Origin: Syntrophobacteraceae bacterium
Lineage (GTDB): Bacteria > Desulfobacterota > Syntrophobacteria > Syntrophobacterales > Syntrophobacteraceae
NCBI GenBank assembly: GCA_007125915.1
Contig: SLCH01000011.1
Coordinates: forward strand, 924-64,923
Direction of reading: 5' to 3'
Length of the DNA stretch: 64,000 bases
The notes beneath the pieces are model-generated. The model had not been told where the DNA came from and did no database searches. It saw only the letters and a program-made list of their open reading frames with translations. Positions 1-64,000 of this stretch are shown here, piece after piece (positions within the stretch are counted from its first letter, which is position 1; the number at the start of each line of letters is the position of its first letter). The position numbers and the translations under genes were made by a program.

Positions 1-791
1 TAAAGGGAGTCGTGTCCCTTGCCGTAGGCCCTGGAAATGGGCAAAAGCTCGTCCAATGAAATGTAGACCATGATGCCGGCTACGGCCCCGAAGAGAAGGC
101 CCATCATTTCTCCGTTGAGGAAAGGCCTGAGAAGAAAGAAGCCCACCAGTGCTCCTGCCGGTTCAGCAAGACCGGATACGAGAGACCAGGCAAAGGCCCG
201 TTTTCGACTGCCGGTGGCGTAGTAAATGGGAACGGAAACGCTGATGCCCTCCGGAATATTGTGAAGGGCGATGGCGATGGCGATGGCCATTCCCAGGGCG
301 GGATCCTGGTAAGCGGCAAGAAAGGTGACCAGGCCTTCGGGGAAGTTGTGAATGCCGATGGCCAGTGCGCAGAAAACACCGGTTCGGTGCAGATTTTTGT
401 TGTTGGGCATAGAAGGCCTGGCTTCACTCTCTTTTGAAGGCTCAGGACCGACTTTTTGGAGCTCCCATTGGGGGCGTATTTCGTGGGGGTTTTCCAGGGT
501 GGGGACCAATCTGTCGATAAGGAAAATCAACGCGATGCCTCCAAAGAAAGAGAGGGGCATCAGCAGTCGCGCCATCTCCTCACCCCGTGCCTCTGTGAGC
601 GACTCGGTGGATTTGGCCAAAATTTCCACAAAGGAAACGTAGAGCATGACGCCCGCCGAAAAGCCTGTGGCCCACGACAGAAAGCGGTAATTTGTTTGCT
701 TGACGAAGAAGGCGATGGCACTGCCTATTCCTGTGGAAAGGCCTGCAAAGGTTGTGAGTCCCAAGGCGAACCAGAAATTGCCATCGCTCAA
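1..791 (-). CDS. zupT: ZIP-family divalent-metal (zinc) transporter, ZupT-like; 3' end cut by window edge; absent from supplied ORF track
   Basis: Own reverse-strand translation from TTG at 791 (GGAGGAG 7 nt upstream) is open down to position 3. It reads ..[84 protein letters not shown]. The paired HNFPEG/HNIPEG motifs are the ZupT/ZIP signature. Confidence 0.8.
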
Positions 792-1110
792 AGCTTTTCT
801 CCTCCAGGTGCTTGGTTTTGAACTTATTATGCGTCAAAGCTCTTGAATACACAATCGCAGAGATCTGGCAAAGAAAGAAGAAAGGGTCCAGATTCTCTGA
901 AAACTCAGGCGCACTGAGTCCTTTGGAATCCCCATGAATTCATGCTCGGGCAAAATGAGGGATTGAATTTTGTCCTGGGAGGTCTTAAGTTAGACTTAAC
1001 GAAGTAAGTGAGCTCCACTAGATTAGATTTGAAACGAGGCGACTGATTATTGAATGGCAAAATCGTGCCTCGATGAGTTGAGAACAAGGGTGGAGCGAAG
1101 GAGGTAAAAA

Positions 1111-1284
1111 ATGAAAACACTCAAAAAAACACTCTTCGGCGTGGCTCTTCTAGGTTCGTTGCTGGCAGCGGGAATGGCTTCCGCAGCATCTTTCAATCCC
1201 GTTGACATGGCTGGTATGCACAAGCAGGGATGTCCGGGTGAGAGAACTTCCCCCTACCCACCCTACTGCCATCCTGCTCCCTAG
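1111..1284 (+). CDS. small secreted peptide, 57 aa, hypothetical (below ORF-track size cut-off)
   Basis: GGAGG 6 nt upstream of ATG. Translation is MKTLKKTLFGVALLGSLLAAGMASAASFNPVDMAGMHKQGCPGERTSPYPPYCHPAP, i.e. a K-rich n-region, hydrophobic core and ASA-type cleavage site, then a Pro-rich mature part with two Cys. Confidence 0.45.
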   Translation: MKTLKKTLFGVALLGSLLAAGMASAASFNPVDMAGMHKQGCPGERTSPYPPYCHPAP

Positions 1285-1412
1285 GGAAGGTTTAGAGCAT
1301 ATTAATATGGTCTGAACGGGAGCGGATCGGGTAAGTTGTACATGACGATCCCTTGAAACTTGAGTGAAGCTGATGTGATCACAGACGTGGAAGTCTAAAG
1401 GAATTGACGGGG

Positions 1413-1460
1413 GTGAAGCCAAGCATGCTCTCTGAGAGCTTGGCTTCACCTCTTTTTTAT
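1413..1460 (+). terminator. Rho-independent terminator
   Basis: Perfect 12-bp stem GTGAAGCCAAGC/GCTTGGCTTCAC followed by CTCTTTTTTATTT. Confidence 0.6.
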
Positions 1461-1851
1461 TTATGGGGAAAAGGTCTCAGGGTTTGAGAACATGACCTCC
1501 CCTGCCAATCAAACCTGCCGGATTCCATGAAACCCCTCACCATGAATAAATGTGAAAAAATTCCTCAAGGCTCTTTTGTGGCGAGCATTGAGCGTGTTAT
1601 GTTGCTCGCGCATGTGCGGGCTCTGGACTTTTGCTTTCGGAGCCGCAAAGATGGCTTGACCATTCCGGTGCTCAGGATAAATCCCGCATCATGATCGCGG
1701 GAAAGACCTCCATCCGTTGGAGCTTCGAGGAGTGCAAGGGGAAATGCTCCACCCGGCGGAGGAATGGAAATATTTCAGTGAGACTACCAAGAGAATCGGT
1801 GTTTTTGACTTTTTGAGAGTCAATTTTTCTGAAGCGGAGGATAAGAGAGAC

Positions 1852-2289
1852 ATGAACATGAAAAAACTTTTCGTCTTTTCAACCCTTTTGGCATTTGTAT
1901 GTGCTGCGGATATGTTTTTTCCCCATCAGTCTCATGGTGCCCGCCCAGAAGGTGGAATCGAGGAAATTCTCCATGAACATCGAGAGTCCCGCAAGGAATC
2001 GGTGGAGCGGGAACAGGGCCGGGCAGCGCAACGGGGAGTCACTATAGGCTCCACCACCGTGGAGGACATTTTCGGTCACCCTCCTTATTCCCGTATTGCC
2101 GAAACGGTTCGGGAACCCGGACACCTGGATGCGCACCGCCGGGCTCGCCTGAAATCGGTGGAGCGTGAGCAGAGCCAGCTGGCCCAGCGCGGAGTCAACA
2201 TAGGAACGAGGACAGTCCAGGATTTTTTTTCCAGCCATGCCGGCATGGTCCACGATTATGAGGAACGTTCCTCTTTGGACGTGCCTTGA
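1852..2289 (+). CDS. secreted hypothetical protein with an internal tandem repeat
   Basis: Start trimmed to MNMKKLFVFSTLLAFVCAA (signal-peptide-like; GGAGG upstream). Two repeats: ESVEREQGRAAQRGVTIGSTTVEDIF and KSVEREQSQLAQRGVNIGTRTVQDFF. Confidence 0.5.
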   Translation: MNMKKLFVFSTLLAFVCAADMFFPHQSHGARPEGGIEEILHEHRESRKESVEREQGRAAQRGVTIGSTTVEDIFGHPPYSRIAETVREPGHLDAHRRARLKSVEREQSQLAQRGVNIGTRTVQDFFSSHAGMVHDYEERSSLDVP

Positions 2290-2382
2290 AGGCTCTGAAG
2301 AGCTGAAAATGTGAATCCAGAGGGTGCTTGTGCCAGAATAGGGCAAGTGTCCAGCCGGGTGTCGTGCGGGGACAACAAATGA

Positions 2383-2423
2383 AAAGGGCCACAGTCAGAA
2401 ACGGCAGCCCTTTGTTTGTTTTC
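2383..2423. terminator. possible bidirectional terminator between the hypothetical gene and tRNA-Leu
   Basis: Stem AAAGGGC/GCCCTTT, with T-rich tracts on both strands (TGTTTGTTTTC on +, TTTTCATTTG on -). Confidence 0.4.
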
Positions 2424-2435
2424 ATTGGTGCTCAA

Positions 2436-2522
2436 TGGTGCCGGAGGAGAGAATCGAACTCTCACGGGGTTGCCCCCACTGGATTTTGAGTCCAGCGCGT
2501 CTACCAGTTCCACCACTCCGGC
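2436..2522 (-). tRNA. tRNA-Leu(CAA)
   Basis: Acceptor GCCGGAG/CTCCGGC. Anticodon arm CTGGA-CTCAAAA-TCCAG. Long variable arm, GTTCGATTC T-loop and encoded CCA. Confidence 0.9.
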
Positions 2523-2753
2523 AAATTTGCTGCGACTATAGACAGATCCCCATAGAGTGTCAATGAAAAAAGCCAGCCATGGAAGTGGTTTAACACCGTT
2601 TTGCCCCCATCCACGCTCTTCATGGGAAGCCATGGGTGAGGCCCTTTTCCTGTTCTTGTCCCCAGCGGTGAAAGGGCAACGGGCATGGTTGGATGACCTG
2701 AACTTTTTCAGTTCTCAAGAGGGGTTGAGAGGGGTTGAAGGAATTGGCGCATC

Positions 2754-3824
2754 ATGGATGAAGTGCTGATATACTTGGGAATAGTTTTCTGTATCACTCA
2801 GTCGGCGACTTTTTCGGGACTCAATCTGGCCGTCTTCAGCTTAAGCCGCCTTCGGCTGGAGACCGCGGCCGAAAGGGGAGACTCCAGGGCCGCGAAGGTG
2901 CTTGCTCTCAGGCGTGACGCCAACTACACTCTCGTCACTATCTTGTGGGGCAATGTGGCCATCAACGTGCTGCTCACCCTCCTTGCCGAATCCATCCTGG
3001 CTGGCGTGGCAGCCTTCCTTTTTTCCACAGTGGTCATCACTTTCATTGGTGAGATCATTCCTCAAGCCTACTTTTCCCGGCACGCCCTTCGCGTTGCAGC
3101 ATTGCTGGCTCCGGTTCTCCGGTTCTACCAGGTGATCCTCTGGCCCATTGCACGCCCCGTGGGAAAACTCCTGGACTTCTGGGTCGGGCCGGAAGGGGTG
3201 CCCTGGCTTCGAGAGCACGAGTTGCGAGAGATTCTTTACCACCATGCCCACAGTGCTTCAACGGAAGTGGGGCCCCTCGAAGCGACGGGCGCCATCAACT
3301 TTCTGGCTCTGGACGATCTGCCGGTGCGACGGGAGGGAGAAGTTTTGGATCCCATGAGCGTCATTCGCCTGCCTGTCCAGGATGGTCACCCCGTGTTCCC
3401 TGCCTTTATGCGGTCTCCCGAAGACCCTTTCATGCGCCATATGGTAGCATCGGGAAAGAAGTGGATTGTCATTACGGACATTGGGGGAGAACCGCGCTTT
3501 GTACTCAATGCCCATATGTTTCTCCGTGAGGCACTCTTTGGGGAGGATCGCTTCGATCCTGTGGCCATGTGTCATCGCCCTCTCCTGGTGCGTGATGGAG
3601 AGTGCAAGTTGGATCAGGTGCTGGGCCGCCTCAGAGTGAGACCGGAACATCCCGGAGACGATGTGGTCGATGAGGATTTGGTGCTTGTGTGGACCGAGGA
3701 AGAAAAACGCATCATCACGGGGTCCGATCTGCTGGGCCGTCTCTTGCGGGGCATCGTGTGGAATCCCGCAATTGGGAAGCAGGGTGGTCCTGCTCGGGAG
3801 CCGGAAAAAAAACTGCATAAGTGA
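2754..3824 (+). CDS. DUF21/CNNM-family membrane protein (TlyC/CorC-like) with divergent C-terminal region
   Basis: N-terminal four-TM DUF21 pattern (GLNLAVFSLS..LRLE.., LVTILWGNVAINV, GEIIPQA). Confidence 0.7.
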   Translation: MDEVLIYLGIVFCITQSATFSGLNLAVFSLSRLRLETAAERGDSRAAKVLALRRDANYTLVTILWGNVAINVLLTLLAESILAGVAAFLFSTVVITFIGEIIPQAYFSRHALRVAALLAPVLRFYQVILWPIARPVGKLLDFWVGPEGVPWLREHELREILYHHAHSASTEVGPLEATGAINFLALDDLPVRREGEVLDPMSVIRLPVQDGHPVFPAFMRSPEDPFMRHMVASGKKWIVITDIGGEPRFVLNAHMFLREALFGEDRFDPVAMCHRPLLVRDGECKLDQVLGRLRVRPEHPGDDVVDEDLVLVWTEEEKRIITGSDLLGRLLRGIVWNPAIGKQGGPAREPEKKLHK

Positions 3825-4050
3825 TTGACAGGCAGGGATGGGTTTGTTATGTTACCCAAGATAGATTGAATACATCACTGCCATTGTTTATTTCAAAAAC
3901 CTTATTCAAATCTGACACCCAAGTACAATGAGATTGTTTTCACAATGGCGTGAAGCCACAGGGCACTGAGATAGTCTGGTCGAGCGGCTCGGTTGTTATA
4001 TTAAAGTTATTTCAGCCGCTTATATCGCAAACCCTCGCATAGGATCGCCC

Positions 4051-4740
4051 ATGCCTCTCATCAAGATCGTTCCAAGTCTCAAAAAGGAAAAGTTGGCCCT
4101 TCGCCTGGGACAGAAACGAGCCGGCAGGATGTCCTACTCAAGTCGTCAAAAAATCAAAAAACTCAACCGAAGACTCGAAGAAATTCTAAAACCCTCCCTT
4201 TATTTCCGCTCCGTACCCCTCCACCGCGTGGGCAAGAGTTACACAGAGCTGGAAGATGGCACAAGATTTCAGAGCGTCAAGCTTTCCAGGACACTCAAAG
4301 GGTGTGAAGAGGTGGTCTGTTTTGCTGCCACCATCGGAGAAACGGTGGAAACGGAAATCTCCCGATTGATAGAGCAGAACAATCTCTCTGAAGCCTACAT
4401 CCTGGACACCATGGGATCCATTCTTGCCGAAAACATGGCCGAAAGCTTTTGGCAGCGCATGAGTTCCCAGTACAAACGGGAGGGGAGGGGAGTTTCCATC
4501 CGCTTCAGTCCCGGATATTGTGACTGGTCCATTTGCGAGCAGGAAAAGCTTTTCCGCTACATCGACACACAGAAGATCCCGGTCACCCTCACCGACAGCT
4601 TTCTCATGTCCCTCCGCAAATCCGTATCGGGAGTTTTCGGTATCTCACACCCTCACTGTGCCCAGGATGTTTCCTCTTACAATCCGTGTGACGAGTGCCG
4701 CAAGGTGGACTGCACTGAAAAGCGGAAGCGCGTTGCCTGA
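4051..4740 (+). CDS. methionine-synthase (MetH) activation-domain-like protein, putative corrinoid reactivation factor
   Basis: RFSPGYCDWSICEQEKLF and VTLTDSFLMSLRKSVSGVFGISHP match the RPxPGYPxCP / VTLTESxxMxPxxSVSG pattern of the MetH reactivation domain. First gene of the methyltransferase operon. Confidence 0.65.
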   Translation: MPLIKIVPSLKKEKLALRLGQKRAGRMSYSSRQKIKKLNRRLEEILKPSLYFRSVPLHRVGKSYTELEDGTRFQSVKLSRTLKGCEEVVCFAATIGETVETEISRLIEQNNLSEAYILDTMGSILAENMAESFWQRMSSQYKREGRGVSIRFSPGYCDWSICEQEKLFRYIDTQKIPVTLTDSFLMSLRKSVSGVFGISHPHCAQDVSSYNPCDECRKVDCTEKRKRVA

Positions 4741-4824
4741 GGCGCGTTCAGCGCCTTGACCCATTCCATTCAATCATGTGACCATTCTTCGTTCCATTCA
4801 TTCACCGGTTTTACAGGAGATTTC

Positions 4825-6285
4825 ATGAAACGAATCGGACTGTCTGGGGGCTCATATAAGCCTCTGGATTCATTGCAAATTGAGAAAATTCATCAGGCCA
4901 CACTGAAGGTTTTTGAAGAAGTGGGGGTCAAAGTCAGTTGCGGAGAGGCCCTTGAACTGTTTGAGGGTGCGGGCGCCAAGGTGGATCGCGAGCAAAAGAT
5001 TGTGAAACTTTCCCCAAAGCTTGTGGAGAAGATTCTGAGCACCACTCCCTCTGACATCAATCTCTGCGGCCGTGACGAAAGCGGAGAGCTCGATTGCGCC
5101 ATTGGGGGCAAGCGTGTTCACCTGGGCACGGGGGGCACGGCACTCAATGTTCAGGAGCCCGGAGCGACGGACAACAGAAGATCCCAACTCAAAGACATCG
5201 TCGACATGGCGCGCATGGTGGATGCTCTCGACAACATTCACTTCTATATGCTCAATGTCTATCCCAATGATTTGCCCATGGAAGACGTGGACGTGAACCG
5301 TTTCGGCGCTGCTCTTAACCGCACGCGAAAGCACGTCATGGGTGGTGTGTACACGGTGGAGGGGGTCAGAAATGTCATTCGCATGGCCGAAATAATTGCG
5401 GGTTCCCCGGAAAAGCTTCGGGAGCGCCCCTTTATTTCCATGGTGGCCTGCGTGATCAGCCCCTTTGTCATTGACGAACATTATGGGAAGTTGGGCATTG
5501 AGGCGGCACGAAACGGCATTCCCCTTGCCGTGCCGGCGGAGCCCCTCTGTGGCGCCACTTCTCCCATCACCCTTGCGGGAAACCTGGTGGTGTTGAATGT
5601 GGACACCCTCGCGGGAGTCATGATGACCCAGCTGGCCAAGGCGGGTGCCCCCGTGCTCTATGGCTGCGTGGCTTCGGTGACCGACTTGAGGGACATGAAG
5701 TATCTGGCCGGTGCCGTGGAAATGGGGCTCATCAACGCGGCGGCGTCTCAGCTGGCCCAGTTTTACAAGATTCCCGTCTACGCCACGGCGGGCATGTCCG
5801 ATGCCAAAATGAACGATCCTCAATCGGGATACGAGTCGGCCATCACCAGTCTTCTGGTTGCCCTTGCCGGTGGCAACTACATTCATGATGCAGCGGGGTT
5901 CATCGAGTTCTGCATGACGGCTTCCTACGACAAACTGGTGATCGATAACGAAATCATCGGAATGGTCATGAGGGCCGTGCAGGGAATCGAGGTGACCGAT
6001 GAAACCATCGCTTATGATCTCCTGAAAAAAGCGGGGCCATCGGGCCATTTTGTCTCTGAACGGCACACGCGCCGGCACATGCGCGCAGAGCATTATCAGC
6101 CTCAGCTCAGCAACCGGGAAGGCCGGGAAAAATGGCAGGCGGACGGATCCAAGGACGCCCGAATCCGGGCTGCGGAAAAATCTCGGGAAATTTTGGGGGC
6201 GCCTCCTGTTTCCTGTATTCCCGAAGACATTCGAAGCCGCCTGAAATCGGAAATTCCAGGCCTGAAACCCTTTGTCATGGAATAG
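4825..6285 (+). CDS. MttB-superfamily methyltransferase, non-pyrrolysine type (quaternary-amine:corrinoid methyltransferase-like)
   Basis: About 486 aa. N-terminal L..IH.ATL.VFEEVGV pattern and full uninterrupted frame (no in-frame TAG). AGGAG upstream of ATG 4825. Followed by pterin-binding and corrinoid proteins. Confidence 0.8.
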   Translation: MKRIGLSGGSYKPLDSLQIEKIHQATLKVFEEVGVKVSCGEALELFEGAGAKVDREQKIVKLSPKLVEKILSTTPSDINLCGRDESGELDCAIGGKRVHLGTGGTALNVQEPGATDNRRSQLKDIVDMARMVDALDNIHFYMLNVYPNDLPMEDVDVNRFGAALNRTRKHVMGGVYTVEGVRNVIRMAEIIAGSPEKLRERPFISMVACVISPFVIDEHYGKLGIEAARNGIPLAVPAEPLCGATSPITLAGNLVVLNVDTLAGVMMTQLAKAGAPVLYGCVASVTDLRDMKYLAGAVEMGLINAAASQLAQFYKIPVYATAGMSDAKMNDPQSGYESAITSLLVALAGGNYIHDAAGFIEFCMTASYDKLVIDNEIIGMVMRAVQGIEVTDETIAYDLLKKAGPSGHFVSERHTRRHMRAEHYQPQLSNREGREKWQADGSKDARIRAAEKSREILGAPPVSCIPEDIRSRLKSEIPGLKPFVME

Positions 6286-7096
6286 AAAAGGGAGTGAAAC
6301 CTTGATTGTTATCGGTGAAAACATCAACGCGACCATTCCTTCGGCCAAAAAGGTGATCATGAGCGGTGACGCCGAAAAGCTGGCCCGAATGGCCGTGGAT
6401 CAAGCCAATGCGGGAGCCGCCTACATTGACGTGAATGTGGCCACGGGAAAGGGAGGGCGCCGGGATGAAATTGCCGTCATGGAATGGGCGGTGAAAGCCA
6501 TCCAGGGTGCTGTGGACAAGCCCCTTTGCATCGACAGTGCCGATCCGGAAGTTCTCGAAGCGGGAATCAGGGCGGCCAGCGGGCCTGTGATGATCAATTC
6601 CACCACTGCCGAATCGGGGCGCATGGAACCGGTGCTCATGCTGGCCAAAAAGTTTGACGCTCCCATCATCGCCCTGGCCATGGACGAGAAAGGCATTCCC
6701 AAGTCGGTGGAGGGCCGTCTCGACGCCTGTGAAAAGATCGTCAATGCCTGCGGGAAAATCGGCATATCTCTTGACAAGGTTTATTTTGACGCCTTGGTGA
6801 TTCCCGTCAGCACCGACGCCAAAGAGGGTGTGGTGACCCTGGAGACCTTGACGGCCATTCAGGAACGGTTTCCAGAATCAAAAACAGTGCTGGGGCTTTC
6901 CAACATATCTTTTGGCCTGCCCGCCAGGGCCAACATCAACGCCGCCTTCCTGCACATGGCCGTTTGGGCGGGACTGGATGCGGTCATCCTGAACCCCACG
7001 GAAAAGGCTCTCATGGGAGCGGTGCGAACCGCAGAAGCCATCATTGGAAAAGACCGCCATTTCCGGCGTTACATGCGCATGTACCGCAAAAGATAA
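6272..7096 (+). CDS. methyltetrahydrofolate:corrinoid methyltransferase (pterin-binding domain, MtgA/AcsE-like)
   Basis: IGENIN..IDVN..PLCIDSADPEVLEAG..MINS..SNISFGLP pattern of pterin-binding methyltransferases. The start may instead be TTG 6302 (GGGAG upstream). Confidence 0.75.
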   Translation: MSWNRKGSETLIVIGENINATIPSAKKVIMSGDAEKLARMAVDQANAGAAYIDVNVATGKGGRRDEIAVMEWAVKAIQGAVDKPLCIDSADPEVLEAGIRAASGPVMINSTTAESGRMEPVLMLAKKFDAPIIALAMDEKGIPKSVEGRLDACEKIVNACGKIGISLDKVYFDALVIPVSTDAKEGVVTLETLTAIQERFPESKTVLGLSNISFGLPARANINAAFLHMAVWAGLDAVILNPTEKALMGAVRTAEAIIGKDRHFRRYMRMYRKR

Positions 7097-7134
7097 AGTT
7101 CAACACATAAGACTTTCAGAGGAAGAAAACCGCT

Positions 7135-7815
7135 ATGAACCAAACGGAATTGCTGGAAAAGATTGCATTCAATGTCATTCAGGGGCGAATGGTGCAGGAC
7201 GATGAAGGCCTGGACGAAGGCCTGGAAGGACAGCCTGCAGTGACGGAACTGGTGGCACAGGCCCTCGATGCGGGCATCAGTCCCAAAAAAATCGTGACCG
7301 AATCCTTGACCAAACCCATGGAAGAGGTGGGAAAGAAATTTGAAACGGGTGAATTCATGATTCCCGACATGCTCGCTTCCGCCGAATGTGTGGGCGCAGC
7401 CATGGATTTGCTCAAGTCGGAGCTCCTCAAGGAAGGGGTGAAAAGCAAGGGCATCTTTGTGATCGCCACCGTTGCGGGCGACCTTCATGACATTGGCAAA
7501 AACATCGTGTCCATTCTCCTGAAAGGAGAGGGATACGAGGTGATCGATCTCAAGACCGATGTGCCCACGGATAAAATCGTGGAAGCCGTGAAGGAGCACA
7601 ACGCTCCTTTTCTGGGGTTGTCGGCGCTGCTCACCACCACCATGGAAACCATGAAAGATGTGGTGGACAAACTGCAGGTGGAGGGTCTTCGTGAGAAAGT
7701 GAAGGTACTCATCGGGGGAGCACCCACATCTTCCGACTTTGCCAGGCAGATCGGTGCGGATGCGCACTGTGCGGATGCCTTTCAGGCCATCGAAGTCTTG
7801 AGGAGATATGCGTGA
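7135..7815 (+). CDS. corrinoid (B12-binding) protein, MtgC/MtbC-like
   Basis: DxHxxG base-off motif (GDLHDIGKNIV). B12-binding helical cap followed by Rossmann-type domain (GLSALLTTT). Confidence 0.85.
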   Translation: MNQTELLEKIAFNVIQGRMVQDDEGLDEGLEGQPAVTELVAQALDAGISPKKIVTESLTKPMEEVGKKFETGEFMIPDMLASAECVGAAMDLLKSELLKEGVKSKGIFVIATVAGDLHDIGKNIVSILLKGEGYEVIDLKTDVPTDKIVEAVKEHNAPFLGLSALLTTTMETMKDVVDKLQVEGLREKVKVLIGGAPTSSDFARQIGADAHCADAFQAIEVLRRYA

Positions 7816-9029
7816 AGAATCAGGAACAAGTAAAAATTTCAACGGAAAAACTGGGCGAGCCGACCGTGGAAATGCTGCGGCAGACTCACGAAGACGCCCT
7901 GTGGATCCTTGAAAACCTGGGGGTGGGCTGCAAACAGCCTGAAATGCAGGCGGCCTTTCGTCCGCTGGAAGCCGAGGGGCTTGCCTTCATTCATGAAGAT
8001 CGGATCTATGTCACAACAGACCTGGTGAAAAAGTGCCTGGAAACGGTGCCGGGTCTCAAGGATTTTTTTGTGCCGCGCAACAGCTTTTTTATTGGGGGAA
8101 CGGCACCCTACGTCTATGACGATGCATCGGGCGAGGGGGGCATTCTTCCCACGGAAGAGCATGTGGTGCGCATTGCAAAAATTGCAGAAAAGTCCTCTGT
8201 GGTGGCGGGAATGGGCAGAGGTGTGAAACTCAAGGATGAAGTGGTTCAGATGAACATCATGAACCAATACTGCTCCAAACCTCTTTATTTCGCGGTCACC
8301 TCCGACGAGGCGCTCAAGCGGGCCCGTGAGATCTACGAAACGCGCAAAAACATCATGATCGTCTTTTGTCTCACCCGCCCGCCTTTAGAGGTCAACGAGA
8401 ATTTTTCCGATCATTTCGTCAAGGTGGTGCAGGCGGGTCTCCCCGTTTTCATTTCCGCCATGCCCATGGCCGGCATCAGCGCACCCTTTTGCTACAACGG
8501 GGTTCTGGCCATGACTCACGCTGAGGTGCTTTTCGGCATCTGCACCGCTCAGCTCATGAATCCAGGCATCACCTGCATACACGCCGGGTTTCCCACCATC
8601 GCGGACCCCCGGATCGAATACAATCCCAATTATGGGCTCATCAGCCACAATCTGCTCAATCTTCTCATGACTCACCTGAATCTCATGCTGGACCTGCCCA
8701 CCTTTCAAAGTGCGGGAACCACTCATGAAGAGCACCCCACGGAGCGTGCCTTTGCCGATGCCAGGATGGGCCAGGCCATGTGTCTCAAGTACGGTTTCCA
8801 CATGATTCGCCACCCATTCGCCTTTCTCCGGTACCTCATTGATTTTTCCATCGACAAGCTGGAAAAGAGTGTGGAACTGGCCCTGAAGGTGAAGCCCGAA
8901 GATGCGCCTCAGGTGCAAATGCCCGTGTACGACGAAAGGGGCATGGAATCCATAAGGAATATCGGTTTGGGCATGTACATGGACGATCCGCTGACAACGG
9001 CCAATTTTGGAAAGGTTTTTGCCTCATGA
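7812..9029 (+). CDS. short MttB-superfamily paralog (X1), 405 aa
   Basis: GTGA overlap with the corrinoid protein stop. The N-terminus (HEDALWILENLGVGC..) has the same pattern as the MttB at 4825 but is about 80 aa shorter. Clear paralog of 13567..14739. Confidence 0.6.
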   Translation: MKNQEQVKISTEKLGEPTVEMLRQTHEDALWILENLGVGCKQPEMQAAFRPLEAEGLAFIHEDRIYVTTDLVKKCLETVPGLKDFFVPRNSFFIGGTAPYVYDDASGEGGILPTEEHVVRIAKIAEKSSVVAGMGRGVKLKDEVVQMNIMNQYCSKPLYFAVTSDEALKRAREIYETRKNIMIVFCLTRPPLEVNENFSDHFVKVVQAGLPVFISAMPMAGISAPFCYNGVLAMTHAEVLFGICTAQLMNPGITCIHAGFPTIADPRIEYNPNYGLISHNLLNLLMTHLNLMLDLPTFQSAGTTHEEHPTERAFADARMGQAMCLKYGFHMIRHPFAFLRYLIDFSIDKLEKSVELALKVKPEDAPQVQMPVYDERGMESIRNIGLGMYMDDPLTTANFGKVFAS

Positions 9030-9103
9030 TTCTGGTCCCCCTTTCATGGGAACCTGAAACCCTTTTGGCTTCCCTCAGGCAGGAGAAGAAGTCACGGGCA
9101 CAG

Positions 9104-9147
9104 CGGGTGGAGAGTTGAAACGCCATCGCAGCTGAAAGGTGGTTCGA
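9104..9147 (+). pseudogene. relic of asnB 3' end
   Basis: GGGTGGAGAGTTGAAACGCCATCGCAGCTGAAAGGTGGTTCGA aligns with the asnB tail GGTGGATGGGGATTTGAAACACGATCACAATGAAATGGTGGCTTGA. Confidence 0.45.
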
Positions 9148-9152
9148 TCCAG

Positions 9153-9330
9153 ATGACGAAACCCGCAGCCCCCTGTCCGGGAGCTGCGCAGCCATTTTCT
9201 GTACCTGCAGCTCCTGCAGCATTTGCCCGCAGGCTGTTGAAAAGGGCATGCCCCATTCCAGAAGAGGGCATGCCCTTTTTTCTTTTCATGGCGCCGGTCT
9301 GCTCCCGGACTGGTCGGTGTGAATAAATCG
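9153..9330 (+). pseudogene. frameshifted relic of the MBL-hydrolase 5' end (may extend in decayed form towards about 9620)
   Basis: 9215-9292 aligns almost base for base with 12764-12838 of the intact MBL gene. The homologous frame (..CSSCSICPQAVEKGMPHSRRGHALF..) is out of frame with the relic ATG and stops early. Confidence 0.65.
9243..9287 (+). terminator. Rho-independent terminator built from the MBL relic
   Basis: Two copies of the self-complementary GGGCATGCCC separated by 11-12 nt, followed by TTTTTTCTTTTC. Confidence 0.5.
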
Positions 9331-10047
9331 GCAGCTGTGCAGGCGGTCCGTTGATGGGCAGAAACACTCCATGTTCACTCGCACGGCTACTATCTGCGTA
9401 GCCGGATTTTCCCGTGGTGAAGGATGCCGTGCTGGATTTTCCCCCAGGGGAAAGCTGTGAAGGGAGGAAAAAATCTTCGATTCTGCCCCAGCACATGAAC
9501 GTGCCAATCCTCAAGTATCCCCAAACAAGCCGGTCAAAGATGCGTCCCCAACCCCCTTCCAACTCTTCCTGGCTCTGCCCGCCTCTTCAGGGTGGGCCCG
9601 GAGGGGTTTGCCGTCAAATGACCCAAATTTTATGACTTGAATAAAGTGGTGTAAATATAATTAGTTAAATAATGCTTGTAAAAATTTATTATTTGAACTA
9701 ATATTCTATGAGTGGCTGAACGGAAACAGAGAGTGCGCCTTGGATGGTTTGTGCGGCAGGGCCCCCTGGTTTTCAGTGAAAAATTTCCAGTCCTCCAGGA
9801 ATTCAAACACATAGTTTCAAGAGGGGTTTGGAGCAGGGCGGCAAAGGCTCATGGGCGCCCGTTCCAAAACATCGAGTTCAATGCCGGGCACAAAACCAGA
9901 CAGAAGGGCGCCACCCTCATGGCTGTTTGCCTCAAAGGCCTCTTTTTGTGGGGCAAAGCAGCAAAAGCCGATGAAGGTTGTGCGTGATCTCTTCTCAGGC
10001 TTCCTGGCGGGCCACCTCCATCGGGTGGACCGTTGGCGCTGGGAGCA

Positions 10048-10180
10048 GATGCGCACCCAGTTCAAATGCCCGTTCAGGACAAAAGAGGCATGAAATCCAA
10101 GAAGAAACTCGGTTTGGGCAGGTCCATGGACGATATGCTGACGGCGGCCAATTTTGCAAAACTTGTCTGTTGCCTCATGA
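10048..10180 (+). pseudogene. relic of the 3' end of a short MttB-like gene (weaker similarity back to about 9850)
   Basis: GATGCGCACCCAGTTCAAATGCCCGTT...GCCAATTTTGCAAAA...GCCTCATGA aligns with 8900-9029. The translated frame (PVQMPVQDKRGMKS..LGLGRSMDDMLTAANFAK) aligns with PQVQMPVYDERGMES..GLGMYMDDPLTTANFGK. Confidence 0.7.
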
Positions 10181-10342
10181 GCCGTGCCCCGGACCACCCT
10201 CATGGTTCACGAAACCAGAAGGGGATCAAAACTCAAGGATGGGAAGATTTAAAGGCAGAGCTGAAGCTTGAAGTTTCCCCAAATGAGGGACTTCCGGCCG
10301 CCGTGTGAGGTTCTGCTCGTCTCATCGAATGAAGGAGAGAAC

Positions 10343-11941
10343 ATGTGTGGATTGGCGGGATGTTTCGGCATCAAGGACGAGAAAACCATCAACAAAATGC
10401 TCGATGTGCTCGGACATCGTGGACCCAACGACCGTGGTATTTTTTCCAGGGGCAGAATGGTGTTGGGCCACACGCGGCTTTCCATTGTGGATGTGGCGGG
10501 AGGCCATCAGCCCATTTTGGCTGAAAACGGGAAGATGGGAATCATTTGCAATGGAGAGATCTATAACTTTCGCAGGCTCCGTGAACCTTTGGCGTCCAAG
10601 TACGCTTTCACCACTTTTTCCGACTCGGAAGTGATCCTCCATCTCTATCGTGAAAAGGGCCCCTCCTGCGTGAAGGAGCTGGATGGGATGTTTGCCTTTG
10701 CCCTGTTTGATGGAGATGATTTCCTTCTGGCACGGGATCCCGTTGGCATCAAACCCCTCTATTACGGCCATGCTGGGGAAAACATGTATTTCAGTTCCGA
10801 ACTGGGAGCCATGATCCTGGCGGGTGTCGACCAGGTGCACGAGTTCCCGGCGGGTCACTATTACACACCACGGGAAGGCTTTGTGCGGTACTACAACATA
10901 CCCGAGGTGCAGGATCATCTGCTCACCAACGTGGAGGAGACCAAAGAACTCATTCGCAGCACGTTCATTCGCTCAGTGAAGAAGAGGCTGCTGGCCGATC
11001 CCGAGATTCCCGTGGGTTCCTTTTGCAGCGGGGGACTGGACAGCAGCCTGGTGGCGGCCATTGCAGCCGACGAGATTCCTCACCTCCACACATTTGTGGT
11101 GGGCATGAAGGACGACCTTGGGGATGTGAGTGACGACATCAAGGCGGCACGCATCGCCGCCAAGCACATCGGTTCCACCCACCACGAACTTGTGTTCACG
11201 GAAGGGGAGTACTATGACGCTCTGCCCACGGTGATTCAAAAGCTTGAGAGCTATGACCCTTCTCTCGTCCGCTGTGCCGTTCCCTGCTATTTCACATGCA
11301 AGCTTGCTGCTGATTACGTGACGGTGGTGCTGACCGGCGAGGGTGCTGATGAGCTGTTCACGGGCTACCACTACATGAAGCATTTTCCCTTGGAAAAGCT
11401 CAACCAGGAAGCCCGGCGCTGCATCGGTGGATTGCACAACATCAATTTGCAGCGAGCGGACCGAATGGGAATGTACTTCAATCTGGAATTGCGCGTTCCT
11501 TTTCTGGATGTGGAGATGATCGATCTTGCCATGAAGATTCCCCATGAACTCAAGATAAGGGAGCACAATGGTGCCAAGATCGAGAAGTGGATTCTAAGAA
11601 AGGCATTTGAAGATACTGGATACCTTCCCGACGAGGTCCTCTGGCGTTACAAGGTTCAATACACTCAGGGAGCAGGGTGTGAAAGCCTGGGAGAGGCCAT
11701 GGCGGAAAAGGCCATGACGGATGAAGAATATCATCGCATCAAGGCCGAGAATCCTCTGGCCACCATCAACAGCAAAGAGGCGGCTTTTTATTTCAAGATT
11801 TTTCGGGAGTTTTTTCCCAACGATTCCGTTCTGGGTTCCGTCGGCATTTGGACCGGATTTGATTTTGCAGAGGAAAGAGAGAAAGTCAGAGGCACGGTGG
11901 ATGGGGATTTGAAACACGATCACAATGAAATGGTGGCTTGA
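10343..11941 (+). CDS. asnB: asparagine synthetase (glutamine-hydrolysing)
   Basis: Starts MCGLAGCFG (Cys2 nucleophile of class-II amidotransferases; AAGGAGAG RBS). SGGLDSS PP-loop present. Confidence 0.85.
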   Translation: MCGLAGCFGIKDEKTINKMLDVLGHRGPNDRGIFSRGRMVLGHTRLSIVDVAGGHQPILAENGKMGIICNGEIYNFRRLREPLASKYAFTTFSDSEVILHLYREKGPSCVKELDGMFAFALFDGDDFLLARDPVGIKPLYYGHAGENMYFSSELGAMILAGVDQVHEFPAGHYYTPREGFVRYYNIPEVQDHLLTNVEETKELIRSTFIRSVKKRLLADPEIPVGSFCSGGLDSSLVAAIAADEIPHLHTFVVGMKDDLGDVSDDIKAARIAAKHIGSTHHELVFTEGEYYDALPTVIQKLESYDPSLVRCAVPCYFTCKLAADYVTVVLTGEGADELFTGYHYMKHFPLEKLNQEARRCIGGLHNINLQRADRMGMYFNLELRVPFLDVEMIDLAMKIPHELKIREHNGAKIEKWILRKAFEDTGYLPDEVLWRYKVQYTQGAGCESLGEAMAEKAMTDEEYHRIKAENPLATINSKEAAFYFKIFREFFPNDSVLGSVGIWTGFDFAEEREKVRGTVDGDLKHDHNEMVA

Positions 11942-11972
11942 TTCAAACCTTGAAACCCCGTTGCACCTGGAA

Positions 11973-12014
11973 AACCTGCCGGCAGGCTCAAGAGAAGGGC
12001 CTGCCCTTTTTATT
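11973..12014 (+). terminator. short MBL 5' relic (21-nt deletion) forming a weak hairpin plus T-tract after asnB
   Basis: AACCTGCCGGCAGGCTCAAGAGAAGGGCCTGCCCTTTTT aligns with ATTTGCCGGCAGGCTCGTGAGAAGGGC...CCCGCCCTTTTT of the MBL gene. Stem GGCAGG/CCTGCC followed by CTTTTTATT. Confidence 0.4.
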
Positions 12015-12488
12015 GCCCGTCTCTGCCAAACCTTCGGTCCACCGATTACGACAGCTTGGTACGGGGTTCTTCCATAATGCGCCACGGATCTCAAGGAACA
12101 GCCCCCAGGGAAGATGAAGGTCCTTATAAACCCCGGGGGTATTTTAAGGCCCGCTTCGTCTTCATCTCCAAGTGAGCGGGACTGACGGGCTCTTTCGACC
12201 CCATGAATCCTTTTGCAGTCTTACGGGGCAGGGCTCCAAATTATGGGCTGCCCAAAAATTGAAACCATGGGGTCATGTGTCGCTGCGGCATGTGTCCACC
12301 CCGGTTCAAATGCTCCCCATTGGCGGTGACCCGCCATAAGACCCATTTCAGGGGAAATAAGCGTGACCGGGGCCATCGGGGTATTGCCACAAAGGGGTTT
12401 TGGTCCTGCTGTGTCAGGAAAGAGGGACCAGAATGGCCTTGACAGAATGGACTGTACCCGCTACTGAAAACCCTGAAAGGTGATTTTC

Positions 12489-12695
12489 CATGATCGAATG
12501 TGGAAAAGACCGAACTTGTGCCAGGACACCCAGCGGCTATTTATCTCAAAATCTTCCGGCATTTTTTTCCTCATGATCTTGCCTCATGGCTCCATCGGCA
12601 TTTGGACGAAGTTTGACTTTGACGAAGAGAGAGAAAAAGTCAGAGACACGGTGGGTGGAGATTTGAAGCACAATCACAGTGAAACGATGGCTTGA
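12489..12695 (+). pseudogene. internally deleted asnB copy (start region fused to 3' end)
   Basis: 12489-12510 resembles the asnB RBS/start region. 12597-12695 is colinear without gaps with 11843-11941 (both end ..ATGGCTTGA/..GTGGCTTGA). Translation is ..GSIGIWTKFDFDEEREKVRDTVGGDLKHNHSETMA. Confidence 0.7.
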
Positions 12696-12703
12696 TTCAT
12701 ACC

Positions 12704-13555
12704 ATGAAGCTCTCAGTTCTCGGGTCTGGCGGCTGCTCCCCCATTCCCAAGCCCTGCTGTTCTTGCAGAATTTGCCGGCAGGCTCGTGAGAAGGGCATAC
12801 CCTATTCCAGAAGCGGGCCCGCCCTTTTTCTCCATGGCATCAATCTGCTGGTCGATACTCCTGCAGAAATTGTTCAGCAGTTGAACAGGTGCTCCATTGA
12901 TGCAGTGGAGCACCTCATCTTCACCCACACCGATCCCGACCATGTGGAAGGGTTTCGTGTGGTGGAGCAAATTGCCCTGGACTTTCGCACATGGAAAAAC
13001 TATGAGGACAAGCAGATCGCTCTGGTTTTGCCCCAATATTTACATGAGCGAATCCGGCGGGTGTGTTCGGCCTATGGCCCTCTGGTTTCCTATTATCTTC
13101 AGCAGGGCTACATTCGCACTCGAAAGTTTCAGGAGACCACCTTCATCGGTGCGGTTCATGTCACGGCCCTTCCCGTGGACCGAGGAGATCAAACGGTCTA
13201 CATTTACGTTTTTGAAGAATCAGGGAGAAAGGTCGTTTATGCCCCTTGCGACATTCGACCCTTTCCTGAAAACCGCTCAGAAGTTTACGATGCGGACCTT
13301 CTGCTCATTCAGCCGGGAATTTTTGAAGAGGGTTTGAAGCACGGTTTTGTCTATCCTGCCAATCATGTCTCGCGAAACACTTTGTACACCTTCCCTCAAA
13401 CCCTGGCTCTGGCGCGGCGGATTCGTGCCAGGAAGACCGTATTCATTCATATGGAAGAATACTGGAACCGCAGTCACGATGACTACCTTGAACTGGAAAG
13501 AGTTCATTCCCAAATTCGCTTTGCTTATGATGGAATGGACCTCACCGTCAAATGA
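12704..13555 (+). CDS. MBL-fold metallo-hydrolase, PhnP-like, with N-terminal Cys cluster
   Basis: VLGSGGC..CCSCRIC N-terminus as in PhnP-type MBLs. The metal motif reads THTDPDH (HxDxDH instead of HxHxDH). Confidence 0.75.
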   Translation: MKLSVLGSGGCSPIPKPCCSCRICRQAREKGIPYSRSGPALFLHGINLLVDTPAEIVQQLNRCSIDAVEHLIFTHTDPDHVEGFRVVEQIALDFRTWKNYEDKQIALVLPQYLHERIRRVCSAYGPLVSYYLQQGYIRTRKFQETTFIGAVHVTALPVDRGDQTVYIYVFEESGRKVVYAPCDIRPFPENRSEVYDADLLLIQPGIFEEGLKHGFVYPANHVSRNTLYTFPQTLALARRIRARKTVFIHMEEYWNRSHDDYLELERVHSQIRFAYDGMDLTVK

Positions 13556-13566
13556 AAGGTTTTTGA

Positions 13567-14739
13567 ATGTTTTACACTGAAGAACTTCTCGAAAAAGTTC
13601 ACGGCGATGCAGTGCGTATTCTTGAAGAAGTGGGTGTCAAATGCCACTCGGAAAGGGTTCGAAGAATTTTCGAAGACACGGGACTTGCGGCCTATGATGA
13701 CACGACGGGCCATCTTCATGTCCTGTCACCTCTCATTGAGCAGGCCCTTCAAACCACGCCCAAGCGGAATGAGTTTTTCCTCCCCGAAAACTCATTCGGT
13801 GTGGGAGGGACGGCCCCTTTTGTCCATGCGGATGGGACGGGGGAACTCATTCCTCCCACTTTTGAGCATTTGGTGAAGATCGCAAAAATAGTCAACGAGG
13901 CGGACGTGGTGCAGTTCATGGCCAGGGGGGTGCTCATTCCCAAGGAAGAGGTCAAGGTCATGGACACCATCATTGAACACTGTCACAAGCCTGTGTATGT
14001 GGCCGCCCTCACGCCCGAGGGCATTGCGCGGGCAGAGGAGATTCATCAAAGGAGGGGCAAGCTGACCGTTCAGTTCTCCATCATCAACAGTCCCTTGAAT
14101 GTCATTGAGTCCATGGTGGACCCTTTTCTGTCCTGCGTGGAAAAAGGCATTCCCATTTATGTTTCCACCATGCCCATGGCGGGGCTTTCGGGACCGTACA
14201 GCATGTCCTCTCTTCTGACTTTGACGCACGCAGAGGCTCTTTTCGGCATCACTTTGGCACAGTTGATCAATCCGGGAGTCACAGTGGTCCACGCGGGGCT
14301 TCCGTCCATTGCGAGCATTCAAAAAAAATACGCTGTGGACATGGGTCTCATGTCGCTGAATGTGGCCAACCTGCTCATGGAGAAAGTGAACAAGCGGTTG
14401 AACATTCCCTCAATCCAGACCGCCTGCACAACCAGCCAGGAGCATCCCAATGAAGTCTCCGAGCAAGAAGCCATTCGAGGCTATGCTCTTCTGAAACATC
14501 ATGGTTTTCATCAAATTCGCCATGCCTTTGGTTTTCTCAAGGAACTGGTGTCCTTTTCCATTGCAAAGCTGGAGCGCCACATCCAACTGTGCAGGGAGAC
14601 AGCTCCGGCAGACAACTATGCGGAACCGGTTATCTACGATCCCGAGGGTTATGATGCCATCGTGCGCAATGGCAGCCAGGCGAACTATATGGGAGATGCG
14701 CATACCCTGAAAAATACGGGCAAAGAATTTTTGTATTGA
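13567..14739 (+). CDS. short MttB-superfamily paralog (X2), 390 aa
   Basis: Alignable along its whole length with 7812..9029 (e.g. FxGGTAPxVxxDxxGE, PMAGxSxPx, THAExLFGI, LINPGVT/LMNPGIT). Starts 11 nt after the MBL gene. Confidence 0.6.
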   Translation: MFYTEELLEKVHGDAVRILEEVGVKCHSERVRRIFEDTGLAAYDDTTGHLHVLSPLIEQALQTTPKRNEFFLPENSFGVGGTAPFVHADGTGELIPPTFEHLVKIAKIVNEADVVQFMARGVLIPKEEVKVMDTIIEHCHKPVYVAALTPEGIARAEEIHQRRGKLTVQFSIINSPLNVIESMVDPFLSCVEKGIPIYVSTMPMAGLSGPYSMSSLLTLTHAEALFGITLAQLINPGVTVVHAGLPSIASIQKKYAVDMGLMSLNVANLLMEKVNKRLNIPSIQTACTTSQEHPNEVSEQEAIRGYALLKHHGFHQIRHAFGFLKELVSFSIAKLERHIQLCRETAPADNYAEPVIYDPEGYDAIVRNGSQANYMGDAHTLKNTGKEFLY

Positions 14740-15161
14740 TCCGCATACATTCGAATGAGGAAAGAATGTTCTTTTTTCTCCATTTCAGTTAAAAAATAAT
14801 ATAGTATGTTTCATCAATACAGTCTTGAGGAGGAACTGACGTTGACTTCTCCCATGCTGAGGCAGTTGCTGCGCATCTTCACATCAAGCCCTTCAATCTC
14901 AATGCCACTCTCACACGGATATACTTGTCCTGTTAATGATCAACTGTATGGTTCCGAACTTTCATGGTGCGAAATTCTTTTGAACATGGAGCCTGAACAT
15001 TCAGGGCCACGCTTGGAACTGTTTCACAAATGGCAGGGATGAGTGCAGTTTTCACGGTCATTTTCACTGCGGGGTAAAGAAGGGAGGTGTGGGAAGCTTC
15101 TTGAGGTGGATTGAGTTTTTGTCATCATACCCGTATAAATGATTATCAAAAGGAGGGCTTT

Positions 15162-15641
15162 ATGTACAAGAAAATCATGGTTCCGCTGGATGGATCAAAG
15201 TTTGCTGCCTCGGCACTTCCTCATGTGATAGAACTGGCAAAGGCTTTTAATTCACAAGTGATTGTTTTCCATTCATGTGCTTCCCCCGAAGATGCGGGAA
15301 TGGCTGATGCCGCAGGCGGGGTTCGTGATGCAGCCGCATCGGCCGAACACAGAGTTTGCGAACGCTTCCTCGGCGAGGCGGCCCAGGAACTGAAAGCAAA
15401 GGGGCTTGAGGTTGAAACCGTTTGTGCCTCGGGAAACCCTGCACGTGAGATCATTGGCTATGCGGACAAAAGCTCTGTGGATCTCATTGTGATGGCAACC
15501 CATGGCAAGGGCGAGGTGGCCTGGGTGCTGGGCAGTGTTGCTGAAAAAGTGGTTTCCCATGCCACTGTGCCCGTTTTTCTCCATCGTGTGGTCGAGCGCA
15601 AAAAGCCCATTCTTGAGGGAGAAATGGTCGGTATGCCTTAA
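15162..15641 (+). CDS. universal stress protein
   Basis: MYKKIMVPLDGS..., DLIVMATHGKG..LGSVAEKVV pattern. AAGGAGGG RBS. Confidence 0.8.
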   Translation: MYKKIMVPLDGSKFAASALPHVIELAKAFNSQVIVFHSCASPEDAGMADAAGGVRDAAASAEHRVCERFLGEAAQELKAKGLEVETVCASGNPAREIIGYADKSSVDLIVMATHGKGEVAWVLGSVAEKVVSHATVPVFLHRVVERKKPILEGEMVGMP

Positions 15642-15780
15642 GGTCTAAGGTCCTTCGTTGAAGGAGGGAAAGCCAGGAGCCCACTTCGGCAGCTCAAGCC
15701 CCGTTTGTCCGGCAAGGCGAGCAGCCCAGGGACTTTTTCTCGAGGTGGGCGCCCGAGTTGAATATCTCACGAAAGCAAAA

Positions 15781-15819
15781 AGGGACTGGAGCAAAATCTG
15801 CTCAAGTCCCTTCTTTTTT
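15781..15819. terminator. bidirectional terminator (usp / tRNA-Ala)
   Basis: Stem AGGGACT/AGTCCCT with T-tracts on both strands. Confidence 0.5.
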
Positions 15820-15826
15820 GCCGGCT

Positions 15827-15902
<76 letters not shown>

Positions 15903-16045
15903 CCTTGCGATGTGGGTGTATCAATACAAAAGACGTCTCACCTTGTCAACAGTTTTGTTGCTTTATTCCCCCATTCCAAAGAGTCTTTTCTCCCTGGTGC
16001 TTTGTATCTGCGCGGTCGTTTTCACTGCATATCCAACGCAAGCCT

Positions 16046-16384
16046 TCAATCCAACTTCCACTCTATCTCCTCAAAAAGATCTTCCATCTCATAGAGAAGC
16101 TGGTCCGCTTCGGCCAGCTTCCATTCGGCTGCCTTCTTTTCAATGGCTTTGTGTAATTTCTGCAGCTTGTCCCGATGGGGTAAAAGGGCCTCTCTGAGAC
16201 GCGTTCCCTCATAATGATACAGAAGCTCATCCAGCTGTTGTGCAAGGTCGTAAGGGGAAGGGTCTTTGTCTGCCCACCGGGTGTCCAGGTACCCGAGGTG
16301 CCGTTTCAGTTTGGGGTAGATGTCCTGCATGCCCCCTTTGTAAAAGGGAAGGATTTTGATGCTGATCTGCATGTGTTTGCTCAT
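16046..16384 (-). CDS. hypothetical helical protein (about 112 aa)
   Basis: ORF trimmed to MSKHMQISIK.. with a GAGGA RBS. No recognisable motif. Confidence 0.35.
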   Translation of the reverse strand: MSKHMQISIKILPFYKGGMQDIYPKLKRHLGYLDTRWADKDPSPYDLAQQLDELLYHYEGTRLREALLPHRDKLQKLHKAIEKKAAEWKLAEADQLLYEMEDLFEEIEWKLD

Positions 16385-16737
16385 GGACTGTTTCCTCATC
16401 CTCAAGGGGAGAAACCATGTTCGCACTATGGGGGCTTCTGCTTCAGATTCCCAAAATTCGAAGGCCGGCTTTCCTGGTATGAAATGATTTTGATCGCCCC
16501 CTCCACAGAGTCCCAAGACCCGCGAATGCAGCCAGGTTGGGCTCGAGAACCCCCAGCAACAGAGTGCTCTTTTGCCTTCTGATGTACAGCTTTGACCGTC
16601 CGTTACAGGATTGTCAATTGATTTAATGATGTTAATTTTTAATAATGCTATAGGTCGTTGAAAAGAGCGAAACGGGTGATTTTCTCACTTGCCATTTGTT
16701 TGAATCCTCCCCGAAAAATGCCACTGGGGCACGGCCC

Positions 16738-17352
16738 ATGAAGAGTTCACATTACAGGAAATTCTTCCTGTTCATCTGTTTGGTGCTGGTTCTTGTTTCA
16801 TTTTCCCTCATTTTCCTGCAGACGTCCTGGTTTCAGAAGAAAATGACGTCCAATTTTGTGCACAAAGTGGAGACCATATGGGGATATTCATTGAAGTTCG
16901 ACAGGTGTCATTGGAATGTCTTGTCCCAGCTTGAACTGCATAATGTTGCAGCCACCCGGGGAGCAACAGATGTTTTTCGAGTGGATGAGGCCAGAATCAG
17001 CTATGATTTATCGCTCCTTTCATTGAAGATCAGAATACGCCATGTGCTTTTGGACCACCCCGTGCTGTTTGTCCAAAAGGATGATCGGGGGCGATGGTCC
17101 CTTCCCGCAGGAAAAGCAACAGCTGCCGCATTTTCTTCTCGAGGCAGTCAAACACGAGTATGGGAATGGAGTGGGGCCACTTTGAGCATTTCATCGGGGA
17201 CACTCAAGGGTCTTGATGAAAATGGCAGTGTAGTCTTCAGAACCAGCTTTTCCGGCAGTTTCCGCCTAGAAAGCGTGATCGAAGAAGACTTGGAAAAACT
17301 CTTGATGAACATGGAATTCTTCGGGGGAAACAGTCGGTTGCGCAGTTTCTGA
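16738..17352 (+). CDS. hypothetical membrane-anchored protein
   Basis: MKSSHYRKFFLFICLVLVLVSFSLIFL N-terminal TM anchor. No recognisable motif otherwise. Confidence 0.4.
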   Translation: MKSSHYRKFFLFICLVLVLVSFSLIFLQTSWFQKKMTSNFVHKVETIWGYSLKFDRCHWNVLSQLELHNVAATRGATDVFRVDEARISYDLSLLSLKIRIRHVLLDHPVLFVQKDDRGRWSLPAGKATAAAFSSRGSQTRVWEWSGATLSISSGTLKGLDENGSVVFRTSFSGSFRLESVIEEDLEKLLMNMEFFGGNSRLRSF

Positions 17353-17560
17353 CACCGCCTTTCAAAAAATGAAGAGATTACGATGAAACCATAGAATCTT
17401 ATCACTCATCCCGCAAACTCCTTGACTCCATGGACACGGGATTCTCATGGATTCTGTGTTTTGTGGTCTGCTTTTAAGCCTTCGAAAGATGATGCAGATG
17501 CAGAGAAACCATGAAGTGGGGGAGGGGAACTGACGGTTTTCCATCACAGGAGCGCATCCC

Positions 17561-17758
17561 ATGAAAATGCAGGAAGTGAGAAAAATTGCCAAACAATTGG
17601 GCGTCAACTCATTTGGGAAAAAGAAGGTCGATCTGATCCGTGAAATACAGAGAAAGGAAGGTTATTTCGATTGCTATGGCACTGCTGAAGATTGGTGTGA
17701 TCAGGAGCAATGCGTCTTTCGTGCATCCTGCCTGGAGAAAGCTGATTTCAAACCATAA
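17561..17758 (+). CDS. small Rho_N/SAP-like protein with Cys-rich tail
   Basis: MKMQEVRKIAKQLGV....KKKVDLIREIQ resembles the Rho-N/SAP helix-extended-helix motif. C-terminal C..C..C..C. AGGAG RBS. Confidence 0.45.
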   Translation: MKMQEVRKIAKQLGVNSFGKKKVDLIREIQRKEGYFDCYGTAEDWCDQEQCVFRASCLEKADFKP

Positions 17759-17941
17759 GGTTGCCCCTGTTCCGTGCCGGGAACCCGTTTGCGGAATCAA
17801 AAGAGACAAAAGTTGAATCTTGTGAAGGATAGAACACGCCGAAGCTGCGGCTTTGGCATGAGGCCACTCTCACGGGTATCCGCAAAGGGGCTGGCTTATG
17901 TGTTTAGTCGTGTGATATCAATTATTTAATAAATATTTGAC

Positions 17942-20680
17942 ATGAAAGAAACGGGAGATATGCAATTGAAAGAGAAGTCCCGCCAGTTCAGGTACAAACG
18001 GGAAGACTTCGGGGATTTGCCCGTTAAATTGGAGCATCTCACCATTCATCTGAATTTTCAGGAAACCCGGGTGGATGGCACCAATTGTCTGGAAATGACC
18101 GCATTGGAACCCATGGACGAACTGGTGCTTGACGCCATGGACCTGGAGATACTTCAAGTGGAATGGATTTCTAATCCTGCAGGGGAATCTCCCTTGAGGG
18201 GGAAAGGTCTCCCCTTGAGCTTCAGTTATGACCCGGCCAATAATAAGCTCAGTGTGCAGTTGCCCCACCATGTGAGTGAAGGGGAACGCTTTTGCATCCG
18301 CACTCAAAGCCGCTGTTTTCCATCGGACCACCTTCTGGAGGGAATCTACAGGGACACAACGCCACCGGGGGCTCCACAGCAGTACATGTCCCAATGCCAG
18401 CAATGGGGGTTTCAAAGGATTCTGCCCATTTTGGACGACTGTCGCGCCAAGTGCACCATGACCACGACTCTGGAGGGTGACCGGGCATACACACACCTCA
18501 TCAGCAACGGCAATATTTCCAGAAAAACAAACCCTGAGGGCAAGCCCGCACCCAAGGCCCATGACCCCTCAAGGCAGGTCATCACCTACGAAAATCCGGT
18601 GCCCATGGCACCCTACCTGTTCATTGCCTGCGCAGGCACCTGGGAGGAGCTGACAGATCACGTGACCTATGAGTCGGGAAAGGGAGTGCGTCTGGAATAC
18701 CTCGTGCCTCCCGGTTCTGTGGATGGGGCGCGCATTCCCATGGAAATCTTGAAGGACTCGGTTCTTTGGGTGGCACGCACTCAGGACTATGAATACACGG
18801 GGGATACCTATCGTACCATCACCATGAACAAGTCCAATTTCGGCGGCATGGAAAACGTGGGGAACACGACCATTGTCACGGATGCGGCCCTTCTTGACGA
18901 GCACACATTGGATCAGTCCCTGCTCTACGCTCATGCGGTCATCGTCCACGAATTTGAACACAATCAATGCGGCAGTGAAACAACCATGGAGACGCCTTTT
19001 GACGTCTGGCTCAATGAGGCGTACACGGTGGATGTGGAGCGGCAGTATATGGCCAGCCGCTTCGATCCATCCTTCATTCGTCTTCAGCAGGTGGATTCCA
19101 TACGCAATCCGCTGCTGGGACCCCTGGCTCTGGAGGATGGGGGCCATGTGGGGCGCATTGTGCGTGAGGGATTCAATGATCCCGATGAGCTCATTGACGG
19201 GGTCACTTATGTGAAGGCGGCGGAAGTCATTGGCATGCTCCGTCTGGTGCTGGGGAACGACCATTTCAGGGCCGGAAAGCGCCTTTATTTCCAGCGATAC
19301 CATCATGGCAATGCCAATACGGAGCAATTCTTTCAATGTTTTGAAGAGGTTTCGGGCATATCTCTGGAGCAGTTTCGCCGCAGATGGCTTCACACCGTGG
19401 GATACCCCAAAGTCACCGCCCATGATCGCTACGATCCCCAGACCAAGGAATACCGAATGGTGTTCACACAGCACTTGAATGAGGGGCAGGAGCCCTTTCA
19501 CATTCCCCTGGCCATCGCCCTTGTGGACTCCCATGGAAAAGACATGGAAAACACCTGCAGGGTGATTCAGCTCCGAGAACAGGAAACGGAAGTCATTGTG
19601 GAAAACGTTGGCACTGCACCGGCCTTTCCCTCTCTCAACCGCGATTATTCTTTTTACGGAACTCTGCACCACAGGGGTGTCACGCAGGGGCAGCTGGCTC
19701 TTCAGACCCGCCTGGACCCCAATCGCTACAATCGAGTGAATGCCATGAGGCAACTCACGGACTTTGAGCGCGTGGGGTTGCTGGCCAACCATGAAAGAGC
19801 CGTGGACCCTCAATGGTTGACCCTTTACGGGGAGATACTGGAAGATGAGAGTTCATCGGACTCCCTGAAGGCCTTTTTTCTGCGAATAGACGAGCAGCCC
19901 TTGGACCGGGCCTACTGTGCCTGGTATCCCGAACTGGTGATGGCCCGGGAAAAGCTCATGAAGGCAGTGAACGGCATGTACCGGGATCGATTGCTTCAAA
20001 AGTTCGCGGAGCTCGACACCTACACACTGCCGGAGAACGCTTCACCCACTGTAGGCATCGAAGCACGCCTGCTGAAGCAGGTGCTTCTGGACCTGATTGT
20101 TGTGGACGATTCAGGGGAGAGCCATGACCTGATATTGAATCATCTTCGCAATGCCACCACAGCCAATGACCGCGTGTCCGCCTTGCTCGCCCTCAATCGA
20201 AGCAGCGCTCGTGAGCGCCGCTCGATCCTGGAGGAATACTACGCCCGATGGCACGGTCATTTGAGCGCATATGCCAACTATTTGAGGGTGATTTCCAGTG
20301 GCACGCAGGATGACGTGTTCCAGATGATCGAAGAAGAAAGTTCACGACCCACCTTTGACATCACCCAGCCCACCTGGTGCCGCGCACTTTATTTGCCCAT
20401 GGCTCTCAACAACAAAAAGCTGTGGACGGAGGAGGGCATACAATGGGTGGCCCATTCAGTGGTGAAGCTCGCTCCCATCAATGCCACCACTGCAAGCCGT
20501 CTTCTCAATAGTTTTCAGCAGGTGGCAGGACTCAGGGCAGACTTGAAGAAGCTTGTGGTGAACGCTCTGGATCATATCCTGACACAGGTGCCTTCACATG
20601 TGAGTCCCACCATTCACGGACAGGCGGAGGCCTATTTGAACCATGGCGAATCTGCTGTGAAGGGTGAAGCCCGCCCTTGA
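17942..20680 (+). CDS. pepN: aminopeptidase N (M1 family)
   Basis: GGMEN exopeptidase motif and HEFEH-X18-E zinc site. Confidence 0.85.
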   Translation: MKETGDMQLKEKSRQFRYKREDFGDLPVKLEHLTIHLNFQETRVDGTNCLEMTALEPMDELVLDAMDLEILQVEWISNPAGESPLRGKGLPLSFSYDPANNKLSVQLPHHVSEGERFCIRTQSRCFPSDHLLEGIYRDTTPPGAPQQYMSQCQQWGFQRILPILDDCRAKCTMTTTLEGDRAYTHLISNGNISRKTNPEGKPAPKAHDPSRQVITYENPVPMAPYLFIACAGTWEELTDHVTYESGKGVRLEYLVPPGSVDGARIPMEILKDSVLWVARTQDYEYTGDTYRTITMNKSNFGGMENVGNTTIVTDAALLDEHTLDQSLLYAHAVIVHEFEHNQCGSETTMETPFDVWLNEAYTVDVERQYMASRFDPSFIRLQQVDSIRNPLLGPLALEDGGHVGRIVREGFNDPDELIDGVTYVKAAEVIGMLRLVLGNDHFRAGKRLYFQRYHHGNANTEQFFQCFEEVSGISLEQFRRRWLHTVGYPKVTAHDRYDPQTKEYRMVFTQHLNEGQEPFHIPLAIALVDSHGKDMENTCRVIQLREQETEVIVENVGTAPAFPSLNRDYSFYGTLHHRGVTQGQLALQTRLDPNRYNRVNAMRQLTDFERVGLLANHERAVDPQWLTLYGEILEDESSSDSLKAFFLRIDEQPLDRAYCAWYPELVMAREKLMKAVNGMYRDRLLQKFAELDTYTLPENASPTVGIEARLLKQVLLDLIVVDDSGESHDLILNHLRNATTANDRVSALLALNRSSARERRSILEEYYARWHGHLSAYANYLRVISSGTQDDVFQMIEEESSRPTFDITQPTWCRALYLPMALNNKKLWTEEGIQWVAHSVVKLAPINATTASRLLNSFQQVAGLRADLKKLVVNALDHILTQVPSHVSPTIHGQAEAYLNHGESAVKGEARP

Positions 20681-20758
20681 AAGGGGGGGCGCGTGGAGTG
20701 AGGCCTGGTTGCGGAAATGATGGGGGCGGTGCGCAGGGAACCGGGGGAGAAGTTGCCG

Positions 20759-21028
20759 ATGGAAAATTTTTATTTGGGCGTTGCCTGTTTTTTGTTCCTG
20801 ACCATGTTCGTTGGTTTGGTCCGCGTCTTTCTTGGTCCTCAACAGGAGGACCGGCTGGTGGCCGTGCAGCTTTTCGGCACCACTGGCGTGGCCATTCTCC
20901 TTTTGCTCGCTCACGCTTTTGACGCCCCTTCCGTGCGGAACGCCGCGCTCCTCTTCACCCTTCTGGCTGTGCTCGCGGTGGTGGCTTTTGTGAGGACTCC
21001 CGAAAGTCTTGATGGAGAGAAAGAGTGA
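20759..21028 (+). CDS. mnhF: Mrp/Mnh antiporter subunit F
   Basis: RVFLGPQQEDRLVAVQLFGT matches the GPxxxDRxxAxxLxGT MrpF pattern. Three TM segments. Confidence 0.7.
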   Translation: MENFYLGVACFLFLTMFVGLVRVFLGPQQEDRLVAVQLFGTTGVAILLLLAHAFDAPSVRNAALLFTLLAVLAVVAFVRTPESLDGEKE

Positions 21029-21032
21029 CATC

Positions 21033-21305
21033 ATGCAAGTTTTAGCTGGAATGTTATGCCTCCTGGGGGCTTTCTTTTTCATGGCCGGCTCGGTCGGTGT
21101 GATTCGCTTTCCCGACTCCCTGAGCCGTATTCATGCTCTCACCAAGGCTGACAATCTGGGACTGGGTTTCATTGTTCTGGCCCTGGTGATCACCTCCCAG
21201 TCCGTGGCCGTGGGTTTGAAGCTGATTCTCATCTGGGTTCTGGCGCTGGTTGCCAGTTCCAGCATCTGCTTTTTCCTTGGCAGAAAATTGATTCGCGGGG
21301 GCTGA
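21033..21305 (+). CDS. mnhG: Mrp/Mnh antiporter subunit G
   Basis: GSVGVIRFPDSLSRIHALTKADNLG is the MnhG signature. Confidence 0.75.
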   Translation: MQVLAGMLCLLGAFFFMAGSVGVIRFPDSLSRIHALTKADNLGLGFIVLALVITSQSVAVGLKLILIWVLALVASSSICFFLGRKLIRGG

Positions 21306-21315
21306 GGGGAACTCC

Positions 21316-22305
21316 ATGAACCTGATTCTCCTGTTCGATGTTTTCCTCATAGCAGCCCTGCTGCTGGTGAGCTGGAGATTGCTCGGGGCTTCTGACCTCT
21401 TTCAGGCCACGGTGTTGTTCATCTCTTTTGGGCTTTTCCTCTCTCTGGCCTGGATCAGGCTTGGGGCTCCAGACATCGCCCTGGCCGAGGCGGCGGTGGG
21501 CGCGGGTTTGGCAGGGGTCCTTCTTTTCGGCACATTCAAAGGCCTTGAACCGGGAGCAGATCGTGAGAATGATTCTTTTACCTCTGAACCATGCAGGCTG
21601 GACCCCATTTCCCCGTGTCCAGGAAAAATACACCTCCTCCTTGCCTTCACATGCGTTGGGAGCCTGACGACGCTTCTCGTGCTCGCAGTTCTGGATCTGC
21701 CCGCCACTGGAGACGGGTTGACCCCGATGGTATCCCAGTTTCTTGAGAGAAGTGGTGTGGAGCATCCCGTCACGGCAGTGCTGCTCAACTTCCGATTTTA
21801 TGACACATGGCTGGAACTGGGAGTGCTGGTGGCGGCCGTTTTGGGCATCCTCTGTGTACGGAACCGTTTTGACCTGAGAGAGCTCAAAGTCCTGCAGGCT
21901 CCTGATGTCATGCTCAGGAGGCTTGTCATGGGGCTGGCACCGACCATGGCCCTGGTGGTGGTCTACCTTTTATGGCTGGGAGATCATGCGCCGGGGGGCG
22001 CCTTTCAGGCGGGTGTCGTTCTGGCGGCCATGCTGGTTTTGCTCTGGTTCTCGGGCCACGCATCCATCACGGGTCTGTCCCGCATGCTCTGGCTGTTTTG
22101 CCTCATTGCGGGCTTCGCCGTGATGTTGCTGGTGGCCGTGGTGAGCGCCCTGTGGCCCGAAATGAGGCCCCTGGAATTTCCTGAAGAGTGGTCCGCAATG
22201 ATCATACTGGGTGTGGAAGTGGTTGCAACCCTGTCCATCGGTGTTGCTCTATCCTCCCTGGCCATACTGTCGTTGGGTGCAGTGGATGACCCGGGAGGCA
22301 GCTGA
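21316..22305 (+). CDS. mnhB: fused MrpA-C-terminal (DUF4040-like) + MrpB subunit
   Basis: N-terminal MbhD/DUF4040-like TM pair, then HPVTAVLLNFRFYDTWLELGVL (MnhB motif NxVTAILxDYRxxDT). Confidence 0.65.
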   Translation: MNLILLFDVFLIAALLLVSWRLLGASDLFQATVLFISFGLFLSLAWIRLGAPDIALAEAAVGAGLAGVLLFGTFKGLEPGADRENDSFTSEPCRLDPISPCPGKIHLLLAFTCVGSLTTLLVLAVLDLPATGDGLTPMVSQFLERSGVEHPVTAVLLNFRFYDTWLELGVLVAAVLGILCVRNRFDLRELKVLQAPDVMLRRLVMGLAPTMALVVVYLLWLGDHAPGGAFQAGVVLAAMLVLLWFSGHASITGLSRMLWLFCLIAGFAVMLLVAVVSALWPEMRPLEFPEEWSAMIILGVEVVATLSIGVALSSLAILSLGAVDDPGGS

Positions 22306-22324
22306 GATCGATCTTTCATTTGCA

Positions 22325-22645
22325 ATGTCCACGTTTTCCATCTACTCCCTTGCCGCCATTCTCCTGGTGGGTTTGGGCGTCTACGGGCTTTTCACCCGGC
22401 AACACCTGCTGCGCAAGGTTATGGCTCTCAATGTCATTGCGGGAGGAATTTTTCTTCTACTGATCAGCACCGCATATCGAAATCAGGATCTCTTCCCGGA
22501 TCCTGTTCCCCAGGCCATGGTTCTAACGGGAATCGTAGTGGCCATAAGCGCCACGGGTTTTGCCCTGGCGTTGGTGCGAAGCATCCATCGAAGGATGGCA
22601 GAGTCTGAAACCGATCCTTCCCAGGATAGCTGGGACCAACCATGA
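22325..22645 (+). CDS. mnhC: Mrp/Mnh subunit C (NuoK-like)
   Basis: Small subunit with three predicted TM segments. LNVIAGGIFLLL...VLTGIVVA pattern. Confidence 0.7.
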   Translation: MSTFSIYSLAAILLVGLGVYGLFTRQHLLRKVMALNVIAGGIFLLLISTAYRNQDLFPDPVPQAMVLTGIVVAISATGFALALVRSIHRRMAESETDPSQDSWDQP

Positions 22646-24141
22646 ACCAAGTGATCTGGGTGGTGCTTCTTCCCTTTGTGGGCAGTGTGGTCTGCCTTTT
22701 GGCCCACAGGAAGGCTGTTTTTGCACTGGGAATGGCCGCATCTCTGGGGACTTTGATCGTCTCCGTGGGGCTGGTGGCCCACGTCTGGGAGCATGCCAGT
22801 GCCCGTGTGGAATTGGGTGGATGGGCCACGCCCCTCGGCATAGCCCTTCATCTGGATGGACTCTCGGCTCTATTTCTCCTCCTCACAGCCGTGGTTGGGG
22901 TTTTGGTGGGCATTCAGGCGGGTAGCTATTTTGCTCAGTCCCCTGAACTGCGCGCAATGGGATCCCGCTTTTGGCCTTTGTGGCTGCTCCTCTGGGGCGG
23001 CCTGAACGGGGTCTACCTGTGTTCGGATGTATTCAATGCCTATGTTTTGCTGGAGATTTCAACCCTTGCTGCAGTGGGGCTCACCATTCTATCGGGAAGC
23101 ACCGCCTCTCTGGTTGCGGGACTTCGTTATCTCCTGGCGGCCATGTTCGGCTCATTCATGTATCTCCTGGGAGTGGCTCTGATCTATGCCGGTACGGGTC
23201 AACTGGATTTTCTGCTCCTGAGCCGAGGCGTGACCCCACAAGTGCATACCCTGACCGCATTTGGCCTGATGGTGTTTGGTTTACTCATCAAGTCCGCCCT
23301 CCTGCCTTTCCACTTTTGGCTTCCACCGGCCCATTCCAGTGCACCGGCTCCGGTCAGCGCCGTTTTGTCGGCTCTCGTGGTCAAGGCCTCTTTCTTTTTG
23401 CTCCTCAAAATATGGTTCGTGGTCTTTGAATCCATTTCTGGAGGAACCCCGGGAGGAATGCCAAGTCAACTGCTTGGCATTCTGGGATCTCTGGCGGTCT
23501 TTTGGGGATCATTTCAGGCGGTGCGCCAGTCGAGACTCAAGTTGCTCATAGCCTACTCCACCGTGGGCCAGCTGGGTTACCTCTTTTTGATTTTCCCTAT
23601 TCTGGCCAGTCCTGATTTTCAAGGGCACGAGGCTCTGGCCTGGGGGGGCACCATTTTCCATCTCTTTTCTCATGGTCTTGCCAAGGCCTCACTCTTTCTC
23701 GCGGCGGGGTGTCTGCTGCAAGCCATGGGCACCGATGACCTCCATGCCATGCGCGACATTGCAGGGCGCTTGCCAGTGATCACTTTCAGCCTGGGTGTGG
23801 CTGGTGTGAGCCTGATGGGGCTGCCTCCCAGTGCAGGATTTGTGGCCAAGTGGATGCTGCTGCGTGCGGTGCTGGCCAGCGGGCAGTGGTGGTGGGCCCC
23901 GGTGATCGTCCTGGGCGGACTGCTCACAGCCGCTTATGTTTTCAAAATTCTCGCTCATACCTTTGTGCCTTCAGAGGGAGAGGCCCTTCGTCTCAACTCG
24001 GTCCCCCTGGTCATGACCCTTGTGCCCCTTGCATTGGCCATCCTTTGCGTTCTGATGGGTTTCAGAGCTGACGAGGTGATTGCGCTGCTTCCTGCTGTCC
24101 CCCATTTCGGCACGGGCAAAAACGGTTGGGAGATGCCGTGA
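22642..24141 (+). CDS. mnhD: antiporter-like large subunit 1 (MrpD/NuoN family)
   Basis: Proton_antipo_M-type pattern (FHFWLPPAHSSAPAPVSAVLSALVVK). ATGA overlap with subunit C. Confidence 0.75.
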   Translation: MNQVIWVVLLPFVGSVVCLLAHRKAVFALGMAASLGTLIVSVGLVAHVWEHASARVELGGWATPLGIALHLDGLSALFLLLTAVVGVLVGIQAGSYFAQSPELRAMGSRFWPLWLLLWGGLNGVYLCSDVFNAYVLLEISTLAAVGLTILSGSTASLVAGLRYLLAAMFGSFMYLLGVALIYAGTGQLDFLLLSRGVTPQVHTLTAFGLMVFGLLIKSALLPFHFWLPPAHSSAPAPVSAVLSALVVKASFFLLLKIWFVVFESISGGTPGGMPSQLLGILGSLAVFWGSFQAVRQSRLKLLIAYSTVGQLGYLFLIFPILASPDFQGHEALAWGGTIFHLFSHGLAKASLFLAAGCLLQAMGTDDLHAMRDIAGRLPVITFSLGVAGVSLMGLPPSAGFVAKWMLLRAVLASGQWWWAPVIVLGGLLTAAYVFKILAHTFVPSEGEALRLNSVPLVMTLVPLALAILCVLMGFRADEVIALLPAVPHFGTGKNGWEMP

Positions 24142-24143
24142 CC

Positions 24144-25658
24144 ATGACCTTTTGGCTGCCCCTCATTGTCTTGTTCAGTTCTCTGGTCACGGGACTGGTC
24201 ATCTTTATGCTTCCGGAAGAGCGTTCCAGGCTCCGCACCACCTTGAACATGTTGGGAGCTTCTGTGAAGGTTGCCGGCGTGTTTCTGATGGCCTGGGGCC
24301 TTCTGGCTCATGATGTTGTCTATGAAGTGCGGTTCACCATGGGTTTTGGTTTCGACTTTCTCCTCAAGGTGGATCTGCTTTCCCTGGCCTTCGTTTCACT
24401 CTCCAGTAACCTCTGGTTTTTGACCACCCTCTATGCCGTGGGCTACCTTGAAGGCTCTCCCAACCGAAGCCGTTTTTTTGGATTTTTCAGTCTCTGTGTG
24501 ACTGCTTCCACGGGTGTGGCTCTTGCCGGCAATCTGATCACTTTTTTTATCTTCTACGAATTTCTGACTCTTGTCACTTATCCCCTGGTGGTCCACAGGG
24601 GAACCCCCAAAGCCCTCGAAGCCGGCCGCACATACCTGTGGCATGCGGTGACGGCAGGTGCCGTGCTCTTTTTAGCCGTTGTTTGGCTGCAGGTGCTGAG
24701 CGGACCTTTCGATTTTGTTCCCGGGGGAGCGCTTCACGCGGTGGAAAACCTTTCCGGGACGGACCTGAAGGTGATCTTTGCTTTGCTGATCATCGGTCTT
24801 GGCGTCAAGTCGGCACTGGTGCCCCTCCACGGATGGCTGCCCACGGCCATGATCGCCCCGGCACCCGTCACCGCTCTGCTGCATGCAGTGGCTGTCGTCA
24901 AGGCCGGAGCTTTCGGTGTCATGCGGGTGATCTTTGATGTTTATGGCAAAGATTTCGCCGCCGACCTGGGGCTTCTCAGCCCCCTGGCCCTGGTGGTCGT
25001 GGTGACGATCCTTTTTGGCTCTGTGCGGGCTTTGATGCAAAGGGAACTGAAGCGGCGACTGGCCTATTCCACCGTGAGCCAGATCTCCTACATTGTTCTC
25101 GGAGCTGTCGTCCTGGGTCCTCTCGCCACAGTGGGAGGCCTGGTTCACCTGGTGCACCAGGGAATCATGAAAATCACCTTGTTTTTTTGTGCGGGCATTT
25201 TGTCGGAATTCCTGGGAATTTATCGCATTGACCAAATGGATGGAGTAGGACGCAAAATGCCCGTCACCATGGCTCTCTTTTCCATCGCCGCACTGGGAAT
25301 GATCGGTGTTCCCCCCGTGGCAGGCTTTGTGAGCAAGTGGCACCTGGCACAGGGAGGAATTCAGGGAGGACAGGAGTGGGTGGTGGCGGTGCTTGTGGTG
25401 AGCAGCCTTCTCAACGCCGCTTATTTCTTACCCATTTTGCATGCCTGCTGGTTCAAACCCGCGGCGATGGACTTTGAAGGCACAAACACGCAAAGGGGCA
25501 CATTTTCAAAATGGTGGGAGGCTCCCTGGACCTTGATGCTGCCCACTCTTGCAACGGCTCTTTTTTCTTTGGCTGCGGGGGTCTTTGCCGGTTGGGAATG
25601 GAGTCCTCTGGGTGTGGCTGAAAAAATAGCCAGGGGACGTGATGGAGGTCTTCCATGA
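24144..25658 (+). CDS. mnhD: antiporter-like large subunit 2 (MrpD/NuoM family)
   Basis: LHGWLPTAMIAPAPVTALLHAVAVVKAG. The start could be TTG 24126. Confidence 0.75.
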   Translation: MTFWLPLIVLFSSLVTGLVIFMLPEERSRLRTTLNMLGASVKVAGVFLMAWGLLAHDVVYEVRFTMGFGFDFLLKVDLLSLAFVSLSSNLWFLTTLYAVGYLEGSPNRSRFFGFFSLCVTASTGVALAGNLITFFIFYEFLTLVTYPLVVHRGTPKALEAGRTYLWHAVTAGAVLFLAVVWLQVLSGPFDFVPGGALHAVENLSGTDLKVIFALLIIGLGVKSALVPLHGWLPTAMIAPAPVTALLHAVAVVKAGAFGVMRVIFDVYGKDFAADLGLLSPLALVVVVTILFGSVRALMQRELKRRLAYSTVSQISYIVLGAVVLGPLATVGGLVHLVHQGIMKITLFFCAGILSEFLGIYRIDQMDGVGRKMPVTMALFSIAALGMIGVPPVAGFVSKWHLAQGGIQGGQEWVVAVLVVSSLLNAAYFLPILHACWFKPAAMDFEGTNTQRGTFSKWWEAPWTLMLPTLATALFSLAAGVFAGWEWSPLGVAEKIARGRDGGLP

Positions 25659-27394
25659 TCTGGATCCTCGCCGTTTTTTCACCTCTATTGTTGCTGCCTC
25701 CCATGGTTTTCCCTCCTTTCCGGGGGATCGTCTTTCGATACGGTTTGTGGCTCGCCCCAGCACCCGCCCTTGCTTTGGCCCTTGGAGGAAGTGATGTGGC
25801 GCCTGGTCTTTTTCCGTCTCTTTTTCTGGAAACGTCGCTCCACTTTGGTTCCTTCGGGCGGGCTTTTCTGCTGATCACCACGCTCCTCTGGATGGCAGCG
25901 GGAATGTACGCAAGCTCTTACCTTGCCACAAATCCTGCGAAGAGCCGCTTTTCCCTTTTTTTTCTGCTGACCTTATGTGGAAATTTGGGGCTCACCGTGG
26001 CCCAGGACTTGGCATCCTTTTACACGTTTTTTGCCCTCATGAGCTTTGCCGCCTACGGGTTGGTCATCCATGAGGGGACACCTCGTGCACTTCGAGCGGG
26101 CAGAGTTTATCTGACCATGACCCTTTTCGGGGAGGTCATGCTTGCCTCGGCCTTCTTCTATGGGGGACTTGCGGGAGGGGGGCTCACCTTCCAGGCAATG
26201 GCGCCCCTTCTGCCGGCACATGACCAGGGAACGCTCATCCTTGCGCTGGCTTTTGCCGGCTTTGGGATCAAGGCCGGAGTGATCGTTTTCCACCTGTGGC
26301 TCCCCCTGGCCCACCCCGCGGCACCCATTCCTGCCAGCGCTGTCCTCAGTGGAGCCATGATCAAGGCAGGGCTGCTGGGGTGGCTGCAGTTTTTCTCTGT
26401 GGACAGCGTTGCGGATTTTTGGGGAATTCTTTTTGCCTGCCTGGGTCTCTCAGGAGCCCTTTACGGAGTGGTTTCGGGTCTGCATCAGCGTGACCCCAAA
26501 ACGATTCTGGCTTATTCCAGCGTGAGTCAGATGGGTTTGATGACAATGACACTGGGCTTTGCCCTTATGTCCGGCGTTTCTGCAAGGGAAGAAATCATGA
26601 CGGGTCTCATGGTGTTTGCCCTGGTGCACGGCTTGGCCAAAGGAGCCCTCTTTCTCGGCATCGGAATATCCCTTGCCACAGAGCGCCGCTCCCTTTCGGG
26701 CAGAGTTGTCCTGGCCGGCCTGATCTTTCCTTCTTTGGTTCTGGCAGGATTGCCCTTCACAGCAGGAGCCGCGGTCAAGGGTGTCATGAAGGGGGGCGTT
26801 GCACATCTGCCCGAGGTTTGGAGTGGATTTTTTTCTGTGATGCTCTCTTTCAGTGCAATGGGCACCACCCTCCTTTTATCTGCCTTTGTGTGGCGGGTTT
26901 TTGCGGCAATGCCCCACGAAAGAGAAAAAGGCGGTGCATGGGGAATGATGGTTGCCTGGGCAGGATTGCTCGGCCTCCTGTGGGGGGTGTTTCCGATGGT
27001 GCAGGGATGGCTTCCGGTGGCTCAGATCCCTTTTGAAGGAGGCCTGCAAAGAATTTGGGAGGGGATCTGGCCCATCGGTCTGGGTGTTTTCCTGGCTTGC
27101 CTGTTTTTCAAATCATCTTTTGCCTCCAGAGAATGGAAAGGTCTCGATGGTTTTTTCCTGGAAACACTGGAACAGGCTTTACGATCTCTGGAGCGGCGAT
27201 GGCGGGCCAGCCCCCTCTGCGATCCTTCTTATGGCCGCGTTGATCTGGTGGCCTGGACGGATCGCCTCCTCCAGAACCCCATACTGCGTACGAGTCCAGA
27301 CAAAGTAGAGCAGCGATTGATGCACTGGCACACCGTCGGAGTGCTCCTTGTTTTTTTGCTTTTGGGGTTTATTCTGTTGACCTGGGCGGGATAG
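25655..27394 (+). CDS. antiporter-like large subunit 3 (MrpA N-terminal/NuoL-like)
   Basis: FHLWLPLAHPAAPIPASAVLSGAMIKAG. 579 aa. ATGA overlap with the preceding gene. Confidence 0.7.
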   Translation: MIWILAVFSPLLLLPPMVFPPFRGIVFRYGLWLAPAPALALALGGSDVAPGLFPSLFLETSLHFGSFGRAFLLITTLLWMAAGMYASSYLATNPAKSRFSLFFLLTLCGNLGLTVAQDLASFYTFFALMSFAAYGLVIHEGTPRALRAGRVYLTMTLFGEVMLASAFFYGGLAGGGLTFQAMAPLLPAHDQGTLILALAFAGFGIKAGVIVFHLWLPLAHPAAPIPASAVLSGAMIKAGLLGWLQFFSVDSVADFWGILFACLGLSGALYGVVSGLHQRDPKTILAYSSVSQMGLMTMTLGFALMSGVSAREEIMTGLMVFALVHGLAKGALFLGIGISLATERRSLSGRVVLAGLIFPSLVLAGLPFTAGAAVKGVMKGGVAHLPEVWSGFFSVMLSFSAMGTTLLLSAFVWRVFAAMPHEREKGGAWGMMVAWAGLLGLLWGVFPMVQGWLPVAQIPFEGGLQRIWEGIWPIGLGVFLACLFFKSSFASREWKGLDGFFLETLEQALRSLERRWRASPLCDPSYGRVDLVAWTDRLLQNPILRTSPDKVEQRLMHWHTVGVLLVFLLLGFILLTWAG

Positions 27395-27405
27395 CTCCCG
27401 GATCA

Positions 27406-27927
27406 GTGAGGAGTCTTGTGATCGCTGAAAAAAGAAAAACATTTTATGGATGGAAGAGCGCTTTGGCTGTAAGGATCGTATCAAGAGTACTCTTCCTGAG
27501 TCTCTTGTGGTGGATACTGACCGAGAAAGGTTTTCACCTTTCCCTTTTGGGAATTGTTGGGGTTGCATCGGGCGCAACTCTCAGTTTCTATCTGGCACCC
27601 TCACCCGTTTGGAACTGGAAAGTCCTTCCATGGCTGCGTTTCTTTCTGTTTTTTTCATGGCAGTCTTTTCTCGGCGGAATGGACGTGGCCCAGAGGGCCC
27701 TTCGAGCAGGGCCAGCGGTGCAACCCATGGTGGTCCGTTACCTTCTTGGGGTGCGAGGGGAAGAATCGAGGGTCTTTTTCCTGCTGGTGGTCAGCCTCCT
27801 TCCCGGGACTGCAGCCGTGGATCTGCGCGATGGGGTGGCGTTGATTCACGTGCTGGACAAAAGTCTCCTCCGGGAAGACCTTCTCAAAGACCTTGAGAAC
27901 AGGATCGCCCCGTTGTTTGTTCCCTGA
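27406..27927 (+). CDS. mnhE: Mrp/Mnh subunit E
   Basis: LFLSLLWWILTE... and SWQSFLGGMDVAQRAL resemble the MnhE family. GTG start is uncertain. Confidence 0.6.
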   Translation: MRSLVIAEKRKTFYGWKSALAVRIVSRVLFLSLLWWILTEKGFHLSLLGIVGVASGATLSFYLAPSPVWNWKVLPWLRFFLFFSWQSFLGGMDVAQRALRAGPAVQPMVVRYLLGVRGEESRVFFLLVVSLLPGTAAVDLRDGVALIHVLDKSLLREDLLKDLENRIAPLFVP

Positions 27928-28413
27928 GTCCGAAAAGCGGGCCTTCAAGCTGCGGGTGCGCGCAGGGATCTTTCACAGCCAGGTTTTTCATTTTGGGGTT
28001 TTCCTTGATGTCGCCATGGTGTGTTCTTGCTGTCCTGGTGACAAGGAGTGTGGCATATTTTCTGCTCGACCTTTTTCTCGGTTGCGTTCCTGGACACTTC
28101 GCATTCTCAACGTCCCGGGCTGTGCCCAAGTGTGTTTCACAGTTCTTGAAAAAGGGATATTGAGGGGATCGGATCAGGTTTCGGGCACTGGTCTCCATTT
28201 CCAAAAGCGGCAACCGTCTATCAACCCGTCCAAATCCAAAGGTCCTTTCACGTGTCTTCATTTGTGTGGTGTAAAAAGGAGGAAAGACGCATACCGTTCT
28301 TCAGATGTCGTCTTTGCTTGGACGGGTGTCATGAAGCGAGGAGAGAGGAGCAGGAGGACGAAGGGATTATTCAGTCCTTGATTGTTTCAGGTAAGCTGAA
28401 GGAGCGTTTTGTG

Positions 28414-28839
28414 ATGAAAAAGAAACAGGAGTCGGTGTCTCAGAAGAACTTGACCCCGGAGGACGCGCAGGGGAACGATTCCCTTGAAGGCAACGAGGGC
28501 GAGGACCTGGCGCTCAATGATGTGTTCATGATGGAAAATGGCCGCTTACGACCCTTTCCAATGGAAGAATACACTTCTTCCACACTCTACGAAATAGCTG
28601 AATCCTTTGAAGTTCAATGCCGTCTTGTGAAGCCCGATGATCCGGGGAGCATACTCTACGAAGGCAAAAGACCTTCCAAAAAGACCGTGCCCGCCATTCT
28701 GAAGAAAGATGGGGAAACTCTTTTGCTCGATTCATGGGCAGGGCTGGAGGAAGACCCCTCCCGGCTGGCGGATGTGCGGGAAGTTCTGGGCGTCGTTCCG
28801 GTGAAACAGGTCTTTGTGCTCAAGAGAAAAGATCAGTGA
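28414..28839 (+). CDS. hypothetical acidic protein
   Basis: AAGGAG 9 nt upstream of the ATG. No recognisable motif. Confidence 0.4.
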   Translation: MKKKQESVSQKNLTPEDAQGNDSLEGNEGEDLALNDVFMMENGRLRPFPMEEYTSSTLYEIAESFEVQCRLVKPDDPGSILYEGKRPSKKTVPAILKKDGETLLLDSWAGLEEDPSRLADVREVLGVVPVKQVFVLKRKDQ

Positions 28840-29051
28840 AAAAGACCTTCAAAGGGATATGACATTTTTCCGGGAAGACAACTGCCTCAAGGTTCGCATT
28901 GTCTGCTTCGAATCTATTGTTGACGGTCGCCTTCCATTGATTTTGCTGCTATAAAGCTTTCAATGGAATCGTTTGGCCTTATAAATTTCCATGGAGATTC
29001 GACCCTTCGCCGCTGTGGTGGAAGAACAGGGGGCACTGGCATATTCAAAGG

Positions 29052-30458
29052 ATGCGGGAGCACGGCATGAGCAGGGTGGAAGATTTGCTGGAGAGAACCT
29101 GCAAGAATATGATTCGGACCATACTCCGCTGTATCCCCTTTGCCTACAAGGGGACCATTTACCGAGTGGGGCCCATGCCGACCCTTCAGGCAGTGCGAAT
29201 CACTTCGGGCATTCGTGGAAAAGGTTTAGATGAGATCGAGTGGGGTCTTCCCGCCACATCCGATTACAACCCTCCGGGCAAAAGCTGGAAGGAGTACAGT
29301 GACCATCCCGGGCGCCCATTGGAAGCCATGGGCTGGTGCGTGGAAAAGCAAAAGAGCTGGACTGCAGAGAATCCTTACGAAGACTTGCGCAGTGTGGCCA
29401 AGCAGCTTCGCGGCGAAATCGAAGACTTTTACCACATGGAGCCCGTGCTCGTCAGAAAGATCGACCTTTACGGATCCTGTCTCGATGCATTGCCATATCC
29501 TCTTGACTGGCAGGGAAATCCCATATGGCAGGATACGGAATACGTGGTGGTGGCGGTGATCAAAATTCACTTTCGACCCTACACCATACGCAAGGATGAT
29601 CAATCGACCCGCGTGATTCAGGAACTTTCTCGAAGCCTGGGAACAGAAATACTCACTCTGCAGCTTCGGGAAACACTTCTCAAAGCCCAAAGGGAGTTTG
29701 CCCGGCAGAGGCTCCATAGCTGTGAACTCCTTGCCCATGAATTGCGAAACACACTCATCAAGTTCGCTTTTATCCTTTCTGCCGTCAATGCCCAGTTGGG
29801 AATTCTGAGGGCTGAGTGGGAGGCGCAGCTGAAAATCGCTTTTCCCCTCATCCCCTGGAGGGAAGCCATTCTTCAGCAACTGGAAGTTCTGCTTTCCAGG
29901 GGAATGAGCTTGGTGAAGGGGGATGATGAACTGATCCATTTGTCCCGAAGGCTCTCCGCCGATCACGAAGAAATGAAGACCATGTGCCTGCTTCCGGCCC
30001 AATATCAGCAATGGCTTGCCTTCAAGATCGTTCCCAAGTGGGAGCAGCTTTTTTCCCTCACTTCCGTTTTTGATGAGAACAAGGTTCAGATCAGGCATCT
30101 CATATCTCATTTGGAGGAGGCCATTCACAAGGTCACAGACAAGGAGCTCATCCTCCGCATTTCTCATTTGCCTCAGGAACTGTGCCGGCGATGGGTAGAC
30201 ACTGCTTACATCTATTTTACGGCAGACAAGTTGGAAGTGCTTGACCAGGCAATCCTGCTCCTTTCCCGCTCGGAGTTGCCCATAGGGAACCGCCACCAGA
30301 TGATAAAGGTGCTCAGATCTCTAAAAGCTCTTGTCGAATTGGTTCCGGAAATGGAAGAAAAGGCTGACCGGATCATCTATTCGCTGCGCCACAGTGGCGG
30401 GGGAGAACCCGATGGCCCGGCGAGCCTGGAAGATCTGAGCGCCTGTTCTTTGATGTGA
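29052..30458 (+). CDS. signalling protein with histidine-kinase-type H-box (DHp) but no recognisable ATPase domain
   Basis: SCELLAHELRNTLIKFAF resembles the HisKA H-box. The C-terminal roughly 230 aa are helical, with no N/G1/G2 boxes seen. The start may be ATG 29067. Confidence 0.5.
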   Translation: MREHGMSRVEDLLERTCKNMIRTILRCIPFAYKGTIYRVGPMPTLQAVRITSGIRGKGLDEIEWGLPATSDYNPPGKSWKEYSDHPGRPLEAMGWCVEKQKSWTAENPYEDLRSVAKQLRGEIEDFYHMEPVLVRKIDLYGSCLDALPYPLDWQGNPIWQDTEYVVVAVIKIHFRPYTIRKDDQSTRVIQELSRSLGTEILTLQLRETLLKAQREFARQRLHSCELLAHELRNTLIKFAFILSAVNAQLGILRAEWEAQLKIAFPLIPWREAILQQLEVLLSRGMSLVKGDDELIHLSRRLSADHEEMKTMCLLPAQYQQWLAFKIVPKWEQLFSLTSVFDENKVQIRHLISHLEEAIHKVTDKELILRISHLPQELCRRWVDTAYIYFTADKLEVLDQAILLLSRSELPIGNRHQMIKVLRSLKALVELVPEMEEKADRIIYSLRHSGGGEPDGPASLEDLSACSLM

Positions 30459-30526
30459 CCTTCATTCCACCTTGAGAATGCCGCGTGCATTTAAGTTCCG
30501 GGTCTGCCGCTGCAAAGGGGTGTCAA

Positions 30527-31723
30527 ATGAATTCCTCGGAGCATTCTCCTTTCGAAAAAGCATTTTTTGCGCAAGGCATTCGGTACAAGAGTTTTTTTGA
30601 TGCGTCTCTGGACATGCGCTTTGTGGTGAATCGCAAAGGAATTCTTCTGGAGACCAACCGGGCCGGAGCGGAGGTATTCGGTTTCCAATCCAAAGAAGAA
30701 ATGCTGGGATTGCCATCCATTGCATGTCTCTTTCAAGATCCGCGGGATATGGAACTCCTTCGTCAGAAGATCGAGGCGGATGGATTCGTCAAAAATTACG
30801 AAGTGATCATGAAAAGAAAGGACAACACCACCTTTGTGGGCATGATCACCGCGAATCTCTGGTTTGAAGAAAGTGGAAGCGTGTCTTATGAGGGACTGCT
30901 TTTAGATGTCACCAATTGGAGACGCTGTCGTCAAGCGCTCGATGAATGCCAGATGGAGAACATCGGCCTCGCTCAATCGGAAGAGCGCATTCGGCATTTG
31001 AATGAAAAGATCCTGCAGATGCTCATGCTCATGTCCCATGATGTTCGAGGGTCGCTGGTGGCCATGGCTGCAACGCTGAAGCTTCTCATTCGAGGCCGGT
31101 ATGGTTCAATGGATGAGAGCGTTTACAACACTCTCAGCGATCTTTTGTCCCGAGTGGCCCAGTTGCTGGGAACCGCTGAAGAGTTCATGGGAAAGGCGCA
31201 ATCCATGGCCTCCTCCATGGACGATGGTCCTCAAATGCTGGATTTGAGAACGGATATCATTGATCCTGTTCTCTATGAACTTGAAAGTGAGTTTGAGAAG
31301 AACGGGATCATGATCGACAGCGGCATGGGGGCCATTCCCGCGGGCCAGATTGCCGTCCATGCAGACAGAATCTGGCTCAAATCCGTATTTCGAAATCTTT
31401 TTCGAAACGCCGTGAATCATGGTGGCCCAGGAAGCCGCATCGCCTTTGGATTTGAAGACCTTTCGAGCCACTACCGTCTGCACGTTTACAACAGCGGCCG
31501 TTCCATTCCCGAAGAACTGAGAGACCGGCTGTTTTCCAAATTGGGGCGCATTTCAAAAGGGGGTTCGCCGGGACGGCCCGGCCTGGGCATAGGGCTCTAT
31601 CTCATTCGAGAAATCATTCGAAAGCACGGAGGAGAAATTTGGTATGAGCCCTGCCCGGACGGGTCGGACTTTGTCTTCACCCTTGCCAAGGATTCTGCTC
31701 ACTTCCAGGCTGACGAATTTTGA
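30527..31723 (+). CDS. PAS-domain sensor histidine kinase
   Basis: PAS-like N-terminus. H-box LMSHDVRGSL. ATPase boxes NAVNHG, GLGIGLYLIREIIRKHGGEIW. Confidence 0.8.
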   Translation: MNSSEHSPFEKAFFAQGIRYKSFFDASLDMRFVVNRKGILLETNRAGAEVFGFQSKEEMLGLPSIACLFQDPRDMELLRQKIEADGFVKNYEVIMKRKDNTTFVGMITANLWFEESGSVSYEGLLLDVTNWRRCRQALDECQMENIGLAQSEERIRHLNEKILQMLMLMSHDVRGSLVAMAATLKLLIRGRYGSMDESVYNTLSDLLSRVAQLLGTAEEFMGKAQSMASSMDDGPQMLDLRTDIIDPVLYELESEFEKNGIMIDSGMGAIPAGQIAVHADRIWLKSVFRNLFRNAVNHGGPGSRIAFGFEDLSSHYRLHVYNSGRSIPEELRDRLFSKLGRISKGGSPGRPGLGIGLYLIREIIRKHGGEIWYEPCPDGSDFVFTLAKDSAHFQADEF

Positions 31724-31896
31724 AGATCCTGGAAAGACTCCATTGCCCGCGTGATGCATCGTCGAGAGCCATTGAAGCTGTCTGTGGCCCTTGATTGGTG
31801 CGGGTGCTTCTTTTCCATTGCCTCAAGCCCAAAGGGTTGGTTCCCATCGATGAGTGACTGGGTGAAAGAGAGCAGAAAGGGTCTTTTCCCAACACC

Positions 31897-33102
31897 ATGA
31901 TCTCCCTTCAAAAAATTGAGGAAGCTTCCAATGTGCTGAGGGGGCTTTTTCTCAAAACACCTCTGGTCTATTCTTCCACATTCAGCAGGCTGAGTGGCGC
32001 TCAGGTCTATCTGAAGCTTGAAAATCTTCAAGAAACGGGGTCCTTCAAAATTCGAGGGGCCTCGAGCAAAATAGCCTTCAGCCGTGAGGCCATCGGCCCC
32101 TTGGGTGTGGTGGCCGCCTCTGCGGGAAACCACGCCCAGGGAGTGGCACTTGCGGCTCAAAGAGCAGGCTTTCCAGCGACCATCATCATGCCCAGGTGGG
32201 CTTCCATTTCCAAACAGGAGGCCACCAAAGCTTACGGGGGAAGGGTTCTGCTGGCCGGGAACGATATCACCGACGCAATCCGCATGGCTCTCCAGCTGGA
32301 AAAGGAGGGAAAAACCTTCATCCATCCCTATGATGATCCGGACATCATCAGGGGGCAGGGCACGGTGGGTTTGGAAATTTTTCAGGATTTGCCCGATCCC
32401 GACTTCATCTTTGTGCCCATTGGAGGTGGCGGGCTTTTCAGCGGCATAGCCGAGGTGGCTCGGCAGGTGCGGCCTTCTGTAAAAATGATCGGGGTCCAGG
32501 CCTCTGCATGTCCATCCGTGAAGGAGGCTCTTCGGCATGAAAAACCCGTTCAGGTGGAAGCCCGAAAGTCCATTGCCGATGGAATTGCCGTCAAGCAACT
32601 GGGGGTCATTCCTTTCGAAATCATTCGCGCCTGCGCTCATGATGTGGTTCTGGTGGATGAAGGAGAAATCGGCGCAGCCATCCTGATGCTTTTGGAAAGA
32701 AGACGTGTTCTGGCCGAGGGATCGGGTGCCGCGCCTCTGGCTGCCCTTCTGGCAGGGGGTGTTCCCATGCGCCCTGGGAGCAAGGTGGTGCTCGTCATCA
32801 GCGGAGGGAATGTGGACACGCCCCTTGTGGACCGCGTCATTCGCCAGGGTTTGTTTCGCAGCGGGCGCATCCTGCGCTTCAGGGTCTGTCTTGAAGACAC
32901 TCCCGGTTCTTTGGCGGAATTGTTGAGGCTGGTGGCCGACCACTCGGCCAACGTTCTGGATATTCACCATGATCGAGGGGGCAAGGACCTTCCCCTTCAC
33001 CTCACACGTGTGGAACTGGAGGTGGAAACGAGGGGTCCGGAACACAAGGCGGAGCTTATGAGCGCATTGACAGAAGGCGGCTACATCGTGTCCGGGCCAT
33101 GA
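31897..33102 (+). CDS. ilvA: threonine ammonia-lyase (threonine dehydratase) with one ACT-like domain
   Basis: ETGSFKIRGA PLP-lysine motif. GGGGL loop. C-terminal regulatory domain. Confidence 0.8.
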   Translation: MISLQKIEEASNVLRGLFLKTPLVYSSTFSRLSGAQVYLKLENLQETGSFKIRGASSKIAFSREAIGPLGVVAASAGNHAQGVALAAQRAGFPATIIMPRWASISKQEATKAYGGRVLLAGNDITDAIRMALQLEKEGKTFIHPYDDPDIIRGQGTVGLEIFQDLPDPDFIFVPIGGGGLFSGIAEVARQVRPSVKMIGVQASACPSVKEALRHEKPVQVEARKSIADGIAVKQLGVIPFEIIRACAHDVVLVDEGEIGAAILMLLERRRVLAEGSGAAPLAALLAGGVPMRPGSKVVLVISGGNVDTPLVDRVIRQGLFRSGRILRFRVCLEDTPGSLAELLRLVADHSANVLDIHHDRGGKDLPLHLTRVELEVETRGPEHKAELMSALTEGGYIVSGP

Positions 33103-33321
33103 GGTTTTCACCAGGTCCTTGAAGCGATGTTCCCCATATTGTGCCGGTGCCTATACCAAATGAATGAAACATGATTATTGTAGGGATCTGAAAGGATTCT
33201 CCAGGTAGAGAGTCGACTTTGGCGGGGCGATTTGCTTTTTTCGTTTGTCCAATGGTGCAGGCGCATCCCCAAATGAAGAAATCATGTGTGTGACAGAATC
33301 ATAAGCACTGGAGGGTTTTGA

Positions 33322-33741
33322 ATGTTCAAGAGTATTCTCGTGCCGACGGATCTTACGGAAAGGAGCTTCAGGGCACTGGAGATTGCCATGAAAATTGCCA
33401 GGCATGATGAAGCGAATGTGACGCTTCTACATGTTATTGAGATGATTGAAGATGCTGATGCAGGGGATTTTCAGGATTTTTATGACAAACTGGGCCGCCG
33501 GGCTCACAAGCTGATGGATCAGGTGATATCACGGTATGAAAGGGGGTCCGATCTCATTGAAAAGCGCGTGAGTGTGGGGCGCAGAGTGAAAGACATTGTG
33601 CAGTATGCTCATGCCCATGAAATGGACCTGATCGTTCTGACCTCACACAAGATAGATGTGGCCGACAGATCTCAGGGATGGGGAACCATCAGCTACAAGG
33701 TGGGTATTCTCTCCCAATGTCCAGTGATGCTTGTGAAGTGA
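33322..33741 (+). CDS. universal stress protein
   Basis: MFKSILVPTDLTE.., DLIVLTSHK.., GTISYKVG pattern. Confidence 0.7.
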   Translation: MFKSILVPTDLTERSFRALEIAMKIARHDEANVTLLHVIEMIEDADAGDFQDFYDKLGRRAHKLMDQVISRYERGSDLIEKRVSVGRRVKDIVQYAHAHEMDLIVLTSHKIDVADRSQGWGTISYKVGILSQCPVMLVK

Positions 33742-33756
33742 ATCAGAAAGATTGCC

Positions 33757-34455
33757 ATGATACCCATTCGTGACATCAACCCCTCCAAAGGCACACCGGT
33801 GGTGAACTACACGATCATTGCCACCTGTTGTCTCATATTCATTTACGAACTCACCCTGGGTCCCGATGTGGAGAGGTTTCTTTACCGTTACGGTCTCATT
33901 CCCGCGCGTTTCTTTCAGGGGGCGGAAACTCCCGGCGTTTCTTTCCTGGAGCTTCTGACCCCTTTCTTTTCTTCCATGTTTCTTCACGGCGGATGGCTCC
34001 ACGTCATTGGGAACATGTGGATCCTGCACATTTTTGGCGACAATGTGGAGGGGGAGCTTGGCCATGGGCGATACCTTGTCTTTTATCTGCTTTGCGGTTT
34101 CATTGCGGGCATGCTGCATGTGGTGGTGCATCCGGCATCACCCATCCCGACCGTGGGGGCGAGCGGTGCCGTTGCGGGCGTGATGGGAGCCTATTTTGTC
34201 CTTTACCCGAGAGCCAAAGTGCTCACCCTGGTGCCCATTTTCTTCTTTTTCACCATGGTGGAACTGCCCGCCTATGTTTTTCTGGGAATTTGGTTTCTGC
34301 TGCAGTTTTTCAGCGGCGCCTTCACTCTCCTTGCTTCGAGGGATGAAGTGGTGGGGATTGCCTGGTGGGCGCACGTGGGAGGATTCCTGGGGGGCATCGC
34401 CCTCCTGTTTGTCATGCGCGCCACGAGGCAACGGCAGAACAATCGTTCAAAGTGA
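33757..34455 (+). CDS. rhomboid-family intramembrane serine protease
   Basis: HGGWLHVIGNM, GASGAVAGVMGAY (catalytic Ser) and AHVGGFLGG (catalytic His). Confidence 0.85.
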   Translation: MIPIRDINPSKGTPVVNYTIIATCCLIFIYELTLGPDVERFLYRYGLIPARFFQGAETPGVSFLELLTPFFSSMFLHGGWLHVIGNMWILHIFGDNVEGELGHGRYLVFYLLCGFIAGMLHVVVHPASPIPTVGASGAVAGVMGAYFVLYPRAKVLTLVPIFFFFTMVELPAYVFLGIWFLLQFFSGAFTLLASRDEVVGIAWWAHVGGFLGGIALLFVMRATRQRQNNRSK

Positions 34456-34504
34456 GCTGTTCATGCTTTTATCCATCGCGTAACAGATTGTTTCCCGCCT
34501 TCGA

Positions 34505-36922
34505 TCATTGGAGTTTTTCTTTAAGAATTTCAATGGTCTCAGAAATTTCTTTGGGGGTCACTTCCCGACGCATCTTTTCCAGCTGCTGCATGGTTTTGGA
34601 AAAACGCATTCCCTCGGCGGCGCTGATCCACTCCAACTGGAGCCGCTCCGGACGAATGCCCCACTTTTCCATCTTCTTGCGAATCTTTTCCACACGCTTC
34701 TCCGTCCAGCGGTTGGCGTCGATGTAGTGGCAATCGCCAATGTGACAACCGCTCACCAGGACGATGGGTGCGCCTTTGTTAAGTCCGTGCCAGATGAAAC
34801 TCTCGTCCACGCGGCCCGAGCACATGGTGCGTATGAGTCGAACGTTGGGGGGATACTGGAGCCTGGATACTCCGGCGTAGTCAGCCCCGGCGTAGGAGCA
34901 CCAATTGCATGCGAAGGCGAGGATCTTTTCCTGGGAATCCAGTTCCAGCATTTGGTCGATCTGGGTGACGATCTGGCCGTCGGTGAAGTGGTTCATGGAA
35001 ATGGCGTCAAAGGGGCATTCGGCGGCACAGGTGCCGCAACCCGCACATGCCGCCGTGTTCACCATGGCGGGCGTTTTTTTCTTCTTATCCACGGTGATGG
35101 CGTTGTAGGAACACACTTCCGCGCACATGCCGCAGAATTTGCAGTCCTCAGCAACGACTTCCGCAGTGATGGGTTCCGTGAGAATTTCTCCCTTGTGCAT
35201 GAGCCTTATGGCGCGGACGGCGGCGGCGGAAGCCTGGGTCACCGTCTCCTTGATGTCCTTGGGGCCTTCGGAACATCCTGCGTAAAAGACTCCCCGGGTC
35301 GCTGCATCCACGGGCAGGAGTTTGGGGTGAGCCTCAAGGTAAAATCCGTCCGAATTGAGCTGAAGGCCTAGCATTTCCTGAAGTCGCCGCGTCCCCCTGG
35401 AAGGCTGTACACCGACGGCCAGCACCAGCATGTCAAAAACGTAGAATTCCAGTTCTCCCGTGGCCGCGTTTTCAACGGCCACTTTCAGGCTTCCGTCGGG
35501 CAGCTCCTCCACATTGCCCGGCAAACCTCGAACATAATGCACTCCCAGGCGCCGGCTTCTCTTGTAGAGATCTTCAAATCCTTTCCCAAAAGCACGAATG
35601 TCAATGTAGAACACCTTGAGGTCAATGTTGGGGGCGTGCTCCTTGAGCACCAGCGTGCTCTTGATCGTGTTCATGCAGCACACGTTGGAGCAGTAGGAGT
35701 GGCCCTTGCGCGCGGACCTGGACCCCACGCACTGTATGAATCCAATGGAGGAGGGGTGCTTTCTGTCTTTGGGGCGAATGAGGTTTCCCCTGGTGGGGCC
35801 TCCCGCATTGATGAGCCTTTCAAATTCAATGCTTGTGAGCACGTTTTCAAATCGCGTGTAGCCGTACTCATCCATTTCCGTTGGATCGTAGGGCTCCATG
35901 CCCGTGGCCACAATGATGCTTCCCACTTTCTCCGTGATTTCTTTGTCTGACATGTGGAAATTGATGCACCCTTTATCGCAGGCTTCCACGCATTTGGCGC
36001 AAACCACGGGGTTGTGCCCGAGACATTCGCTGGTGTTGACCACGTATGCCGAGGGCACCGCCTGGGGAAAAGGAGAATAGATGGCCTTGCGCGAAGAGAG
36101 TCCGTGGTTGAATTCATCGGGTCGAACCACGGGACAGACGGTGGCGCAATCTCCGCATGCGGTGCACTCTTTTTCGTCCACATAACGGGCTTTCTTGATG
36201 ATTTTGACCTCGAAATTGCCAACGTAGCCCTTCACGTCGGCCACTTCGCTCATGGAGTAGAGCTTGATTCGGGGATGTCGACCGACATCCGTCATTTTCG
36301 GACCCAGTATTCAGATGGAGCAGTCCATGGTGGGAAAGGTTTTGTCAAGCTGGGCCATGATGCCTCCAATGGAGGGCTTCTTTTCCACCAGAACCACGTC
36401 GTAACCATTGTCCGCCAGGTCAAGGGATGCCTGTATGCCGGCCACTCCTCCTCCTATGACGAGAGTCCGCTTGGTGAGGGGGAGCGTTTCGGGTTCCAGG
36501 GGCTGCAGCTGTCTCACGCGGGCGATGGCCATCTGCGTCAGATCCACAGCCTTGGCCGTGGCGGCATCGGGCTCATGCATGTGCACCCAGCTGCAGTGCT
36601 CACGAAGATTGGCCATTTCCAGCAAGTATGGATTCAATCCAGCGGAAAGGAGCATCTGGCGGAAAGTGGGTTCGTGAAGCCTGGGTGAACACGATGCCAC
36701 CACGATCCGGTCGAGCTTATTTTCGGTGATGTCGTTTTTGATGCTCTCCTGGCCTGGATCGGAGCAGGCATAGGAAATGTCACGCGCCACGATCACATCG
36801 TCGTGTTTTTCCGCCAGTTGGCTCACCTGGTTGCAATTGACCGTTTTGGCGATATTGAGTCCGCAGTGGCACACGTAGACTCCAATGCGAGGTTGATGGT
36901 GCTGCATTTTTGCGCTCTCCAT
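34505..36922 (-). CDS. hdrA: HdrA-like flavoprotein with C-terminal MvhD domain; selenoprotein (in-frame UGA at 36311-36313)
   Basis: ORFs 36311..36922 and 34505..36295 are in the same frame, separated only by TGA plus five sense codons. Read-through gives KTFPTMDCSI-U-ILGPKM, the conserved HdrA DCSxC/U-ILxPK motif. GGGVAG FAD site, several CxxCxxCxxxCP clusters and a C-terminal CNWCSYAGADYAG MvhD motif are present. Confidence 0.8.
36273..36290 (-). promoter_or_regulatory. SECIS-like hairpin downstream of the hdrA UGA
   Basis: 20 nt after the UGA: GGAUGUC-GGUC-GACAUCC, a perfect 7-bp stem with a GGUC apical loop as in E. coli fdhF SECIS. Confidence 0.6.
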
Positions 36923-37057
36923 GAAAAAACACTCCCTATTGAGGTGATTTCGCGTTTTCAGCGAAACCTGCTTTGGACGAAAGTCGATGGTTCTTCGTTG
37001 CCCACGGCGTTCAATGGTTTCCGTGCAATCCCCGTGAACGGAACTCCAGGACTCGAA

Positions 37058-38638
37058 TCATTCCCACTTGATGGTTTTGGCCATGAGTCCCGTGAGATCC
37101 ATGATCTCCATTTCAATCTCATTCCCTCGAAAAGGGTCTTGCATGGCACATTTCAAATGGATTTGGCATTTGGGGCAGGCGGTTACAAGAAGGTCGCTCC
37201 CTGTGGCCCTGGCTTGCCGCAGCCGCTTGTTCTGAAGAGCCTTCGTGTAGCTGTCACAACCAGTCCAGGCACAATTCCCGCAACAGAGAGCAGATATGCC
37301 CCGATCCTGCATTTCCTTGATTCCCTGGGGACGCAGACGCTGCAAAAGCTTCCTGGGAAGCTCAGGCCGCCCTTCAAGCCTGCTGAGGCGGCAGGGATCC
37401 TGGAAAGTGATTCTGTGTTCCGTCTCCTCAAAATCTACGGCGCCTTTGCTGATTTCTTTTTCCAGGAGATCGTAGACATGGGTCACCTTGATGTTCAGTG
37501 GAATGCCCGCGCGGGGGTAATCGTGGGAAAGTGTGCGAAAACATTCAGGGCAGGAGGTGACGATTTCTTCAATGCCCATTTCTTGGAAAGCTTTCGCGTT
37601 GAGACGGGCGAGGCGGAGAAAGTTCTCCTCATCACCGGACCAGAGGAGGTCGTGTCCGCAGCACCTTTCTCCCGGGTGGATCGCTGGAAAAATATCGAAA
37701 AAATTCATCAGTCTGAGGCTGTCCGAAAGAATGTCGCTGGTGTTCACACCCAGATGATGGCGAAAGAAAGTGTCGAAATAAGGTGCGCAGCCCCCGAAAT
37801 AGAGGATGGGGCTTTTTTCGTCTGTTTTAATGTCTGGGGGCAGCCAGTCCCAGTGGTTGATGGTCAGATGGGGAGAAGTCATGGTTCGCATGAGGGACTG
37901 GAAAAATCCGCCGTGACTCTGTTGACCTTCAACACCGCCGCATTTGAGCATGTGGCGCATCTCACGAATGAAGTCCGGAAAATTGACCACGGAGGGACAC
38001 CGGTCTGTGCAGAGGCCGCACGTGAGGCAGGACCACACGTCTTCCACCACGGCGGGGGAGTCCAGGTCGCCCCCGATGATGGCATTGGCCATGGCTCTGG
38101 GGGAAAAGCTTTTCCCCGAGAGGGTCACAGGGCAGGCAGAAGAGCATTTGCCGCAATCCTGGCAGGCGTAAACGTCGTGTGCCGCCACAATTCGGGCCGT
38201 TTCCATGTGAGAGAGAGCGGCCACGTCCCGGGGGTTTGGTGTGACAGGACTTTTTCCAATTGTTTCAATGACATCGCTAAAATCCTGCAGGAACCGTAAC
38301 AGTGCCTCGGATTCTTCCGGGAGAAACATGGCCAGGCGCAACCGGTCCCCCCCCAATCCCAGGAGGTGGAGAATTCCCCGTGTGTCTTCCACGTTGCGCT
38401 CCGCCGACTCGGTGCCGCTGCCGTAGCGGCATGATCCTGGTTCACAGCCCACAAGGGCAACGCCGTCCGCTCCCATTTCGAACGATTTGAAGAGAAGGGA
38501 TTTGCTCATTCTTCCGGTGCAGGGAATTCGAATCATGCGGACCTCCACGGGAATGTCCGCATCGTTGTCCTGCAGCGACTGAAAAGCGGCATGAGGGCCC
38601 CAGTTGCAGATAAACAATATGATTTTTGGTTTGTCCAT
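37058..38638 (-). CDS. MvhD-HdrC-HdrB fusion protein
   Basis: N-terminal MvhD-like domain (FICNW...IPCTGR). Two CxxCxxCxxxCP ferredoxin motifs. Two CCG domains (ERCCGHD..CPEC; LCCGNC..CPKC). Confidence 0.8.
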   Translation of the reverse strand: MDKPKIILFICNWGPHAAFQSLQDNDADIPVEVRMIRIPCTGRMSKSLLFKSFEMGADGVALVGCEPGSCRYGSGTESAERNVEDTRGILHLLGLGGDRLRLAMFLPEESEALLRFLQDFSDVIETIGKSPVTPNPRDVAALSHMETARIVAAHDVYACQDCGKCSSACPVTLSGKSFSPRAMANAIIGGDLDSPAVVEDVWSCLTCGLCTDRCPSVVNFPDFIREMRHMLKCGGVEGQQSHGGFFQSLMRTMTSPHLTINHWDWLPPDIKTDEKSPILYFGGCAPYFDTFFRHHLGVNTSDILSDSLRLMNFFDIFPAIHPGERCCGHDLLWSGDEENFLRLARLNAKAFQEMGIEEIVTSCPECFRTLSHDYPRAGIPLNIKVTHVYDLLEKEISKGAVDFEETEHRITFQDPCRLSRLEGRPELPRKLLQRLRPQGIKEMQDRGISALCCGNCAWTGCDSYTKALQNKRLRQARATGSDLLVTACPKCQIHLKCAMQDPFRGNEIEMEIMDLTGLMAKTIKWE

Positions 38639-38679
38639 TGCGCTCTCGTTCTTCTATGAATTGTAGACCACGAACTGTT

Positions 38680-41600
38680 TCACATGAGAATTTCTTCCAG
38701 CATCTGCTCCAGATAGCCGTGGTCGCGATAGGGACTGTCTGCTGCGTTGGAAGGACAGACCGTGATGCAGTTGCCACAGCCCTTGCAAAGGGCTTCGTCT
38801 ATGACCGAGTACCATCCGCCTATGTCGTTGCTCTTGAAGCTGATGGCCTGGTAAGGGCAGACCCGCATGCACCTGCCGCAGCCGCGGCAAAGATTTGAAT
38901 CCACCACCACAGTGTAGCCCTTGTTCTGGCGGGGACTCCGCGGCATGACACAAGCTGCCAGAATGGCTGCAGCCTTCCCTTTGGTCCGCTCAGAAACCTT
39001 GATTCCCGGGGGGTTTGCCAGGAAGAGCCCCGGAATGGAAGTGGCTCCGGGAGCAAAAAAAGGCACTCCTGTGACACCTCGAGCCTGCATGGAGCTCTCC
39101 ACGGTGTGGGGAGGAAGCTGCTCTGTGGCCGTGTAGGGAATTTTCCGCCGGCTTTTCTCGCCGAGTATGACGGCGCCCACTTGAAACACCTGCCGGGAAC
39201 CATCGGTTTCGACGGTGACCTGGAGGTTGCCCACCGTTCCTTTGAGGCCCACCACCTTTGAACCTTTGAAACAGTGAATGTTCGGATGTTCCAAATCCTT
39301 TGAGAGGGCCTTGTGAGGTGGGCCAAACAGAAATACCTCCATGCCTGCCTCTGCAAGGGTCATGGCGCTATCGAGGGGAGCCGGGGACTCCCCGATGACC
39401 GCCGTGGTGAAATTATAGGGACGGGCCGGAGTGGGCATGGCTTTGAGGTGGCCTGCCCGGCCCACGGAACGTTCCAGCAGGCCTTGGAAGCGCTCCAGGG
39501 CCAGGGGTTGGTCTGTTTTGAGGAGGCGGAGAACTTCCCCTCTCAAATTGCACGTTTCCACCATGGCCCTGTTGATGCCTGTGCCGTTGAAAAGGGAGTG
39601 CTTGAGCCGTGTGCGCTGGTCCGAACAGGCCGTGCAGATGAAGTCAAGGGGGCAGCAGACACAGGAGCCCAGCACAAGGCGCGTGAGATTCTTTTCCCGA
39701 ATGGCGCGGAGAACGGAGGACGCTCCTGCAGGTACACAAGCCGAAGGGAGCACCTCCACATGTTCCACGAAGGGAATTCCGCCAAGGTTTTCAAGAATCT
39801 TGTTGAGTTCCTCAGGCCATCCATAAGAATCATTGCAGCGGCAGACAAATATTCCCAGACGGAGCGAATCGGAAAGCTGGGGGCCTGCGGCGGCAAAAGA
39901 GAGCCCGTGGCCCCTCATGCGCTGCGTGGTGCCTCCCAACAGAATGAGAGCTTCCGCGGCCACAGCGAATCCCCGAAGCGTCATGGCATAAACATTTTCT
40001 TGGGAGGATTTGGCGTTATAGGCTCTTAAAACGTCTTCTCCCCTGATGTTGGGAGCCAGCTCGGGGTCGGCGATGATCACCACTCCTGCATGTTCGACTT
40101 CTTCTCTCCACTGGGCGTCATGGTGTATGGTGTTCCTGGTTACGCACACCTCGCCGCACTCCAGGCATTCGGAACAAACCCCGCAATTGAGGCAGCGGGA
40201 TGCTTCCGCGAGGACCTGCTCCTCATGGAGACCCAGGGCCACCTCTCCAAACCCTTCACAGCGTACGGATGGCTGAACCTCCGGCATGTGAACCCTCGCA
40301 AGAGAAGGGGTGTGAGGAGGAATTGCAGGAAAATCCAGGTTCTCGGGTCTGCAGGTTCTCACCATTTCCGGTTCTTTGCCCGAAAGCTTCCTCACCACCG
40401 AGCGTGCCGCTTCTCTGCCTGAAGCCATGGCCCTGACCACGCTGGAGGGACCTTCCACGGCGTCCCCTGCGGCGAAGACGTCGAGCAGGGAAGTGGTGCA
40501 TTGGGTGTCCACCTGAATGAACCCACCCTCTGACGTCAGAACACAGGTGCCTTCATCGGCCTTATTGGGACTGCCCGTCTGGCCGATGGCCACGATGGCG
40601 CGATCAAAATCTTCTTCAAAAGTTTTCCCTTTCGAATCGATTCGAGGCCAGCAAATGCCATTGGCGTCGGGCTCCCCCGGCTTGGTGGCTGCGCATCTGA
40701 TTCGGTTGAGCCGGCCATCGGCGCCCAGAAAAGCCGTGACCTGAGTGGAGGTGACGAGGCGAATGCCTTCTTCAAGGGCTGCATTCACCTCCTCCCCATC
40801 CGCTGGTATGGAATCGGCGGGAAACCATGAAAGGACCGTGACCTTTGCTCCCAGGCGCAGGGCAGCACGAGCTGCATCAAAAGCCGAATTGCCGTCACCG
40901 ATGACGGCGATTTTCTCCGGCAGCCGCTCCACTTCACCCCTGTACACGGATCGCAGAAAATCAAGGCACCCGTGAACATTGGCCAGTTCTTCTCCCGGAA
41001 CTCGGAGACTGCGGTCGTGCCAGGTGCCCGTGGCCAGTATGACGGCCTTGAATTGGGCCATCAGTTCCTGAGGACCCTTTTGGGGGTCGATGGGACTTGA
41101 AGGCTTGAATTCCACCCCCAGCCTCCTGATGTTTTCGATTTCGTGGTCGAGAATCTCCCGCGGCAAACGGTAGGGACCCAGGCCGTAGCGAAGCAGGCCT
41201 CCCAGTTCTTTTTCTTTCTCAAAGACAGTCACGGGGTAGCCCTGACGAGCCAGCTCCCCAGCTGCGGCAAGTCCTGCGGGGCCCGATCCTACAACGGCGA
41301 TGTGTTCCTTTCTCCAGGGTGAGGGAGCGGGGCTTTTTTCACCACAATGCTTCATTTCGTAATCAGCGAGAAAGCGCTTGATGTCCCTGATGGCAACGGG
41401 TTCGTCCAGGTCTTTTCTTCTGCATGAAATCTCGCAGGGGTGTGTGCAGATGCGCCCGCAAATGCCCGGCAGAACGTTGTCACGCCGAATGAGTTCCAGG
41501 GCTTCTGAGTATCTTCCCGCTCGGGCAAGAGCCACGTAGCCCTGTGCGTTGACACCCAGTGGGCAAGAGGCCTGGCAAAGAGGCTGCTGTCTTTTGTCTA

Positions 41601-42036
41601 TGTGAGGTCGCCCCGGAAGTGCCTGGCGGCTGGAAAACCGAATGGGTTTGCCTCCATCAGGGGCCGTGGCGGGACACACTTCCACACAGCGCCCACAGAG
41701 GACACAAAGGTCGGGGTCCACGTGATCGGGGGGGATTTCGATATGAGCGCAAAACCCCTGTGGCGTGTGCCGCAGGGAGCGAAGGGTGCCCGGCAGGATG
41801 GTTCGAATTTTGGAATTGCGAAAAATTCTCAGCAGACCGGGCCGTAAGGCGTGGTTGGTGCGCTGACCCGATGCGAACCGGTATTCATCGCGGGCGAGCT
41901 TCACGTCGAGATCAAAGGCGGAATCGACCAGAGTGACGGGAATTCCCATTTCTCCCAATTTGTTGGTGGCGGCTATCCCCGCTGGGTTGGCCCCTATGAC
42001 CAGCACTTTCTGAAGGCGATCTTTAGGAGTTTTCAT
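38680..42036 (-). CDS. hdrL: giant HdrA-related flavoprotein with inserted GltD/NfnB-like NAD(P)H module and ferredoxin domains (HdrL-like)
   Basis: VLVIGANPAGIAA. GltD-like C..CPLGV..IRRDNVLPGICGRICTHPCE..C plus VVGSGPAGLAAAGELARQG. A further dinucleotide fold and C-terminal 2x[4Fe-4S] (CRGCGRCMRVCP, CKGCGNCITVCP). Confidence 0.7.
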   Translation of the reverse strand: MKTPKDRLQKVLVIGANPAGIAATNKLGEMGIPVTLVDSAFDLDVKLARDEYRFASGQRTNHALRPGLLRIFRNSKIRTILPGTLRSLRHTPQGFCAHIEIPPDHVDPDLCVLCGRCVEVCPATAPDGGKPIRFSSRQALPGRPHIDKRQQPLCQASCPLGVNAQGYVALARAGRYSEALELIRRDNVLPGICGRICTHPCEISCRRKDLDEPVAIRDIKRFLADYEMKHCGEKSPAPSPWRKEHIAVVGSGPAGLAAAGELARQGYPVTVFEKEKELGGLLRYGLGPYRLPREILDHEIENIRRLGVEFKPSSPIDPQKGPQELMAQFKAVILATGTWHDRSLRVPGEELANVHGCLDFLRSVYRGEVERLPEKIAVIGDGNSAFDAARAALRLGAKVTVLSWFPADSIPADGEEVNAALEEGIRLVTSTQVTAFLGADGRLNRIRCAATKPGEPDANGICWPRIDSKGKTFEEDFDRAIVAIGQTGSPNKADEGTCVLTSEGGFIQVDTQCTTSLLDVFAAGDAVEGPSSVVRAMASGREAARSVVRKLSGKEPEMVRTCRPENLDFPAIPPHTPSLARVHMPEVQPSVRCEGFGEVALGLHEEQVLAEASRCLNCGVCSECLECGEVCVTRNTIHHDAQWREEVEHAGVVIIADPELAPNIRGEDVLRAYNAKSSQENVYAMTLRGFAVAAEALILLGGTTQRMRGHGLSFAAAGPQLSDSLRLGIFVCRCNDSYGWPEELNKILENLGGIPFVEHVEVLPSACVPAGASSVLRAIREKNLTRLVLGSCVCCPLDFICTACSDQRTRLKHSLFNGTGINRAMVETCNLRGEVLRLLKTDQPLALERFQGLLERSVGRAGHLKAMPTPARPYNFTTAVIGESPAPLDSAMTLAEAGMEVFLFGPPHKALSKDLEHPNIHCFKGSKVVGLKGTVGNLQVTVETDGSRQVFQVGAVILGEKSRRKIPYTATEQLPPHTVESSMQARGVTGVPFFAPGATSIPGLFLANPPGIKVSERTKGKAAAILAACVMPRSPRQNKGYTVVVDSNLCRGCGRCMRVCPYQAISFKSNDIGGWYSVIDEALCKGCGNCITVCPSNAADSPYRDHGYLEQMLEEILM

Positions 42037-42638
42037 GACTTGGCTCCTTTCTTGCCCGCCGCCTTTTTCTCGATCCCCTTGAGAATTGCCGCGCCGTAAT
42101 CGTATCCCTTGTGAAAGGCAGTGGAATTGAGTTCTTCCGTGCCCTTGGGAACAGATTTGACCACAGTTGCGTGCAGGGCGTCCTTGGTGACCACGTCGCT
42201 CACGGCTGACAGGAAACCCAGCATGACGATGTTCGCCATCATTTTCCGGCCCAGCTCTTCGGCAATGCGTGTGGCAGGGACCCTGTAAAGGGTCCGGTCG
42301 CTTCCCTCAGAGATGCGGACCAGGTCCTGGTCCACGATGAGCATTCCGTCGGACCGGACGGAATTGGCATACTTGTCGTACCCCCCCTGAGACAGGCACA
42401 GGACGATATGGGGAATGCGCACGTAAGGGTAATGAATGGTGGACTGGGAGATGATCACCTGTGCACTGCATGCACCTCCCCTGGCTTCGGGACCGTAAGA
42501 CTGGGTGAGGGTGCTCTCCTTGCGGTCCACAAGACTTGCGGCTTTGCCGAGTATCTGGCCGGCCAAAACGATGCCTTGACCTCCAAACCCTGTGATGAGC
42601 ACTTCCTTGTGTTGGGTAGAAGCTGTTTTAGTTGCCAT
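42033..42638 (-). CDS. korC: 2-oxoacid:ferredoxin oxidoreductase gamma subunit
   Basis: ITGFGGQGIVLAGQILG motif. The stop overlaps the hdrL start (ATGA). Confidence 0.75.
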   Translation of the reverse strand: MATKTASTQHKEVLITGFGGQGIVLAGQILGKAASLVDRKESTLTQSYGPEARGGACSAQVIISQSTIHYPYVRIPHIVLCLSQGGYDKYANSVRSDGMLIVDQDLVRISEGSDRTLYRVPATRIAEELGRKMMANIVMLGFLSAVSDVVTKDALHATVVKSVPKGTEELNSTAFHKGYDYGAAILKGIEKKAAGKKGAKS

Positions 42639-42734
42639 CCTGTTGATTTCCCTCTCCGTGATGAGCAGCGAGTGGCGAGCGCAGGCAATGAAGAAAATGC
42701 GGTTTTCAGTTCACCACTTCCTGGGTGCTGCTCC

Positions 42735-43577
42735 CTACATGCAGGCCGCCGGATCCAGACGGCACGTTTTTTCGTAAATATCCGTAAAAGTGGGGCGATC
42801 CACGTTGACGAATGTGCCAAGAGTGATGCCTTTCTGATAATCGAGAATAATGTCCGCGGGGTGAGCGTCATTTTTCACGATGGATTTCTCCTGATAGAAA
42901 CGAAGAGAATCCAGGGGCCTTTCCCGGTTGCGCCGGCCGTAACCCGTCGGACAGGGCGCCAGGACTTCGATGAATGAAAACCCCCGCCGCTGCAGGGCTT
43001 CTTCTATGGACTTGGTGAGTTCCCGAGTGTGCAGAATGGTCCACCTGGCCACATAGGTGGCTCCCGAAGCGAAGGCCAGCAGAGGAAGGTTGAAGGGCGG
43101 TTCGGGATTTCCCATGGGTGTGGTGGTGGTTTTGCTCATGGAGGGAGTGGTGGCGGCCACCTGTCCCCCTGTCATGCCGTAGTTGAGGTTGTTGACGCAA
43201 ATGACCGTGATGTCCATGTTCCGCCGTGCCCCATGAATGAAATGGTTGCCGCCGATGGCGAAAAGGTCTCCATCACCGCTGAAAACGACCACGTTCAACT
43301 CGGGATTTCCCAGCTTCATTCCAGTGGCGAAGGGAATGGCGCGGCCATGTGTGGTGTGGTAGGAATCCAGATTGGTATAACCGGGCACTCGTGCTGAACA
43401 GCCGATTCCGGAAACCATGGTTGTTTTCTGAAGGTCGATGCCGCTGGATTTCATGGCGATGAGGCAGGCGGAAAATGCTGTTCCGATGCCGCAGCCGGGG
43501 CACCAGATGTGTGGAATTCTGTCCGTGCGGACCAGAGAGTCCAGTGGGTGCGTCAATTGGTTTTTTCTTTTAGTCAT
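42735..43577 (-). CDS. korB: 2-oxoacid:ferredoxin oxidoreductase beta (TPP-binding) subunit
   Basis: WCPGCGIG.., GDGD.FAIGGNH TPP motif. Confidence 0.8.
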   Translation of the reverse strand: MTKRKNQLTHPLDSLVRTDRIPHIWCPGCGIGTAFSACLIAMKSSGIDLQKTTMVSGIGCSARVPGYTNLDSYHTTHGRAIPFATGMKLGNPELNVVVFSGDGDLFAIGGNHFIHGARRNMDITVICVNNLNYGMTGGQVAATTPSMSKTTTTPMGNPEPPFNLPLLAFASGATYVARWTILHTRELTKSIEEALQRRGFSFIEVLAPCPTGYGRRNRERPLDSLRFYQEKSIVKNDAHPADIILDYQKGITLGTFVNVDRPTFTDIYEKTCRLDPAACM

Positions 43578-43614
43578 GAATGAGGTCCCCACAATCTTTA
43601 GATTGAATCGCTTT

Positions 43615-44763
43615 TCATTTGCTGATGGCTTCCAGGGATTCCAGGATGCGGTCCGGAGAGATCACCGTCCCTCCCGCGTGGCCAACCAAAAAGGCGGGGC
43701 ATTGGCCCCGGGAACAGCGCTCCACTTCCAGGTGAATCTGACCCAGGTTGATTTCCACCGTGACCAGTGCTTTCATCCTTTTGGCCAGTGAGGCGATGAG
43801 CTCTTCTGGAAAGGGCCACACGGTGATCAGTCGCAGAAGGCCGGCCTTGATTCCCTTTTCCCTGGCTTCATCCACTGCGGCAAGGCTGCTTCGCGCAGAG
43901 ACACCGTAGGAGATGAGAGCGATCTCCGCATCATCGAGACGGTAGCTTTCCGTCTCGATGATGCGGTGAAGATTGTTGCGAATCTTGCCGACGATACGCG
44001 CCACCAGTTTTTCATGAGCATCGGGGGACATGACGGGATATCCGCGTTCGTCGTGGGTGAGGCCCGTCACGTGGATGCCGTACCCCTCTCCGGCGGCGGC
44101 CATGGGGGGAATTCCGTCGGGACCCGGCTGAAAGGGTTTGAAACGATCCTTGCGGCCTTTGGGCAGTTTGCGCGTCTGAAGCTTGATGGCAGCGGCCTCG
44201 GGTATGACCACCTTCTCGCTCAGGTGTCCGGTCACCTCGTCTGCCATGATGAGGACCGGCAGGCGAAAGATTTCACTGAGATTGAAAGCGGTGATGGTCT
44301 GATAGAACATTTCCTGGGGTGAAGAGGGTGCCAGGGCAATGATCTCATAATGACCATGCGAGCCCCAGCGGGCCTGCATCATGTCTCCCTGCGCGGGCAT
44401 GGTGGGCAGCCCTGTGGAAGGGCCGGCCCGTTGCACATTCACTAAAACACAGGGGGTTTCCGTGTAAATGCCGAGCCCGAGATTTTCCATCATCAGGCTG
44501 AACCCGGGCCCTGAAGTGGCTGTCATGCTCTTTGCTCCGGCGCAGGAAGCTCCCAGCACTGAGGCCATGGCGGCTATTTCATCCTCCATTTGTATGAAGG
44601 TGCCCCCCACTTCGGGCAGGTGCAGAGCCATGTGCTCCGCGATTTCCGTGGCCGGAGTGATGGGGTAGGCGCCAAAAAAGCGGCACCCGGCTGCCAGTGC
44701 GCCCTCGGCACACGCTTCGTCCCCCGTCAAGAAATGCTCACCCGTCAAAACTTCTGGTCTCAT
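43615..44763 (-). CDS. korA: 2-oxoacid:ferredoxin oxidoreductase alpha subunit
   Basis: GAYPITPATEIAEHMA..FIQMEDEIAAMA pattern (Kor/Oor-like). Substrate is not determinable by eye. Confidence 0.75.
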   Translation of the reverse strand: MRPEVLTGEHFLTGDEACAEGALAAGCRFFGAYPITPATEIAEHMALHLPEVGGTFIQMEDEIAAMASVLGASCAGAKSMTATSGPGFSLMMENLGLGIYTETPCVLVNVQRAGPSTGLPTMPAQGDMMQARWGSHGHYEIIALAPSSPQEMFYQTITAFNLSEIFRLPVLIMADEVTGHLSEKVVIPEAAAIKLQTRKLPKGRKDRFKPFQPGPDGIPPMAAAGEGYGIHVTGLTHDERGYPVMSPDAHEKLVARIVGKIRNNLHRIIETESYRLDDAEIALISYGVSARSSLAAVDEAREKGIKAGLLRLITVWPFPEELIASLAKRMKALVTVEINLGQIHLEVERCSRGQCPAFLVGHAGGTVISPDRILESLEAISK

Positions 44764-44974
44764 AGACTCTCTTTCCTTCACCCAAGTGGTTGTTTTCCCA
44801 CTGAGAAGGTTTCAAAATGCCATGAATGATTTTCGGAGGGCATATTTTCAAAGGGGTATTCTTACCAAGTCCCCCTTGGCCGTGTGAGAGATGGCTGCCC
44901 TCAATGGATCACTCTCTAATTCACCGGTTAGAAAAAATCGGCCGCTCTCCACCAATGGCCCTGCAGAGGAGGGG

Positions 44975-45244
44975 TCATGAGGATGCGGTTTGCGCCTCCA
45001 CGGAATAAATGGCCAAATCAGGGCATATGGTCTCGCAGTAATGGCAGTTCACACATGCCCCTTCCTTCTTGATCCGGGGAGGGTGATAGCCTCTGGCATT
45101 GAAGTGGGGAGACTCTTCAAGGACATCACGGGGACAGTAGACGATGCAGAAACCGCAGCCTTTGCATCGATCTTCGATGATATGAACGACTCCCTGTGTG
45201 ACTTCAACTTCTGTTGCATCCAGTGGAACACGCCAAAACTTCAT
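44975..45244 (-). CDS. korD: 2-oxoacid:ferredoxin oxidoreductase delta subunit (2x[4Fe-4S] ferredoxin)
   Basis: CKGCGFCIVYCP and CVNCHYCETICP. Start trimmed to MKFWRV. Confidence 0.7.
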   Translation of the reverse strand: MKFWRVPLDATEVEVTQGVVHIIEDRCKGCGFCIVYCPRDVLEESPHFNARGYHPPRIKKEGACVNCHYCETICPDLAIYSVEAQTASS

Positions 45245-45780
45245 GTTCACCCATCCTCGTTCAAATAATTCGATCATCCATTCCAAATGCCTGGGAACGG
45301 CACGAAAGGTCAAAGGTCAAGGGGCCGTATTAGAAGCATGCAGGGTATTCAGGGCTTTGATATGGGCTGAAAACGCCAGTTTGAAGGCCTCCATCTCAAC
45401 CCGCCCTTAAAAACAAAGGGGGTGTTAACCGCGAGAAGGCTCTCTTGACCTGAACTTTCCTCTATATCACGAAAATATGGACTTAAGTCAAGGTGTTTCT
45501 GGATCATGTGCGGGGTTAAATGGTTAAAGGGGTGCCATTTTTGAGGGGGTATTCGGCCTTTTTGAGTTTTTGGCCGAGAGTGGCGGTAATCTTGCTCACA
45601 CATGTCCCTTCCATGGAACATGAAGCGTCATTCTAGATGAGAAGGGCACTCCGCGATCGTGGAGGGAGGGCGGAGGATGTGAAGCCGCCAGTTCCTGTGG
45701 CGGGCCGTTGGAGAAGGTTTCGGTGGCCTTCCCTTTTGAGAAGAATTGATTAGCGGATCCTGGGCAGGGTCATGATGGCC

Positions 45781-45825
45781 GCCCTGGCAGTTCCTTGTTG
45801 TTTTTCCCATGGAAGCTGCCAGGGC
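45781..45825. repeat. long imperfect inverted repeat downstream of the lon-like gene (possible terminator or operator)
   Basis: GCCCTGGCAGTTCC ... GGAAGCTGCCAGGGC, a 13-14 bp stem with one bulge and a 16-nt T-rich loop. Confidence 0.4.
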
Positions 45826-45880
45826 CAAAGACCGCAGGCTGGTTCTGAGGTTCTTGGTTCTCTTTCCGTTCCCGGAAGCT

Positions 45881-48349
45881 TTATCCGCAGTGAGGGCAGC
45901 TGCCTGGCCCTTCGTCTTCCGTTTTTTTGCCGTTTTCCATGTCTTTGCCCCATTCTTTGACTATTTTGGCAATCTCATGCAATCGGTCGTCCACTTTTCT
46001 GAAGAGGGTGCCCTCGGGATAAGTCCCATCGGGTTGCAACTCTCCCGCTTCCATGCCCGTGAGGATCTGGATCCCCTGTTCGACCGTGTCCACGGGCCAC
46101 AGGTGAAATTTGCCCTCCTGCACGGCTTCGATCACTTCCTTTTTGAGCATGAGGTTGCGGATGTTTTTGGAGGGGACCATAACCCCCTGTTCCCCTGTGA
46201 GTCCCTTGTGCTTGCAGATGTCAAAGAAACCCTCCACCTTGTAGTTCACTCCGCCGATGGGCTGGATTTCACCTTTCTGGCTCACGGAGCCCGTCACGGC
46301 AATGCCCTGCTTGATGGGCACCCGCGAAATGGCACTCAGAAGGGCGTAAAACTCGGTGCTGGAAGCACTGTCCCCGTCCACCATGCCATAGCTCTGCTCA
46401 AAGCAAAGAGACGCTGTGAGGGAAATGGGCTTGTTTTGAGCGAACCGTTCTTTCATCAGGTTGGTCAATATGATGAGTCCCTTGGTGTGGGTGTTGCCGC
46501 TCATTTTGGATTCCCGTTCGATGGAAACCATTCCCTCCCGGCCCACGGAGACGGTTGCGGTGATGCGATTGGGTTTGCCAAAGACGTGGTCCCCTGCCGA
46601 GAGAACGGCGAGGCCGTTGACCTGCCCCACCTTGCCGCCTTCCGTTTCCACCCAGAAAATGTCTTTTTGAATCAGTTCCTTGATGCGTTCTTCAATGAGG
46701 TTCGAGCGGTAGATGCGTTTGCGAACGGTTTCTTCCACATGTTTTCCCTCGATGAACTCGGCTCCATCGAGGCTGGCAAAATAGTTGGCCTCCTTCAAGA
46801 GGTCACTGATATTCCCCAGTTCGAGAGTCAGTTTGTCGTGGTCTTCCGTCAGCTCCATGCTGTATTCGAGAACTCTTGCCACTCCCGAGCGGTCCAGGTG
46901 CCGAAGGTTGTGGTCCTTGCAATAAAGACTCATCATGCGGGCGCATTCCATGGTGGACGTGTCCTTGCGGTCCATCTGGGTGTCCATGTGCGCTTTCACC
47001 TTGAACAGTTTCTGAAATCTTTCATCATACGTGTAGAGCAGCTGATAAATGTACGGGTCGCCGGTGAGGACGATTTTGATATCCAGGGGAACGGGTTCGG
47101 GACGTATGGTGCGAGTGCTGAGAAACCCGTAGAGCTCCCCGATGTCTTCGATCTTGATCTCTTTGTCTCTCAGGGCACGCTTCATGGCTTCATAGGAGAT
47201 GAACCATTTCAGGAGATCCAGGGACTTCATGACGAGGTATCCCCCGTTGGCCTTGTGCATGGCCCCCGCTTTGATCATGGTGTGATCGGTGAAAAGGGCT
47301 CCAAACCAGGCTTGCCTTTCAATGGAACCGAAGAGGTTGGGGTAGGCGGGATTGGACTCGATGACGACGGGGGCTCCCTCCGTTTCCGAGTTGTCGATGA
47401 GAACGTTCACGTCGTACTTCCTGAACACGGTCTCCCTTTGGGGAACGGGGAAGGGGGCTCCCGGCTGCTGCTGTTGCGCTTCGGGTTTTTTCTTGAAATC
47501 GTCGATGTTCTCCAGAATGTCTTCCTGAACTTCCTTGAGGTAATCCCGCACATTGGCTTCGTCTTTATACTTTTCTTCGTAGCTGTCCATGAGCTGGCCC
47601 ACCACGAAAAGAGCGATTTCGTTGTCGAGCTTGGTGTGCTTTTCCTTAAAGTCTGCCTCCGCTTCCCGAATCTTTTTGATGGATTCCTTCATCTTTTCGT
47701 GAAGGTCATCACTTTTCTTGCGAAGCTCCGCCCTTTCCTCTTCGCTCAGGTGCCTCAGGTCTTCCTGAGTCATGGGCTCCCCGTCTTTGTTGGCGGGTAT
47801 GATGACCATCCCCACCTGAGAAAACTGGAGAATGAACCCCTGCTCCTTGGCTTCCTGTGAAAGCTCATCGATGAATTCACGCCGCTGCCGTTCAAAGGCC
47901 TGATGAACTTCGCTTTCCTTGGCCCTGTAATCTTCACTGTCGAAGACTTCCGGGATCTTGGCCTGAAGGGTTGCGATGAATTCGTTCATGTCCTTTTTCA
48001 ACTGCTTCCCAAGGCCTGCGGTGAGGCGAAGGCTTTTGGGCTTGTCCTGTTCTTTGAAATTGTAGACATAGCACCAGTCCGGCGGAGTCGGTTCTTTTCT
48101 CGCCTGCTCTTCAATGAAGGATTTGGCCATGTAGGTCAGGCCGGCCTTGGGGGGGCCCGCAATGAAAATGTTGTATCCGCCCTCTTTCATGCCCATGCCG
48201 AACTTGATGGCGTCAATGGCTCTTTCCTGCCCCACCACGCGTTCCTCCAGTGCTTCAAGGGAAGCTGTGGAGTCAAAGGGCAGAGAATCCGGGTCGATGT
48301 GGGCCCGCAGCTTTTCCACGGGCAGTTCTTGAACAGGTTGATTGGCCAT
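45881..48349 (-). CDS. Lon-like protease with degenerate Walker A (LonC-type)
   Basis: C-terminal Lon S16 domain (DGDSASSTEFYALLSAI.., ..VTGSVSQKGEIQPIGGVNYKVEGFF). P-loop position reads GPPKAGLT. Long charged coiled-coil insertion. Confidence 0.75.
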   Translation of the reverse strand: MANQPVQELPVEKLRAHIDPDSLPFDSTASLEALEERVVGQERAIDAIKFGMGMKEGGYNIFIAGPPKAGLTYMAKSFIEEQARKEPTPPDWCYVYNFKEQDKPKSLRLTAGLGKQLKKDMNEFIATLQAKIPEVFDSEDYRAKESEVHQAFERQRREFIDELSQEAKEQGFILQFSQVGMVIIPANKDGEPMTQEDLRHLSEEERAELRKKSDDLHEKMKESIKKIREAEADFKEKHTKLDNEIALFVVGQLMDSYEEKYKDEANVRDYLKEVQEDILENIDDFKKKPEAQQQQPGAPFPVPQRETVFRKYDVNVLIDNSETEGAPVVIESNPAYPNLFGSIERQAWFGALFTDHTMIKAGAMHKANGGYLVMKSLDLLKWFISYEAMKRALRDKEIKIEDIGELYGFLSTRTIRPEPVPLDIKIVLTGDPYIYQLLYTYDERFQKLFKVKAHMDTQMDRKDTSTMECARMMSLYCKDHNLRHLDRSGVARVLEYSMELTEDHDKLTLELGNISDLLKEANYFASLDGAEFIEGKHVEETVRKRIYRSNLIEERIKELIQKDIFWVETEGGKVGQVNGLAVLSAGDHVFGKPNRITATVSVGREGMVSIERESKMSGNTHTKGLIILTNLMKERFAQNKPISLTASLCFEQSYGMVDGDSASSTEFYALLSAISRVPIKQGIAVTGSVSQKGEIQPIGGVNYKVEGFFDICKHKGLTGEQGVMVPSKNIRNLMLKKEVIEAVQEGKFHLWPVDTVEQGIQILTGMEAGELQPDGTYPEGTLFRKVDDRLHEIAKIVKEWGKDMENGKKTEDEGPGSCPHCG

Positions 48350-48419
48350 AGAGCATGTCCCTCCGTTTTTACAAATCAGGATTGATTATCGAATCATGCA
48401 GGATGTTCAGGGCACATTA

Positions 48420-48650
48420 TCAGTTCAAAACTTCCAGTTTTGCTCGTTTTTTATGGCTGGATGCAGCGGCCTGAACAAGTGTTCGAATGGCGTTGATGGT
48501 GCTGCCGTTCTTTCCAATGATCTTGCCCACATCCCCCTCAGCGATCTTAAGTTGAAGCACCACGGTGTCCCCCGTGTCATCTTCATGAAGTGAAACTTCA
48601 TCAGGATGGTCGGCCAGGGATTTCACCAGGTATTCCACAAGTTCTCTCAT
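48420..48650 (-). CDS. KH-domain RNA-binding protein (YlqC/UPF0109 type)
   Basis: DVGKIIGKNGSTINAIRTLV GxxG KH motif. 76 aa. Confidence 0.75.
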   Translation of the reverse strand: MRELVEYLVKSLADHPDEVSLHEDDTGDTVVLQLKIAEGDVGKIIGKNGSTINAIRTLVQAAASSHKKRAKLEVLN

Positions 48651-48691
48651 AAATTATCCTCGTCATCACTTGGTTGTCCATGATGGAGATC

Positions 48692-48988
48692 TCAAAGCTT
48701 TTGACGGACAGACTCTATTTTTTGCTCAGGGCTTGCCGCAATGTCCCTTCGGTCGTCTATTCTCACCTGAGTGAGCACTCGTGCGACTCCTTCCTCAAAA
48801 CATGCTTCGTGCATTCTTCTGAGGATGGTCCAAATCTCGTCCAGGTCCCCTGAGAGGATGGTTCCCATGGCAGTGAGTTCGTAGGGCAGATGGCTCTCCC
48901 GGACCACATTCAAGACTCTGGCCACATGCTGGCTCAAACCGGTTTCCTTCAAACCCAGGGGCACAATGCTGACTTCAACGATAGCCAT
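48692..48988 (-). CDS. MTH1187/YkoF-family small protein
   Basis: MAIVEVSIVPLG...HVA.V......S.L.YELTAMGT..EG pattern typical of this family. Confidence 0.6.
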   Translation of the reverse strand: MAIVEVSIVPLGLKETGLSQHVARVLNVVRESHLPYELTAMGTILSGDLDEIWTILRRMHEACFEEGVARVLTQVRIDDRRDIAASPEQKIESVRQKL

Positions 48989-49077
48989 GGCCTTCAAATC
49001 CTTTCCATGTTTTTTTCTCAGCCCTGGCGGGGCGGAATTTTTTCCCGGACCCACTGGGCTCAAAGAAATCTATACAC

Positions 49078-49947
49078 CTATATCATGAAGGTGTGAAGAT
49101 CATTCCCCAATATATTCCAAAGGCCTTCAAGGGTTTGGAACAGGTGCTCACGGGTGTGGGGCTCCACAGTGAGCAGAGGCCTCGCGCCCCCACTTTTCAT
49201 CGTGTCAAAAAGACGTTGAAAATCGATATTGCCCTGTCCAATGGGCAGGTGCAGGTCGTGGGATCCGTCATTGTCGTGAAGATGCAGTTCTTGCGTTTGC
49301 TCCATGAGCGCGTGCAGCCAATGATCCATGGAGGCACTTGAAAAGCAGTGCTGGTGGCCCACGTCAAAGCAGAATCCGAAATGGGTGGAGGGCAGCTTTT
49401 CAAATAAAATGCGGTGCAGCCCAGGCTCATGTTCCCAAACATTCTCCAGGAGCAGGGGAACCTTGAGTTTTTCTGTTTTTTTCACCAGAACTTCCCATGC
49501 TTTGAGGCTTTCTGAAAGCCAGAAGTCCTGATGTGCGTGATGGTGCCGAGGATCGAAGCCCGTATGGCATACTGCTCGAACAGGTTGAAATATTTCGAAC
49601 ATGTCCACGAACTGATGCAGTCGAAATCGAGACACCTCCCGAATGAGCGGGTCAACGCTGCCGGGATTCAAATCCCAGAAGGGCCCATGCAAGCTGACGC
49701 GGCAGCCTCTCTTCTGAAGTTGCCGGGAGATCTTTTCGTATTCCCGGTACGCTTCTTTTTCCAGTTGAACCGCGCTGAAACCTATCTCCAGATTCATTCC
49801 AAGATCCAAAACCAGCTTCAGGTATTGGGGCAGATAGTCCCATGGCATGTTCACATGAACATGGGGCAGGATTTTCAGGGCATCCTGGGGCAGTCCATGT
49901 TGGAAGGCCTCGTGTGGCGATGGAGTTTTCCTTTTTGAGTCGAACAT
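49078..49947 (-). CDS. xylose-isomerase-like TIM-barrel protein (sugar phosphate isomerase/epimerase / AP-endonuclease-2 fold)
   Basis: LLENV, FDVGH, HLHDNDGSHDLHLPIGQGNIDF metal-site pattern. Confidence 0.65.
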   Translation of the reverse strand: MFDSKRKTPSPHEAFQHGLPQDALKILPHVHVNMPWDYLPQYLKLVLDLGMNLEIGFSAVQLEKEAYREYEKISRQLQKRGCRVSLHGPFWDLNPGSVDPLIREVSRFRLHQFVDMFEIFQPVRAVCHTGFDPRHHHAHQDFWLSESLKAWEVLVKKTEKLKVPLLLENVWEHEPGLHRILFEKLPSTHFGFCFDVGHQHCFSSASMDHWLHALMEQTQELHLHDNDGSHDLHLPIGQGNIDFQRLFDTMKSGGARPLLTVEPHTREHLFQTLEGLWNILGNDLHTFMI

Positions 49948-50577
49948 GTTTGTCCAGTGCGGGGATAAGAAAACCTTTGCGGTCAGCTCTGGCGGGTTCC
50001 GTCTTTACGGGCCTCTGATCCTCAAGGGGCTGCATTTTAAGCTGGGAAACGACTCCCCATATTTCCTTCGCAGGTGAAAGGGAACCTCTTGACAAGGCAC
50101 ATATTTTAAAATAAGCGCGAGTGAGGAGATGTCCACAAAGGTCCATGAAAAACTTTTCAACTCCCGGAAAAATGAAGGGGTTCTCAAAGCCCTTTTCAGC
50201 CCTGGCTGCTGGTTCCGTTGTTCCTCTCGGGCATGACGCTGCACGGCATTGGCGAGGGTGCCATCACACATGGCGCTCGCCGCTCTCAGCCCTTTTTAAG
50301 GTCAGGAACGGTCTCATTTGATCCGGTGGGTGCCAAATGATTTGCATTTGATCCTCAGCCATGTTTGTTTGTCTCCTGGAAAATGTTCCGGTTTCTGGTT
50401 TCGCGACGCGCTGCTTTTTGAAACCTTGACTTGCAAAGATTTTCAAATTTGTGTTTTTGGGCTGACCCCGAGGAAGTTTTTGTTGATTGATTTTTCTTTA
50501 AGTTGTAAAAATTTGTAAAAAAAAAGATACCTGCATCACATTTTGAATGATTCTCCATCAAACACAGTGCTAGGCCT

Positions 50578-51984
50578 ATGAATCCGTCCGGTAGAATTCT
50601 AGTGGTAGATGATGAACCAATGACTCTGGAGCTGATCTGCGAGGAGCTCAAGCGGGCTTCCTTTGAAGTGGATGCCGCATTCAATGGGCTTGAGGCCATC
50701 AAAAAAGCTCAGCAAAAGGTGTATGAGGTCGTCATCACGGACATGTCCATGCCCGGTCTCGATGGCATGGGGGTCCTGTCTCACTTCATGAAACATGCAC
50801 CCGATACCATGGTCATCGTGCTGACGGGATATGGAACCATCGAGACCGCGGTGGATGCCATGAAAAGCGGCGCTTTCGATTATCTCACCAAGCCCGCCAA
50901 AATCGATGAAATTCTATTGGTCGTCAAAAGGGCATTGGAGCTCAAAAACCTCAAGGCGGAGAATGAACTGCTCAAGTCACAGCTTCAGGAGCGATACCGC
51001 TTTGACCGCATCATCGGCAAAAGCGAACCCATGCAGATCATCTACCGCATGATTGAGCGGATTTCCAGGACTGATTCCACGGTGCTCATCAGTGGAGAAA
51101 GCGGCACGGGCAAAGAGCTCATCGCCAATGCCATCCACTACAACAGTTCCAGGAAAGAAAAGCCGTTTGTGCCCATCAACTGCGGAGCCATACCCGAAGA
51201 GCTTCTGGAAAGTGAGCTCTTCGGCCACGAAAAGGGCTCGTTCACGGGAGCATACCGTGAGCGCGTCGGGCGCTTTGAGATGGCCCATCAAGGCACCATT
51301 TTCCTTGATGAAATCGGTGAAATGAGTGCCAAGCTGCAGGTGAAACTCCTGAGGTTCATTCAGGAGAAAAAATTCGAGCGCGTGGGAGGATCCAGGACCA
51401 TCCAGGTGGACGTGCGCATTTTGGCGGCGACCAATCGAGACCTTGACAAGATGGTGGCACAGGGGGCTTTCAGAGAGGATCTTTTCTATCGCCTCAATGT
51501 CATCCCCATCAGAGTTCCTCCCCTACGTGAGCGTGCCGATGATGTGGTCCTGCTCACGCACCACTTCCTGCAACTGCACAGCCATAAAAAAAGCATTCCT
51601 CTGAAAAAAATTTCCTCGGCAGCCATGGATGCCATGCAGCGTTACAGCTGGCCAGGAAACGTTCGAGAGTTGGAAAACGTCATCGAGCGCATGATCATCC
51701 TCACGGAAGGGGACGAGATTCACCTGGAAGATCTGCCTCAAAGAATGCAGGTGCAGCCTCTCCGTCAGTCCTTCCCCTCCATCGGGCTTGATGACGACGG
51801 AATCGACCTTAAAAGAACCCTTGACGACCTGGAAAACACGCTCATTGTGGAGGCCCTCAAGAAATGCGGGGGTGTGAAGAACCAGGCGGCCAAGCTCCTT
51901 GGCCTCAACCGGACCACTCTCATCGAAAAAATGAAAAAGAAAAAGCTCTTTTTTCCTGAAAACCTGGGAGGTTCCGATGATTAG
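50578..51984 (+). CDS. sigma-54-dependent response regulator (NtrC family)
   Basis: REC (ILVVDDE..ITDMSMPG..KP). AAA+ (GESGTGKE, ESELFGHEKGSFTGA). C-terminal Fis-type HTH. Confidence 0.85.
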   Translation: MNPSGRILVVDDEPMTLELICEELKRASFEVDAAFNGLEAIKKAQQKVYEVVITDMSMPGLDGMGVLSHFMKHAPDTMVIVLTGYGTIETAVDAMKSGAFDYLTKPAKIDEILLVVKRALELKNLKAENELLKSQLQERYRFDRIIGKSEPMQIIYRMIERISRTDSTVLISGESGTGKELIANAIHYNSSRKEKPFVPINCGAIPEELLESELFGHEKGSFTGAYRERVGRFEMAHQGTIFLDEIGEMSAKLQVKLLRFIQEKKFERVGGSRTIQVDVRILAATNRDLDKMVAQGAFREDLFYRLNVIPIRVPPLRERADDVVLLTHHFLQLHSHKKSIPLKKISSAAMDAMQRYSWPGNVRELENVIERMIILTEGDEIHLEDLPQRMQVQPLRQSFPSIGLDDDGIDLKRTLDDLENTLIVEALKKCGGVKNQAAKLLGLNRTTLIEKMKKKKLFFPENLGGSDD

Positions 51985-52212
51985 TGTTCTCTGGCCCGGT
52001 GGCGGCCAGAGAAAAGGGGTTTCTACCGAGAAGTTCAGGAGCTCGGGTTTCCAGCAATCGTTCCACTGAACATCCCTCCCGCCCTTCATTCCCTGCCTCA
52101 GTCCGGGACACTCCGGGTCAAATTTTTCTGAAAAAGCTTTACCTGAAAATTTTTTTGCAGCAGACCCCTTCGACGTCTCATATCGTTGGGCAGCCTCGAA
52201 TTCTATGCACCT

Positions 52213-52227
52213 TGGCATGTTTAATGC
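52213..52227 (+). promoter_or_regulatory. candidate sigma-54 promoter
   Basis: TGGCAT-N5-ATGC (GG-N10-GC spacing), 35 nt upstream of the TPR gene start. Confidence 0.35.
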
Positions 52228-52261
52228 CTGACTCCAAAGTTGTGACTTATCCTCATCACCC

Positions 52262-54793
52262 ATGAATACCTTGGTGCACTTCGGGGGGCCTGGAAAAGAT
52301 ATGTGGACAAGAATGAATCAGATGCCGCCGGTACTGGCCTGCTTATTGGGTTTTGCCATCGCATGGCTTCTATTTCCCTGGGAGGCGTTGGCCCTTGGAT
52401 CGACCCATGTGCACAACGTTCGCTTTGGTGAGCATTCCGGTTTCTCGCGTCTGGTTTTTGACGCTCAAGGAGCTCGCCCAACTGGTTTTGATCCGCAGCC
52501 AGAGGGCGGGTTAATGATCCGCTTTCATGAATTGCACACTTCCCTGGCATCCAGGGTCGAGGCACACAGGTCCGTGCAACTGGTGCGGGGTGTGGAGATC
52601 CTGAGTGTGGGCAAGGATGCGCGCATACTCATTTTGTGCGACCTCGAAAAGGTTGAGTTCAGTCATGAATACCTGCCCGGTGTTCGCCATCGTCCTGGAG
52701 GGTACCGCCTGGTGCTTGATTTCAGGGCCCCTGAGGAGGGCAAAACCCGGAAAGATACGTCCTTCGATGAGAGCTTGAAGACTGAAAAGGTGGAGGGGAG
52801 AGCCCTGGAGGCTTTTTCTGGTCCCGCATTGCCTTTGGGCGGCACGCCTGTAGAAAAGGTTGATCCCGTGGAAAAAGATGCTGAACAAGTATCCGGGTCC
52901 ACCAGGACGTCCGCGAAGCCAGAGCAGGAGTTCCTGGCTTGTTTGAAAGAAAGGGGGGCACTCTCGCCGGAAAGCCGTCATGGCGAAGGGGCGAGAGCTT
53001 TCAATGAGTGCAGGGACAATGTGGCGGGAGATGAGCAATGGCATCTTCGAACGGCTTATCTTTTCGCTCAGGCCTACTATCAGCACAATGAAGAACGGCT
53101 GCTGGAAGTGGGTGCTGAAGTTCTGGCCGCTTTCTCTCGAGCACTCAATGCAGGCATTCTGGAGGAAAAAACCCCCACAGCCCTCTTTTACAGCGGGCGC
53201 ACCTGCATGGTCATGGGAGACTGGAGGCGGGCAGAGATGCACTTCATGCGGCTTGTGGAGGACTATTCGCAGCATCACCTTGCGGGCAGAACCTGGCTGA
53301 AGCTTGCGCAGATCTATGCTTCAGCCAGGTCTTACCTGGAATCGGTTCAGGCGGCCCGCCGGGCTCAGGAGCACCCCCTGACACAATGGCAGAAAGCCGA
53401 AGCCTTCTGCTTTGTGGGGAAAGGGCTTTACATGCTTGGAGATTCCGAGGGGGCTGCGGAGAATACTGAGAAGTGCCTGCAGAAGGAACCATCTTATTAT
53501 TTGCGGGAACCTCAGCTTCTGAGGGAACTGGGAGAATCCCACTTTTCCCTGGGCAATCACCAGGAAAGCAATGACCGCCTGCTTCATTATCTCAATGTTT
53601 CAGGAGCGGTTCCCGATACGGATCTTGTTCTTGCAAGGGTGGCGGAAAACTTCACTTTTCTGGGAGAAACCTCTCTGGCCGAACGTCTGAGAAACCATGT
53701 GGCCATCGAATATCCCCACACGGAAGGGGCGGTGATCGTCCAGCTGCGCGTGGCTGAAGCCTATGAGACGGAAGAGCCCGCTCAGCCTCTGCTGGCTCGT
53801 GCCATCTACGAGGAACTCCTTCAAAAGGGTCCCAATCAGCAGTTGCGGGGCCTGTTGAAGCTCAAGCTGGCTGCCTGGCATTGGAAGCATGGAAGTCTCC
53901 ATGAAAGTCTTCACATCATCCAGGAAGCACTGGCAACAGGAGATGCAGGCAATGCTGCGGGCGAATTCATCCGTGTGAAAGAGAAAGTTCTGGAAAAACT
54001 CATTGGCGAGGCTTTCGTGCACGAAAATCATCGGGAAGTGGTGGCTCTCTATGCAGAGAACAGTTCAACGGTGAAAGGGCTTGGCTCTCCGGATCTGATC
54101 CGGCGGGTTGCGGAGAGCCATGGAGCTCTGGGGTTGTATGGGGAAGCCATAGCTCTCCATGAGGAGCTTGTGGCCAATGAACAGGCCTGTGACGAAAGTT
54201 TTTTGAGGCTGGCCCAGTACAATTTTCTGACAGGACAGGTTCAAAAAGCTGAGACTTATCTTTCACGGGTGGGCTCGGGATGGGCTGCCGAGAAGAACAA
54301 GCTGCTGGGGCAGATAGCAGGTGCCGGGGGGGACCACTCAAAGGCCGTGACTTTCCTTTCCCGTGTACTGAGGGATGTGTCTGCAGCGACCCAGGATGAT
54401 CTGGATTGGATTGCCCTTTACGTGCACAGCCTTTTGAGGGTGGACCGGCCCTGGGAGGCGGTCAAGTGGGTTGATGGAGCCCTCGGTATTGCGGACGAAC
54501 AGGAGATGGTGGTCAGGTTGAGCCTTCTGAGGGTGGGCGCCCTGGAACAATTGAAAAGGTGGCATGAAGCTGCCGCAACTCTTGAGACCGTTCTTGCACT
54601 GCCAATGGGGAAAACTCAGAGAAGCACCCTCACCTACCGCCTTTCCGGCATTTATCAGCAGGCGGGCATGGAGGATCGGGCATTGGAAAGGCTTGCCCAG
54701 CTTTCGGAATCTTCCGATCCTTTTTGGCAAAGCGTGGCAAGGCAGCAATTGGATTACATCGGCCTCAAAAAGGAGGGCCTGCTGGAGTTTTGA
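52262..54793 (+). CDS. large TPR-repeat protein with possible AMIN-like N-terminal beta domain
   Basis: Signal/TM segment. Then V.NVRFGEHSGFSRLVFD...GYRLVLDF, which may be AMIN-like (by eye, unverified). The rest has TPR-like helical repeats. Confidence 0.55.
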   Translation: MNTLVHFGGPGKDMWTRMNQMPPVLACLLGFAIAWLLFPWEALALGSTHVHNVRFGEHSGFSRLVFDAQGARPTGFDPQPEGGLMIRFHELHTSLASRVEAHRSVQLVRGVEILSVGKDARILILCDLEKVEFSHEYLPGVRHRPGGYRLVLDFRAPEEGKTRKDTSFDESLKTEKVEGRALEAFSGPALPLGGTPVEKVDPVEKDAEQVSGSTRTSAKPEQEFLACLKERGALSPESRHGEGARAFNECRDNVAGDEQWHLRTAYLFAQAYYQHNEERLLEVGAEVLAAFSRALNAGILEEKTPTALFYSGRTCMVMGDWRRAEMHFMRLVEDYSQHHLAGRTWLKLAQIYASARSYLESVQAARRAQEHPLTQWQKAEAFCFVGKGLYMLGDSEGAAENTEKCLQKEPSYYLREPQLLRELGESHFSLGNHQESNDRLLHYLNVSGAVPDTDLVLARVAENFTFLGETSLAERLRNHVAIEYPHTEGAVIVQLRVAEAYETEEPAQPLLARAIYEELLQKGPNQQLRGLLKLKLAAWHWKHGSLHESLHIIQEALATGDAGNAAGEFIRVKEKVLEKLIGEAFVHENHREVVALYAENSSTVKGLGSPDLIRRVAESHGALGLYGEAIALHEELVANEQACDESFLRLAQYNFLTGQVQKAETYLSRVGSGWAAEKNKLLGQIAGAGGDHSKAVTFLSRVLRDVSAATQDDLDWIALYVHSLLRVDRPWEAVKWVDGALGIADEQEMVVRLSLLRVGALEQLKRWHEAAATLETVLALPMGKTQRSTLTYRLSGIYQQAGMEDRALERLAQLSESSDPFWQSVARQQLDYIGLKKEGLLEF

Positions 54794-54815
54794 AGGATCT
54801 GCACCTCCGTTCGGT

Positions 54816-54830
54816 TGGGTGATTTCTTGC
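54816..54830 (+). promoter_or_regulatory. candidate sigma-54 promoter
   Basis: TGGGTG-N5-TTGC with GG-N10-GC spacing, 27 nt upstream of ATG 54857. Confidence 0.35.
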
Positions 54831-54856
54831 GTCAGCCATGGGCAAACGAGGAAAAA

Positions 54857-56200
54857 ATGCTTGCATTGGTAGTGAATAAAGACTCCCAGGAAATGAAAAA
54901 GATGGAAAAATGTCTTCGCGGGTTAGGCCATGAGGTCGAATGCCTTTCCCGCCTGTCAGGCCTTCCCCCGCAACTGGAGAAAGGAAGGCCTCATGTGGTT
55001 TTTGTGTGTTTTGATGGCCAAAGGGAGGAGACCCTGTCCTTTCTTGAGAGAAACCAGGACAGCGGCGACCCTTTGCCCGTCATTGTGGGCACGGGAGCGC
55101 CCAGGCTCGACGATGCCGTTGTTTGCATGAAAAAAGGGGCCCACGATTTCTGGGTCAAACCTTTCGGGCGTGAGCGCCTCTCAAAGGCCATGGAGTCCAT
55201 AGCTTCCATGAATGGGGGGAAAGCTCAAAGAACTCGGGAACAGGAGGACCAGGAACGGCCCATACTGAGCAGCAACCCGGTGATGCTCAAGCTCAAGGAG
55301 CTGGCGGAGAAGGTGGCACAAAGCGATGCAGCGGTCTTCATTCAGGGGGAGAGCGGAACGGGGAAGGAACTTTTTGCCCGCTTCATACACGGGAAGAGCC
55401 GGCGGCTGGGCAAACCTTTTTTGGCCATCAACTGTGCCGCGCTGCCCGAAAACCTTCTGGAGAGTGAACTCTTTGGCTACGAAAAGGGAGCCTTCACAGG
55501 GGCCATCAAAAGCAAAGCGGGCAAGTTTGAACTCGCCGATGGGGGCACGCTCCTGCTGGATGAGGTGACGGAGATGAGTGTGCCCCTTCAGGCAAAACTT
55601 CTTCGGGTGCTCCAGGAAAGGGAACTGGATCGGCTTGGAGGGCGCTTTCCCATTCCAGTGAATGTGAGGATTATCGCCACCACCAATGGGAGCATGGACG
55701 AGTTGCTCGCGGAGGGTCAGTTCAGGAAGGATTTGTATTATCGGTTGAATGTGATTCCTCTGAAAATTCCCCCCCTGCGCCACAGGGGCGAAGACATGGA
55801 ACCTTTGTGCCGGTTTTTCATTGACAAGTACAGCAGGGTGCATGGTTCCAAGGCTGGTTGCCTGCATCCCGCCGCCCTGAAAAAGCTTGCAGCCCATTCG
55901 TGGCCCGGCAACGTGAGAGAACTGGAGAATGTGATTCAGAGGGCGGTTCTCTTGGCCACAGGTCCCGTCATCACCACGGAAAATCTCTTTCTTGATGACA
56001 TGGAAAGGGCCCTTCGTGTTTCTCACGGGGATACTGAGGACCTCATGACTCTCAGTGAAATGGAAAAGCGGCTCATCTACAAAGCCCTGGAAACCGTCAA
56101 TGAAAACAGAACCCGGGCGGCGGAAATTCTTGGAATCAGTGTGCGCACTCTTCGCAACAAGCTCAATGAATACCGTGGCCAGGGGGCTCACATTGCCTGA
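54857..56200 (+). CDS. sigma-54-dependent activator with atypical receiver domain (FleQ/FlrA-like)
   Basis: AAA+ (GESGTGKE, ESELFGYEKGAFTGA) and C-terminal HTH. The N-terminal REC-like fold lacks the DD acidic pair (LVVNKDS). Sits directly upstream of flgB. Confidence 0.75.
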   Translation: MLALVVNKDSQEMKKMEKCLRGLGHEVECLSRLSGLPPQLEKGRPHVVFVCFDGQREETLSFLERNQDSGDPLPVIVGTGAPRLDDAVVCMKKGAHDFWVKPFGRERLSKAMESIASMNGGKAQRTREQEDQERPILSSNPVMLKLKELAEKVAQSDAAVFIQGESGTGKELFARFIHGKSRRLGKPFLAINCAALPENLLESELFGYEKGAFTGAIKSKAGKFELADGGTLLLDEVTEMSVPLQAKLLRVLQERELDRLGGRFPIPVNVRIIATTNGSMDELLAEGQFRKDLYYRLNVIPLKIPPLRHRGEDMEPLCRFFIDKYSRVHGSKAGCLHPAALKKLAAHSWPGNVRELENVIQRAVLLATGPVITTENLFLDDMERALRVSHGDTEDLMTLSEMEKRLIYKALETVNENRTRAAEILGISVRTLRNKLNEYRGQGAHIA

Positions 56201-56315
56201 GCGGGGGCCGATGGGTCCCTTTTCTTTGTCAAGAATCTGACAGCTGCTCCTCGTTCCTTTTGTTTTGAATGCTCCATGCCCCTTGTTTGGCATTTCTTTC
56301 CTGTCCCATCAGGGC

Positions 56316-56331
56316 TGGTACGCATGTTGCT
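56316..56331 (+). promoter_or_regulatory. sigma-54 promoter of the flgB operon
   Basis: TGGTACGCATGTTGCT matches TGGCAC-N5-TTGCW. Lies 65 nt upstream of flgB. Confidence 0.6.
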
Positions 56332-56395
56332 TCACGTTTTGTTGTATTGCTTTTAGATTCTTTTGTGATTCATTTTTCCTTGGGGAGGGATCGGA

Positions 56396-56785
56396 ATGAA
56401 CGTTCAGAAGCCATTCGACAAGACCATCGACCTCATACAGGATCGTTTGAATCTCAATTCTTTGAACCAGAAAGCCATTTCTGGCAACCTGGCCAATCTG
56501 AACACGCCCGGCTATGTGGCCAAGGAGGTGTCTTTTGAAAGCGATTTGCGTGAAGCCCTGGAGGATGGCGCCATGTCCATGACTCGAAGTGATCCCAGGC
56601 ATGTGGACACGGCGGGGTTGAAGGCGGCCATGCAGTCGCCCGAGTTGAAAGCCGTCGGCCCCGTGGATCTGGACCGGGAAATGGTGAACCTGGCTCGCAA
56701 CAACGTGGAGTACCAGTACATGGTCACCATGCTCAACAAAAAATTTGCCATGCTCAAACTGGCCCTGGGTGAAGGAGGACAATGA
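56396..56785 (+). CDS. flgB: flagellar basal-body rod protein FlgB
   Basis: N-terminal rod motif (..ISGNLANLNTPGY) and operon position. Confidence 0.85.
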   Translation: MNVQKPFDKTIDLIQDRLNLNSLNQKAISGNLANLNTPGYVAKEVSFESDLREALEDGAMSMTRSDPRHVDTAGLKAAMQSPELKAVGPVDLDREMVNLARNNVEYQYMVTMLNKKFAMLKLALGEGGQ

Positions 56786-57222
56786 TGGATTTTGATGCTT
56801 CCATGCGCATCAGCGCTTCGGGACTGACGGCCAATCGTGTGTACATGAATGTGCTGTCGTCCAATCTGGCCAATGTGAACACAACCCGCACTGCTGATGG
56901 GGAGCCTTACCGAAGGAGAACGGTCATTTACGAGAGTTCTCAGCTGGACAATAATTTTGACGCAGCTGTGAACAGGGCTCTTCAGGATGAAATTCACAAG
57001 GTACGGGTGGTGGATGTGGTGCCCGACGGAAGGGAGTTCAGGGAAATGTATGACCCCAGCCATCCCGATGCGGATGAGAGGGGCATTGTGCGCATGCCCA
57101 ATATCACTCCCATCGAGGAAATGGCGAACCTGGTAGCGGCTGCCCGTTCCTATGAGGCCAACCTCGCTGCTTTGCAGACAGCCAAACAGCTTTCCCTCAA
57201 AGCCCTTGAAATCGGCAGGTAA
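56782..57222 (+). CDS. flgC: flagellar basal-body rod protein FlgC
   Basis: ISASGLTANR..VLSSNLANVNTT.. and C-terminal SYEANL..LQTAK. Confidence 0.9.
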   Translation: MMDFDASMRISASGLTANRVYMNVLSSNLANVNTTRTADGEPYRRRTVIYESSQLDNNFDAAVNRALQDEIHKVRVVDVVPDGREFREMYDPSHPDADERGIVRMPNITPIEEMANLVAAARSYEANLAALQTAKQLSLKALEIGR

Positions 57223-57243
57223 CCAAAGAAAGGGGTCGAAACA

Positions 57244-57552
57244 ATGGTTCATTTCAATCCCGGCTCTCCTCTTGAGCCCGAACGGAATCATCCTGACTCT
57301 TCAGCGGTTTTGAAGGGAGGGGAGGCTGCCCGCGGCGGGTTTCTCGACGAACTGAAAACGAGAATTCAGGAGGTGAATTCCCTTCACAACAGCACGGATG
57401 GGCTCATGCGGGAAAGCGCTGTGAAGGGAGCCACCAATGTTCATGAAACCATGATTCAGATGGAAAAGGCCGATTTGAGCCTCCGCATGATGCTTCGGGT
57501 TAGAGACAAGGCCATTTCCGCCTATCAGGAAATCATGCGCATGCAGTTCTGA
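57244..57552 (+). CDS. fliE: flagellar hook-basal body protein FliE
   Basis: Size, position and the C-terminal pattern ..EKADLSLRMMLRVRDKAISAYQEIMRMQ. Confidence 0.8.
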   Translation: MVHFNPGSPLEPERNHPDSSAVLKGGEAARGGFLDELKTRIQEVNSLHNSTDGLMRESAVKGATNVHETMIQMEKADLSLRMMLRVRDKAISAYQEIMRMQF

Positions 57553-57685
57553 TGGGCGTTTTGCACCGTTGAAAGGTCATGCAGAAGTCTCTTCAAGCGT
57601 GGATTGGGGAAAAATCAACTTCTGCGCCCATTGATTCTTCTTTGTGGTGAATGGTCACGAATATCGAAGGTGGACATCAAGTCAC

Positions 57686-59290
57686 ATGGACTCCCTATTG
57701 AAGACTTTTCAGAGAATCGGGTCTGCTTTTCGCGGTCTTCCAACCTCGCAGAAGATCCTCTATTCGGGCAGTGTGTTCATTCTCATCGCTAGTTTGGGTT
57801 ATCTCCTCTATGCAGCCAATACACGAGAATACGCAGGTCTTTATTCTGGACTGTCCGAAGAGGACCTTGGCCTGGTGGTGCAGAGGCTGAATGCCCAGAA
57901 AATTCCTTATCGCATAACAGGACAAGGCAGCATCAGCGTTCCACGGGACGTGCTGTATGAAACAAGGCTGTCTCTGGCTTCCGAGGGCGTTCCCACAGGG
58001 GGAGGGACGGGTTTTGAAATTTTCGATGTTCAGAAGCTGGGCAGCACCGATTTTGTGCAGAAGGTGAACTACCAGAGGGCTCTTCAGGGGGAGTTGTCCA
58101 GGACCATCAACAAGATGGATGCTGTTGAGCAAAGCCGTGTTCACCTGGTGATGCCCGAGGAGAGTCTTTTCAGGGAAGACCAGAAGCCTCCCAGCGCCTC
58201 CGTGGTGCTCAAACTGCGGCACGGAGTGAGACTTTCCTCGTCCCAGGTGCAAGGCATTGTCAATCTTGTGTCGGGTGCGGTACCAGGACTGGAAGAGGAA
58301 AAGATCACCGTTTTGAGCACCGACGGGCAGGTCATTTTCAAAAGGGACTCCAGTTCCAATTCTTTTCTCAGTGACCAGCAGGCCAAATACAAAAGTCTGA
58401 TGGAGGAGGACTACCGCCGAAAAGTGCAAACAATGCTGGAGCAGTTGCTGGGGGCAAATCGCGTTATCACGCGTGTCTCCCTGGACCTCGACTTCAACAG
58501 GGCTCAGGTGACCGAAGAACTCTTTGACCCGGACAGCTCGGTGGTGAGGAGTCAGCAGCGAAGCATGGAAAGCTCACAGGATCGCGACCTCAATCCCAGA
58601 GGGAATCCAGACAGGCCCGTCAACCTGGAGGGAAGGCTTGTGGGCGCTGATGCTCTTGAGCCGGAACAACAGGAACAAAAAGGGTTCAGCCGTCAGCGGG
58701 AAACGGTCAATTACGAAATCAACCGGGTTGCGAGGCAAACGGTGCATGCCCCCGGAGGGGTGCGCAACGTGTCCGTGGCGGTCATCGTGGATGGCCCCTA
58801 TGAAATCAAACCCGATGAGGATGGCAAGATGAAGCCATTTTTTGTGGGGCGTTCCGCGGATGAGATGAACACTCTGGAGGATCTGGTGAAAAGAGCCGTG
58901 GGCTATGACGAGGGAAGAGGCGACCAGATCACCGTGTCCAATGTGCCCTTCGCCACCGATTATGGAGCCATGGAAGGGATCGGCCAGGAGAACAGGTGGC
59001 TGAAAATGCTCAAAGACAATCAAAGAATACTGCTCAACCTGCTGCTCATCCTTCTCGTGTTCCTTTTTGTGGTGCGTCCTTTCATGAAAAAGCTTCAGGA
59101 TCTCGAGGTGAACGATTCCAACGAGAAAGAAAAAGTTCCCGCTCTGCCAGGTGCTGAAGAGAATGCAGACCTCATCGATTATCAGGAATCTCAGAAGGTG
59201 ACCTTGAAGCAGAAAGCCATCGCGTTGGTCAACCAGGACCCCAAGCGGGCCAGCGACGTGGTCCGCGCCTGGCTGCGTGAGGAGTCTTGA
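57686..59290 (+). CDS. fliF: flagellar MS-ring protein FliF
   Basis: TM segment followed by YxxLYSGLSEED..VVQRLNAQKIPY pattern. C-terminal TM and FliG-binding tail. Confidence 0.85.
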   Translation: MDSLLKTFQRIGSAFRGLPTSQKILYSGSVFILIASLGYLLYAANTREYAGLYSGLSEEDLGLVVQRLNAQKIPYRITGQGSISVPRDVLYETRLSLASEGVPTGGGTGFEIFDVQKLGSTDFVQKVNYQRALQGELSRTINKMDAVEQSRVHLVMPEESLFREDQKPPSASVVLKLRHGVRLSSSQVQGIVNLVSGAVPGLEEEKITVLSTDGQVIFKRDSSSNSFLSDQQAKYKSLMEEDYRRKVQTMLEQLLGANRVITRVSLDLDFNRAQVTEELFDPDSSVVRSQQRSMESSQDRDLNPRGNPDRPVNLEGRLVGADALEPEQQEQKGFSRQRETVNYEINRVARQTVHAPGGVRNVSVAVIVDGPYEIKPDEDGKMKPFFVGRSADEMNTLEDLVKRAVGYDEGRGDQITVSNVPFATDYGAMEGIGQENRWLKMLKDNQRILLNLLLILLVFLFVVRPFMKKLQDLEVNDSNEKEKVPALPGAEENADLIDYQESQKVTLKQKAIALVNQDPKRASDVVRAWLREES

Positions 59291-59294
59291 ATCC

Positions 59295-60296
59295 ATGTCT
59301 GCCAAAAACAGTGGTCCCCTGAAAACGGCCATGCTGCTCATGAGCTTGGGTGAGGAGGCCTCTTCCCGGGTGATGCAGCACCTGACCAGCGAGGAAATCA
59401 GGAAGCTGGGTGTGCATATGACCACCATATCCACCGTGAAGCGGGAAGTGGCCGACGAACTGCTCTCAGCTTTCATTGCGTCCCTGGGGCAGGAGTCCGA
59501 CCTGGTGGTGCCGGGTCAGCACTTCCTCAAGAACCTCCTGCCCAATGTCCTTGGGGATGAAGCGCAGGCAATGATGAGCAAAATTGAGCTCGAACGGGAA
59601 AAGATCCCTTTCAAGTACATCCAGGACATTGATGCCAAAGTTTTGGCAAATTTCATCAAGAGCGAGCATCCGCAGACCATCACCATCATCATGGCACACC
59701 TGAGCCGGGATAAGGCAAGTCAGGTGCTCCACTTTCTTCCCGAAGCCATCCAGTACGAAGTTGTGGACCGAATTGCCCAGCTGGAGATGGTGCCGCCGGA
59801 CCTGGTGCGGGAGGTGGACGAAGTTCTGGAAAAAGAATTGCTGTCTTTGGGGCAGGAAAGCCATCGCATTCTGGGGGGAATTCCCGCAGTGGCGGAAATA
59901 CTCAATATTTGTGACAAAAGAACGGGTGAAGGGATCCTGCAGCTCATGGAAGAGCGGGATGCGGAACTGGCGGAAAAAGTTCGCAAGCTCATGTTTGTTT
60001 TCGAAGATCTCGCTTCGGTCAACGACCAGGGGATTCGTGAACTGCTGAAAGAAGTGCGCAATGAGGAACTGACTCTGGCACTGAAGACCGCTTCCGATGA
60101 TTTGAAAGACAAAATGTTCAAGAACCTCTCCAAGCGTGCCAGCGAAATGCTTCAGGAGGACATGGCCGTGATGGGCCCCGTTCGATTGAGCGATGTGGAG
60201 GCTGCGCAGCAAAGCATTCTTCAGGTGGCCAGAAGGCTGGAGAAGGAAGGGCGCATCATTCTTGCCACGGGCGAAGGGGGAGACTCACTTGTGTAG
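59295..60296 (+). CDS. fliG: flagellar motor switch protein FliG
   Basis: KTAMLLMSLGEE..., MFVFEDL, and charged C-terminal torque helix region. Confidence 0.9.
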   Translation: MSAKNSGPLKTAMLLMSLGEEASSRVMQHLTSEEIRKLGVHMTTISTVKREVADELLSAFIASLGQESDLVVPGQHFLKNLLPNVLGDEAQAMMSKIELEREKIPFKYIQDIDAKVLANFIKSEHPQTITIIMAHLSRDKASQVLHFLPEAIQYEVVDRIAQLEMVPPDLVREVDEVLEKELLSLGQESHRILGGIPAVAEILNICDKRTGEGILQLMEERDAELAEKVRKLMFVFEDLASVNDQGIRELLKEVRNEELTLALKTASDDLKDKMFKNLSKRASEMLQEDMAVMGPVRLSDVEAAQQSILQVARRLEKEGRIILATGEGGDSLV

Positions 60297-61029
60297 TGTC
60301 ATTAAAAAACAAAGAGAAGTGGCGTTCGAGCGTTACGATTTCTACGAGATGCATTCTTTCCCTCACTGTTCCACTGACTGCTCCGCACCCTCGGAACCTG
60401 AGGGGAATGAAGTCCTGCACCAGGACAGGCCCGTCGAGGACTTTGCGCACCAGGAGATGGAGGCGACGCTTCGCCGGAAGCTTCAGGAAGCGGATCGCAG
60501 GGCCGAGGAAATTGAAAAGACCGCCTACGAAAAAGGTTATGCGCAAGGGCAGAAGGATGGATTTGACTACGGCATGAAGAGTGCGTCCATTGTGAAGGAG
60601 CAGCTTGAAGTCCTGTTTGCCGGCCTGAGGGCTCTTCCTGGGGAAATTCATCGCGACTACAGGGATTGGTTTGTTTCCACAGCCCTCGCCGTGGCCCGAA
60701 AAATCATAGACCGGGAAATCTCCATGGACCCAGGAATTCTCATCGGCATGATGGAAAGCCTTCTTCAGGAGGCGGAGGCAGATCAAAACATGGTGATTCG
60801 CGTGAATCCAAAAGACTTTGAACTTCTCAAAAACAACCTGGAATTTGAACGGTGGCTCACAAACAGCGGAGAGACCTTTTCAGTGAAACCGGATCCCGCA
60901 CTCCAGGCGGGAAGCTGTCGTTTCGAAAGTGACATTCAGCTCATCGATGATTCCGTGAAGAGTCAGCTGGAGATGATTGGGGAGCATTTCAATGCCATCA
61001 TGCAAGAGACCGAAGGCGGATCTCCATGA
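60289..61029 (+). CDS. fliH: flagellar assembly protein FliH (start uncertain)
   Basis: EEIEKTAYEKGYAQGQKDG motif. Sits between fliG and fliI. Confidence 0.7.
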   Translation: MCSVIKKQREVAFERYDFYEMHSFPHCSTDCSAPSEPEGNEVLHQDRPVEDFAHQEMEATLRRKLQEADRRAEEIEKTAYEKGYAQGQKDGFDYGMKSASIVKEQLEVLFAGLRALPGEIHRDYRDWFVSTALAVARKIIDREISMDPGILIGMMESLLQEAEADQNMVIRVNPKDFELLKNNLEFERWLTNSGETFSVKPDPALQAGSCRFESDIQLIDDSVKSQLEMIGEHFNAIMQETEGGSP

Positions 61030-62345
61030 TGGCGCACCATCCTGAGAACATGCCGGGTCCTGAGTCGCTGGTGTCCCTCGATTGTCGCCGCAGGTTCGGA
61101 AAAGTGGTTCACCTCGCAGGAAATATCATTGAGGCGGCCGGCTTGAGAGCATCTTTGGGCGAGATCTGCAGGATCATACCCGGAAATGATCATCCTCCCA
61201 TTTTTGCAGAAGTGGTGGGATTTCGAAAAAAGCAGTTGAAACTGAGTCCCTTGACTCCCCTCAGAGGAATCGGGCCGGGAGATCTGGTGGAAACACACCG
61301 GCGAGCCAGCCATATGGAGGTCAACGACGCTTTGCTGGGAAGGATTCTGGATGGAATGGGGCAACCCCTTGATGGAAAAGGCCCCTTAGGGCGCGGAGTG
61401 GCTTATCCTCTTGCCGGGATCATGACCAACTCCCTCGACCGGCCTCTCATTGGGGAGCAACTGGATGTGGGGATTCGATGCATCAATGGCCTTTTGCCTG
61501 TGGGCAAGGGGCAGCGCATGGGAATATTTTCGGGATCAGGTGTGGGCAAATCCACGCTGCTGGGCATGATAGCCAAGTACACCACCGCCGATGTGAATGT
61601 GATCGCCCTCATTGGAGAACGGGGACGGGAAGTGAACGAGTTTATCGCGCACGAATTGGGACCCGAAGGCTTGGCGCGCTCTGTCCTCATCATCGCCACT
61701 TCCGATCAGCCGGCTACGGTGCGCATGCGTGGTGCATACCTGGCTTGCGCTGTGGCTGAATATTTTCGGGATCGCGGGCGGGATGTCCTGTTCATGATGG
61801 ATTCAGTGACACGGTTCGCCATGGCGGCAAGGGAAGTGTACCTGTCTGCAGGGGAGCCTCCCACAAACAAGGGATACACGCCAGGGGTCTTCGCCCAGTT
61901 GCCGCAGTTGCTCGAGCGTGCGGGAAACTTTCCTGAAGCATCCATCACGGGCATCTATACGGTGCTGGTGGAGGGCGGGGACATGGAGGACCCCATTGCG
62001 GACAGTGTTCGCTCCATCCTGGATGGCCACGTTGTGCTGGACCGAAAGCTGACCCACAAGCACCACTATCCGGCCATCGACGTTTTGAGCAGCGTGAGCC
62101 GTCTCAGCGGGCGTCTTCTCACGGAAGTACAGAGGGATAGGGTGGCCAGGTTTGTGCAGATGCTCTCGCGCTACCACGAAGTGGAGGACATGATCCAAAT
62201 TGGTGCCTACTCACCCGGTCTGGACAGCAAAACCGATGAGGCGGTGAATCACATCGACCAGCTCAACGCATATCTTCGGCAAGGTGTTGGGGAGCGCTGC
62301 ACCATTGAAATGGCTCAAAGAAATCTAGAATCTCTCTTTGCGTAG
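61026..62345 (+). CDS. fliI: flagellum-specific ATPase FliI
   Basis: Walker A GSGVGKST, Walker B VLFMMDSVTR, F1-beta-like fold motifs. Confidence 0.9.
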   Translation: MMAHHPENMPGPESLVSLDCRRRFGKVVHLAGNIIEAAGLRASLGEICRIIPGNDHPPIFAEVVGFRKKQLKLSPLTPLRGIGPGDLVETHRRASHMEVNDALLGRILDGMGQPLDGKGPLGRGVAYPLAGIMTNSLDRPLIGEQLDVGIRCINGLLPVGKGQRMGIFSGSGVGKSTLLGMIAKYTTADVNVIALIGERGREVNEFIAHELGPEGLARSVLIIATSDQPATVRMRGAYLACAVAEYFRDRGRDVLFMMDSVTRFAMAAREVYLSAGEPPTNKGYTPGVFAQLPQLLERAGNFPEASITGIYTVLVEGGDMEDPIADSVRSILDGHVVLDRKLTHKHHYPAIDVLSSVSRLSGRLLTEVQRDRVARFVQMLSRYHEVEDMIQIGAYSPGLDSKTDEAVNHIDQLNAYLRQGVGERCTIEMAQRNLESLFA

Positions 62346-62353
62346 CGGTGGCC

Positions 62354-62791
62354 ATGGGTTTTCATTTTAGATTTTCCGCCCTGCTGAAACAAAGACGCTA
62401 TGAGCTGAAGCAGGCTCAGCTGGAACTGGCACGTGCCAGGCAAAGCCATGACCAGGCTTTGAGTGCCCAAAAGGAACTGGGAAAGAAAATCATTCTCTGG
62501 CAGGAGACGTGGCGGCGGGACCAGTCGAAGGGAATCACGGTGAACCAGCATCTGCTGTCAAGGGATTATCTTCTCTCTCTGGAAAGGGAACTGGATCGGG
62601 CGGATCTCAGGGCCGCTCAAAAGGCCAAGGAATTGGATGAGCGAATAGTCCACCTTCTTGAGTGCGAAAAAAAAGTCAAAATGCTGGAAATCCTTCAAGA
62701 GAAAGACCTGAACGCATTCAAGTCTGGATGTGCTCAGAGGGATCAGAAAATCTTGGATGAAATGGCCACTCTCCGCAGAGAAATCAGGTGA
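62354..62791 (+). CDS. fliJ: flagellar export chaperone FliJ
   Basis: About 145-aa coiled coil directly after fliI. FRFSALLKQRRYELKQAQ. Confidence 0.7.
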   Translation: MGFHFRFSALLKQRRYELKQAQLELARARQSHDQALSAQKELGKKIILWQETWRRDQSKGITVNQHLLSRDYLLSLERELDRADLRAAQKAKELDERIVHLLECEKKVKMLEILQEKDLNAFKSGCAQRDQKILDEMATLRREIR

Positions 62792-62797
62792 AAGACG

Positions 62798-63460
62798 ATG
62801 AAATCCAATGAAAAGAAGAAACAGAAAAAAGGCCGTGGCTGGAAACGGTCCATCAATTTCCTGCTGGTGGCCATCTTGGGAATACTGCTCTTCAAAGGTG
62901 TGGCAGCCCTGGGTTTTCTCTCTCACATCAAGGACATGCATGCAGCCTGGCTCGGCACAACCGAAGTCATGGCAGAAAATCAGAAAGACCAGGCACCGGA
63001 AGATTCGATGACCTTCCCGGTGAATGGAGATGGCCGTGAAAGGCACAGCCTTCTCGCGTCGTCGTCCCATTCCTTGTCTTACAGCAGCCAGTTGAAGATG
63101 CTGGAGAGACGCGAATCGGAACTGAGGCACCGGGAAAGGGAGCTTCAACAGAAAGAGGAACTGCTGAAGAAAATGGAAGAAGATGTTCAGCAGAAATTTG
63201 AAGCGCTGTCCGCCATCCAAAAGGAGATCCAGGAATTTCATGCAGAGAGGAGTTCCCAGCGGAACGCCAGAATCCGATCTCTTGTGAGGATATACGAAAG
63301 CATGAAACCCAGGGAGGCTGCCCAGCTTCTGGAAAATATGGAAGAACAGCTGGTGGTGAACATCATCGCCACCATGAACACGGAAGTGGCCGCAAGTATT
63401 CTGGCCTCCATGAGCACCCAGAAAGCTGCCAGAATTTCACAGGTGTTGAGCGCCCCATGA
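62798..63460 (+). CDS. MgtE-N/MotE-like flagellar accessory protein
   Basis: TM anchor, coiled coil, then IYESMKPREAAQLLENM....VNIIATM....AASILASM (MgtE_N-type repeats). Confidence 0.6.
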   Translation: MKSNEKKKQKKGRGWKRSINFLLVAILGILLFKGVAALGFLSHIKDMHAAWLGTTEVMAENQKDQAPEDSMTFPVNGDGRERHSLLASSSHSLSYSSQLKMLERRESELRHRERELQQKEELLKKMEEDVQQKFEALSAIQKEIQEFHAERSSQRNARIRSLVRIYESMKPREAAQLLENMEEQLVVNIIATMNTEVAASILASMSTQKAARISQVLSAP

Positions 63461-63834
63461 GGCTTCCAGCTGCCCCGGCCTGACCGGTCCTTCCCCCTTT
63501 CTTGCTTCATGACCGTCCATTATGAATTGCGTGATCATTAGGGATTGCCATGAGAATTGCCATTGGAAGGCGATTCCTCATGGAGTGTTTCAAAGGGACT
63601 CATCCCATTCCCCGTGCTGAGCTTCGCCTCCTGCCTTTGAGTGAGGATGCCGGGGGCGTGTGAGCTCAAAAGGCTGGTTCCCATTTTCCTTCCCCCAGTT
63701 TCCTTCCAATGGAAAGATCTTTCTGCCGAGCACAGAAGAAAATTTTTCCCCTCGGAACATCTCAGCAGCTTTTCCTGCCCTTCTCTCGTGATTCAAGGCT
63801 TTGAAATTTAATCACAAAAAGACAAAGTTAGAGC

Positions 63835-63850
63835 TGGCACTTAATTTGTA
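63835..63850 (+). promoter_or_regulatory. sigma-54 promoter
   Basis: TGGCAC-TTAAT-TTGTA, near consensus. Lies 59 nt upstream of ATG 63909. Confidence 0.55.
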
Positions 63851-63908
63851 TAAGCTCTTTGTAAAGAGTGAACGAATCCAAATAAAATCAAAGACAGGGT
63901 AAACGACA

Positions 63909-64000
63909 ATGGGAAGTCAACTCCTTGCAGCCCACCTGATGATGAGTTTCCTGACCGGTGCCAGGCAGGAAATCACTGAAAACCTTCAGGCTGGATCGTT
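63909..64000 (+). CDS. 5' end of an unidentified gene (possibly next flagellar gene), cut by window edge
   Basis: Open frame MGSQLLAAHLMMSFLTGARQEITENLQAGS.. after the sigma-54 promoter. Weak RBS. Confidence 0.3.
   Translation, partial: MGSQLLAAHLMMSFLTGARQEITENLQAGS

Follow-up and report, generated by a model that had tools for sequence, protein, structure and literature searches.

The window analysed is a 64,000-nt stretch of a Syntrophobacteraceae bacterium genome (contig SLCH01000011.1). The locus in it contains four intact genes, X1, N, M and X2, and the spacers between X1, N and M hold fragments of these genes:

7812–9029, + strand: X1, intact short MttB-family gene, 405 aa (Pfam PF06253, E 1e-21); final gene of an MttB-MtgA-corrinoid-X1 block
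9040–9146, + strand: psiN-A, remnant of the last ~100–120 nt of asnB (blastn to N and copy C, alignment)
9153–9500, + strand: psiM-A, 5' ~350 nt of the MBL gene (residues 1–118)
9520–10044, + strand: orphan A, containing junction J2 and an AT-rich block
10045–10180, + strand: psiX-B, last 134 nt of X1 (residues 364–405) including TGA
10181–10342, + strand: copy of the X1-N intergenic leader, upstream of asnB
10343–11941, + strand: N, intact asparagine synthase B-type gene, 532 aa (ATG 10343, MCGLAG)
11950–12016, + strand: psiM-B, MBL 5' remnant behind the 8-nt N/M spacer
12017–12438, + strand: orphan B, containing junction J3
12439–12695, + strand: psiN-C, 3' part of asnB from codon ~396–411 to the stop
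12704–13555, + strand: M, intact MBL-fold hydrolase gene, 283 aa (ATG 12704, MKLSVLGSGG; Pfam PF12706)
13567–14739, + strand: X2, intact short MttB-family gene, 390 aa, outside the duplications

X1 orthologs were found at 74–96% across 80 genomes. N is predicted to be an asparagine synthase B, scoring 612.6 bits against NF006949 (cutoff 499) and having a Cys after the initiator Met; its ATG at 10343 is the same choice that gene callers made in L001–L005. M has 1318 homologs, and P0001, also of 283 aa, is 99% identical to it.

Self-blastn of positions 7000–16000 of the window, with which a separate repeat search (families D1–D4) agreed, revealed repeat pairs that are all direct in orientation. 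The X1 3' end recurs as psiX-B (8900–9029 against 10047–10180: 77.6%, 134 nt, E 1e-24), the asnB 3' end recurs as psiN-C (11780–11954 against 12533–12708: 77.8%, 176 nt, E 2e-34), and psiN-A together with psiM-A aligns to the region around the M start (9083–9280 against 12631–12829: 73%, 200 nt, E 3e-25) and to the end of N (9077–9164 against 11871–11958: 72%, E 4e-5). psiM-B matches M in turn (11977–12010 against 12773–12806: 85%, E 1e-4; tblastn E 4e-5). The three sets of DNA homology described in the initial annotation, from the X1 3' end, the asnB 3' end and the MBL 5' end, were thus each recovered in place, and its order (X1-psiN-psiM, psiX-N-psiM, psiN-M, X2) was confirmed by self-blastn and tblastn.

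Since every available assembly is a short-read metagenome assembly, the arrangement could in principle be an artefact, either a chimera of separate loci or a product of collapsed or expanded repeats. The segment 7000–16000 is, however, collinear in three independent assemblies (ENA ERZ27301262, NCBI GCA_003561075.1 and Logan SRR7083934) at ≥99.9% and without a single gap over 9 kb, and orthologous fragments are present in a sister species that was assembled twice (L004 and L007) and whose genes share ~85–90% DNA identity with those of the window. As five assemblies of two species reproduce the same architecture, mis-assembly, the caveat raised by the initial annotation, does not account for it; furthermore, the repeats are merely 64–81% identical and too divergent for assembler confusion. 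We regard the chance of an artefact as negligible.

The extents of several fragments differ from those first proposed. psiN-A begins within ~10–35 nt of the X1 stop (5' limit uncertain, 9040–9064) at the deletion-type junction J1, and its former TGA stop is now CGA (9144–9146). The frameshifted MBL copy placed at 9215–9292 is present but longer: M residues 12–88 lie at 9176–9409 and the match runs on to ~9500 (tblastn: 12–88 at 50% aa plus 88–118, E 5e-16), with an in-frame stop and a frameshift near 9408. In psiM-B, the start ATG has become TTG, and the loss relative to M is 42 nt followed by ~10 nt (offsets 754 and 796) rather than a single 21-nt deletion. The asnB copy at 12597–12695 is real but was drawn too short; psiN-C reaches upstream to ~12439 (tblastn: N query 505–519 and 523–557), ends 8 nt ahead of the M start and carries a ~250-nt internal deletion near 12527–12533 relative to the sister species, in which the orthologous psiN is contiguous. 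This orthology assigns 12489–12510 to internal N codons ~410–423 and refutes an internally deleted asnB that had kept its start region; the proposed likeness to the asnB RBS and start amounts to 22 of 54 positions, which is chance level. psiX-B is 61.5% identical to X1 at the amino acid level with no match to X2 (tblastn), scores 30 bits at X1 HMM positions 373–413, and was also found in L004/L007; window 10111–10342, which includes the leader, aligns to L007 10973–11202 at 73.6%.

A search for the unduplicated ancestor in relatives, as the initial annotation had suggested, found it as X1-N-M-X2 and not as X-N-M. Desulfonema magnum has a clean X1-N-M-X2 with no fragments, and many of the 80 related genomes contain the unit too, often accompanied by additional genes. 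X1-N-M-X2 is the conserved ancestral four-gene unit, and in the window pseudogene debris has swollen the spacers between X1, N and M: the median distance from X1 to asnB across 68 loci is ~45 nt, compared to ~985 nt in L007 and ~1310 nt in the window, and the gap between N and M is just ~40–150 nt in L018, L025, L037, L063 and L076. X1 and X2 share 42% amino acid identity and form separate ortholog groups; members of the X2 group follow M in D. magnum and in most of the longer loci. Because N and M lie between X1 and X2 in D. magnum and in many of the 80 loci, X2 is older than the duplications; it is an ancient paralog of X1 and not, as had been claimed, a second X gene that survived an amplification.

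When the spacers were scanned with profile HMMs for each of the nine families in the wider cluster, only X1 3', N 3' and M 5' pieces were detected. Each fragment is nearest to its own lineage's X1, N or M and not to foreign copies (DNA comparisons, and an amino acid comparison for psiM-A, which is nearest to M of the window (50%) and of L007 (49%), every other M being at ≤42%). Copies A, B and C all hold the N 3' end, an 8-nt spacer and the M 5' end contiguously, with the native spacer TTCAnACC preserved in the duplicated pieces, and psiX-B is followed by the X1-N leader, the native boundary having been carried along. These results indicate that the fragments arose in situ, in direct orientation, by duplication of the resident genes. 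Replacement of an allele or cassette, in which DNA of a related organism recombined in and left displaced or foreign pieces of N, M and X as scars, was first hinted at by M, which is 64% identical to the D. magnum M in comparison with 77–84% for X1, N and X2. M is, however, only 55–66% identical to all relatives and therefore evolves faster than X1, N and X2; this, the own-lineage parentage of every fragment, and the collinear, direct arrangement with native gene boundaries make replacement very improbable.

We consider it probable that local tandem duplications across gene boundaries, together with one deletion, explain the debris. There are just three novel junctions, X1 stop to N 3' (J1, deletion type), M 5' to X1 3' (J2) and M 5' to N 3' (J3; both duplication type), and no more than two boundary-spanning tandem duplications and a single deletion are needed to produce them. 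The duplications would have occurred in the common ancestor of the window species and its sister, with end points inside genes. First, a ~750-bp duplication over the N/M boundary, from ~430–500 nt before the N end to ~250–320 nt into M, would have converted N-M into N-psiM(5')-psiN(3')-M with both genes intact, and the N-to-M spacer would be as long as the segment that was duplicated. In the sister species, the N/M duplicate is still contiguous (L004 2544–3103 against 3291–3858: one 573-nt alignment, 71%, period 747 nt), leaving a residual unmatched stretch of ~140–185 nt (~12930–13115 in L007); the duplicate lies head-to-tail beside its parent with no unrelated gene between them, and the period in the window is 754 nt. 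Second, a larger segment of at least ~2.2 kb, beginning 134 nt before the X1 end, spanning N and reaching at least 350 nt into M, would have been duplicated to give X1-N-psiM(5')-psiX(3')-N-M. Third, the redundant first N would have been deleted almost entirely, from just past the X1 stop to ~100–120 nt before the N stop. Any rearrangement that survived would have left each gene with one intact copy; afterwards, the fragments would have drifted nearly neutrally with small deletions differing between the two species, and unrelated sequence would now occupy ~950 nt.

These ~950 nt without any match correspond to the two orphan stretches. Orphan A matched neither the family HMMs nor the window, L007 or the 80 loci, and orphan B lacks in-register N or M homology and matches neither X1 nor X2 nor any other sequence. 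Both duplication junctions sit in such decayed or orphan sequence (9520–10044 and 12017–12438; ~12930–13115 in L007). With ~525 nt and ~420 nt unmatched there, the junctions are unreadable and extra events, such as insertions or replacements, are needed; likewise, copy A (psiN-A/psiM-A) is absent from L007, so that its loss there has to be assumed. Identities to the parent genes are 64% for psiN-A, 73% over the first 124 nt for psiM-A, 78% for psiX-B, 78–81% for psiN-C and 63–69% for psiM-B. The resulting estimate (64–81% identity, JC ~0.25–0.5) is inconsistent between the N and M parts, so that the exact number and order of events given above are inferred, as is the mechanism, presumably replication slippage or illegitimate recombination.

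The initial annotation had instead read the locus as at least three tandem copies of a complete X-N-M unit, perhaps amplified under dosage selection, from which independent deletions left one N, one M and scraps. The fragments do follow the order of a three-copy array, all in direct orientation; their overlapping divergences make a single burst possible, and erased material could hide in the orphan stretches. Several points speak against whole units, as follows: First, X2 is an ancient paralog within the ancestral unit. Second, neither tblastn nor profile HMMs picked up any X 5', N 5' or M 3' sequence in an extra copy, and there are only three novel junctions. Third, 12095–12480, proposed as the remnant of a third X, has no similarity to X1 or X2, and neither do the unmatched 140–185 nt of L007. 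Fourth, at least two unit duplications and three ragged deletions would be required, compared to three events in total. At last, none of the 80 related loci contains a recent whole-unit repeat, and amplified arrays usually collapse via homologous recombination without leaving scraps. We consider whole-unit amplification unlikely; it keeps a small share of the probability in that it would reach the identical end state, though through at least five events and not three.

The fragments drift at a near-neutral rate. Four-fold degenerate sites, our neutral yardstick, are 68% identical between the two species, and the spacers are nearly unalignable whereas the genes are 85–90% identical, which fits neutral decay. 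Lineage-specific changes include the 42-nt deletion of psiM-B and the deletion within psiN-C, both absent from L007. The fragments might nevertheless have been kept as functional, the psiM 5' pieces serving as putative terminators after X1 and N and the spacers supplying leaders and a new promoter; what had been a tight operon with translational coupling would then have been split into separately controlled units, which fits either model of origin. Every psiM piece contains a hairpin with a U-run (psiM-A at 9239–9290, dG −29.5, z −3.4; terminator-like in psiM-B at 11981–12005, dG −17.8, z −2.0, 92% of the ensemble, 40 nt past the N stop; dG −32.5 for psiM-B of L007). However, the same hairpin and T-run occur within the intact M coding sequence and are therefore inherited, not evolved, and the counts of terminator-like and promoter-like elements do not exceed those of shuffled sequences. 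A promoter-like TTGTAA-17-TAATAT in the AT-rich block of orphan A (9676–9704) is kept in L007 (TTGTAA/TTGTCA-17-TAATAT between species) amid otherwise unalignable spacer; the ~65 nt directly ahead of M share 86% identity between the species, compared to 68% at neutral sites; an unrelated strong hairpin with T8 was seen by eye after X1 in L007; and the debris predates the species split and still persists. On the other hand, identity between the psiM-B orthologs is only 48%, L007 lacks copy A, and the short ORF that ends before M lies in another frame in L007. Taken together, we find a retained function doubtful.

Segmental tandem duplication with subsequent degeneration is familiar from what is known of duplication mechanisms and deletional bias, and the copies at this locus are likewise direct, head-to-tail and beside their parents. 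As the duplication end points lie inside genes, each event makes 5' and 3' fragments while one intact copy is kept. Unlike the usual case, two or three events fell within one 5-kb operon. The debris resembles other bacterial pseudogene fragments in its near-neutral decay with small deletions but is unusually long-lived for a bacterium, predating a speciation with 32% four-fold-site divergence. Gene amplification and collapse, as known from dosage selection and the innovation-amplification-divergence model, shares with this locus several direct copies of one segment, and the asnB-containing segment was apparently duplicated one or more times; in contrast, complete extra units are not evidenced here, there is no sign of a dosage benefit, and ragged fragments are found in place of clean unit loss by homologous recombination. 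In E. coli mutation-accumulation lines, fixed tandem duplications are almost absent and deletions are commoner (PMC10292909).

Regarding the gene family, non-pyrrolysine members of the MttB superfamily act in corrinoid methyltransferase systems, for example MtgB for glycine betaine (PMC13080624; PMC12155760). Similarly, a full-length MttB homolog without an amber codon, a pterin-binding methyltransferase and a B12-binding corrinoid protein are located upstream of X1. X1 and X2 match PF06253 (77 and 107 bits versus a Pfam cutoff of 25) only over profile positions ~35–438 of 500; unlike MttB, they are ~100 residues shorter and score 60–78 bits against TIGR02369 (equivalog cutoff 525). In most relatives they stand with asnB, a DAO-type oxidoreductase, the MBL hydrolase and a CN-hydrolase, often with no corrinoid protein nearby.

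The initial annotation argued that the three genes function together because they had been amplified as one unit; this premise is without support, and co-function is instead supported by the conserved synteny. Triplication of the whole three-gene unit is not supported by the repeated pieces, which appear to be leftovers of old local duplications across gene boundaries, an ordinary mechanism that has left an unusually well preserved evolutionary fossil.

The repeats lie among the following genes, whose names X1, N, M and X2 are used throughout.

Genes of the region (window coordinates, strand, identity)
4756-6285, +, full-length MttB homolog
6272-7096, +, pterin-binding methyltransferase
7135-7815, +, B12-binding corrinoid protein
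7812-9029, +, X1, short MttB-family protein
10268-11941 (longest ORF; real start ATG 10343, MCGLAG...), +, N, asnB
from 12692 (longest ORF; real start ATG 12704), +, M, MBL-fold hydrolase
13567-14739, +, X2, short MttB-family protein
coordinates not given, +, Usp gene and tRNA-Ala

N scored 612.6 bits against NCBIfam asparagine synthase B (curated cutoff 499), and X1 and X2 matched the MttB Pfam family and missed the trimethylamine methyltransferase equivalog cutoff by far. Rfam PYLIS_3, the pyrrolysine insertion element of mttB, was matched at 5794-5893 (54 bits; gathering score 38) within the full-length MttB ORF, which has no in-frame stop; the match is probably conserved coding sequence of a non-pyrrolysine MttB (for such systems, see PMC13080624, PMC12155760).

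Self-blastn of 7000-16000 reproduced the DNA matches of the initial annotation, all in direct orientation, and a repeat search concurred.

Direct repeats (window coordinates, self-blastn)
8900-9029 and 10047-10180, 77.6%, E 1e-24
11780-11954 and 12533-12708, 77.8%, E 2e-34
9083-9280 and 12631-12829, 73%, E 3e-25
9077-9164 and 11871-11958, 72%, E 4e-5
11977-12010 and 12773-12806, 85%, E 1e-4

With pseudogene pieces written as psi and the copies lettered A to C, the order is X1, psiN-A, psiM-A; psiX-B, N, psiM-B; psiN-C, M; X2. A mis-assembly is highly unlikely: the M protein was found on contigs of three independent assemblies (ENA ERZ27301262, NCBI GCA_003561075.1 and Logan SRR7083934), which align collinearly and gap-free to window 7000-16000, with identity of 99.9% or more, and a sister species, represented by two loci mutually 99.6% identical (L004, GCA_003554705.1; L007, PXBG01000145.1), bears orthologous fragments beside genes sharing 85-96% amino-acid identity with those of the window. 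psiM-A is present as first described, but its extent had been understated, since protein-level matches cover M residues 12-88 at 9176-9409 (50%) and, past a frameshift, residues 88-118 to ~9500. psiX-B matched X1 residues 364-402 at 61.5% and gave no protein-level match to X2. No further copies of the fragments were found within the 64-kb window, and an Rfam scan over 4000-18000 (E of at most 1) placed no RNA family in the spacers.

Each fragment is closest to the gene of its own lineage, and we therefore conclude that the fragments were made in place and not imported: psiX-B shares 77.6% identity with window X1 versus 68% with Desulfonema magnum X1, psiN-C 77-79% with window and L004 N versus 68% with D. 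magnum N, and the psiM-A translation 50% and 49% with window and L007 M versus at most 42% with 150 other M proteins. Replacement of M itself by horizontal transfer, an idea prompted by its 64% identity to D. magnum M, was rejected: identity of M to its relatives is 55-66% throughout, and the resident M is the closest match of the fragments.

Copies A, B and C each contain the 3' end of N joined to the 5' end of M by one and the same 8-nt spacer (TTCAnACC), and the X1-N leader comes after psiX-B; the gene boundary is intact in each duplicated piece. In L004 the N-M duplicate forms a single contiguous 573-nt alignment (2544-3103 with 3291-3858, 71%, period 747 nt), the hallmark of a ~750-bp head-to-tail duplication over the N-M boundary. 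In L007, psiM-B is significant to ~12927 and psiN-C from ~13115, and the ~140-185 nt left unassigned between them have no X1 or X2 similarity. The window has the L004 layout (period 754 nt) plus later lineage-specific changes, namely 42-nt and ~10-nt deletions in psiM-B, neither of which L007 carries, a ~250-nt internal deletion in psiN-C, and ~420 nt of unmatched sequence at 12017-12438. The resemblance of 12489-12510 to the asnB RBS and start did not hold: the N start matched at 22/54 positions and an internal N region at 25/54. The L007 ortholog of window 12439-12529 is 13043-13141 (blast E 8e-11 to 8e-14), and its 3' portion forms the 5' edge of the contiguous L007 psiN, at N codons ~410-423.

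The unduplicated locus proposed to exist in relatives was found in the complete genome of D. magnum (L005, CP061800.1), which reads X1-N-M-X2-CN hydrolase without fragments (amino-acid identity to the window: X1 78%, N 84%, M 64%, X2 77%). Scanning one genome for each species yielded 80 loci with an X1 ortholog (74-96% identity), chiefly in Desulfobacterales and Desulfatiglandales and including NaphS2 and Desulfobacterium N47. The general cluster (loci L007-L086; for example L086 8093-16346 and L039 8947-17948) is [MarR]-X1-asnB and/or a divergent asnB (N', 29-31%)-FAD oxidoreductase (DAO family, ~450 aa)-M-X2-CN hydrolase; 57 of the 80 loci have the DAO gene, 60 have MarR and 36 the CN hydrolase. 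In these loci X1 and X2 fall into distinct ortholog groups; X2 is therefore an ancient paralog, not the survivor of a recent amplification for which it had been taken. Across 68 loci the median length of the X1-to-asnB spacer is ~45 nt; only L007, with ~985 nt, and the window, with ~1310 nt, are bloated, and the N-M gap is just ~40-150 nt in L018, L025, L037, L063 and L076. In L045, L056, L061, L065, L067 and L070, tblastn matches to X2, N', M or N were split or frameshifted, reflecting either real pseudogenes or MAG sequencing errors.

Relative to X1-N-M-X2, the window contains only three novel junctions.

Novel junctions (location, what is joined, type)
J1, ~9030-9064, X1 stop joined to N nt ~1480, deletion type
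J2, within 9520-10044, M nt 354 or beyond joined to X1 nt 1085, duplication type
J3, within 12017-12438, M nt ~126-316 joined to N nt ~1100-1165, duplication type

Because there are just three, two boundary-spanning tandem duplications and one deletion inside the ancestral X1-N-M-X2 unit would suffice to produce the present arrangement, and we consider it likely that the feature is the pseudogene debris of such duplications. The initial annotation, whose repeats are confirmed, had read them as amplification of the whole X-N-M unit to at least three copies followed by deletions; this interpretation is only partly supported. Two whole-unit duplications and three deletions would yield the same end state, but the deletions would have to erase all traces of X 5', N 5' and M 3' sequence. 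No such pieces were found in the spacers, where profile HMMs (nine families built from the 80 loci: X1, X2, N, N', M, the DAO oxidoreductase Y, CN hydrolase, MarR and corrinoid protein) matched X1-3', N-3' and M-5' only. On grounds of parsimony, and because a recent whole-unit repeat occurs in 0/80 relatives, we prefer the partial duplications and regard whole-unit amplification as unlikely.

The fragments are old. Between the window and L007, 68% of four-fold degenerate sites are identical (JC ~0.42), and the fragments compare with their parents as follows.

Identity of fragments to parent genes
psiX-B to X1, 78%
psiN-C to N, 78-81%
psiM-B to M, 63-69%
psiN-A to N, ~64%
psiM-A to M, first 124 nt, 73%
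psiM-A to M, next 209 nt, 59%

On these values, every event would lie about 1 to 1.7 times as far back as the species split; ordering the events by divergence is not robust. psiX-B, psiM-B and psiN-C predate the split, since L007 shares them. Copy A is absent from the L007 X1-N spacer and yet equidistant from both M genes (64% each to window and L007 M over 333 nt), and was thus probably lost in the L007 lineage. Between the two species the genes retain 85-90% DNA identity and the spacers are almost unalignable, a divergence that fits neutral drift with indel turnover. The exceptions are the last ~65 nt 5' of M (86% identical; 79-80% over ~160 nt), the 235 nt 5' of N (74%) and a short block in orphan stretch A, described below. 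Mutation-accumulation lines of E. coli showed almost no fixed tandem duplications, and deletions were commoner (PMC10292909). The mechanism is ordinary; the preservation of the debris is unusually good.

Two orphan stretches, A (9520-10044) and B (12017-12438, ~420 nt), have no relative in the window, L007 or the 80 loci by blastn or blastx. As a test for remnants of genes that relatives retain, the HMMs for Y, N', CN hydrolase, MarR and corrinoid protein were run on six-frame translations of the spacers from the window, L007 and D. magnum and found no match, and in-register diagonal scans against N and M gave no signal over 12017-12466. An inverted 20-mer (9029-9048 and 12415-12434, 18/20 complementary) lies right at the start of the X1-N spacer and at the end of orphan B; it is not significant (E 0.24), and no meaning is evident. 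Orphan A contains a short conserved promoter-like block, TTGTAA/TTGTCA-17-TAATAT (window 9676-9704, L007 10718-10746). Descent of this block from the promoter 5' of X1 in stand-alone clusters was rejected, as no homology was seen and those loci have simply generic TTGACA-N17-TATAAT sites.

Every psiM piece folds into a hairpin with a U-run after it.

Fragment hairpins
9239-9290, psiM-A, dG -29.5, z -3.4
11981-12015, psiM-B, dG -17.8, 92% of ensemble
L007 copy B, dG -32.5

The regional count of terminator-like sites shows no excess over shuffles. In both species the 5' coding region of intact M also carries this motif, a GC-rich hairpin and then a T-run (5-8 T) at codons ~30-47 (window 12791-12830, L007 13640-13690); it may serve as an attenuator or pause site within the gene, or may arise by chance from the SGPALF(L/F) codons. 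In both species an ORF ends 8-9 nt 5' of the M ATG, but its frames differ; accordingly there is no conserved peptide 5' of M, and the idea of a small conserved ORF in translational coupling with M was rejected. From sequence, the spacer pieces might possibly act as terminators, promoter and leaders. Under such co-option, the M-5' hairpin and U-run, copied after X1 and after asnB, would terminate transcription there, and the spacers would supply the conserved promoter (9676-9704) and leaders; the duplications across gene boundaries would have split a tight operon of four genes into separately regulated units. We consider this quite unlikely; if true, function would explain why the debris outlasted speciation despite deletional bias.

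The locus is a natural example of partial tandem duplications leaving gene-boundary fragments in a bacterial operon and shows how long such debris can last. Fragments in array order do not show whole-unit amplification, and the row of fragments cannot be used, as it had been, to argue that genes amplified as one unit function together; co-occurrence of the cluster genes is nevertheless well supported by synteny across relatives. Cluster spacers seem prone to local duplication elsewhere too, given that the 547-nt N-M spacer of D. magnum holds a 96-nt direct repeat (93%; L005 9704-9798 and 9890-9985) and a short tandem array with a period of about 63-90 nt follows M (10833-11001), both unrelated to N, M or X.

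The comparative picture of the cluster is a more useful by-product than the debris itself. X1-asnB-(second asnB)-(DAO)-MBL-X2-(CN hydrolase), often 3' of a MarR gene, is widespread and apparently uncharacterised, and a literature search for this gene combination returned no relevant match. Just 5' of D. magnum X1 lies a 44-residue remnant of a corrinoid-protein gene (L005 6349-6480, 50% to the N-terminus of the window protein); the corrinoid methyltransferase operon therefore seems to have been lost there. A Chloroflexota locus (L006, GCA_042580085.1, 3120-10849) has an asnB-MBL pair (34% and 66% to N and M) directly 3' of a MetH-activation-domain-MttB-MtgA-MttB-corrinoid operon, with the short X genes absent, which suggests a general accessory role for the pair in corrinoid methyltransferase systems. 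The joining of the cluster to a corrinoid methyltransferase operon in the window lineage, together with the adjoining pair in Chloroflexota, points to an uncharacterised step in anaerobic methylated-amine or amide metabolism.

Follow-up and report, generated by a model that had tools for sequence, protein, structure and literature searches.

A TGA between two open reading frames

On the minus strand of the 64-kb stretch of DNA analysed here (the window), the open reading frames 36311..36922 and 34505..36295 lie in the same frame. After the TGA at 36313-36311, five sense codons lead to an ATG at 36295. The question raised by this locus is whether the TGA ends one gene and leaves room for a second, or is read as selenocysteine (Sec) within a single gene. 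The evidence below leaves us highly confident that this TGA is a Sec codon within a single hdrA2-type gene, aided by an RNA hairpin.

Read through the TGA, the two frames form a gene at 34505..36922 (minus strand; 805 codons including Sec204) with its terminal stop TGA at 34507-34505. Residues 10-659 of the read-through protein aligned to residues 3-650 of the HdrA structure 5ODC_A with no break (E 4e-235), and the protein passed the NCBIfam HdrA2 model NF040770, scoring 1205.7 bits (cutoff 1100) over model positions 1-775 of 777. The two ORFs are one gene split by the ORF track, as the first-pass annotation had proposed, and this gene encodes an 805-residue HdrA–MvhD flavo-iron-sulfur protein. 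The name HdrA given in that annotation was right as to the family, COG1148, but the protein is not a plain HdrA; it is an HdrA–MvhD fusion of the HdrA2 type. The MvhD/FlpD domain lies at the C-terminus (residues ~664-795; 34538..34933, minus strand; Pfam PF02662, E 4e-46) and also aligned to the MvhD chains 5ODC_D and 8RVU_F.

The minus strand around the in-frame UGA reads GAC TGC TCC ATC TGA ATA CTG GGT CCG AAA ATG. In the alignment to 5ODC_A, the UGA (residue 204) falls on Cys197 of M. thermolithotrophicus HdrA, the position of Sec197 in M. maripaludis. Cys or Sec of both types of HdrA thus aligns to the UGA, which had been placed at the second Cys of the DCSxC motif from the window sequence. 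The CxxC/CxxU motif of HdrA is present as D-C201-S-I-U204, with the codon of the partner Cys201 at 36320..36322 (minus strand). In solved HdrA-type enzymes, the CxxC/CxxU pair beside the FAD forms a disulfide or selenylsulfide and has been proposed as an electron relay between the bifurcating FAD and an Fe-S cluster; in the M. maripaludis HdrA structure, Sec197 is bonded to Cys. By the proposed mechanism, SelB would bring selenocysteine to the UGA instead of termination, and the product would be the 805-residue HdrA–MvhD protein with a Cys201-x-x-Sec204 pair beside the FAD. From the sequence we infer that selenium is incorporated at residue 204.

Sec-containing HdrA proteins have been known as a selenoprotein family since 2006 (Zhang et al. 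2006), with multiple Sec-HdrA genes in Deltaproteobacteria and seven Sec HdrA copies in S. fumaroxidans, and CxxU is the motif given for HdrA among selenoproteins (PMC9312934). Sec/Cys variation at this position is likewise documented in the literature. The first-pass annotation was therefore correct that the recoding is not new biology: the gene in the window is an ordinary example of a known selenoprotein family.

The hairpin downstream of the UGA

A candidate bacterial SECIS hairpin lies at 36273..36290 on the minus strand (stem 36284-36290, GGUC loop 36280-36283, stem 36273-36279). It starts 20 nt past the UGA, with a UGA-to-loop distance of 27 nt, and is built on the codons for T-D-V-G-R-H-P. 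Its sequence, GGAUGUC-GGUC-GACAUCC, forms a perfect 7-bp stem with a 4-nt loop (-9.4 kcal/mol). The published bSECIS model (PMC13188914) calls for an apical loop of 3-9 nt with G in the first two loop positions, an upper stem of 4-16 bp, 16-37 nt from UGA to loop and an MFE <= -7.5 kcal/mol, and the hairpin lies within all of these limits.

The hairpin is more than a product of chance. Only 10 perfect hairpins with a 7-bp stem and a 4-nt loop were found per strand in the 64 kb, and the GGTC loop occurred in this one alone. The 16-nt core GATGYCGGTCGRCATC was present once in the window, compared with 0 in 100 shuffles. The 60-nt stretch around the hairpin was not more stable than its shuffled versions (z = 0.10), so the support for the hairpin comes from the comparative data described below, not from thermodynamics. 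An Rfam search of 36180-36380 returned only noise even at E <= 10, with no relevant family and no match at the gathering threshold.

The loop had been likened to that of the E. coli fdhF SECIS, and folding of fdhF, fetched from NC_000913.3, showed the same GGUC. Both elements lie within the ORF directly after the UGA and have a short G+C-rich upper stem. The resemblance does not extend to the whole element: fdhF folds as (((.(((....)))))) after 11 nt, whereas the window hairpin is a perfect 7-bp stem after 20 nt, so that it has no bulged U, lies 9 nt further from the UGA and is without a conserved extended lower stem. The window hairpin works like the fdhF SECIS but belongs to a different subtype, and its sequence predicts that it would be bound by SelB. 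Archaeal SECIS elements are located in the 3' UTR and have another structure, whereas this one is part of the coding sequence and follows closely on the UGA.

Orthologous loci and other readings of the TGA

We compared the gene with an ortholog set of 80 loci from different species, taken among >600 matching loci. Amino-acid identity was 64-94% on either side of the UGA, and the closest of the 80 loci was a Syntrophobacteraceae MAG (94% identity). The codon at the UGA position was TGA in 76 loci and TGT or TGC in the other four; TAA and TAG were not found (0/80). The TGA form with the same hairpin is carried by the cultured strains Desulfobulbus elongatus DSM 2908, Desulfoprunum benzoelyticum DSM 28570 and Desulfocicer vacuolatum DSM 3385. 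Among the Sec forms, the Cys of CxxU (the Cys201 position) was invariant (77/77). Sec is used by all the orthologues examined within the cluster (76 species), and Cys forms were found only as copies outside the cluster, with decayed SECIS.

All 77 Sec sequences had the hairpin, always with GGUC as its loop, and 98.3% of hairpin cells were paired in the Sec alignment, compared with 24-58% for slid controls. Stem pair 29:36 covaried (C-G 35, U-A 31, U-G 9), with no mismatch and no C·A. The observed pairing or covariation score was reached by 0 of 500 shuffles, although the covariation comes from one pair and the sequences are phylogenetically related. In the Sec forms, third-position entropy was 0-0.1 bit in codons +8, +9, +10 and +12, and codon +11, the covarying stem partner, was CGA or CGG only. 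Flanking invariant residues had third-position entropies of 0.8-1.9 bit; the frozen synonymous sites were thus confined to the hairpin. The four Cys forms had other synonymous codons or other residues at the hairpin, and the loop was lost.

These data bear on three other readings of the TGA. The one that survives best, though we consider it very improbable, is that the TGA is a true stop: translation would end after 203 aa and begin again at an ATG for the C-terminal part, and the two pieces would assemble non-covalently. The ATG at 36295, five codons past the TGA, would allow such a restart, and public gene calls, including those of the near-identical NCBI MAG GCA_003561905.1, divide the locus into genes of 203 aa and 582 aa, the second beginning from an ATG at residue 224; the hdrA genes of D. 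autotrophicum have also been described as split over two or three genes. However, the Met at 36295 is an internal residue kept even in archaeal Cys-type HdrA (CILAPKM), and the bases before this ATG are third positions that vary freely and contain no conserved Shine-Dalgarno sequence. A true stop would also drift among TGA, TAA and TAG, but the codon is TGA in all 77 forms and is replaced elsewhere by nothing except Cys codons; the hairpin, moreover, is kept at synonymous sites in the TGA forms only. As had been noted from the window sequence, the N-terminal piece alone would be a truncated FAD domain: the split cuts the FAD-binding fold after only its first ~38 positions (Pfam).

Less probable still is that the UGA is translated as something other than Sec, through near-cognate Cys or Trp or a reassigned code, with the hairpin only slowing the ribosome. 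Stimulation of UGA read-through by downstream structure is known in general. Here, the position is exactly that of Sec in characterised HdrA, and GGUC is the SelB-binding loop of fdhF. UGA is the normal stop for many genes in the window, including hdrA itself and its upstream neighbour, which excludes code reassignment and makes the recoding site-specific. Sec use and the complete machinery for it are documented for relatives in the Syntrophobacteraceae and Desulfobacteraceae, and in one related locus (L068) selB adjoins a paralog. Within the 64-kb window, searches for selA, selB, selD and tRNA-Sec found none, so we infer from relatives alone that the organism decodes Sec.

There is a negligible probability that the TGA arose as an error of sequencing or assembly, or that a recent mutation has inactivated the gene and left a pseudogene. 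A single-base change would turn TGT or TGC into TGA, and the window probably derives from a metagenome assembly, but the same TGA occurs in three independent assemblies that differ from the window at 5 other gene positions, and it recurs in 76 other species, in which the amino acids downstream of it are strongly conserved.

The whole window was also scanned for in-frame TGAs flanked on each side by >=60 open codons, and no second selenoprotein gene was found. The other candidates on coding strands were either adjacent independent genes sharing a frame by chance, such as 4051-4740 / 4756-6285 and 52262-54793 / 54815-56200, or shadow ORFs opposite real genes. A PYLIS_3 match was rejected as a second recoding event, having ATG in place of TAG.

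Gene neighbourhood and relation to known Hdr enzymes

The hdrA2 gene is the last of a conserved minus-strand cluster consisting of a 2-oxoacid:ferredoxin oxidoreductase (OFOR), HdrL, MvhD-HdrCB and HdrA2. Its upstream neighbour in the operon encodes an MvhD–HdrC–HdrB fusion of 526 aa (37058..38638; Pfam FlpD + Fer4 + 2x CCG). HdrB/HdrC (CCG-domain) and MvhD partners thus accompany the HdrA protein; this arrangement is conserved in relatives, and in nearly all Sec loci whose flank is long enough to show it, the MvhD-HdrCB gene lies upstream of hdrA. The next gene encodes an HdrL-type protein of 1118 aa (38680..42036; identified by Pfam, NCBIfam PRK12771, BLASTP against HdrA and synteny), with an NfnB/GltD-like NAD(P)H-FAD module, weak HdrA-like segments and terminal ferredoxin domains, and without a CxxC/U motif. 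The four-subunit OFOR occupies 42033..45244 (Pfam POR_N/TPP_enzyme_C/POR). Its delta subunit is at 44975-45244 (from the gene calls of locus L083; ORF 44975..45313), alpha at 43615-44763 (NCBIfam NF006412, 568 bits vs cutoff 411), and beta and gamma, both syntenic in relatives, at 42735-43592 and 42033-42638. In tblastn searches of neighbouring Hdr subunits of relatives, in-frame stops were isolated single-locus cases and none was recurrent.

The same combination of pyruvate/2-oxoacid:ferredoxin oxidoreductase, HdrL and HdrA occurs in the 'HdrAL/POR' cluster Sfum_0012-0018 of S. fumaroxidans, which belongs to the same bacterial family-level lineage as the window and whose genome lies outside the 80 loci. 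In the proteome of S. fumaroxidans, this HdrAL/POR cluster went undetected.

Among archaeal proteins, M. maripaludis HdrAu (Sec197; 8RVU/9SW2 series) and M. thermolithotrophicus HdrA (5ODC, Cys) share the fold of the window protein over ~650 residues (E 4e-235 to 8e-221), together with the cofactor-binding motifs, the D-C-S-x-[U/C]-I-L-x-P-K position and the CxxU pair beside the FAD. Unlike in these two proteins, MvhD is fused to HdrA in the window, and the partners are OFOR, HdrL and HdrCB instead of the Vhu hydrogenase and Fwd. CoM-S-S-CoB is an unlikely substrate of the bacterial protein; a different disulfide is likely to take its place.

The HdrA–MvhD fusion architecture is the same in HdrA2 of Methanosarcina acetivorans (NF040770), where HdrA2B2C2 has been characterised as a ferredoxin/F420H2-dependent bifurcating heterodisulfide reductase (PMC5296606). 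Selenocysteine has 0 mentions in that paper. In the window, unlike in HdrA2B2C2, a single fusion protein combines HdrB, HdrC and a second MvhD domain, and the electron donors and acceptors are probably different.

The class II benzoyl-CoA reductase of Geobacter metallireducens also has, in BamE/BamF, an HdrA-type bifurcating module with an MvhD-like adaptor and Sec in the module, and its CxxC pair beside the FAD was seen as a disulfide and proposed as an electron relay. Its Sec, however, is in the MvhD-like BamF (Sec19) and not in the HdrA-like subunit, whereas the Sec in the window is in HdrA. A benzoyl-CoA reductase (BamDEF) context was rejected, as the cluster has no tungsten BamB and no NuoEFG-like BamGHI.

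Given the conserved operon with OFOR, an NAD(P)H-binding HdrL and MvhD-HdrCB, the hdrA2 product most likely works in a flavin-based electron bifurcating or confurcating complex. A more specific proposal, which we put forward only tentatively and consider rather unlikely, is that OFOR(δαβγ)–HdrL–MvhD/HdrCB–HdrA2 is an uncharacterised bifurcating or confurcating enzyme coupling 2-oxoacid oxidation or synthesis with NAD(P)H and a disulfide acceptor, in which selenium at CxxU would be functionally required. If true, it would offer a bacterial system to probe the role of Sec197 in HdrA-type bifurcation, a question left by the 2026 M. maripaludis structure paper.

Our understanding of Sec recoding and of Hdr enzymes is unchanged by this gene. 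The comparative set of 77 Sec forms, with the hairpin on D-V/A-G-R-H-P codons, and four Cys derivatives with a decayed hairpin is a clean example of how a SECIS within a coding region constrains synonymous sites; it also yields a simple 16-nt diagnostic motif for this HdrA2 orthologue group. The main value of the finding is practical. Because public calls split the gene, the enzyme is mis-annotated and the selenium use of the organism is missed; correct annotation restores the full-length HdrA2 and identifies this Syntrophobacteraceae-like organism as one that uses Sec.

A single hdrA gene with an in-frame UGA

The minus-strand ORFs 36311..36922 and 34505..36295 share one frame, with five sense codons between the in-frame TGA (36313-36311, residue 204, read directly from the sequence) and the ATG chosen as start by the ORF finder (...ACC ATG GAC TGC TCC ATC TGA ATA CTG GGT CCG AAA ATG ACG GAT GTC GGT CGA CAT CCC...). 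The positions and sequences of the TGA, the ORFs and a downstream hairpin in the first-pass annotation were all correct on re-reading the window. Its claim that the two ORFs are a single HdrA gene was borne out by the read-through translation of 805 codons, of which residues 10-659 matched residues 3-650 of Methanothermococcus thermolithotrophicus HdrA (5ODC chain A, E 4e-235) in an alignment that continued across the UGA with no break. Residues 664-795 aligned to MvhD chains, and the curated NCBI model NF040770, which describes the HdrA–MvhD fusion type (HdrA2), scored 1205.7 bits against a cutoff of 1100 over positions 1-775 of 777. Taken separately, the N-terminal fragment gave Pfam matches to no more than the first ~38 positions of FAD-binding folds, and the C-terminal one to Fe-S and FlpD/MvhD domains. 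The UGA aligned to Cys197 in D-C-S-I-C-I-L-A-P-K of 5ODC, that is, to the second Cys of the HdrA motif, as had been proposed. The ORF-finder start corresponds to the Met conserved in C-I-L-x-P-K-M, a residue also found in archaeal HdrA.

One genome per species was scanned, and 80 full-length relatives out of more than 600 matching loci were compared. These 80 all belong to Desulfobacterota-type lineages (Syntrophobacteraceae, Desulfobacterales, Desulfobulbaceae, Desulfatiglandales and others), and the nearest of them is a Syntrophobacteraceae MAG with 94% identity. Both protein halves were conserved in 80/80 loci (64-94% identity). The codon aligned to the window TGA was TGA in 76, TGT in three and TGC in one, so that homologs carry Sec or Cys at this position, as the first-pass annotation anticipated. 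A genuine stop would be expected to drift among the three stop codons, but TAA and TAG were never observed. Other UGAs in the window serve as ordinary stops, among them those that close hdrA and the gene upstream of it, and the recoding is therefore site-specific. A sequencing error or a pseudogene would not recur across 76 species, and three independent public assemblies of the exact locus (Logan SRR490128, NCBI GCA_003561905.1 and Logan SRR7083934), which depart from the window at five further sites within the gene, all have the TGA. The TGA is almost certainly a Sec codon within a single HdrA2-type gene.

Near-identical sequence is already public, though mis-annotated as two genes. Like the ORF track, the gene calls of the three assemblies, including GCA_003561905.1, cut hdrA into 203 aa and 582 aa (L083 11717-14134; L084 11717-14134; L085 6591-9008), and the 582-aa gene begins at Met224, dropping residues 204-223 altogether.

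A conserved hairpin downstream of the UGA

The hairpin GGATGTC-GGTC-GACATCC (36290-36273, minus strand) starts 20 nt past the TGA. In the bacterial SECIS (bSECIS) consensus, an apical loop of 3-9 nt tops a stem of 4-16 bp, the first two loop positions include a G (usually G[G/U]), the UGA-to-loop distance is 16-37 nt and the MFE is <= -7.5 kcal/mol (PMC13188914). The window hairpin agreed with 4/4 published requirements: its GGUC loop is 4 nt long and its stem 7 bp, the loop lies 27 nt from the UGA, and the energy is -9.4 kcal/mol. The E. coli fdhF SECIS (NC_000913.3: UGA + 11 nt + GGUUGCA-GGUC-UGCACC) has an identical GGUC loop, confirming the resemblance noted in the first pass; it differs by a bulged U and by a spacer that is 9 nt shorter. 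The window element would thus work like the fdhF SECIS, as a different subtype. No Rfam family matched the hairpin.

Only ten perfect hairpins with a 7-bp stem and 4-nt loop occurred per strand of the window, this one alone with a GGTC loop, and its 16-nt core occurred once compared to none in 100 shuffles. The 60-nt stretch as a whole was not unusually stable (z = 0.10), and the argument for the element is therefore a comparative one. All 77 Sec sequences had [G]GAUG[U/C]C-GGUC-G[A/G]CAUC[C] at a constant distance from the UGA. In a formal count, 98.3% of cells were paired, compared to 24-58% when the 3' arm was slid by 1-3 nt. One pair varied on both sides (C-G 35, U-A 31, U-G 9, C·A never), and neither the observed pairing nor the covariation score was reached by any of 500 shuffles. 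Of 75 distinct sequences, 8 lacked the outermost pair, which leaves a conserved core of 6 bp. Except in L044, a locus whose stem has one substitution (GAT to GAC), the 16-nt motif was found exactly once per Sec locus and nowhere else in ~1 Mb of fetched DNA.

The U-to-C stem change replaces Val with Ala (GUC to GCC), while the opposite change, CGA to CGG, is synonymous. Third-position entropy was 0-0.1 bit at GAT, GTC/GCC, GGT and CAT (codons +8, +9, +10 and +12), and codon +11, the covarying partner, was CGA or CGG only, compared to 0.8-1.9 bit at equally invariant residues flanking the hairpin. The GGUC loop was lost in all four Cys forms: two encode the same D-V-G-R-H-P peptide with other synonymous codons (GTG GGA CGA/CGT CAT/CAC), and in the remaining two the residues themselves are changed. 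Judging from these codon patterns, the hairpin cannot be explained by protein-level conservation and is a conserved RNA element.

The OFOR–HdrL–Hdr cluster and copies outside it

In the window, hdrA is the final gene of a minus-strand cluster. It is preceded by 2-oxoacid:ferredoxin oxidoreductase (OFOR) genes delta (44975-45244), alpha (43615-44763), beta (42735-43592) and gamma (42033-42638), an HdrL-type protein of 1118 aa (38680-42036) and an MvhD-HdrC-HdrB fusion (37058-38638). The HdrL-type protein has an NfnB/GltD-like NAD(P)H-FAD module, weak HdrA-like segments and ferredoxin domains, without a CxxC/U motif. It gave a partial, sub-threshold match (177.7 bits, cutoff 530) to NF045663 'diclust_near_Sec', an NCBIfam model described as pyridine nucleotide-disulfide oxidoreductase/dicluster-binding protein, which the MvhD-HdrCB protein also matched weakly. 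Downstream of hdrA, a 162-aa minus-strand ORF (33643-34131) had no match in a family search and overlaps two genes on the plus strand, which encode a rhomboid protease (33757-34455) and a Usp-family protein (33322-33741); the ORF is probably spurious, which would leave hdrA as the last gene of the operon. The gene combination corresponds to the HdrAL/POR cluster (Sfum_0012-0018) of Syntrophobacter fumaroxidans, which was undetected in proteomes of that species (PMC5947623).

The order OFORβ-γ-HdrL-MvhD/HdrCB-HdrA was kept in nearly all Sec loci with long enough flanks. The four Cys loci had no cluster synteny and lay in unrelated contexts. One Desulfatiglandales MAG (CAXXPR01) had both forms, resembling the Sec/Cys isoenzyme pairs of Methanococcus: L050, with TGA and full synteny, and L053, with TGT and neighbouring genes for an M32 carboxypeptidase, an AAA ATPase and a tRNA-editing domain. 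A rough neighbor-joining tree, which had no support values, placed the Cys forms as two pairs nested among Sec forms. This suggests that Sec was converted to Cys at least twice, in copies that had moved out of the cluster; the partly decayed hairpins of two loci (L077 and L079) are consistent with such conversions. Among the loci compared, all 76 Sec forms belong to the in-cluster type and every Cys form lies outside it, so that the conserved cluster appears to have an obligatory Sec.

In a Syntrophobacteraceae MAG (L068, 2734-10257), a Cys-type HdrA-MvhD paralog is flanked on one side by a NuoG/FdhA-like molybdopterin oxidoreductase (902 aa) and on the other by selB, so that a Sec-to-Cys copy adjoins the Sec elongation factor gene. 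This selB scored 254.8 bits against TIGR00475 (cutoff 242.25), matching only model positions 3-345 of 581. No selA, selB, selD or tRNA-Sec was found within the 64-kb window. From the conserved UGA and SECIS, Sec use in cultured relatives of the family and the L068 selB, we infer that the organism is Sec-competent.

Elsewhere in the window, an Mrp/Mbh-type multisubunit cation/proton antiporter-like gene set (21316-27927, plus strand; an MbhD/MnhB fusion, three Proton_antipo_M subunits and MnhE) is encoded on the strand opposite the Hdr cluster, ~6 kb away from it, and neither a hydrogenase nor another catalytic module was identified next to the set. A plus-strand methyl-transfer gene cluster (4051-9029 and 13567-14739) encodes a protein with a B12 methionine-synthase activation-like domain (4051-4740), three MttB-family methyltransferases (4756-6285, 7812-9029 and 13567-14739), a pterin-binding methyltransferase (6272-7096) and a corrinoid protein (7135-7815), suggesting that a quaternary amine or methylamine-type substrate is demethylated and its methyl group passed to tetrahydrofolate. 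Inside ORF 4756-6285, Rfam PYLIS_3, the pyrrolysine insertion sequence of mttB, had a gathering-level match at 5794-5893 on the plus strand (54.3 bits, cutoff 38). It was rejected as a second recoding event: the model UAG aligns to ATG (Met347) and the 509-aa ORF has no in-frame TAG, so this is a non-pyrrolysine MttB homolog and the match reflects coding-sequence homology.

Selenocysteine in HdrA

HdrA is a catalogued selenoprotein family with the motif CxxU (PMC9312934). Sixteen bacterial Sec-HdrA members, seven of them in S. fumaroxidans, were reported in 2006 (PMC1794560), and Desulfobacterium autotrophicum has Sec in hdrA1, hdrA2, hdrL1 and hdrL3 together with a full selABCD set (PMC2702500). 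The window gene is a further instance of an already described selenoprotein family, residue position and recoding mechanism, in a lineage already known as rich in Sec-HdrA genes.

Residue 204 of the window HdrA is homologous to Sec197 of Methanococcus maripaludis (PMC13518236) and Cys197 of 5ODC, so the Sec/Cys variation cited in the first pass is indeed known at this position. In a 2026 cryo-EM study of the M. maripaludis Hdr-Vhu-Fwd assembly, Sec197 showed density for a bond to a cysteine, located between cluster A3 and FAD and proposed to act as a thiol-selenol electron relay (PMC13518236). BamE, the HdrA-like subunit of class II benzoyl-CoA reductase, has an equivalent Cys59-Cys62 disulfide, with the bifurcating FAD on one side of it and a low-potential cluster on the other (bioRxiv 10.64898/2026.04.10.717634). 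By homology, the Cys201/Sec204 pair of the window HdrA may form the same relay. The cluster could be a useful bacterial system for probing the contribution of Sec197 to HdrA-type electron bifurcation.

What the first reader, a model, noticed from the sequence alone, without database searches (positions are those of the whole stretch)
34505..45244. Four-subunit 2-oxoacid:ferredoxin oxidoreductase fused into one co-directional cluster with HdrL, MvhD-HdrCB and Sec-HdrA
korD-korA-korB-korC, an HdrL-like 1118-aa flavoprotein, an MvhD-HdrC-HdrB fusion and HdrA(Sec)-MvhD all lie on the minus strand, with no divergent gene between them. The korC stop and hdrL start share ATGA (42033-42036), which argues for co-translation. 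HdrL carries a GltD/NfnB-like NAD(P)H module. The HdrCB fusion carries two CCG domains, the disulfide-reducing site type. HdrA is the canonical bifurcating flavoprotein. No hydrogenase, formate dehydrogenase or Qmo/Dsr genes interrupt the set. One inference is that ferredoxin turnover at a 2-oxoacid (oxidative decarboxylation or reductive carboxylation) is wired to a flavin-based bifurcating or confurcating NAD(P)H/disulfide module. I do not know of a characterised complex with this composition, but I cannot search the literature.
Basis: inference. Interest (0 to 1): 0.65.

Follow-up and report, generated by a model that had tools for sequence, protein, structure and literature searches.

The report
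Conserved Kor–HdrL–Hdr redox operon
Seven genes for a CO2-handling 2-oxoacid enzyme, an NADH-type flavoprotein and a selenium-containing electron-splitting heterodisulfide reductase form one strictly conserved, co-transcribed operon in sulfate-reducer relatives; it probably encodes an uncharacterised enzyme complex that passes very low-potential electrons straight to the 2-oxoacid enzyme.

Summary
korD-korA-korB-korC, hdrL, mvhD-hdrC-hdrB and hdrA(Sec)-mvhD lie head to tail on the minus strand at 34505-45244, and korC and hdrL share ATGA.

The same seven genes, in the same order, occur wherever the contig allows in 89 related loci. korC sits directly before hdrL in 85/85, mvhD-hdrCB follows in 79/79 and hdrA follows in 62/62. 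The flanking genes are not conserved. The korC/hdrL junction is the tightest (7 nt or less in 84/85).

One 11.3-kb contig from a soda-lake metatranscriptome covers exactly 34159-45445.

HdrA has UGA plus a co-varying SECIS-like hairpin in 64/64 loci.

The Hdr-linked KorA proteins form a separate clade. The two nearest outgroups with readable context are stand-alone korDABC clusters.

The best reading is one complex. NADH would enter at HdrL. HdrA would split the electrons, sending the low-potential branch straight to Kor (probably 2-oxoacid synthesis from acyl-CoA and CO2) and the high-potential branch to a disulfide at HdrCB. The direction, the substrate and the physical association are all inferred.

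I found no biochemical characterisation. A possibly equivalent cluster was named "HdrAL/POR" in Syntrophobacter fumaroxidans, and an analogous kor-hdr-flx cluster has been proposed for tubeworm symbionts. I rate it a new variant of a known kind, with moderately high interest.

The parts
44975..45244 (-). korD: delta subunit with two [4Fe-4S] clusters (89 aa from the ATG at 45244; an upstream TTG at 45313 is less likely)
   Evidence: Two CxxCxxCxxxC motifs. Pfam Fer4. Best NCBIfam hits are OGOR_delta and OorD, both below cutoff. GAGGA lies 8 nt before the ATG.
43615..44781 (-). korA: alpha subunit of a four-subunit 2-oxoacid:ferredoxin oxidoreductase
   Evidence: POR_N plus PFOR_II. NCBIfam NF006412 scores 568 bits, above its cutoff of 411. 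YPITP motif present. PDB 1yd7 matches at 2e-122 and the 2-oxoglutarate synthase 8ys5 at 3e-79.
42735..43592 (-). korB: TPP-binding beta subunit
   Evidence: TPP_enzyme_C. GDGD motif and CPGC...GIGC cysteines. Best NCBIfam hits are Kor-type beta subunits, with Por/Vor much weaker.
42033..42638 (-). korC: gamma subunit; its TGA stop overlaps the hdrL ATG (ATGA at 42033-42036)
   Evidence: Pfam POR. Overlap seen. The junction is 7 nt or less in 84/85 related loci.
38680..42036 (-). hdrL: 1118-aa flavoprotein. Residues ~150-555 are NfnB/GltD-like (two FeS clusters, FAD, NAD(P)H). They are inserted among degenerate HdrA-like segments (9-135 and 726-1117) that end in a 2x[4Fe-4S] domain.
   Evidence: Pfam and NCBIfam. 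PDB hits are to NfnB-like chains plus the HdrA C-terminus. BLASTP against the window's own HdrA. SWF replaces YRR.
37058..38638 (-). mvhD-hdrC-hdrB fusion: MvhD-like domain, two cubane-cluster motifs and two complete CCG domains (the putative disulfide-reducing site)
   Evidence: Pfam FlpD, Fer4 and CCG x2. Cysteine patterns at 284-366 and 416-491. PDB hits to MvhD, to HdrC, and only weakly to HdrB.
34505..36922 (-). hdrA(Sec)-mvhD: full-length HdrA with a fused C-terminal MvhD domain
   Evidence: NCBIfam HdrA2 scores 1205.7 bits, above its cutoff of 1100. It aligns end to end with Methanothermococcus HdrA 5ODC_A at E = 4e-235.
36311..36313 (-). In-frame UGA read as selenocysteine (residue 204, motif DCSI-U-IL). 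It aligns with Cys197 of 5ODC HdrA.
   Evidence: TGA is present at this codon in 64/64 related loci.
36273..36290 (-). SECIS-like hairpin GGAUGUC-GGUC-GACAUCC, starting 23 nt after the U of the UGA
   Evidence: It is conserved in the related loci, with a paired U-A to C-G change.
34159..45445 (-). Extent of the single metatranscriptome contig that covers the whole operon (the inferred polycistronic RNA)
   Evidence: Run X4, contig of 11,287 nt at depth 25.3. The flanks are on separate contigs with different depths.
45461..45491 (-). Possible promoter: TTGACT, 19 nt, then TG-a-TATAGA, just upstream of the RNA contig's end. Read by eye; weak.
   Evidence: Sequence. The consensus scan did not report it.

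Best explanation
The seven genes are one operon encoding one functional unit. That unit is a soluble, HdrA-type flavin-based electron-bifurcating system with its low-potential branch wired directly to a four-subunit 2-oxoacid:ferredoxin oxidoreductase.

Proposed path:
- NADH is oxidised at the NfnB-like flavin of HdrL.
- Electrons pass through FeS clusters and the MvhD domains to the FAD of HdrA.
- HdrA splits each electron pair.
- The high-potential electron goes through the HdrC-like clusters to the two CCG (non-cubane cluster) domains and reduces a disulfide, either DsrC-like or unknown.
- The low-potential electron goes through ferredoxin-type domains and KorD to KorAB, instead of to free ferredoxin.
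- There it drives acyl-CoA + CO2 -> 2-oxoacid. Succinyl-CoA -> 2-oxoglutarate is most likely.
- The system is expected to be reversible.

HdrL's degenerate HdrA-like parts probably pair with HdrA as a pseudo-heterodimer.

Shown here: gene content, intact cofactor motifs, strict synteny, tight korC/hdrL coupling, one in situ RNA contig, and a universal Sec codon. Inferred: physical association, electron path, direction, NADH preference, substrate and the identity of the disulfide.
For: - Domains and motifs are intact in all seven proteins.
- HdrA matches the structurally characterised bifurcating HdrA end to end (E = 4e-235).
- Synteny holds in 85/85, 79/79 and 62/62 loci at 54-88% HdrL identity, while the flanks vary.
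- korC/hdrL is the tightest junction: a 4-nt overlap in 41 loci, a 1-nt overlap in 19, and 7 nt or less in 84/85.
- One RNA contig spans exactly the operon. Depth and contigs are uneven elsewhere in the window, which looks like RNA rather than DNA.
- The Hdr-linked KorA proteins are a separate clade, and the two readable outgroup contexts lack hdr.
- Precedents for direct wiring of an Hdr low-potential branch to a catalytic module: the BCRII Bam complex (bioRxiv 10.64898/2026.04.10.717634) and the methanogen Hdr-Fmd supercomplexes (PDB 7bkb family and PMC13580544, as listed).
- The same logic was proposed for korDABC-hdrA-flxDCBA in tubeworm symbionts (PMC6315080).
- HdrA2B2C2 homologues in bacteria were predicted to use NADH and DsrC-like disulfides (PMC5296606).
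Against: - There is no protein-level evidence for a complex.
- A possibly equivalent cluster was not detected in S. fumaroxidans proteomes under any condition tested (PMC5947623). I did not verify that cluster's equivalence by sequence.
- Direction cannot be read from sequence.
- The substrate is unassigned. Only KorA passes an NCBIfam cutoff, and that model is generic.
- The HdrB-like part is only weakly similar to methanogen HdrB (E = 1.5e-05).
- In BCRII the homologous BamD passes electrons to ETF and not to a disulfide.
- The RNA evidence comes from unstranded assembled contigs of one run.
- The AlphaFold model of HdrL was too poor to use (pLDDT 56.8).
Confidence: 0.55

Rival explanations
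1. Same complex, but physiologically oxidative. The 2-oxoacid is decarboxylated, and its low-potential electrons are confurcated at HdrA with thiol-derived electrons to reduce NAD+. Alternatively they simply flow to NAD+ and a disulfide. This would be an NAD+-linked 2-oxoacid dehydrogenase, in the manner of the five-subunit phenylglyoxylate dehydrogenase PadEFGHI, which adds a GltD-like subunit to an OFOR (from my own knowledge).
For: OFORs are reversible, and many carriers are organic-acid oxidisers of the Syntrophobacteraceae and Desulfobacterales. The GltD/NfnB-like module next to korC resembles the Pad arrangement; NCBIfam Pad models give only weak hits.
Against: Confurcation would oxidise thiols, which is the opposite of what a sulfate reducer needs for DsrC. 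Sending electrons at about -500 mV to a disulfide without coupling wastes energy. A complete, highly conserved, Sec-containing bifurcating HdrA is unnecessary for a plain dehydrogenase.
Confidence: 0.2
2. The genes are co-transcribed but the proteins are separate. Kor and an HdrL-HdrA-HdrCB enzyme are distinct soluble enzymes that share a free ferredoxin pool, and the operon only ensures co-expression.
For: All evidence here is genetic or transcriptional. KorDABC relatives work as stand-alone enzymes.
Against: The korC/hdrL junction is tighter than the junctions within kor itself. Order is invariant across 54-88% HdrL identity. KorA forms a distinct clade. No ferredoxin gene lies within the unit.
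Confidence: 0.15
3. The HdrCB-like module does not reduce a disulfide. It hands high-potential electrons to another protein or carrier such as ETF or a quinone-linked partner, as BamD does in class II benzoyl-CoA reductase.
For: BamD is an HdrBC-like fusion that delivers electrons to ETF. The window's HdrB part is far from methanogen HdrB. The MvhD domain fused to it has CNWG in place of CNWC.
Against: [quoted passage not shown] No etf gene is conserved next to the operon.
Confidence: 0.1

Closest known systems
korDABC-hdrA-flxDCBA (with hdrCB and tfrAB) in the rTCA gene cluster of tubeworm symbionts and Thioflavicoccus mobilis (Rubin-Blum et al. 2019, PMC6315080)
   Same: A four-subunit korDABC lies directly next to hdrA, an MvhD-like gene, hdrCB and an NADH-oxidising module, all co-directional. 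The authors propose a bifurcating complex that feeds electrons directly to the 2-oxoglutarate synthase.
   Different: The NADH module there is FlxABCD, not an HdrL fusion. hdrC and hdrB are separate genes placed upstream. tfrAB, acl and other rTCA genes are in that cluster and absent here. The hosts are Gammaproteobacteria. That system is also uncharacterised biochemically.
'HdrAL/POR' cluster Sfum_0012-0018 of Syntrophobacter fumaroxidans (Sedano-Nunez et al. 2018, PMC5947623)
   Same: It is described as an HdrA/HdrL-type heterodisulfide reductase associated with a 2-oxoacid (pyruvate):ferredoxin oxidoreductase, spans seven locus tags, and comes from the same family of bacteria.
   Different: It gets only a one-sentence mention and was not detected in the proteome. 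I could not compare the sequences, and S. fumaroxidans was not among the 120 best HdrL hits (all 58% identity or more), so orthology is unverified. It is annotated as POR, whereas the window's enzyme is Kor/Oor-like by NCBIfam.
HdrL of Desulfobacterium autotrophicum (Strittmatter et al. 2009, PMC2702500)
   Same: A large soluble protein that combines HdrA-like and GltD-like NADH-binding parts and is co-located with mvhD.
   Different: Those HdrL genes sit next to dsrABC, fdh or hdrA, not kor. Two of them contain Sec, and the window's HdrL has none.
Methanosarcina HdrA2B2C2 and methanogen Mvh/Fdh-HdrABC(-Fmd) complexes
   Same: HdrA with a fused MvhD domain passes the NCBIfam HdrA2 cutoff and aligns fully with 5ODC HdrA. 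A low-potential branch can feed a CO2-fixing enzyme directly in the Hdr-Fmd supercomplexes (PDB 7bkb family; PMC13580544, listed).
   Different: The donor there is H2, formate or F420H2, not NAD(P)H. The acceptor there is CoM-S-S-CoB, which bacteria are not known to make (from my own knowledge). The CO2-fixing partner there is formylmethanofuran dehydrogenase, not an OFOR.
Class II benzoyl-CoA reductase Bam[(BC)2DEFGHI]2 (bioRxiv 10.64898/2026.04.10.717634)
   Same: An HdrA-type bifurcating module from the same broad group of anaerobes (former Deltaproteobacteria) takes input that includes NADH. It has an MvhD-like adaptor containing Sec and an HdrBC-like fusion on the high-potential side. Its low-potential branch is hard-wired to a catalytic subunit. 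BamE is a fused HdrA pseudo-dimer with one degenerate half, much like the HdrA plus HdrL pair proposed here.
   Different: The input module there is NuoEFG-like, not NfnB-like. The low-potential consumer there is a tungsten aromatic-ring reductase. BamD's distal cluster is degenerate and it reduces ETF.
NfnAB / NfnB-like subunits (PDB 5jca_L, 9n5u_A, 8oh5_C)
   Same: HdrL residues ~150-555 align over the whole NfnB fold, including the Fer4_20 clusters and both nucleotide-binding motifs.
   Different: There is no NfnA partner. YRR is replaced by an invariant SWF. The module is embedded in HdrA-like sequence.

Membership tests
Four-subunit 2-oxoacid:ferredoxin oxidoreductase (Kor/Oor type) | Alpha subunit with POR_N and PFOR_II domains and the YPITP motif | tested here: met
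   Pfam. NF006412 scores 568 bits, above its cutoff of 411. AYPITP is in the translation.
Four-subunit 2-oxoacid:ferredoxin oxidoreductase (Kor/Oor type) | Beta subunit with a TPP-binding domain (GDG motif) and cysteines for one [4Fe-4S] cluster | tested here: met
   TPP_enzyme_C at 8.5e-34. SGDGD and CPGCG/GIGC are in the translation. The NCBIfam beta models score below their cutoffs.
Four-subunit 2-oxoacid:ferredoxin oxidoreductase (Kor/Oor type) | Separate gamma (POR domain) and delta (2x[4Fe-4S]) subunits in the gene order D-A-B-C | tested here: met
Four-subunit 2-oxoacid:ferredoxin oxidoreductase (Kor/Oor type) | Substrate is 2-oxoglutarate | tested here: inconclusive
   The best-scoring named models are 2-oxoglutarate or generic 2-oxoacid types, and Por/Vor/Ior models score much lower. 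All the 2-oxoglutarate-specific models are below cutoff. PDB 1yd7 (unspecified 2-keto acid) scores higher than 8ys5 (2-oxoglutarate synthase).
HdrA (electron-bifurcating flavoprotein of HdrABC) | Full domain set: N-terminal cluster domain, TrxR-like FAD domain with GxGxxG, inserted and C-terminal ferredoxin domains | tested here: met
   Residues 10-659 align with 3-650 of 5ODC_A at E = 4e-235. GGGVAG is present, as are three CxxCxxCxxxC motifs. The NCBIfam HdrA2 model is passed.
HdrA (electron-bifurcating flavoprotein of HdrABC) | Electron-bifurcating activity | not testable with these tools
   This needs enzyme assays.
HdrBC / HdrD-type disulfide reductase | Two CCG domains with the complete cysteine pattern, preceded by two cubane-cluster motifs | tested here: met
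   Regex matches at 284-366 and 416-491, with motifs at 159 and 204. Pfam CCG x2.
HdrBC / HdrD-type disulfide reductase | CoM-S-S-CoB as substrate | tested here: inconclusive
   Similarity to methanogen HdrB is weak (E = 1.5e-05), and the NCBIfam HdrC models are far below cutoff. From my own knowledge, bacteria are not known to make CoB, so another disulfide is expected.
HdrL (Strittmatter et al. 2009) | One large soluble protein that combines HdrA-like sequence with a GltD-like NAD(P)H-binding module | tested here: met
   Definition from PMC2702500.
HdrL (Strittmatter et al. 2009) | Co-located with an MvhD gene or domain | tested here: met
   The next gene begins with an MvhD (FlpD) domain.
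NfnB / GltD family | Fer4_20 two-cluster domain, an FAD Rossmann fold and an NAD(P)H Rossmann fold | tested here: met
   Pfam Fer4_20 and Pyr_redox_2. GSGPAG and GDGNSA are present. Alignments to 9n5u, 5jca, 9bov and 8oh5.
NfnB / GltD family | The Tyr-Arg-Arg motif after the second beta strand of the NADPH site | tested here: not met
   HdrL has S-W-F where all four aligned structures have Y-R-R. W404 and F405 are invariant in 14 orthologues. I take this as a hint of NADH preference; that the motif binds the 2'-phosphate of NADPH is from my own knowledge.
Bacterial selenoprotein gene | An in-frame UGA at a Cys position of homologues, followed by a stem-loop within about 40 nt | tested here: met
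   The UGA aligns with Cys197 of 5ODC_A. TGA is present in 64/64 loci, and the hairpin with a GGUC loop is conserved with a compensatory pair change. The fold energy alone is not exceptional (z = -0.13).
Bacterial selenoprotein gene | selA, selB, selC and selD present in the genome | not tested
   Only 64 kb is available. No tRNA-Sec was reported in the window.
kor-flx-hdr rTCA cluster (PMC6315080) | flxABCD, tfrAB and acl genes accompany kor and hdr | tested here: not met
   None of these is in the operon or conserved in its flanks.

The most novel reading that the evidence does not exclude
The operon encodes a previously uncharacterised type of CO2-fixing supercomplex: an NADH-driven, disulfide-coupled, selenium-dependent electron-bifurcating 2-oxoacid synthase. 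An NfnB-type flavin (HdrL) and an HdrA-type flavin would work in series, and low-potential electrons would never leave the protein as free ferredoxin. It would let sulfate-reducer relatives make 2-oxoglutarate, or another 2-oxoacid, from NADH at the expense of DsrC-type disulfide reduction.
Probability: 0.35. Interest if true: 0.8.

Novelty: new variant of a known kind. Interest (0 to 1): 0.6.

Why it matters
2-Oxoacid synthases need electrons near -500 mV, and how anaerobes with NADH-centred metabolism supply them is only partly understood. A hard-wired NADH -> HdrA -> Kor route would add a new output module to the Hdr family of bifurcating machines, alongside Fmd in methanogens and BamB in aromatic degraders. 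It would link carbon fixation or biosynthesis to thiol/disulfide (possibly DsrC) chemistry in sulfate-reducer relatives. It would also give the abundant but unexplained HdrL proteins a concrete role.

The system is directly testable. It occurs in a cultured organism (Desulforhabdus amnigena), it is transcribed in nature, and it is compact at seven genes and 10.7 kb.

Tried and rejected
1. An AlphaFold2 model of HdrL from a 14-sequence alignment gave mean pLDDT 56.8 and pTM 0.36. That is too poor for a fold search, so I used sequence comparisons instead.
2. The consensus promoter and terminator scan gave no more sites than shuffled sequence, and none at the operon's edges. The promoter I list was read by eye and is weak.
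3. Folding the SECIS region alone is not better than shuffles (z = -0.13). The case for the element rests on conservation and covariation.
4. I looked for extra conserved partners in the flanks, such as DsrC, ETF, ferredoxin or a thiol carrier. No family is present in more than 12 loci, out of 46-50 loci with more than 3 kb of flank on a given side.
5. The apparent loss of korB in locus L003 is a run of N in the scaffold.
6. Literature searches for HdrL plus oxoglutarate, Sfum_0012, and Kor/Hdr/bifurcation found no biochemical study. The Pereira et al. 2011 comparative genomics paper (PMC3119410) is not held, so I could not check whether it lists this cluster.
7. Substrate assignment from published specificity residues failed because I found no usable open paper.
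8. A sigma-54 promoter upstream of korD was considered and rejected: the GG-to-GC spacing is 10 nt, not 12 (sequence).
9. Rfam finds nothing in the operon.

Full report
**Observation.** All seven ORFs lie on the minus strand at the stated coordinates.
- Pfam and NCBIfam confirm a four-subunit 2-oxoacid:ferredoxin oxidoreductase. KorD has two 4Fe-4S motifs, KorA has POR_N and PFOR_II, KorB has the TPP domain and KorC has the POR domain.
- HdrL is 1118 aa, with a GltD/NfnB-like core and HdrA-like pieces.
- The 526-aa protein is an MvhD-HdrC-HdrB fusion with two complete CCG motifs.
- HdrA carries a fused MvhD domain and is interrupted by one TGA inside FPTMDCSI-U-ILGPK.
- The korC stop and the hdrL start share ATGA at 42033-42036. 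The other gaps are 22-193 nt, and nothing else is encoded between the genes.

**Conservation.** A scan of one genome per species with the HdrL protein gave six loci. Looking up an HdrL homologue 66% identical to the window's gave three more. A metagenome scan with an HdrL alignment gave 80 more.
- tblastn with the seven window proteins shows the same order and strand in every locus, as far as each contig reaches.
- korC lies immediately upstream of hdrL in 85/85 loci, mvhD-hdrCB lies downstream in 79/79, and hdrA follows in 62/62.
- The one apparent exception, L003 without korB, is a run of N.
- HdrL identity ranges from 54 to 88%, KorA from 71 to 93% and HdrA from 72 to 94%.
- Genes outside the seven are not conserved. 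The commonest flank family occurs in 12 loci, out of 46-50 with more than 3 kb of flank on a given side. The unit therefore behaves as a self-contained module.
- The korC/hdrL junction is the tightest of all: a 4-nt overlap in 41 loci, a 1-nt overlap in 19, a 2-3 nt gap in 22, and 7 nt or less in 84/85. This is what translational coupling of two partners would look like.
- Named carriers are Syntrophobacteraceae, Desulfobacteraceae and other Thermodesulfobacteriota MAGs, with one MAG labelled only Pseudomonadota, plus the cultured sulfate reducer Desulforhabdus amnigena.

**Transcription.** The window sequence occurs in soda-lake and alkaline-sediment metagenomes and in one metatranscriptome, run X4.
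- In X4 a single assembled contig of 11,287 nt covers 34159-45445. That runs from about 200 nt upstream of korD to about 350 nt past the hdrA stop, at depth 25.3.
- The Lon gene upstream lies on a separate contig at depth 58, and the downstream side lies on small contigs at depth about 5.
- Elsewhere in the window, X4 depth varies from below 1 to 58, and reaches 537 at a tRNA. Its contigs follow gene units. The DNA run from the same sample is flat at about 20. X4 therefore behaves like RNA.
- The operon is among the better expressed units in this window.
- Caveats: these are unstranded assembled contigs from one run, so internal promoters and processing cannot be excluded.

**Selenocysteine.** TGA occupies the same codon in 64/64 loci that include that part of hdrA.
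- A hairpin, GGAUGYC-GGUC-GRCAUCC, starts 23 nt after the U of the UGA. It shows a paired U-A to C-G change.
- The residue aligns with Cys197 of Methanothermococcus HdrA, the second Cys of a CxxC motif.
- The BCRII preprint describes a Cys59-Cys62 disulfide beside the bifurcating FAD of the HdrA-like BamE, on the low-potential path. That the two motifs are equivalent is my inference.

**Are these ordinary kor genes?** A search of 1.84 billion cluster representatives with KorA found no representative above 58% identity.
- Among 68 Hdr-linked KorA sequences the minimum pairwise identity is 67.9% (median 76.7%). The maximum to any of 58 representatives is 60.5%.
- I looked up four of the nearest representatives. 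The two with enough contig to read, P0121 and P0124 (the latter in what looks like an archaeal context), are stand-alone korDABC clusters with no hdr. The other two contigs were too short to tell.
- The Hdr-linked Kor is thus a distinct lineage derived from ordinary four-subunit enzymes.
- Its substrate stays open. Kor/Oor-type models score far above Por, Vor and Ior models, but only the generic alpha-subunit model passes its cutoff. The best structure match is an unspecified Pyrococcus 2-keto-acid enzyme, ahead of a 2-oxoglutarate synthase.

**HdrL anatomy.**
- Residues ~150-555 match NfnB-like chains over their full length.
- Residues 9-135 match the start of HdrA's TrxR-like domain. Residues 726-942 match HdrA's N-terminal domain plus the TrxR start. 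Residues 832-1117 match the rest of HdrA, including the C-terminal two-cluster domain.
- Both HdrA-like dinucleotide motifs are degenerate (GANPAG and GESPAP). The NfnB-like flavin is therefore probably the only catalytic flavin in HdrL.
- HdrL has S-W-F where all four aligned NfnB-like structures have Y-R-R after the NADPH-site beta strand. W404 and F405 are invariant in 14 orthologues. I read this as a hint of NADH preference; it is an inference.
- A degenerate HdrA-like scaffold next to a true HdrA recalls BamE, a fused HdrA pseudo-dimer with one non-bifurcating half.

**Mechanism.** I propose the following.
- NADH is oxidised at HdrL, and electrons reach the HdrA FAD through FeS clusters and the MvhD domains.
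- HdrA bifurcates. One electron goes to the CCG site of the HdrCB fusion, which reduces a disulfide (DsrC-like or unknown).
- The other electron goes through ferredoxin-type domains and KorD to KorAB. There it drives reductive carboxylation of an acyl-CoA, most likely succinyl-CoA to 2-oxoglutarate.
- From textbook potentials, NADH at -320 mV sits midway between about -500 mV for the 2-oxoacid couple and about -140 mV for a disulfide like CoM-S-S-CoB.
- In a sulfate reducer this direction yields both products the cell needs, a reduced thiol carrier and a 2-oxoacid. The reverse direction would oxidise thiols.
- The reaction should be reversible, and an oxidative role is the main rival. None of this is shown biochemically.

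**What is known.** I found no characterised complex of this composition.
- The closest mention is one sentence on 'HdrAL/POR (Sfum_0012-0018)' in S. fumaroxidans, which was not detected in proteomes. I could not verify orthology.
- The closest analogue is korDABC-hdrA-flxDCBA with hdrCB and tfrAB in tubeworm symbionts. There a bifurcating complex feeding the 2-oxoglutarate synthase was proposed from synteny and expression.
- HdrL was defined in Desulfobacterium autotrophicum, next to other partners.
- Bacterial HdrA2 homologues were predicted to use NADH and DsrC-like disulfides.
- Direct wiring of an Hdr low-potential branch to a catalytic module is established for the methanogen Hdr-Fmd supercomplexes (listed) and reported in a preprint for BCRII.

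**Verdict.** This is a new variant of a known kind, a modular Hdr-type bifurcating system with a new pairing of input (HdrL) and output (Kor). It is widespread, expressed in nature and present in a culturable organism, which makes it a good experimental target.

Noticed in passing
window 4051-9029 (+): A methyl-transfer gene set. It comprises a B12-activation-domain protein (4051-4740), an MttB-family methyltransferase (4756-6285), a pterin-binding methyltransferase (6272-7096) and a second MttB-like gene (7812-9029). Rfam PYLIS_3 hits 5794-5893 above its gathering score, yet the ORF is open and the codon before the element is GGC. This looks like a non-pyrrolysine MttB homologue, possibly a quaternary-amine methyltransferase, which would fit a soda-lake organism.
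   Followed up: partly
window 22642-27394 (+): Three consecutive Mrp/Nuo-type antiporter-like membrane subunit genes; I scanned two of them and both hit Proton_antipo_M. The region has a strongly negative AT skew (-0.25 to -0.32). It is almost silent in the metatranscriptome, at depth about 1-3.
   Followed up: partly
window 45881-48349 (-): A LonC/LonB-like AAA protease gene lies directly upstream of the operon on the same strand, but on its own RNA contig (45849-49127, depth 58). A Lon-like gene sits in the same position in a relative whose HdrL is 66% identical (L007), but it is not generally conserved.
   Followed up: partly
window 34505-36922 (-): The NCBIfam 'exception' model for Methanosarcina HdrA2 passes its cutoff on this bacterial protein (1205.7 against 1100). 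Automatic annotation would therefore call it a CoB-CoM heterodisulfide reductase, although bacteria are not known to make that substrate.
   Followed up: no
window 37058-38638 (-), residues 11-14: The MvhD domain fused to HdrCB reads CNWG, where the MvhD domain fused to HdrA reads CNWC. One of the conserved cysteines is missing.
   Followed up: no
window 29052-30458 (+) and 31699-33111 (-): Two long ORFs (468 and 470 aa) have no Pfam match at 1e-5. Both regions are transcribed at low level in X4. Each overlaps a long ORF on the opposite strand, so it is not settled which strand codes.
   Followed up: no
window 44782-44974: The korD-korA spacer is 193 nt here and about 230 nt in the closest relatives (L001, L010), against a median of 11 nt across all loci. 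No Rfam family matches it.
   Followed up: no
window 50578-62345 (+): Two sigma-54-dependent response regulators (50578-51984 and 54815-56200), a TPR protein, and the flagellar genes fliF (57644-59290) and fliI (61026-62345).
   Followed up: no
L003 1417-1516: A run of N in this public MAG scaffold hides korB and mimics a gene loss.
   Followed up: yes
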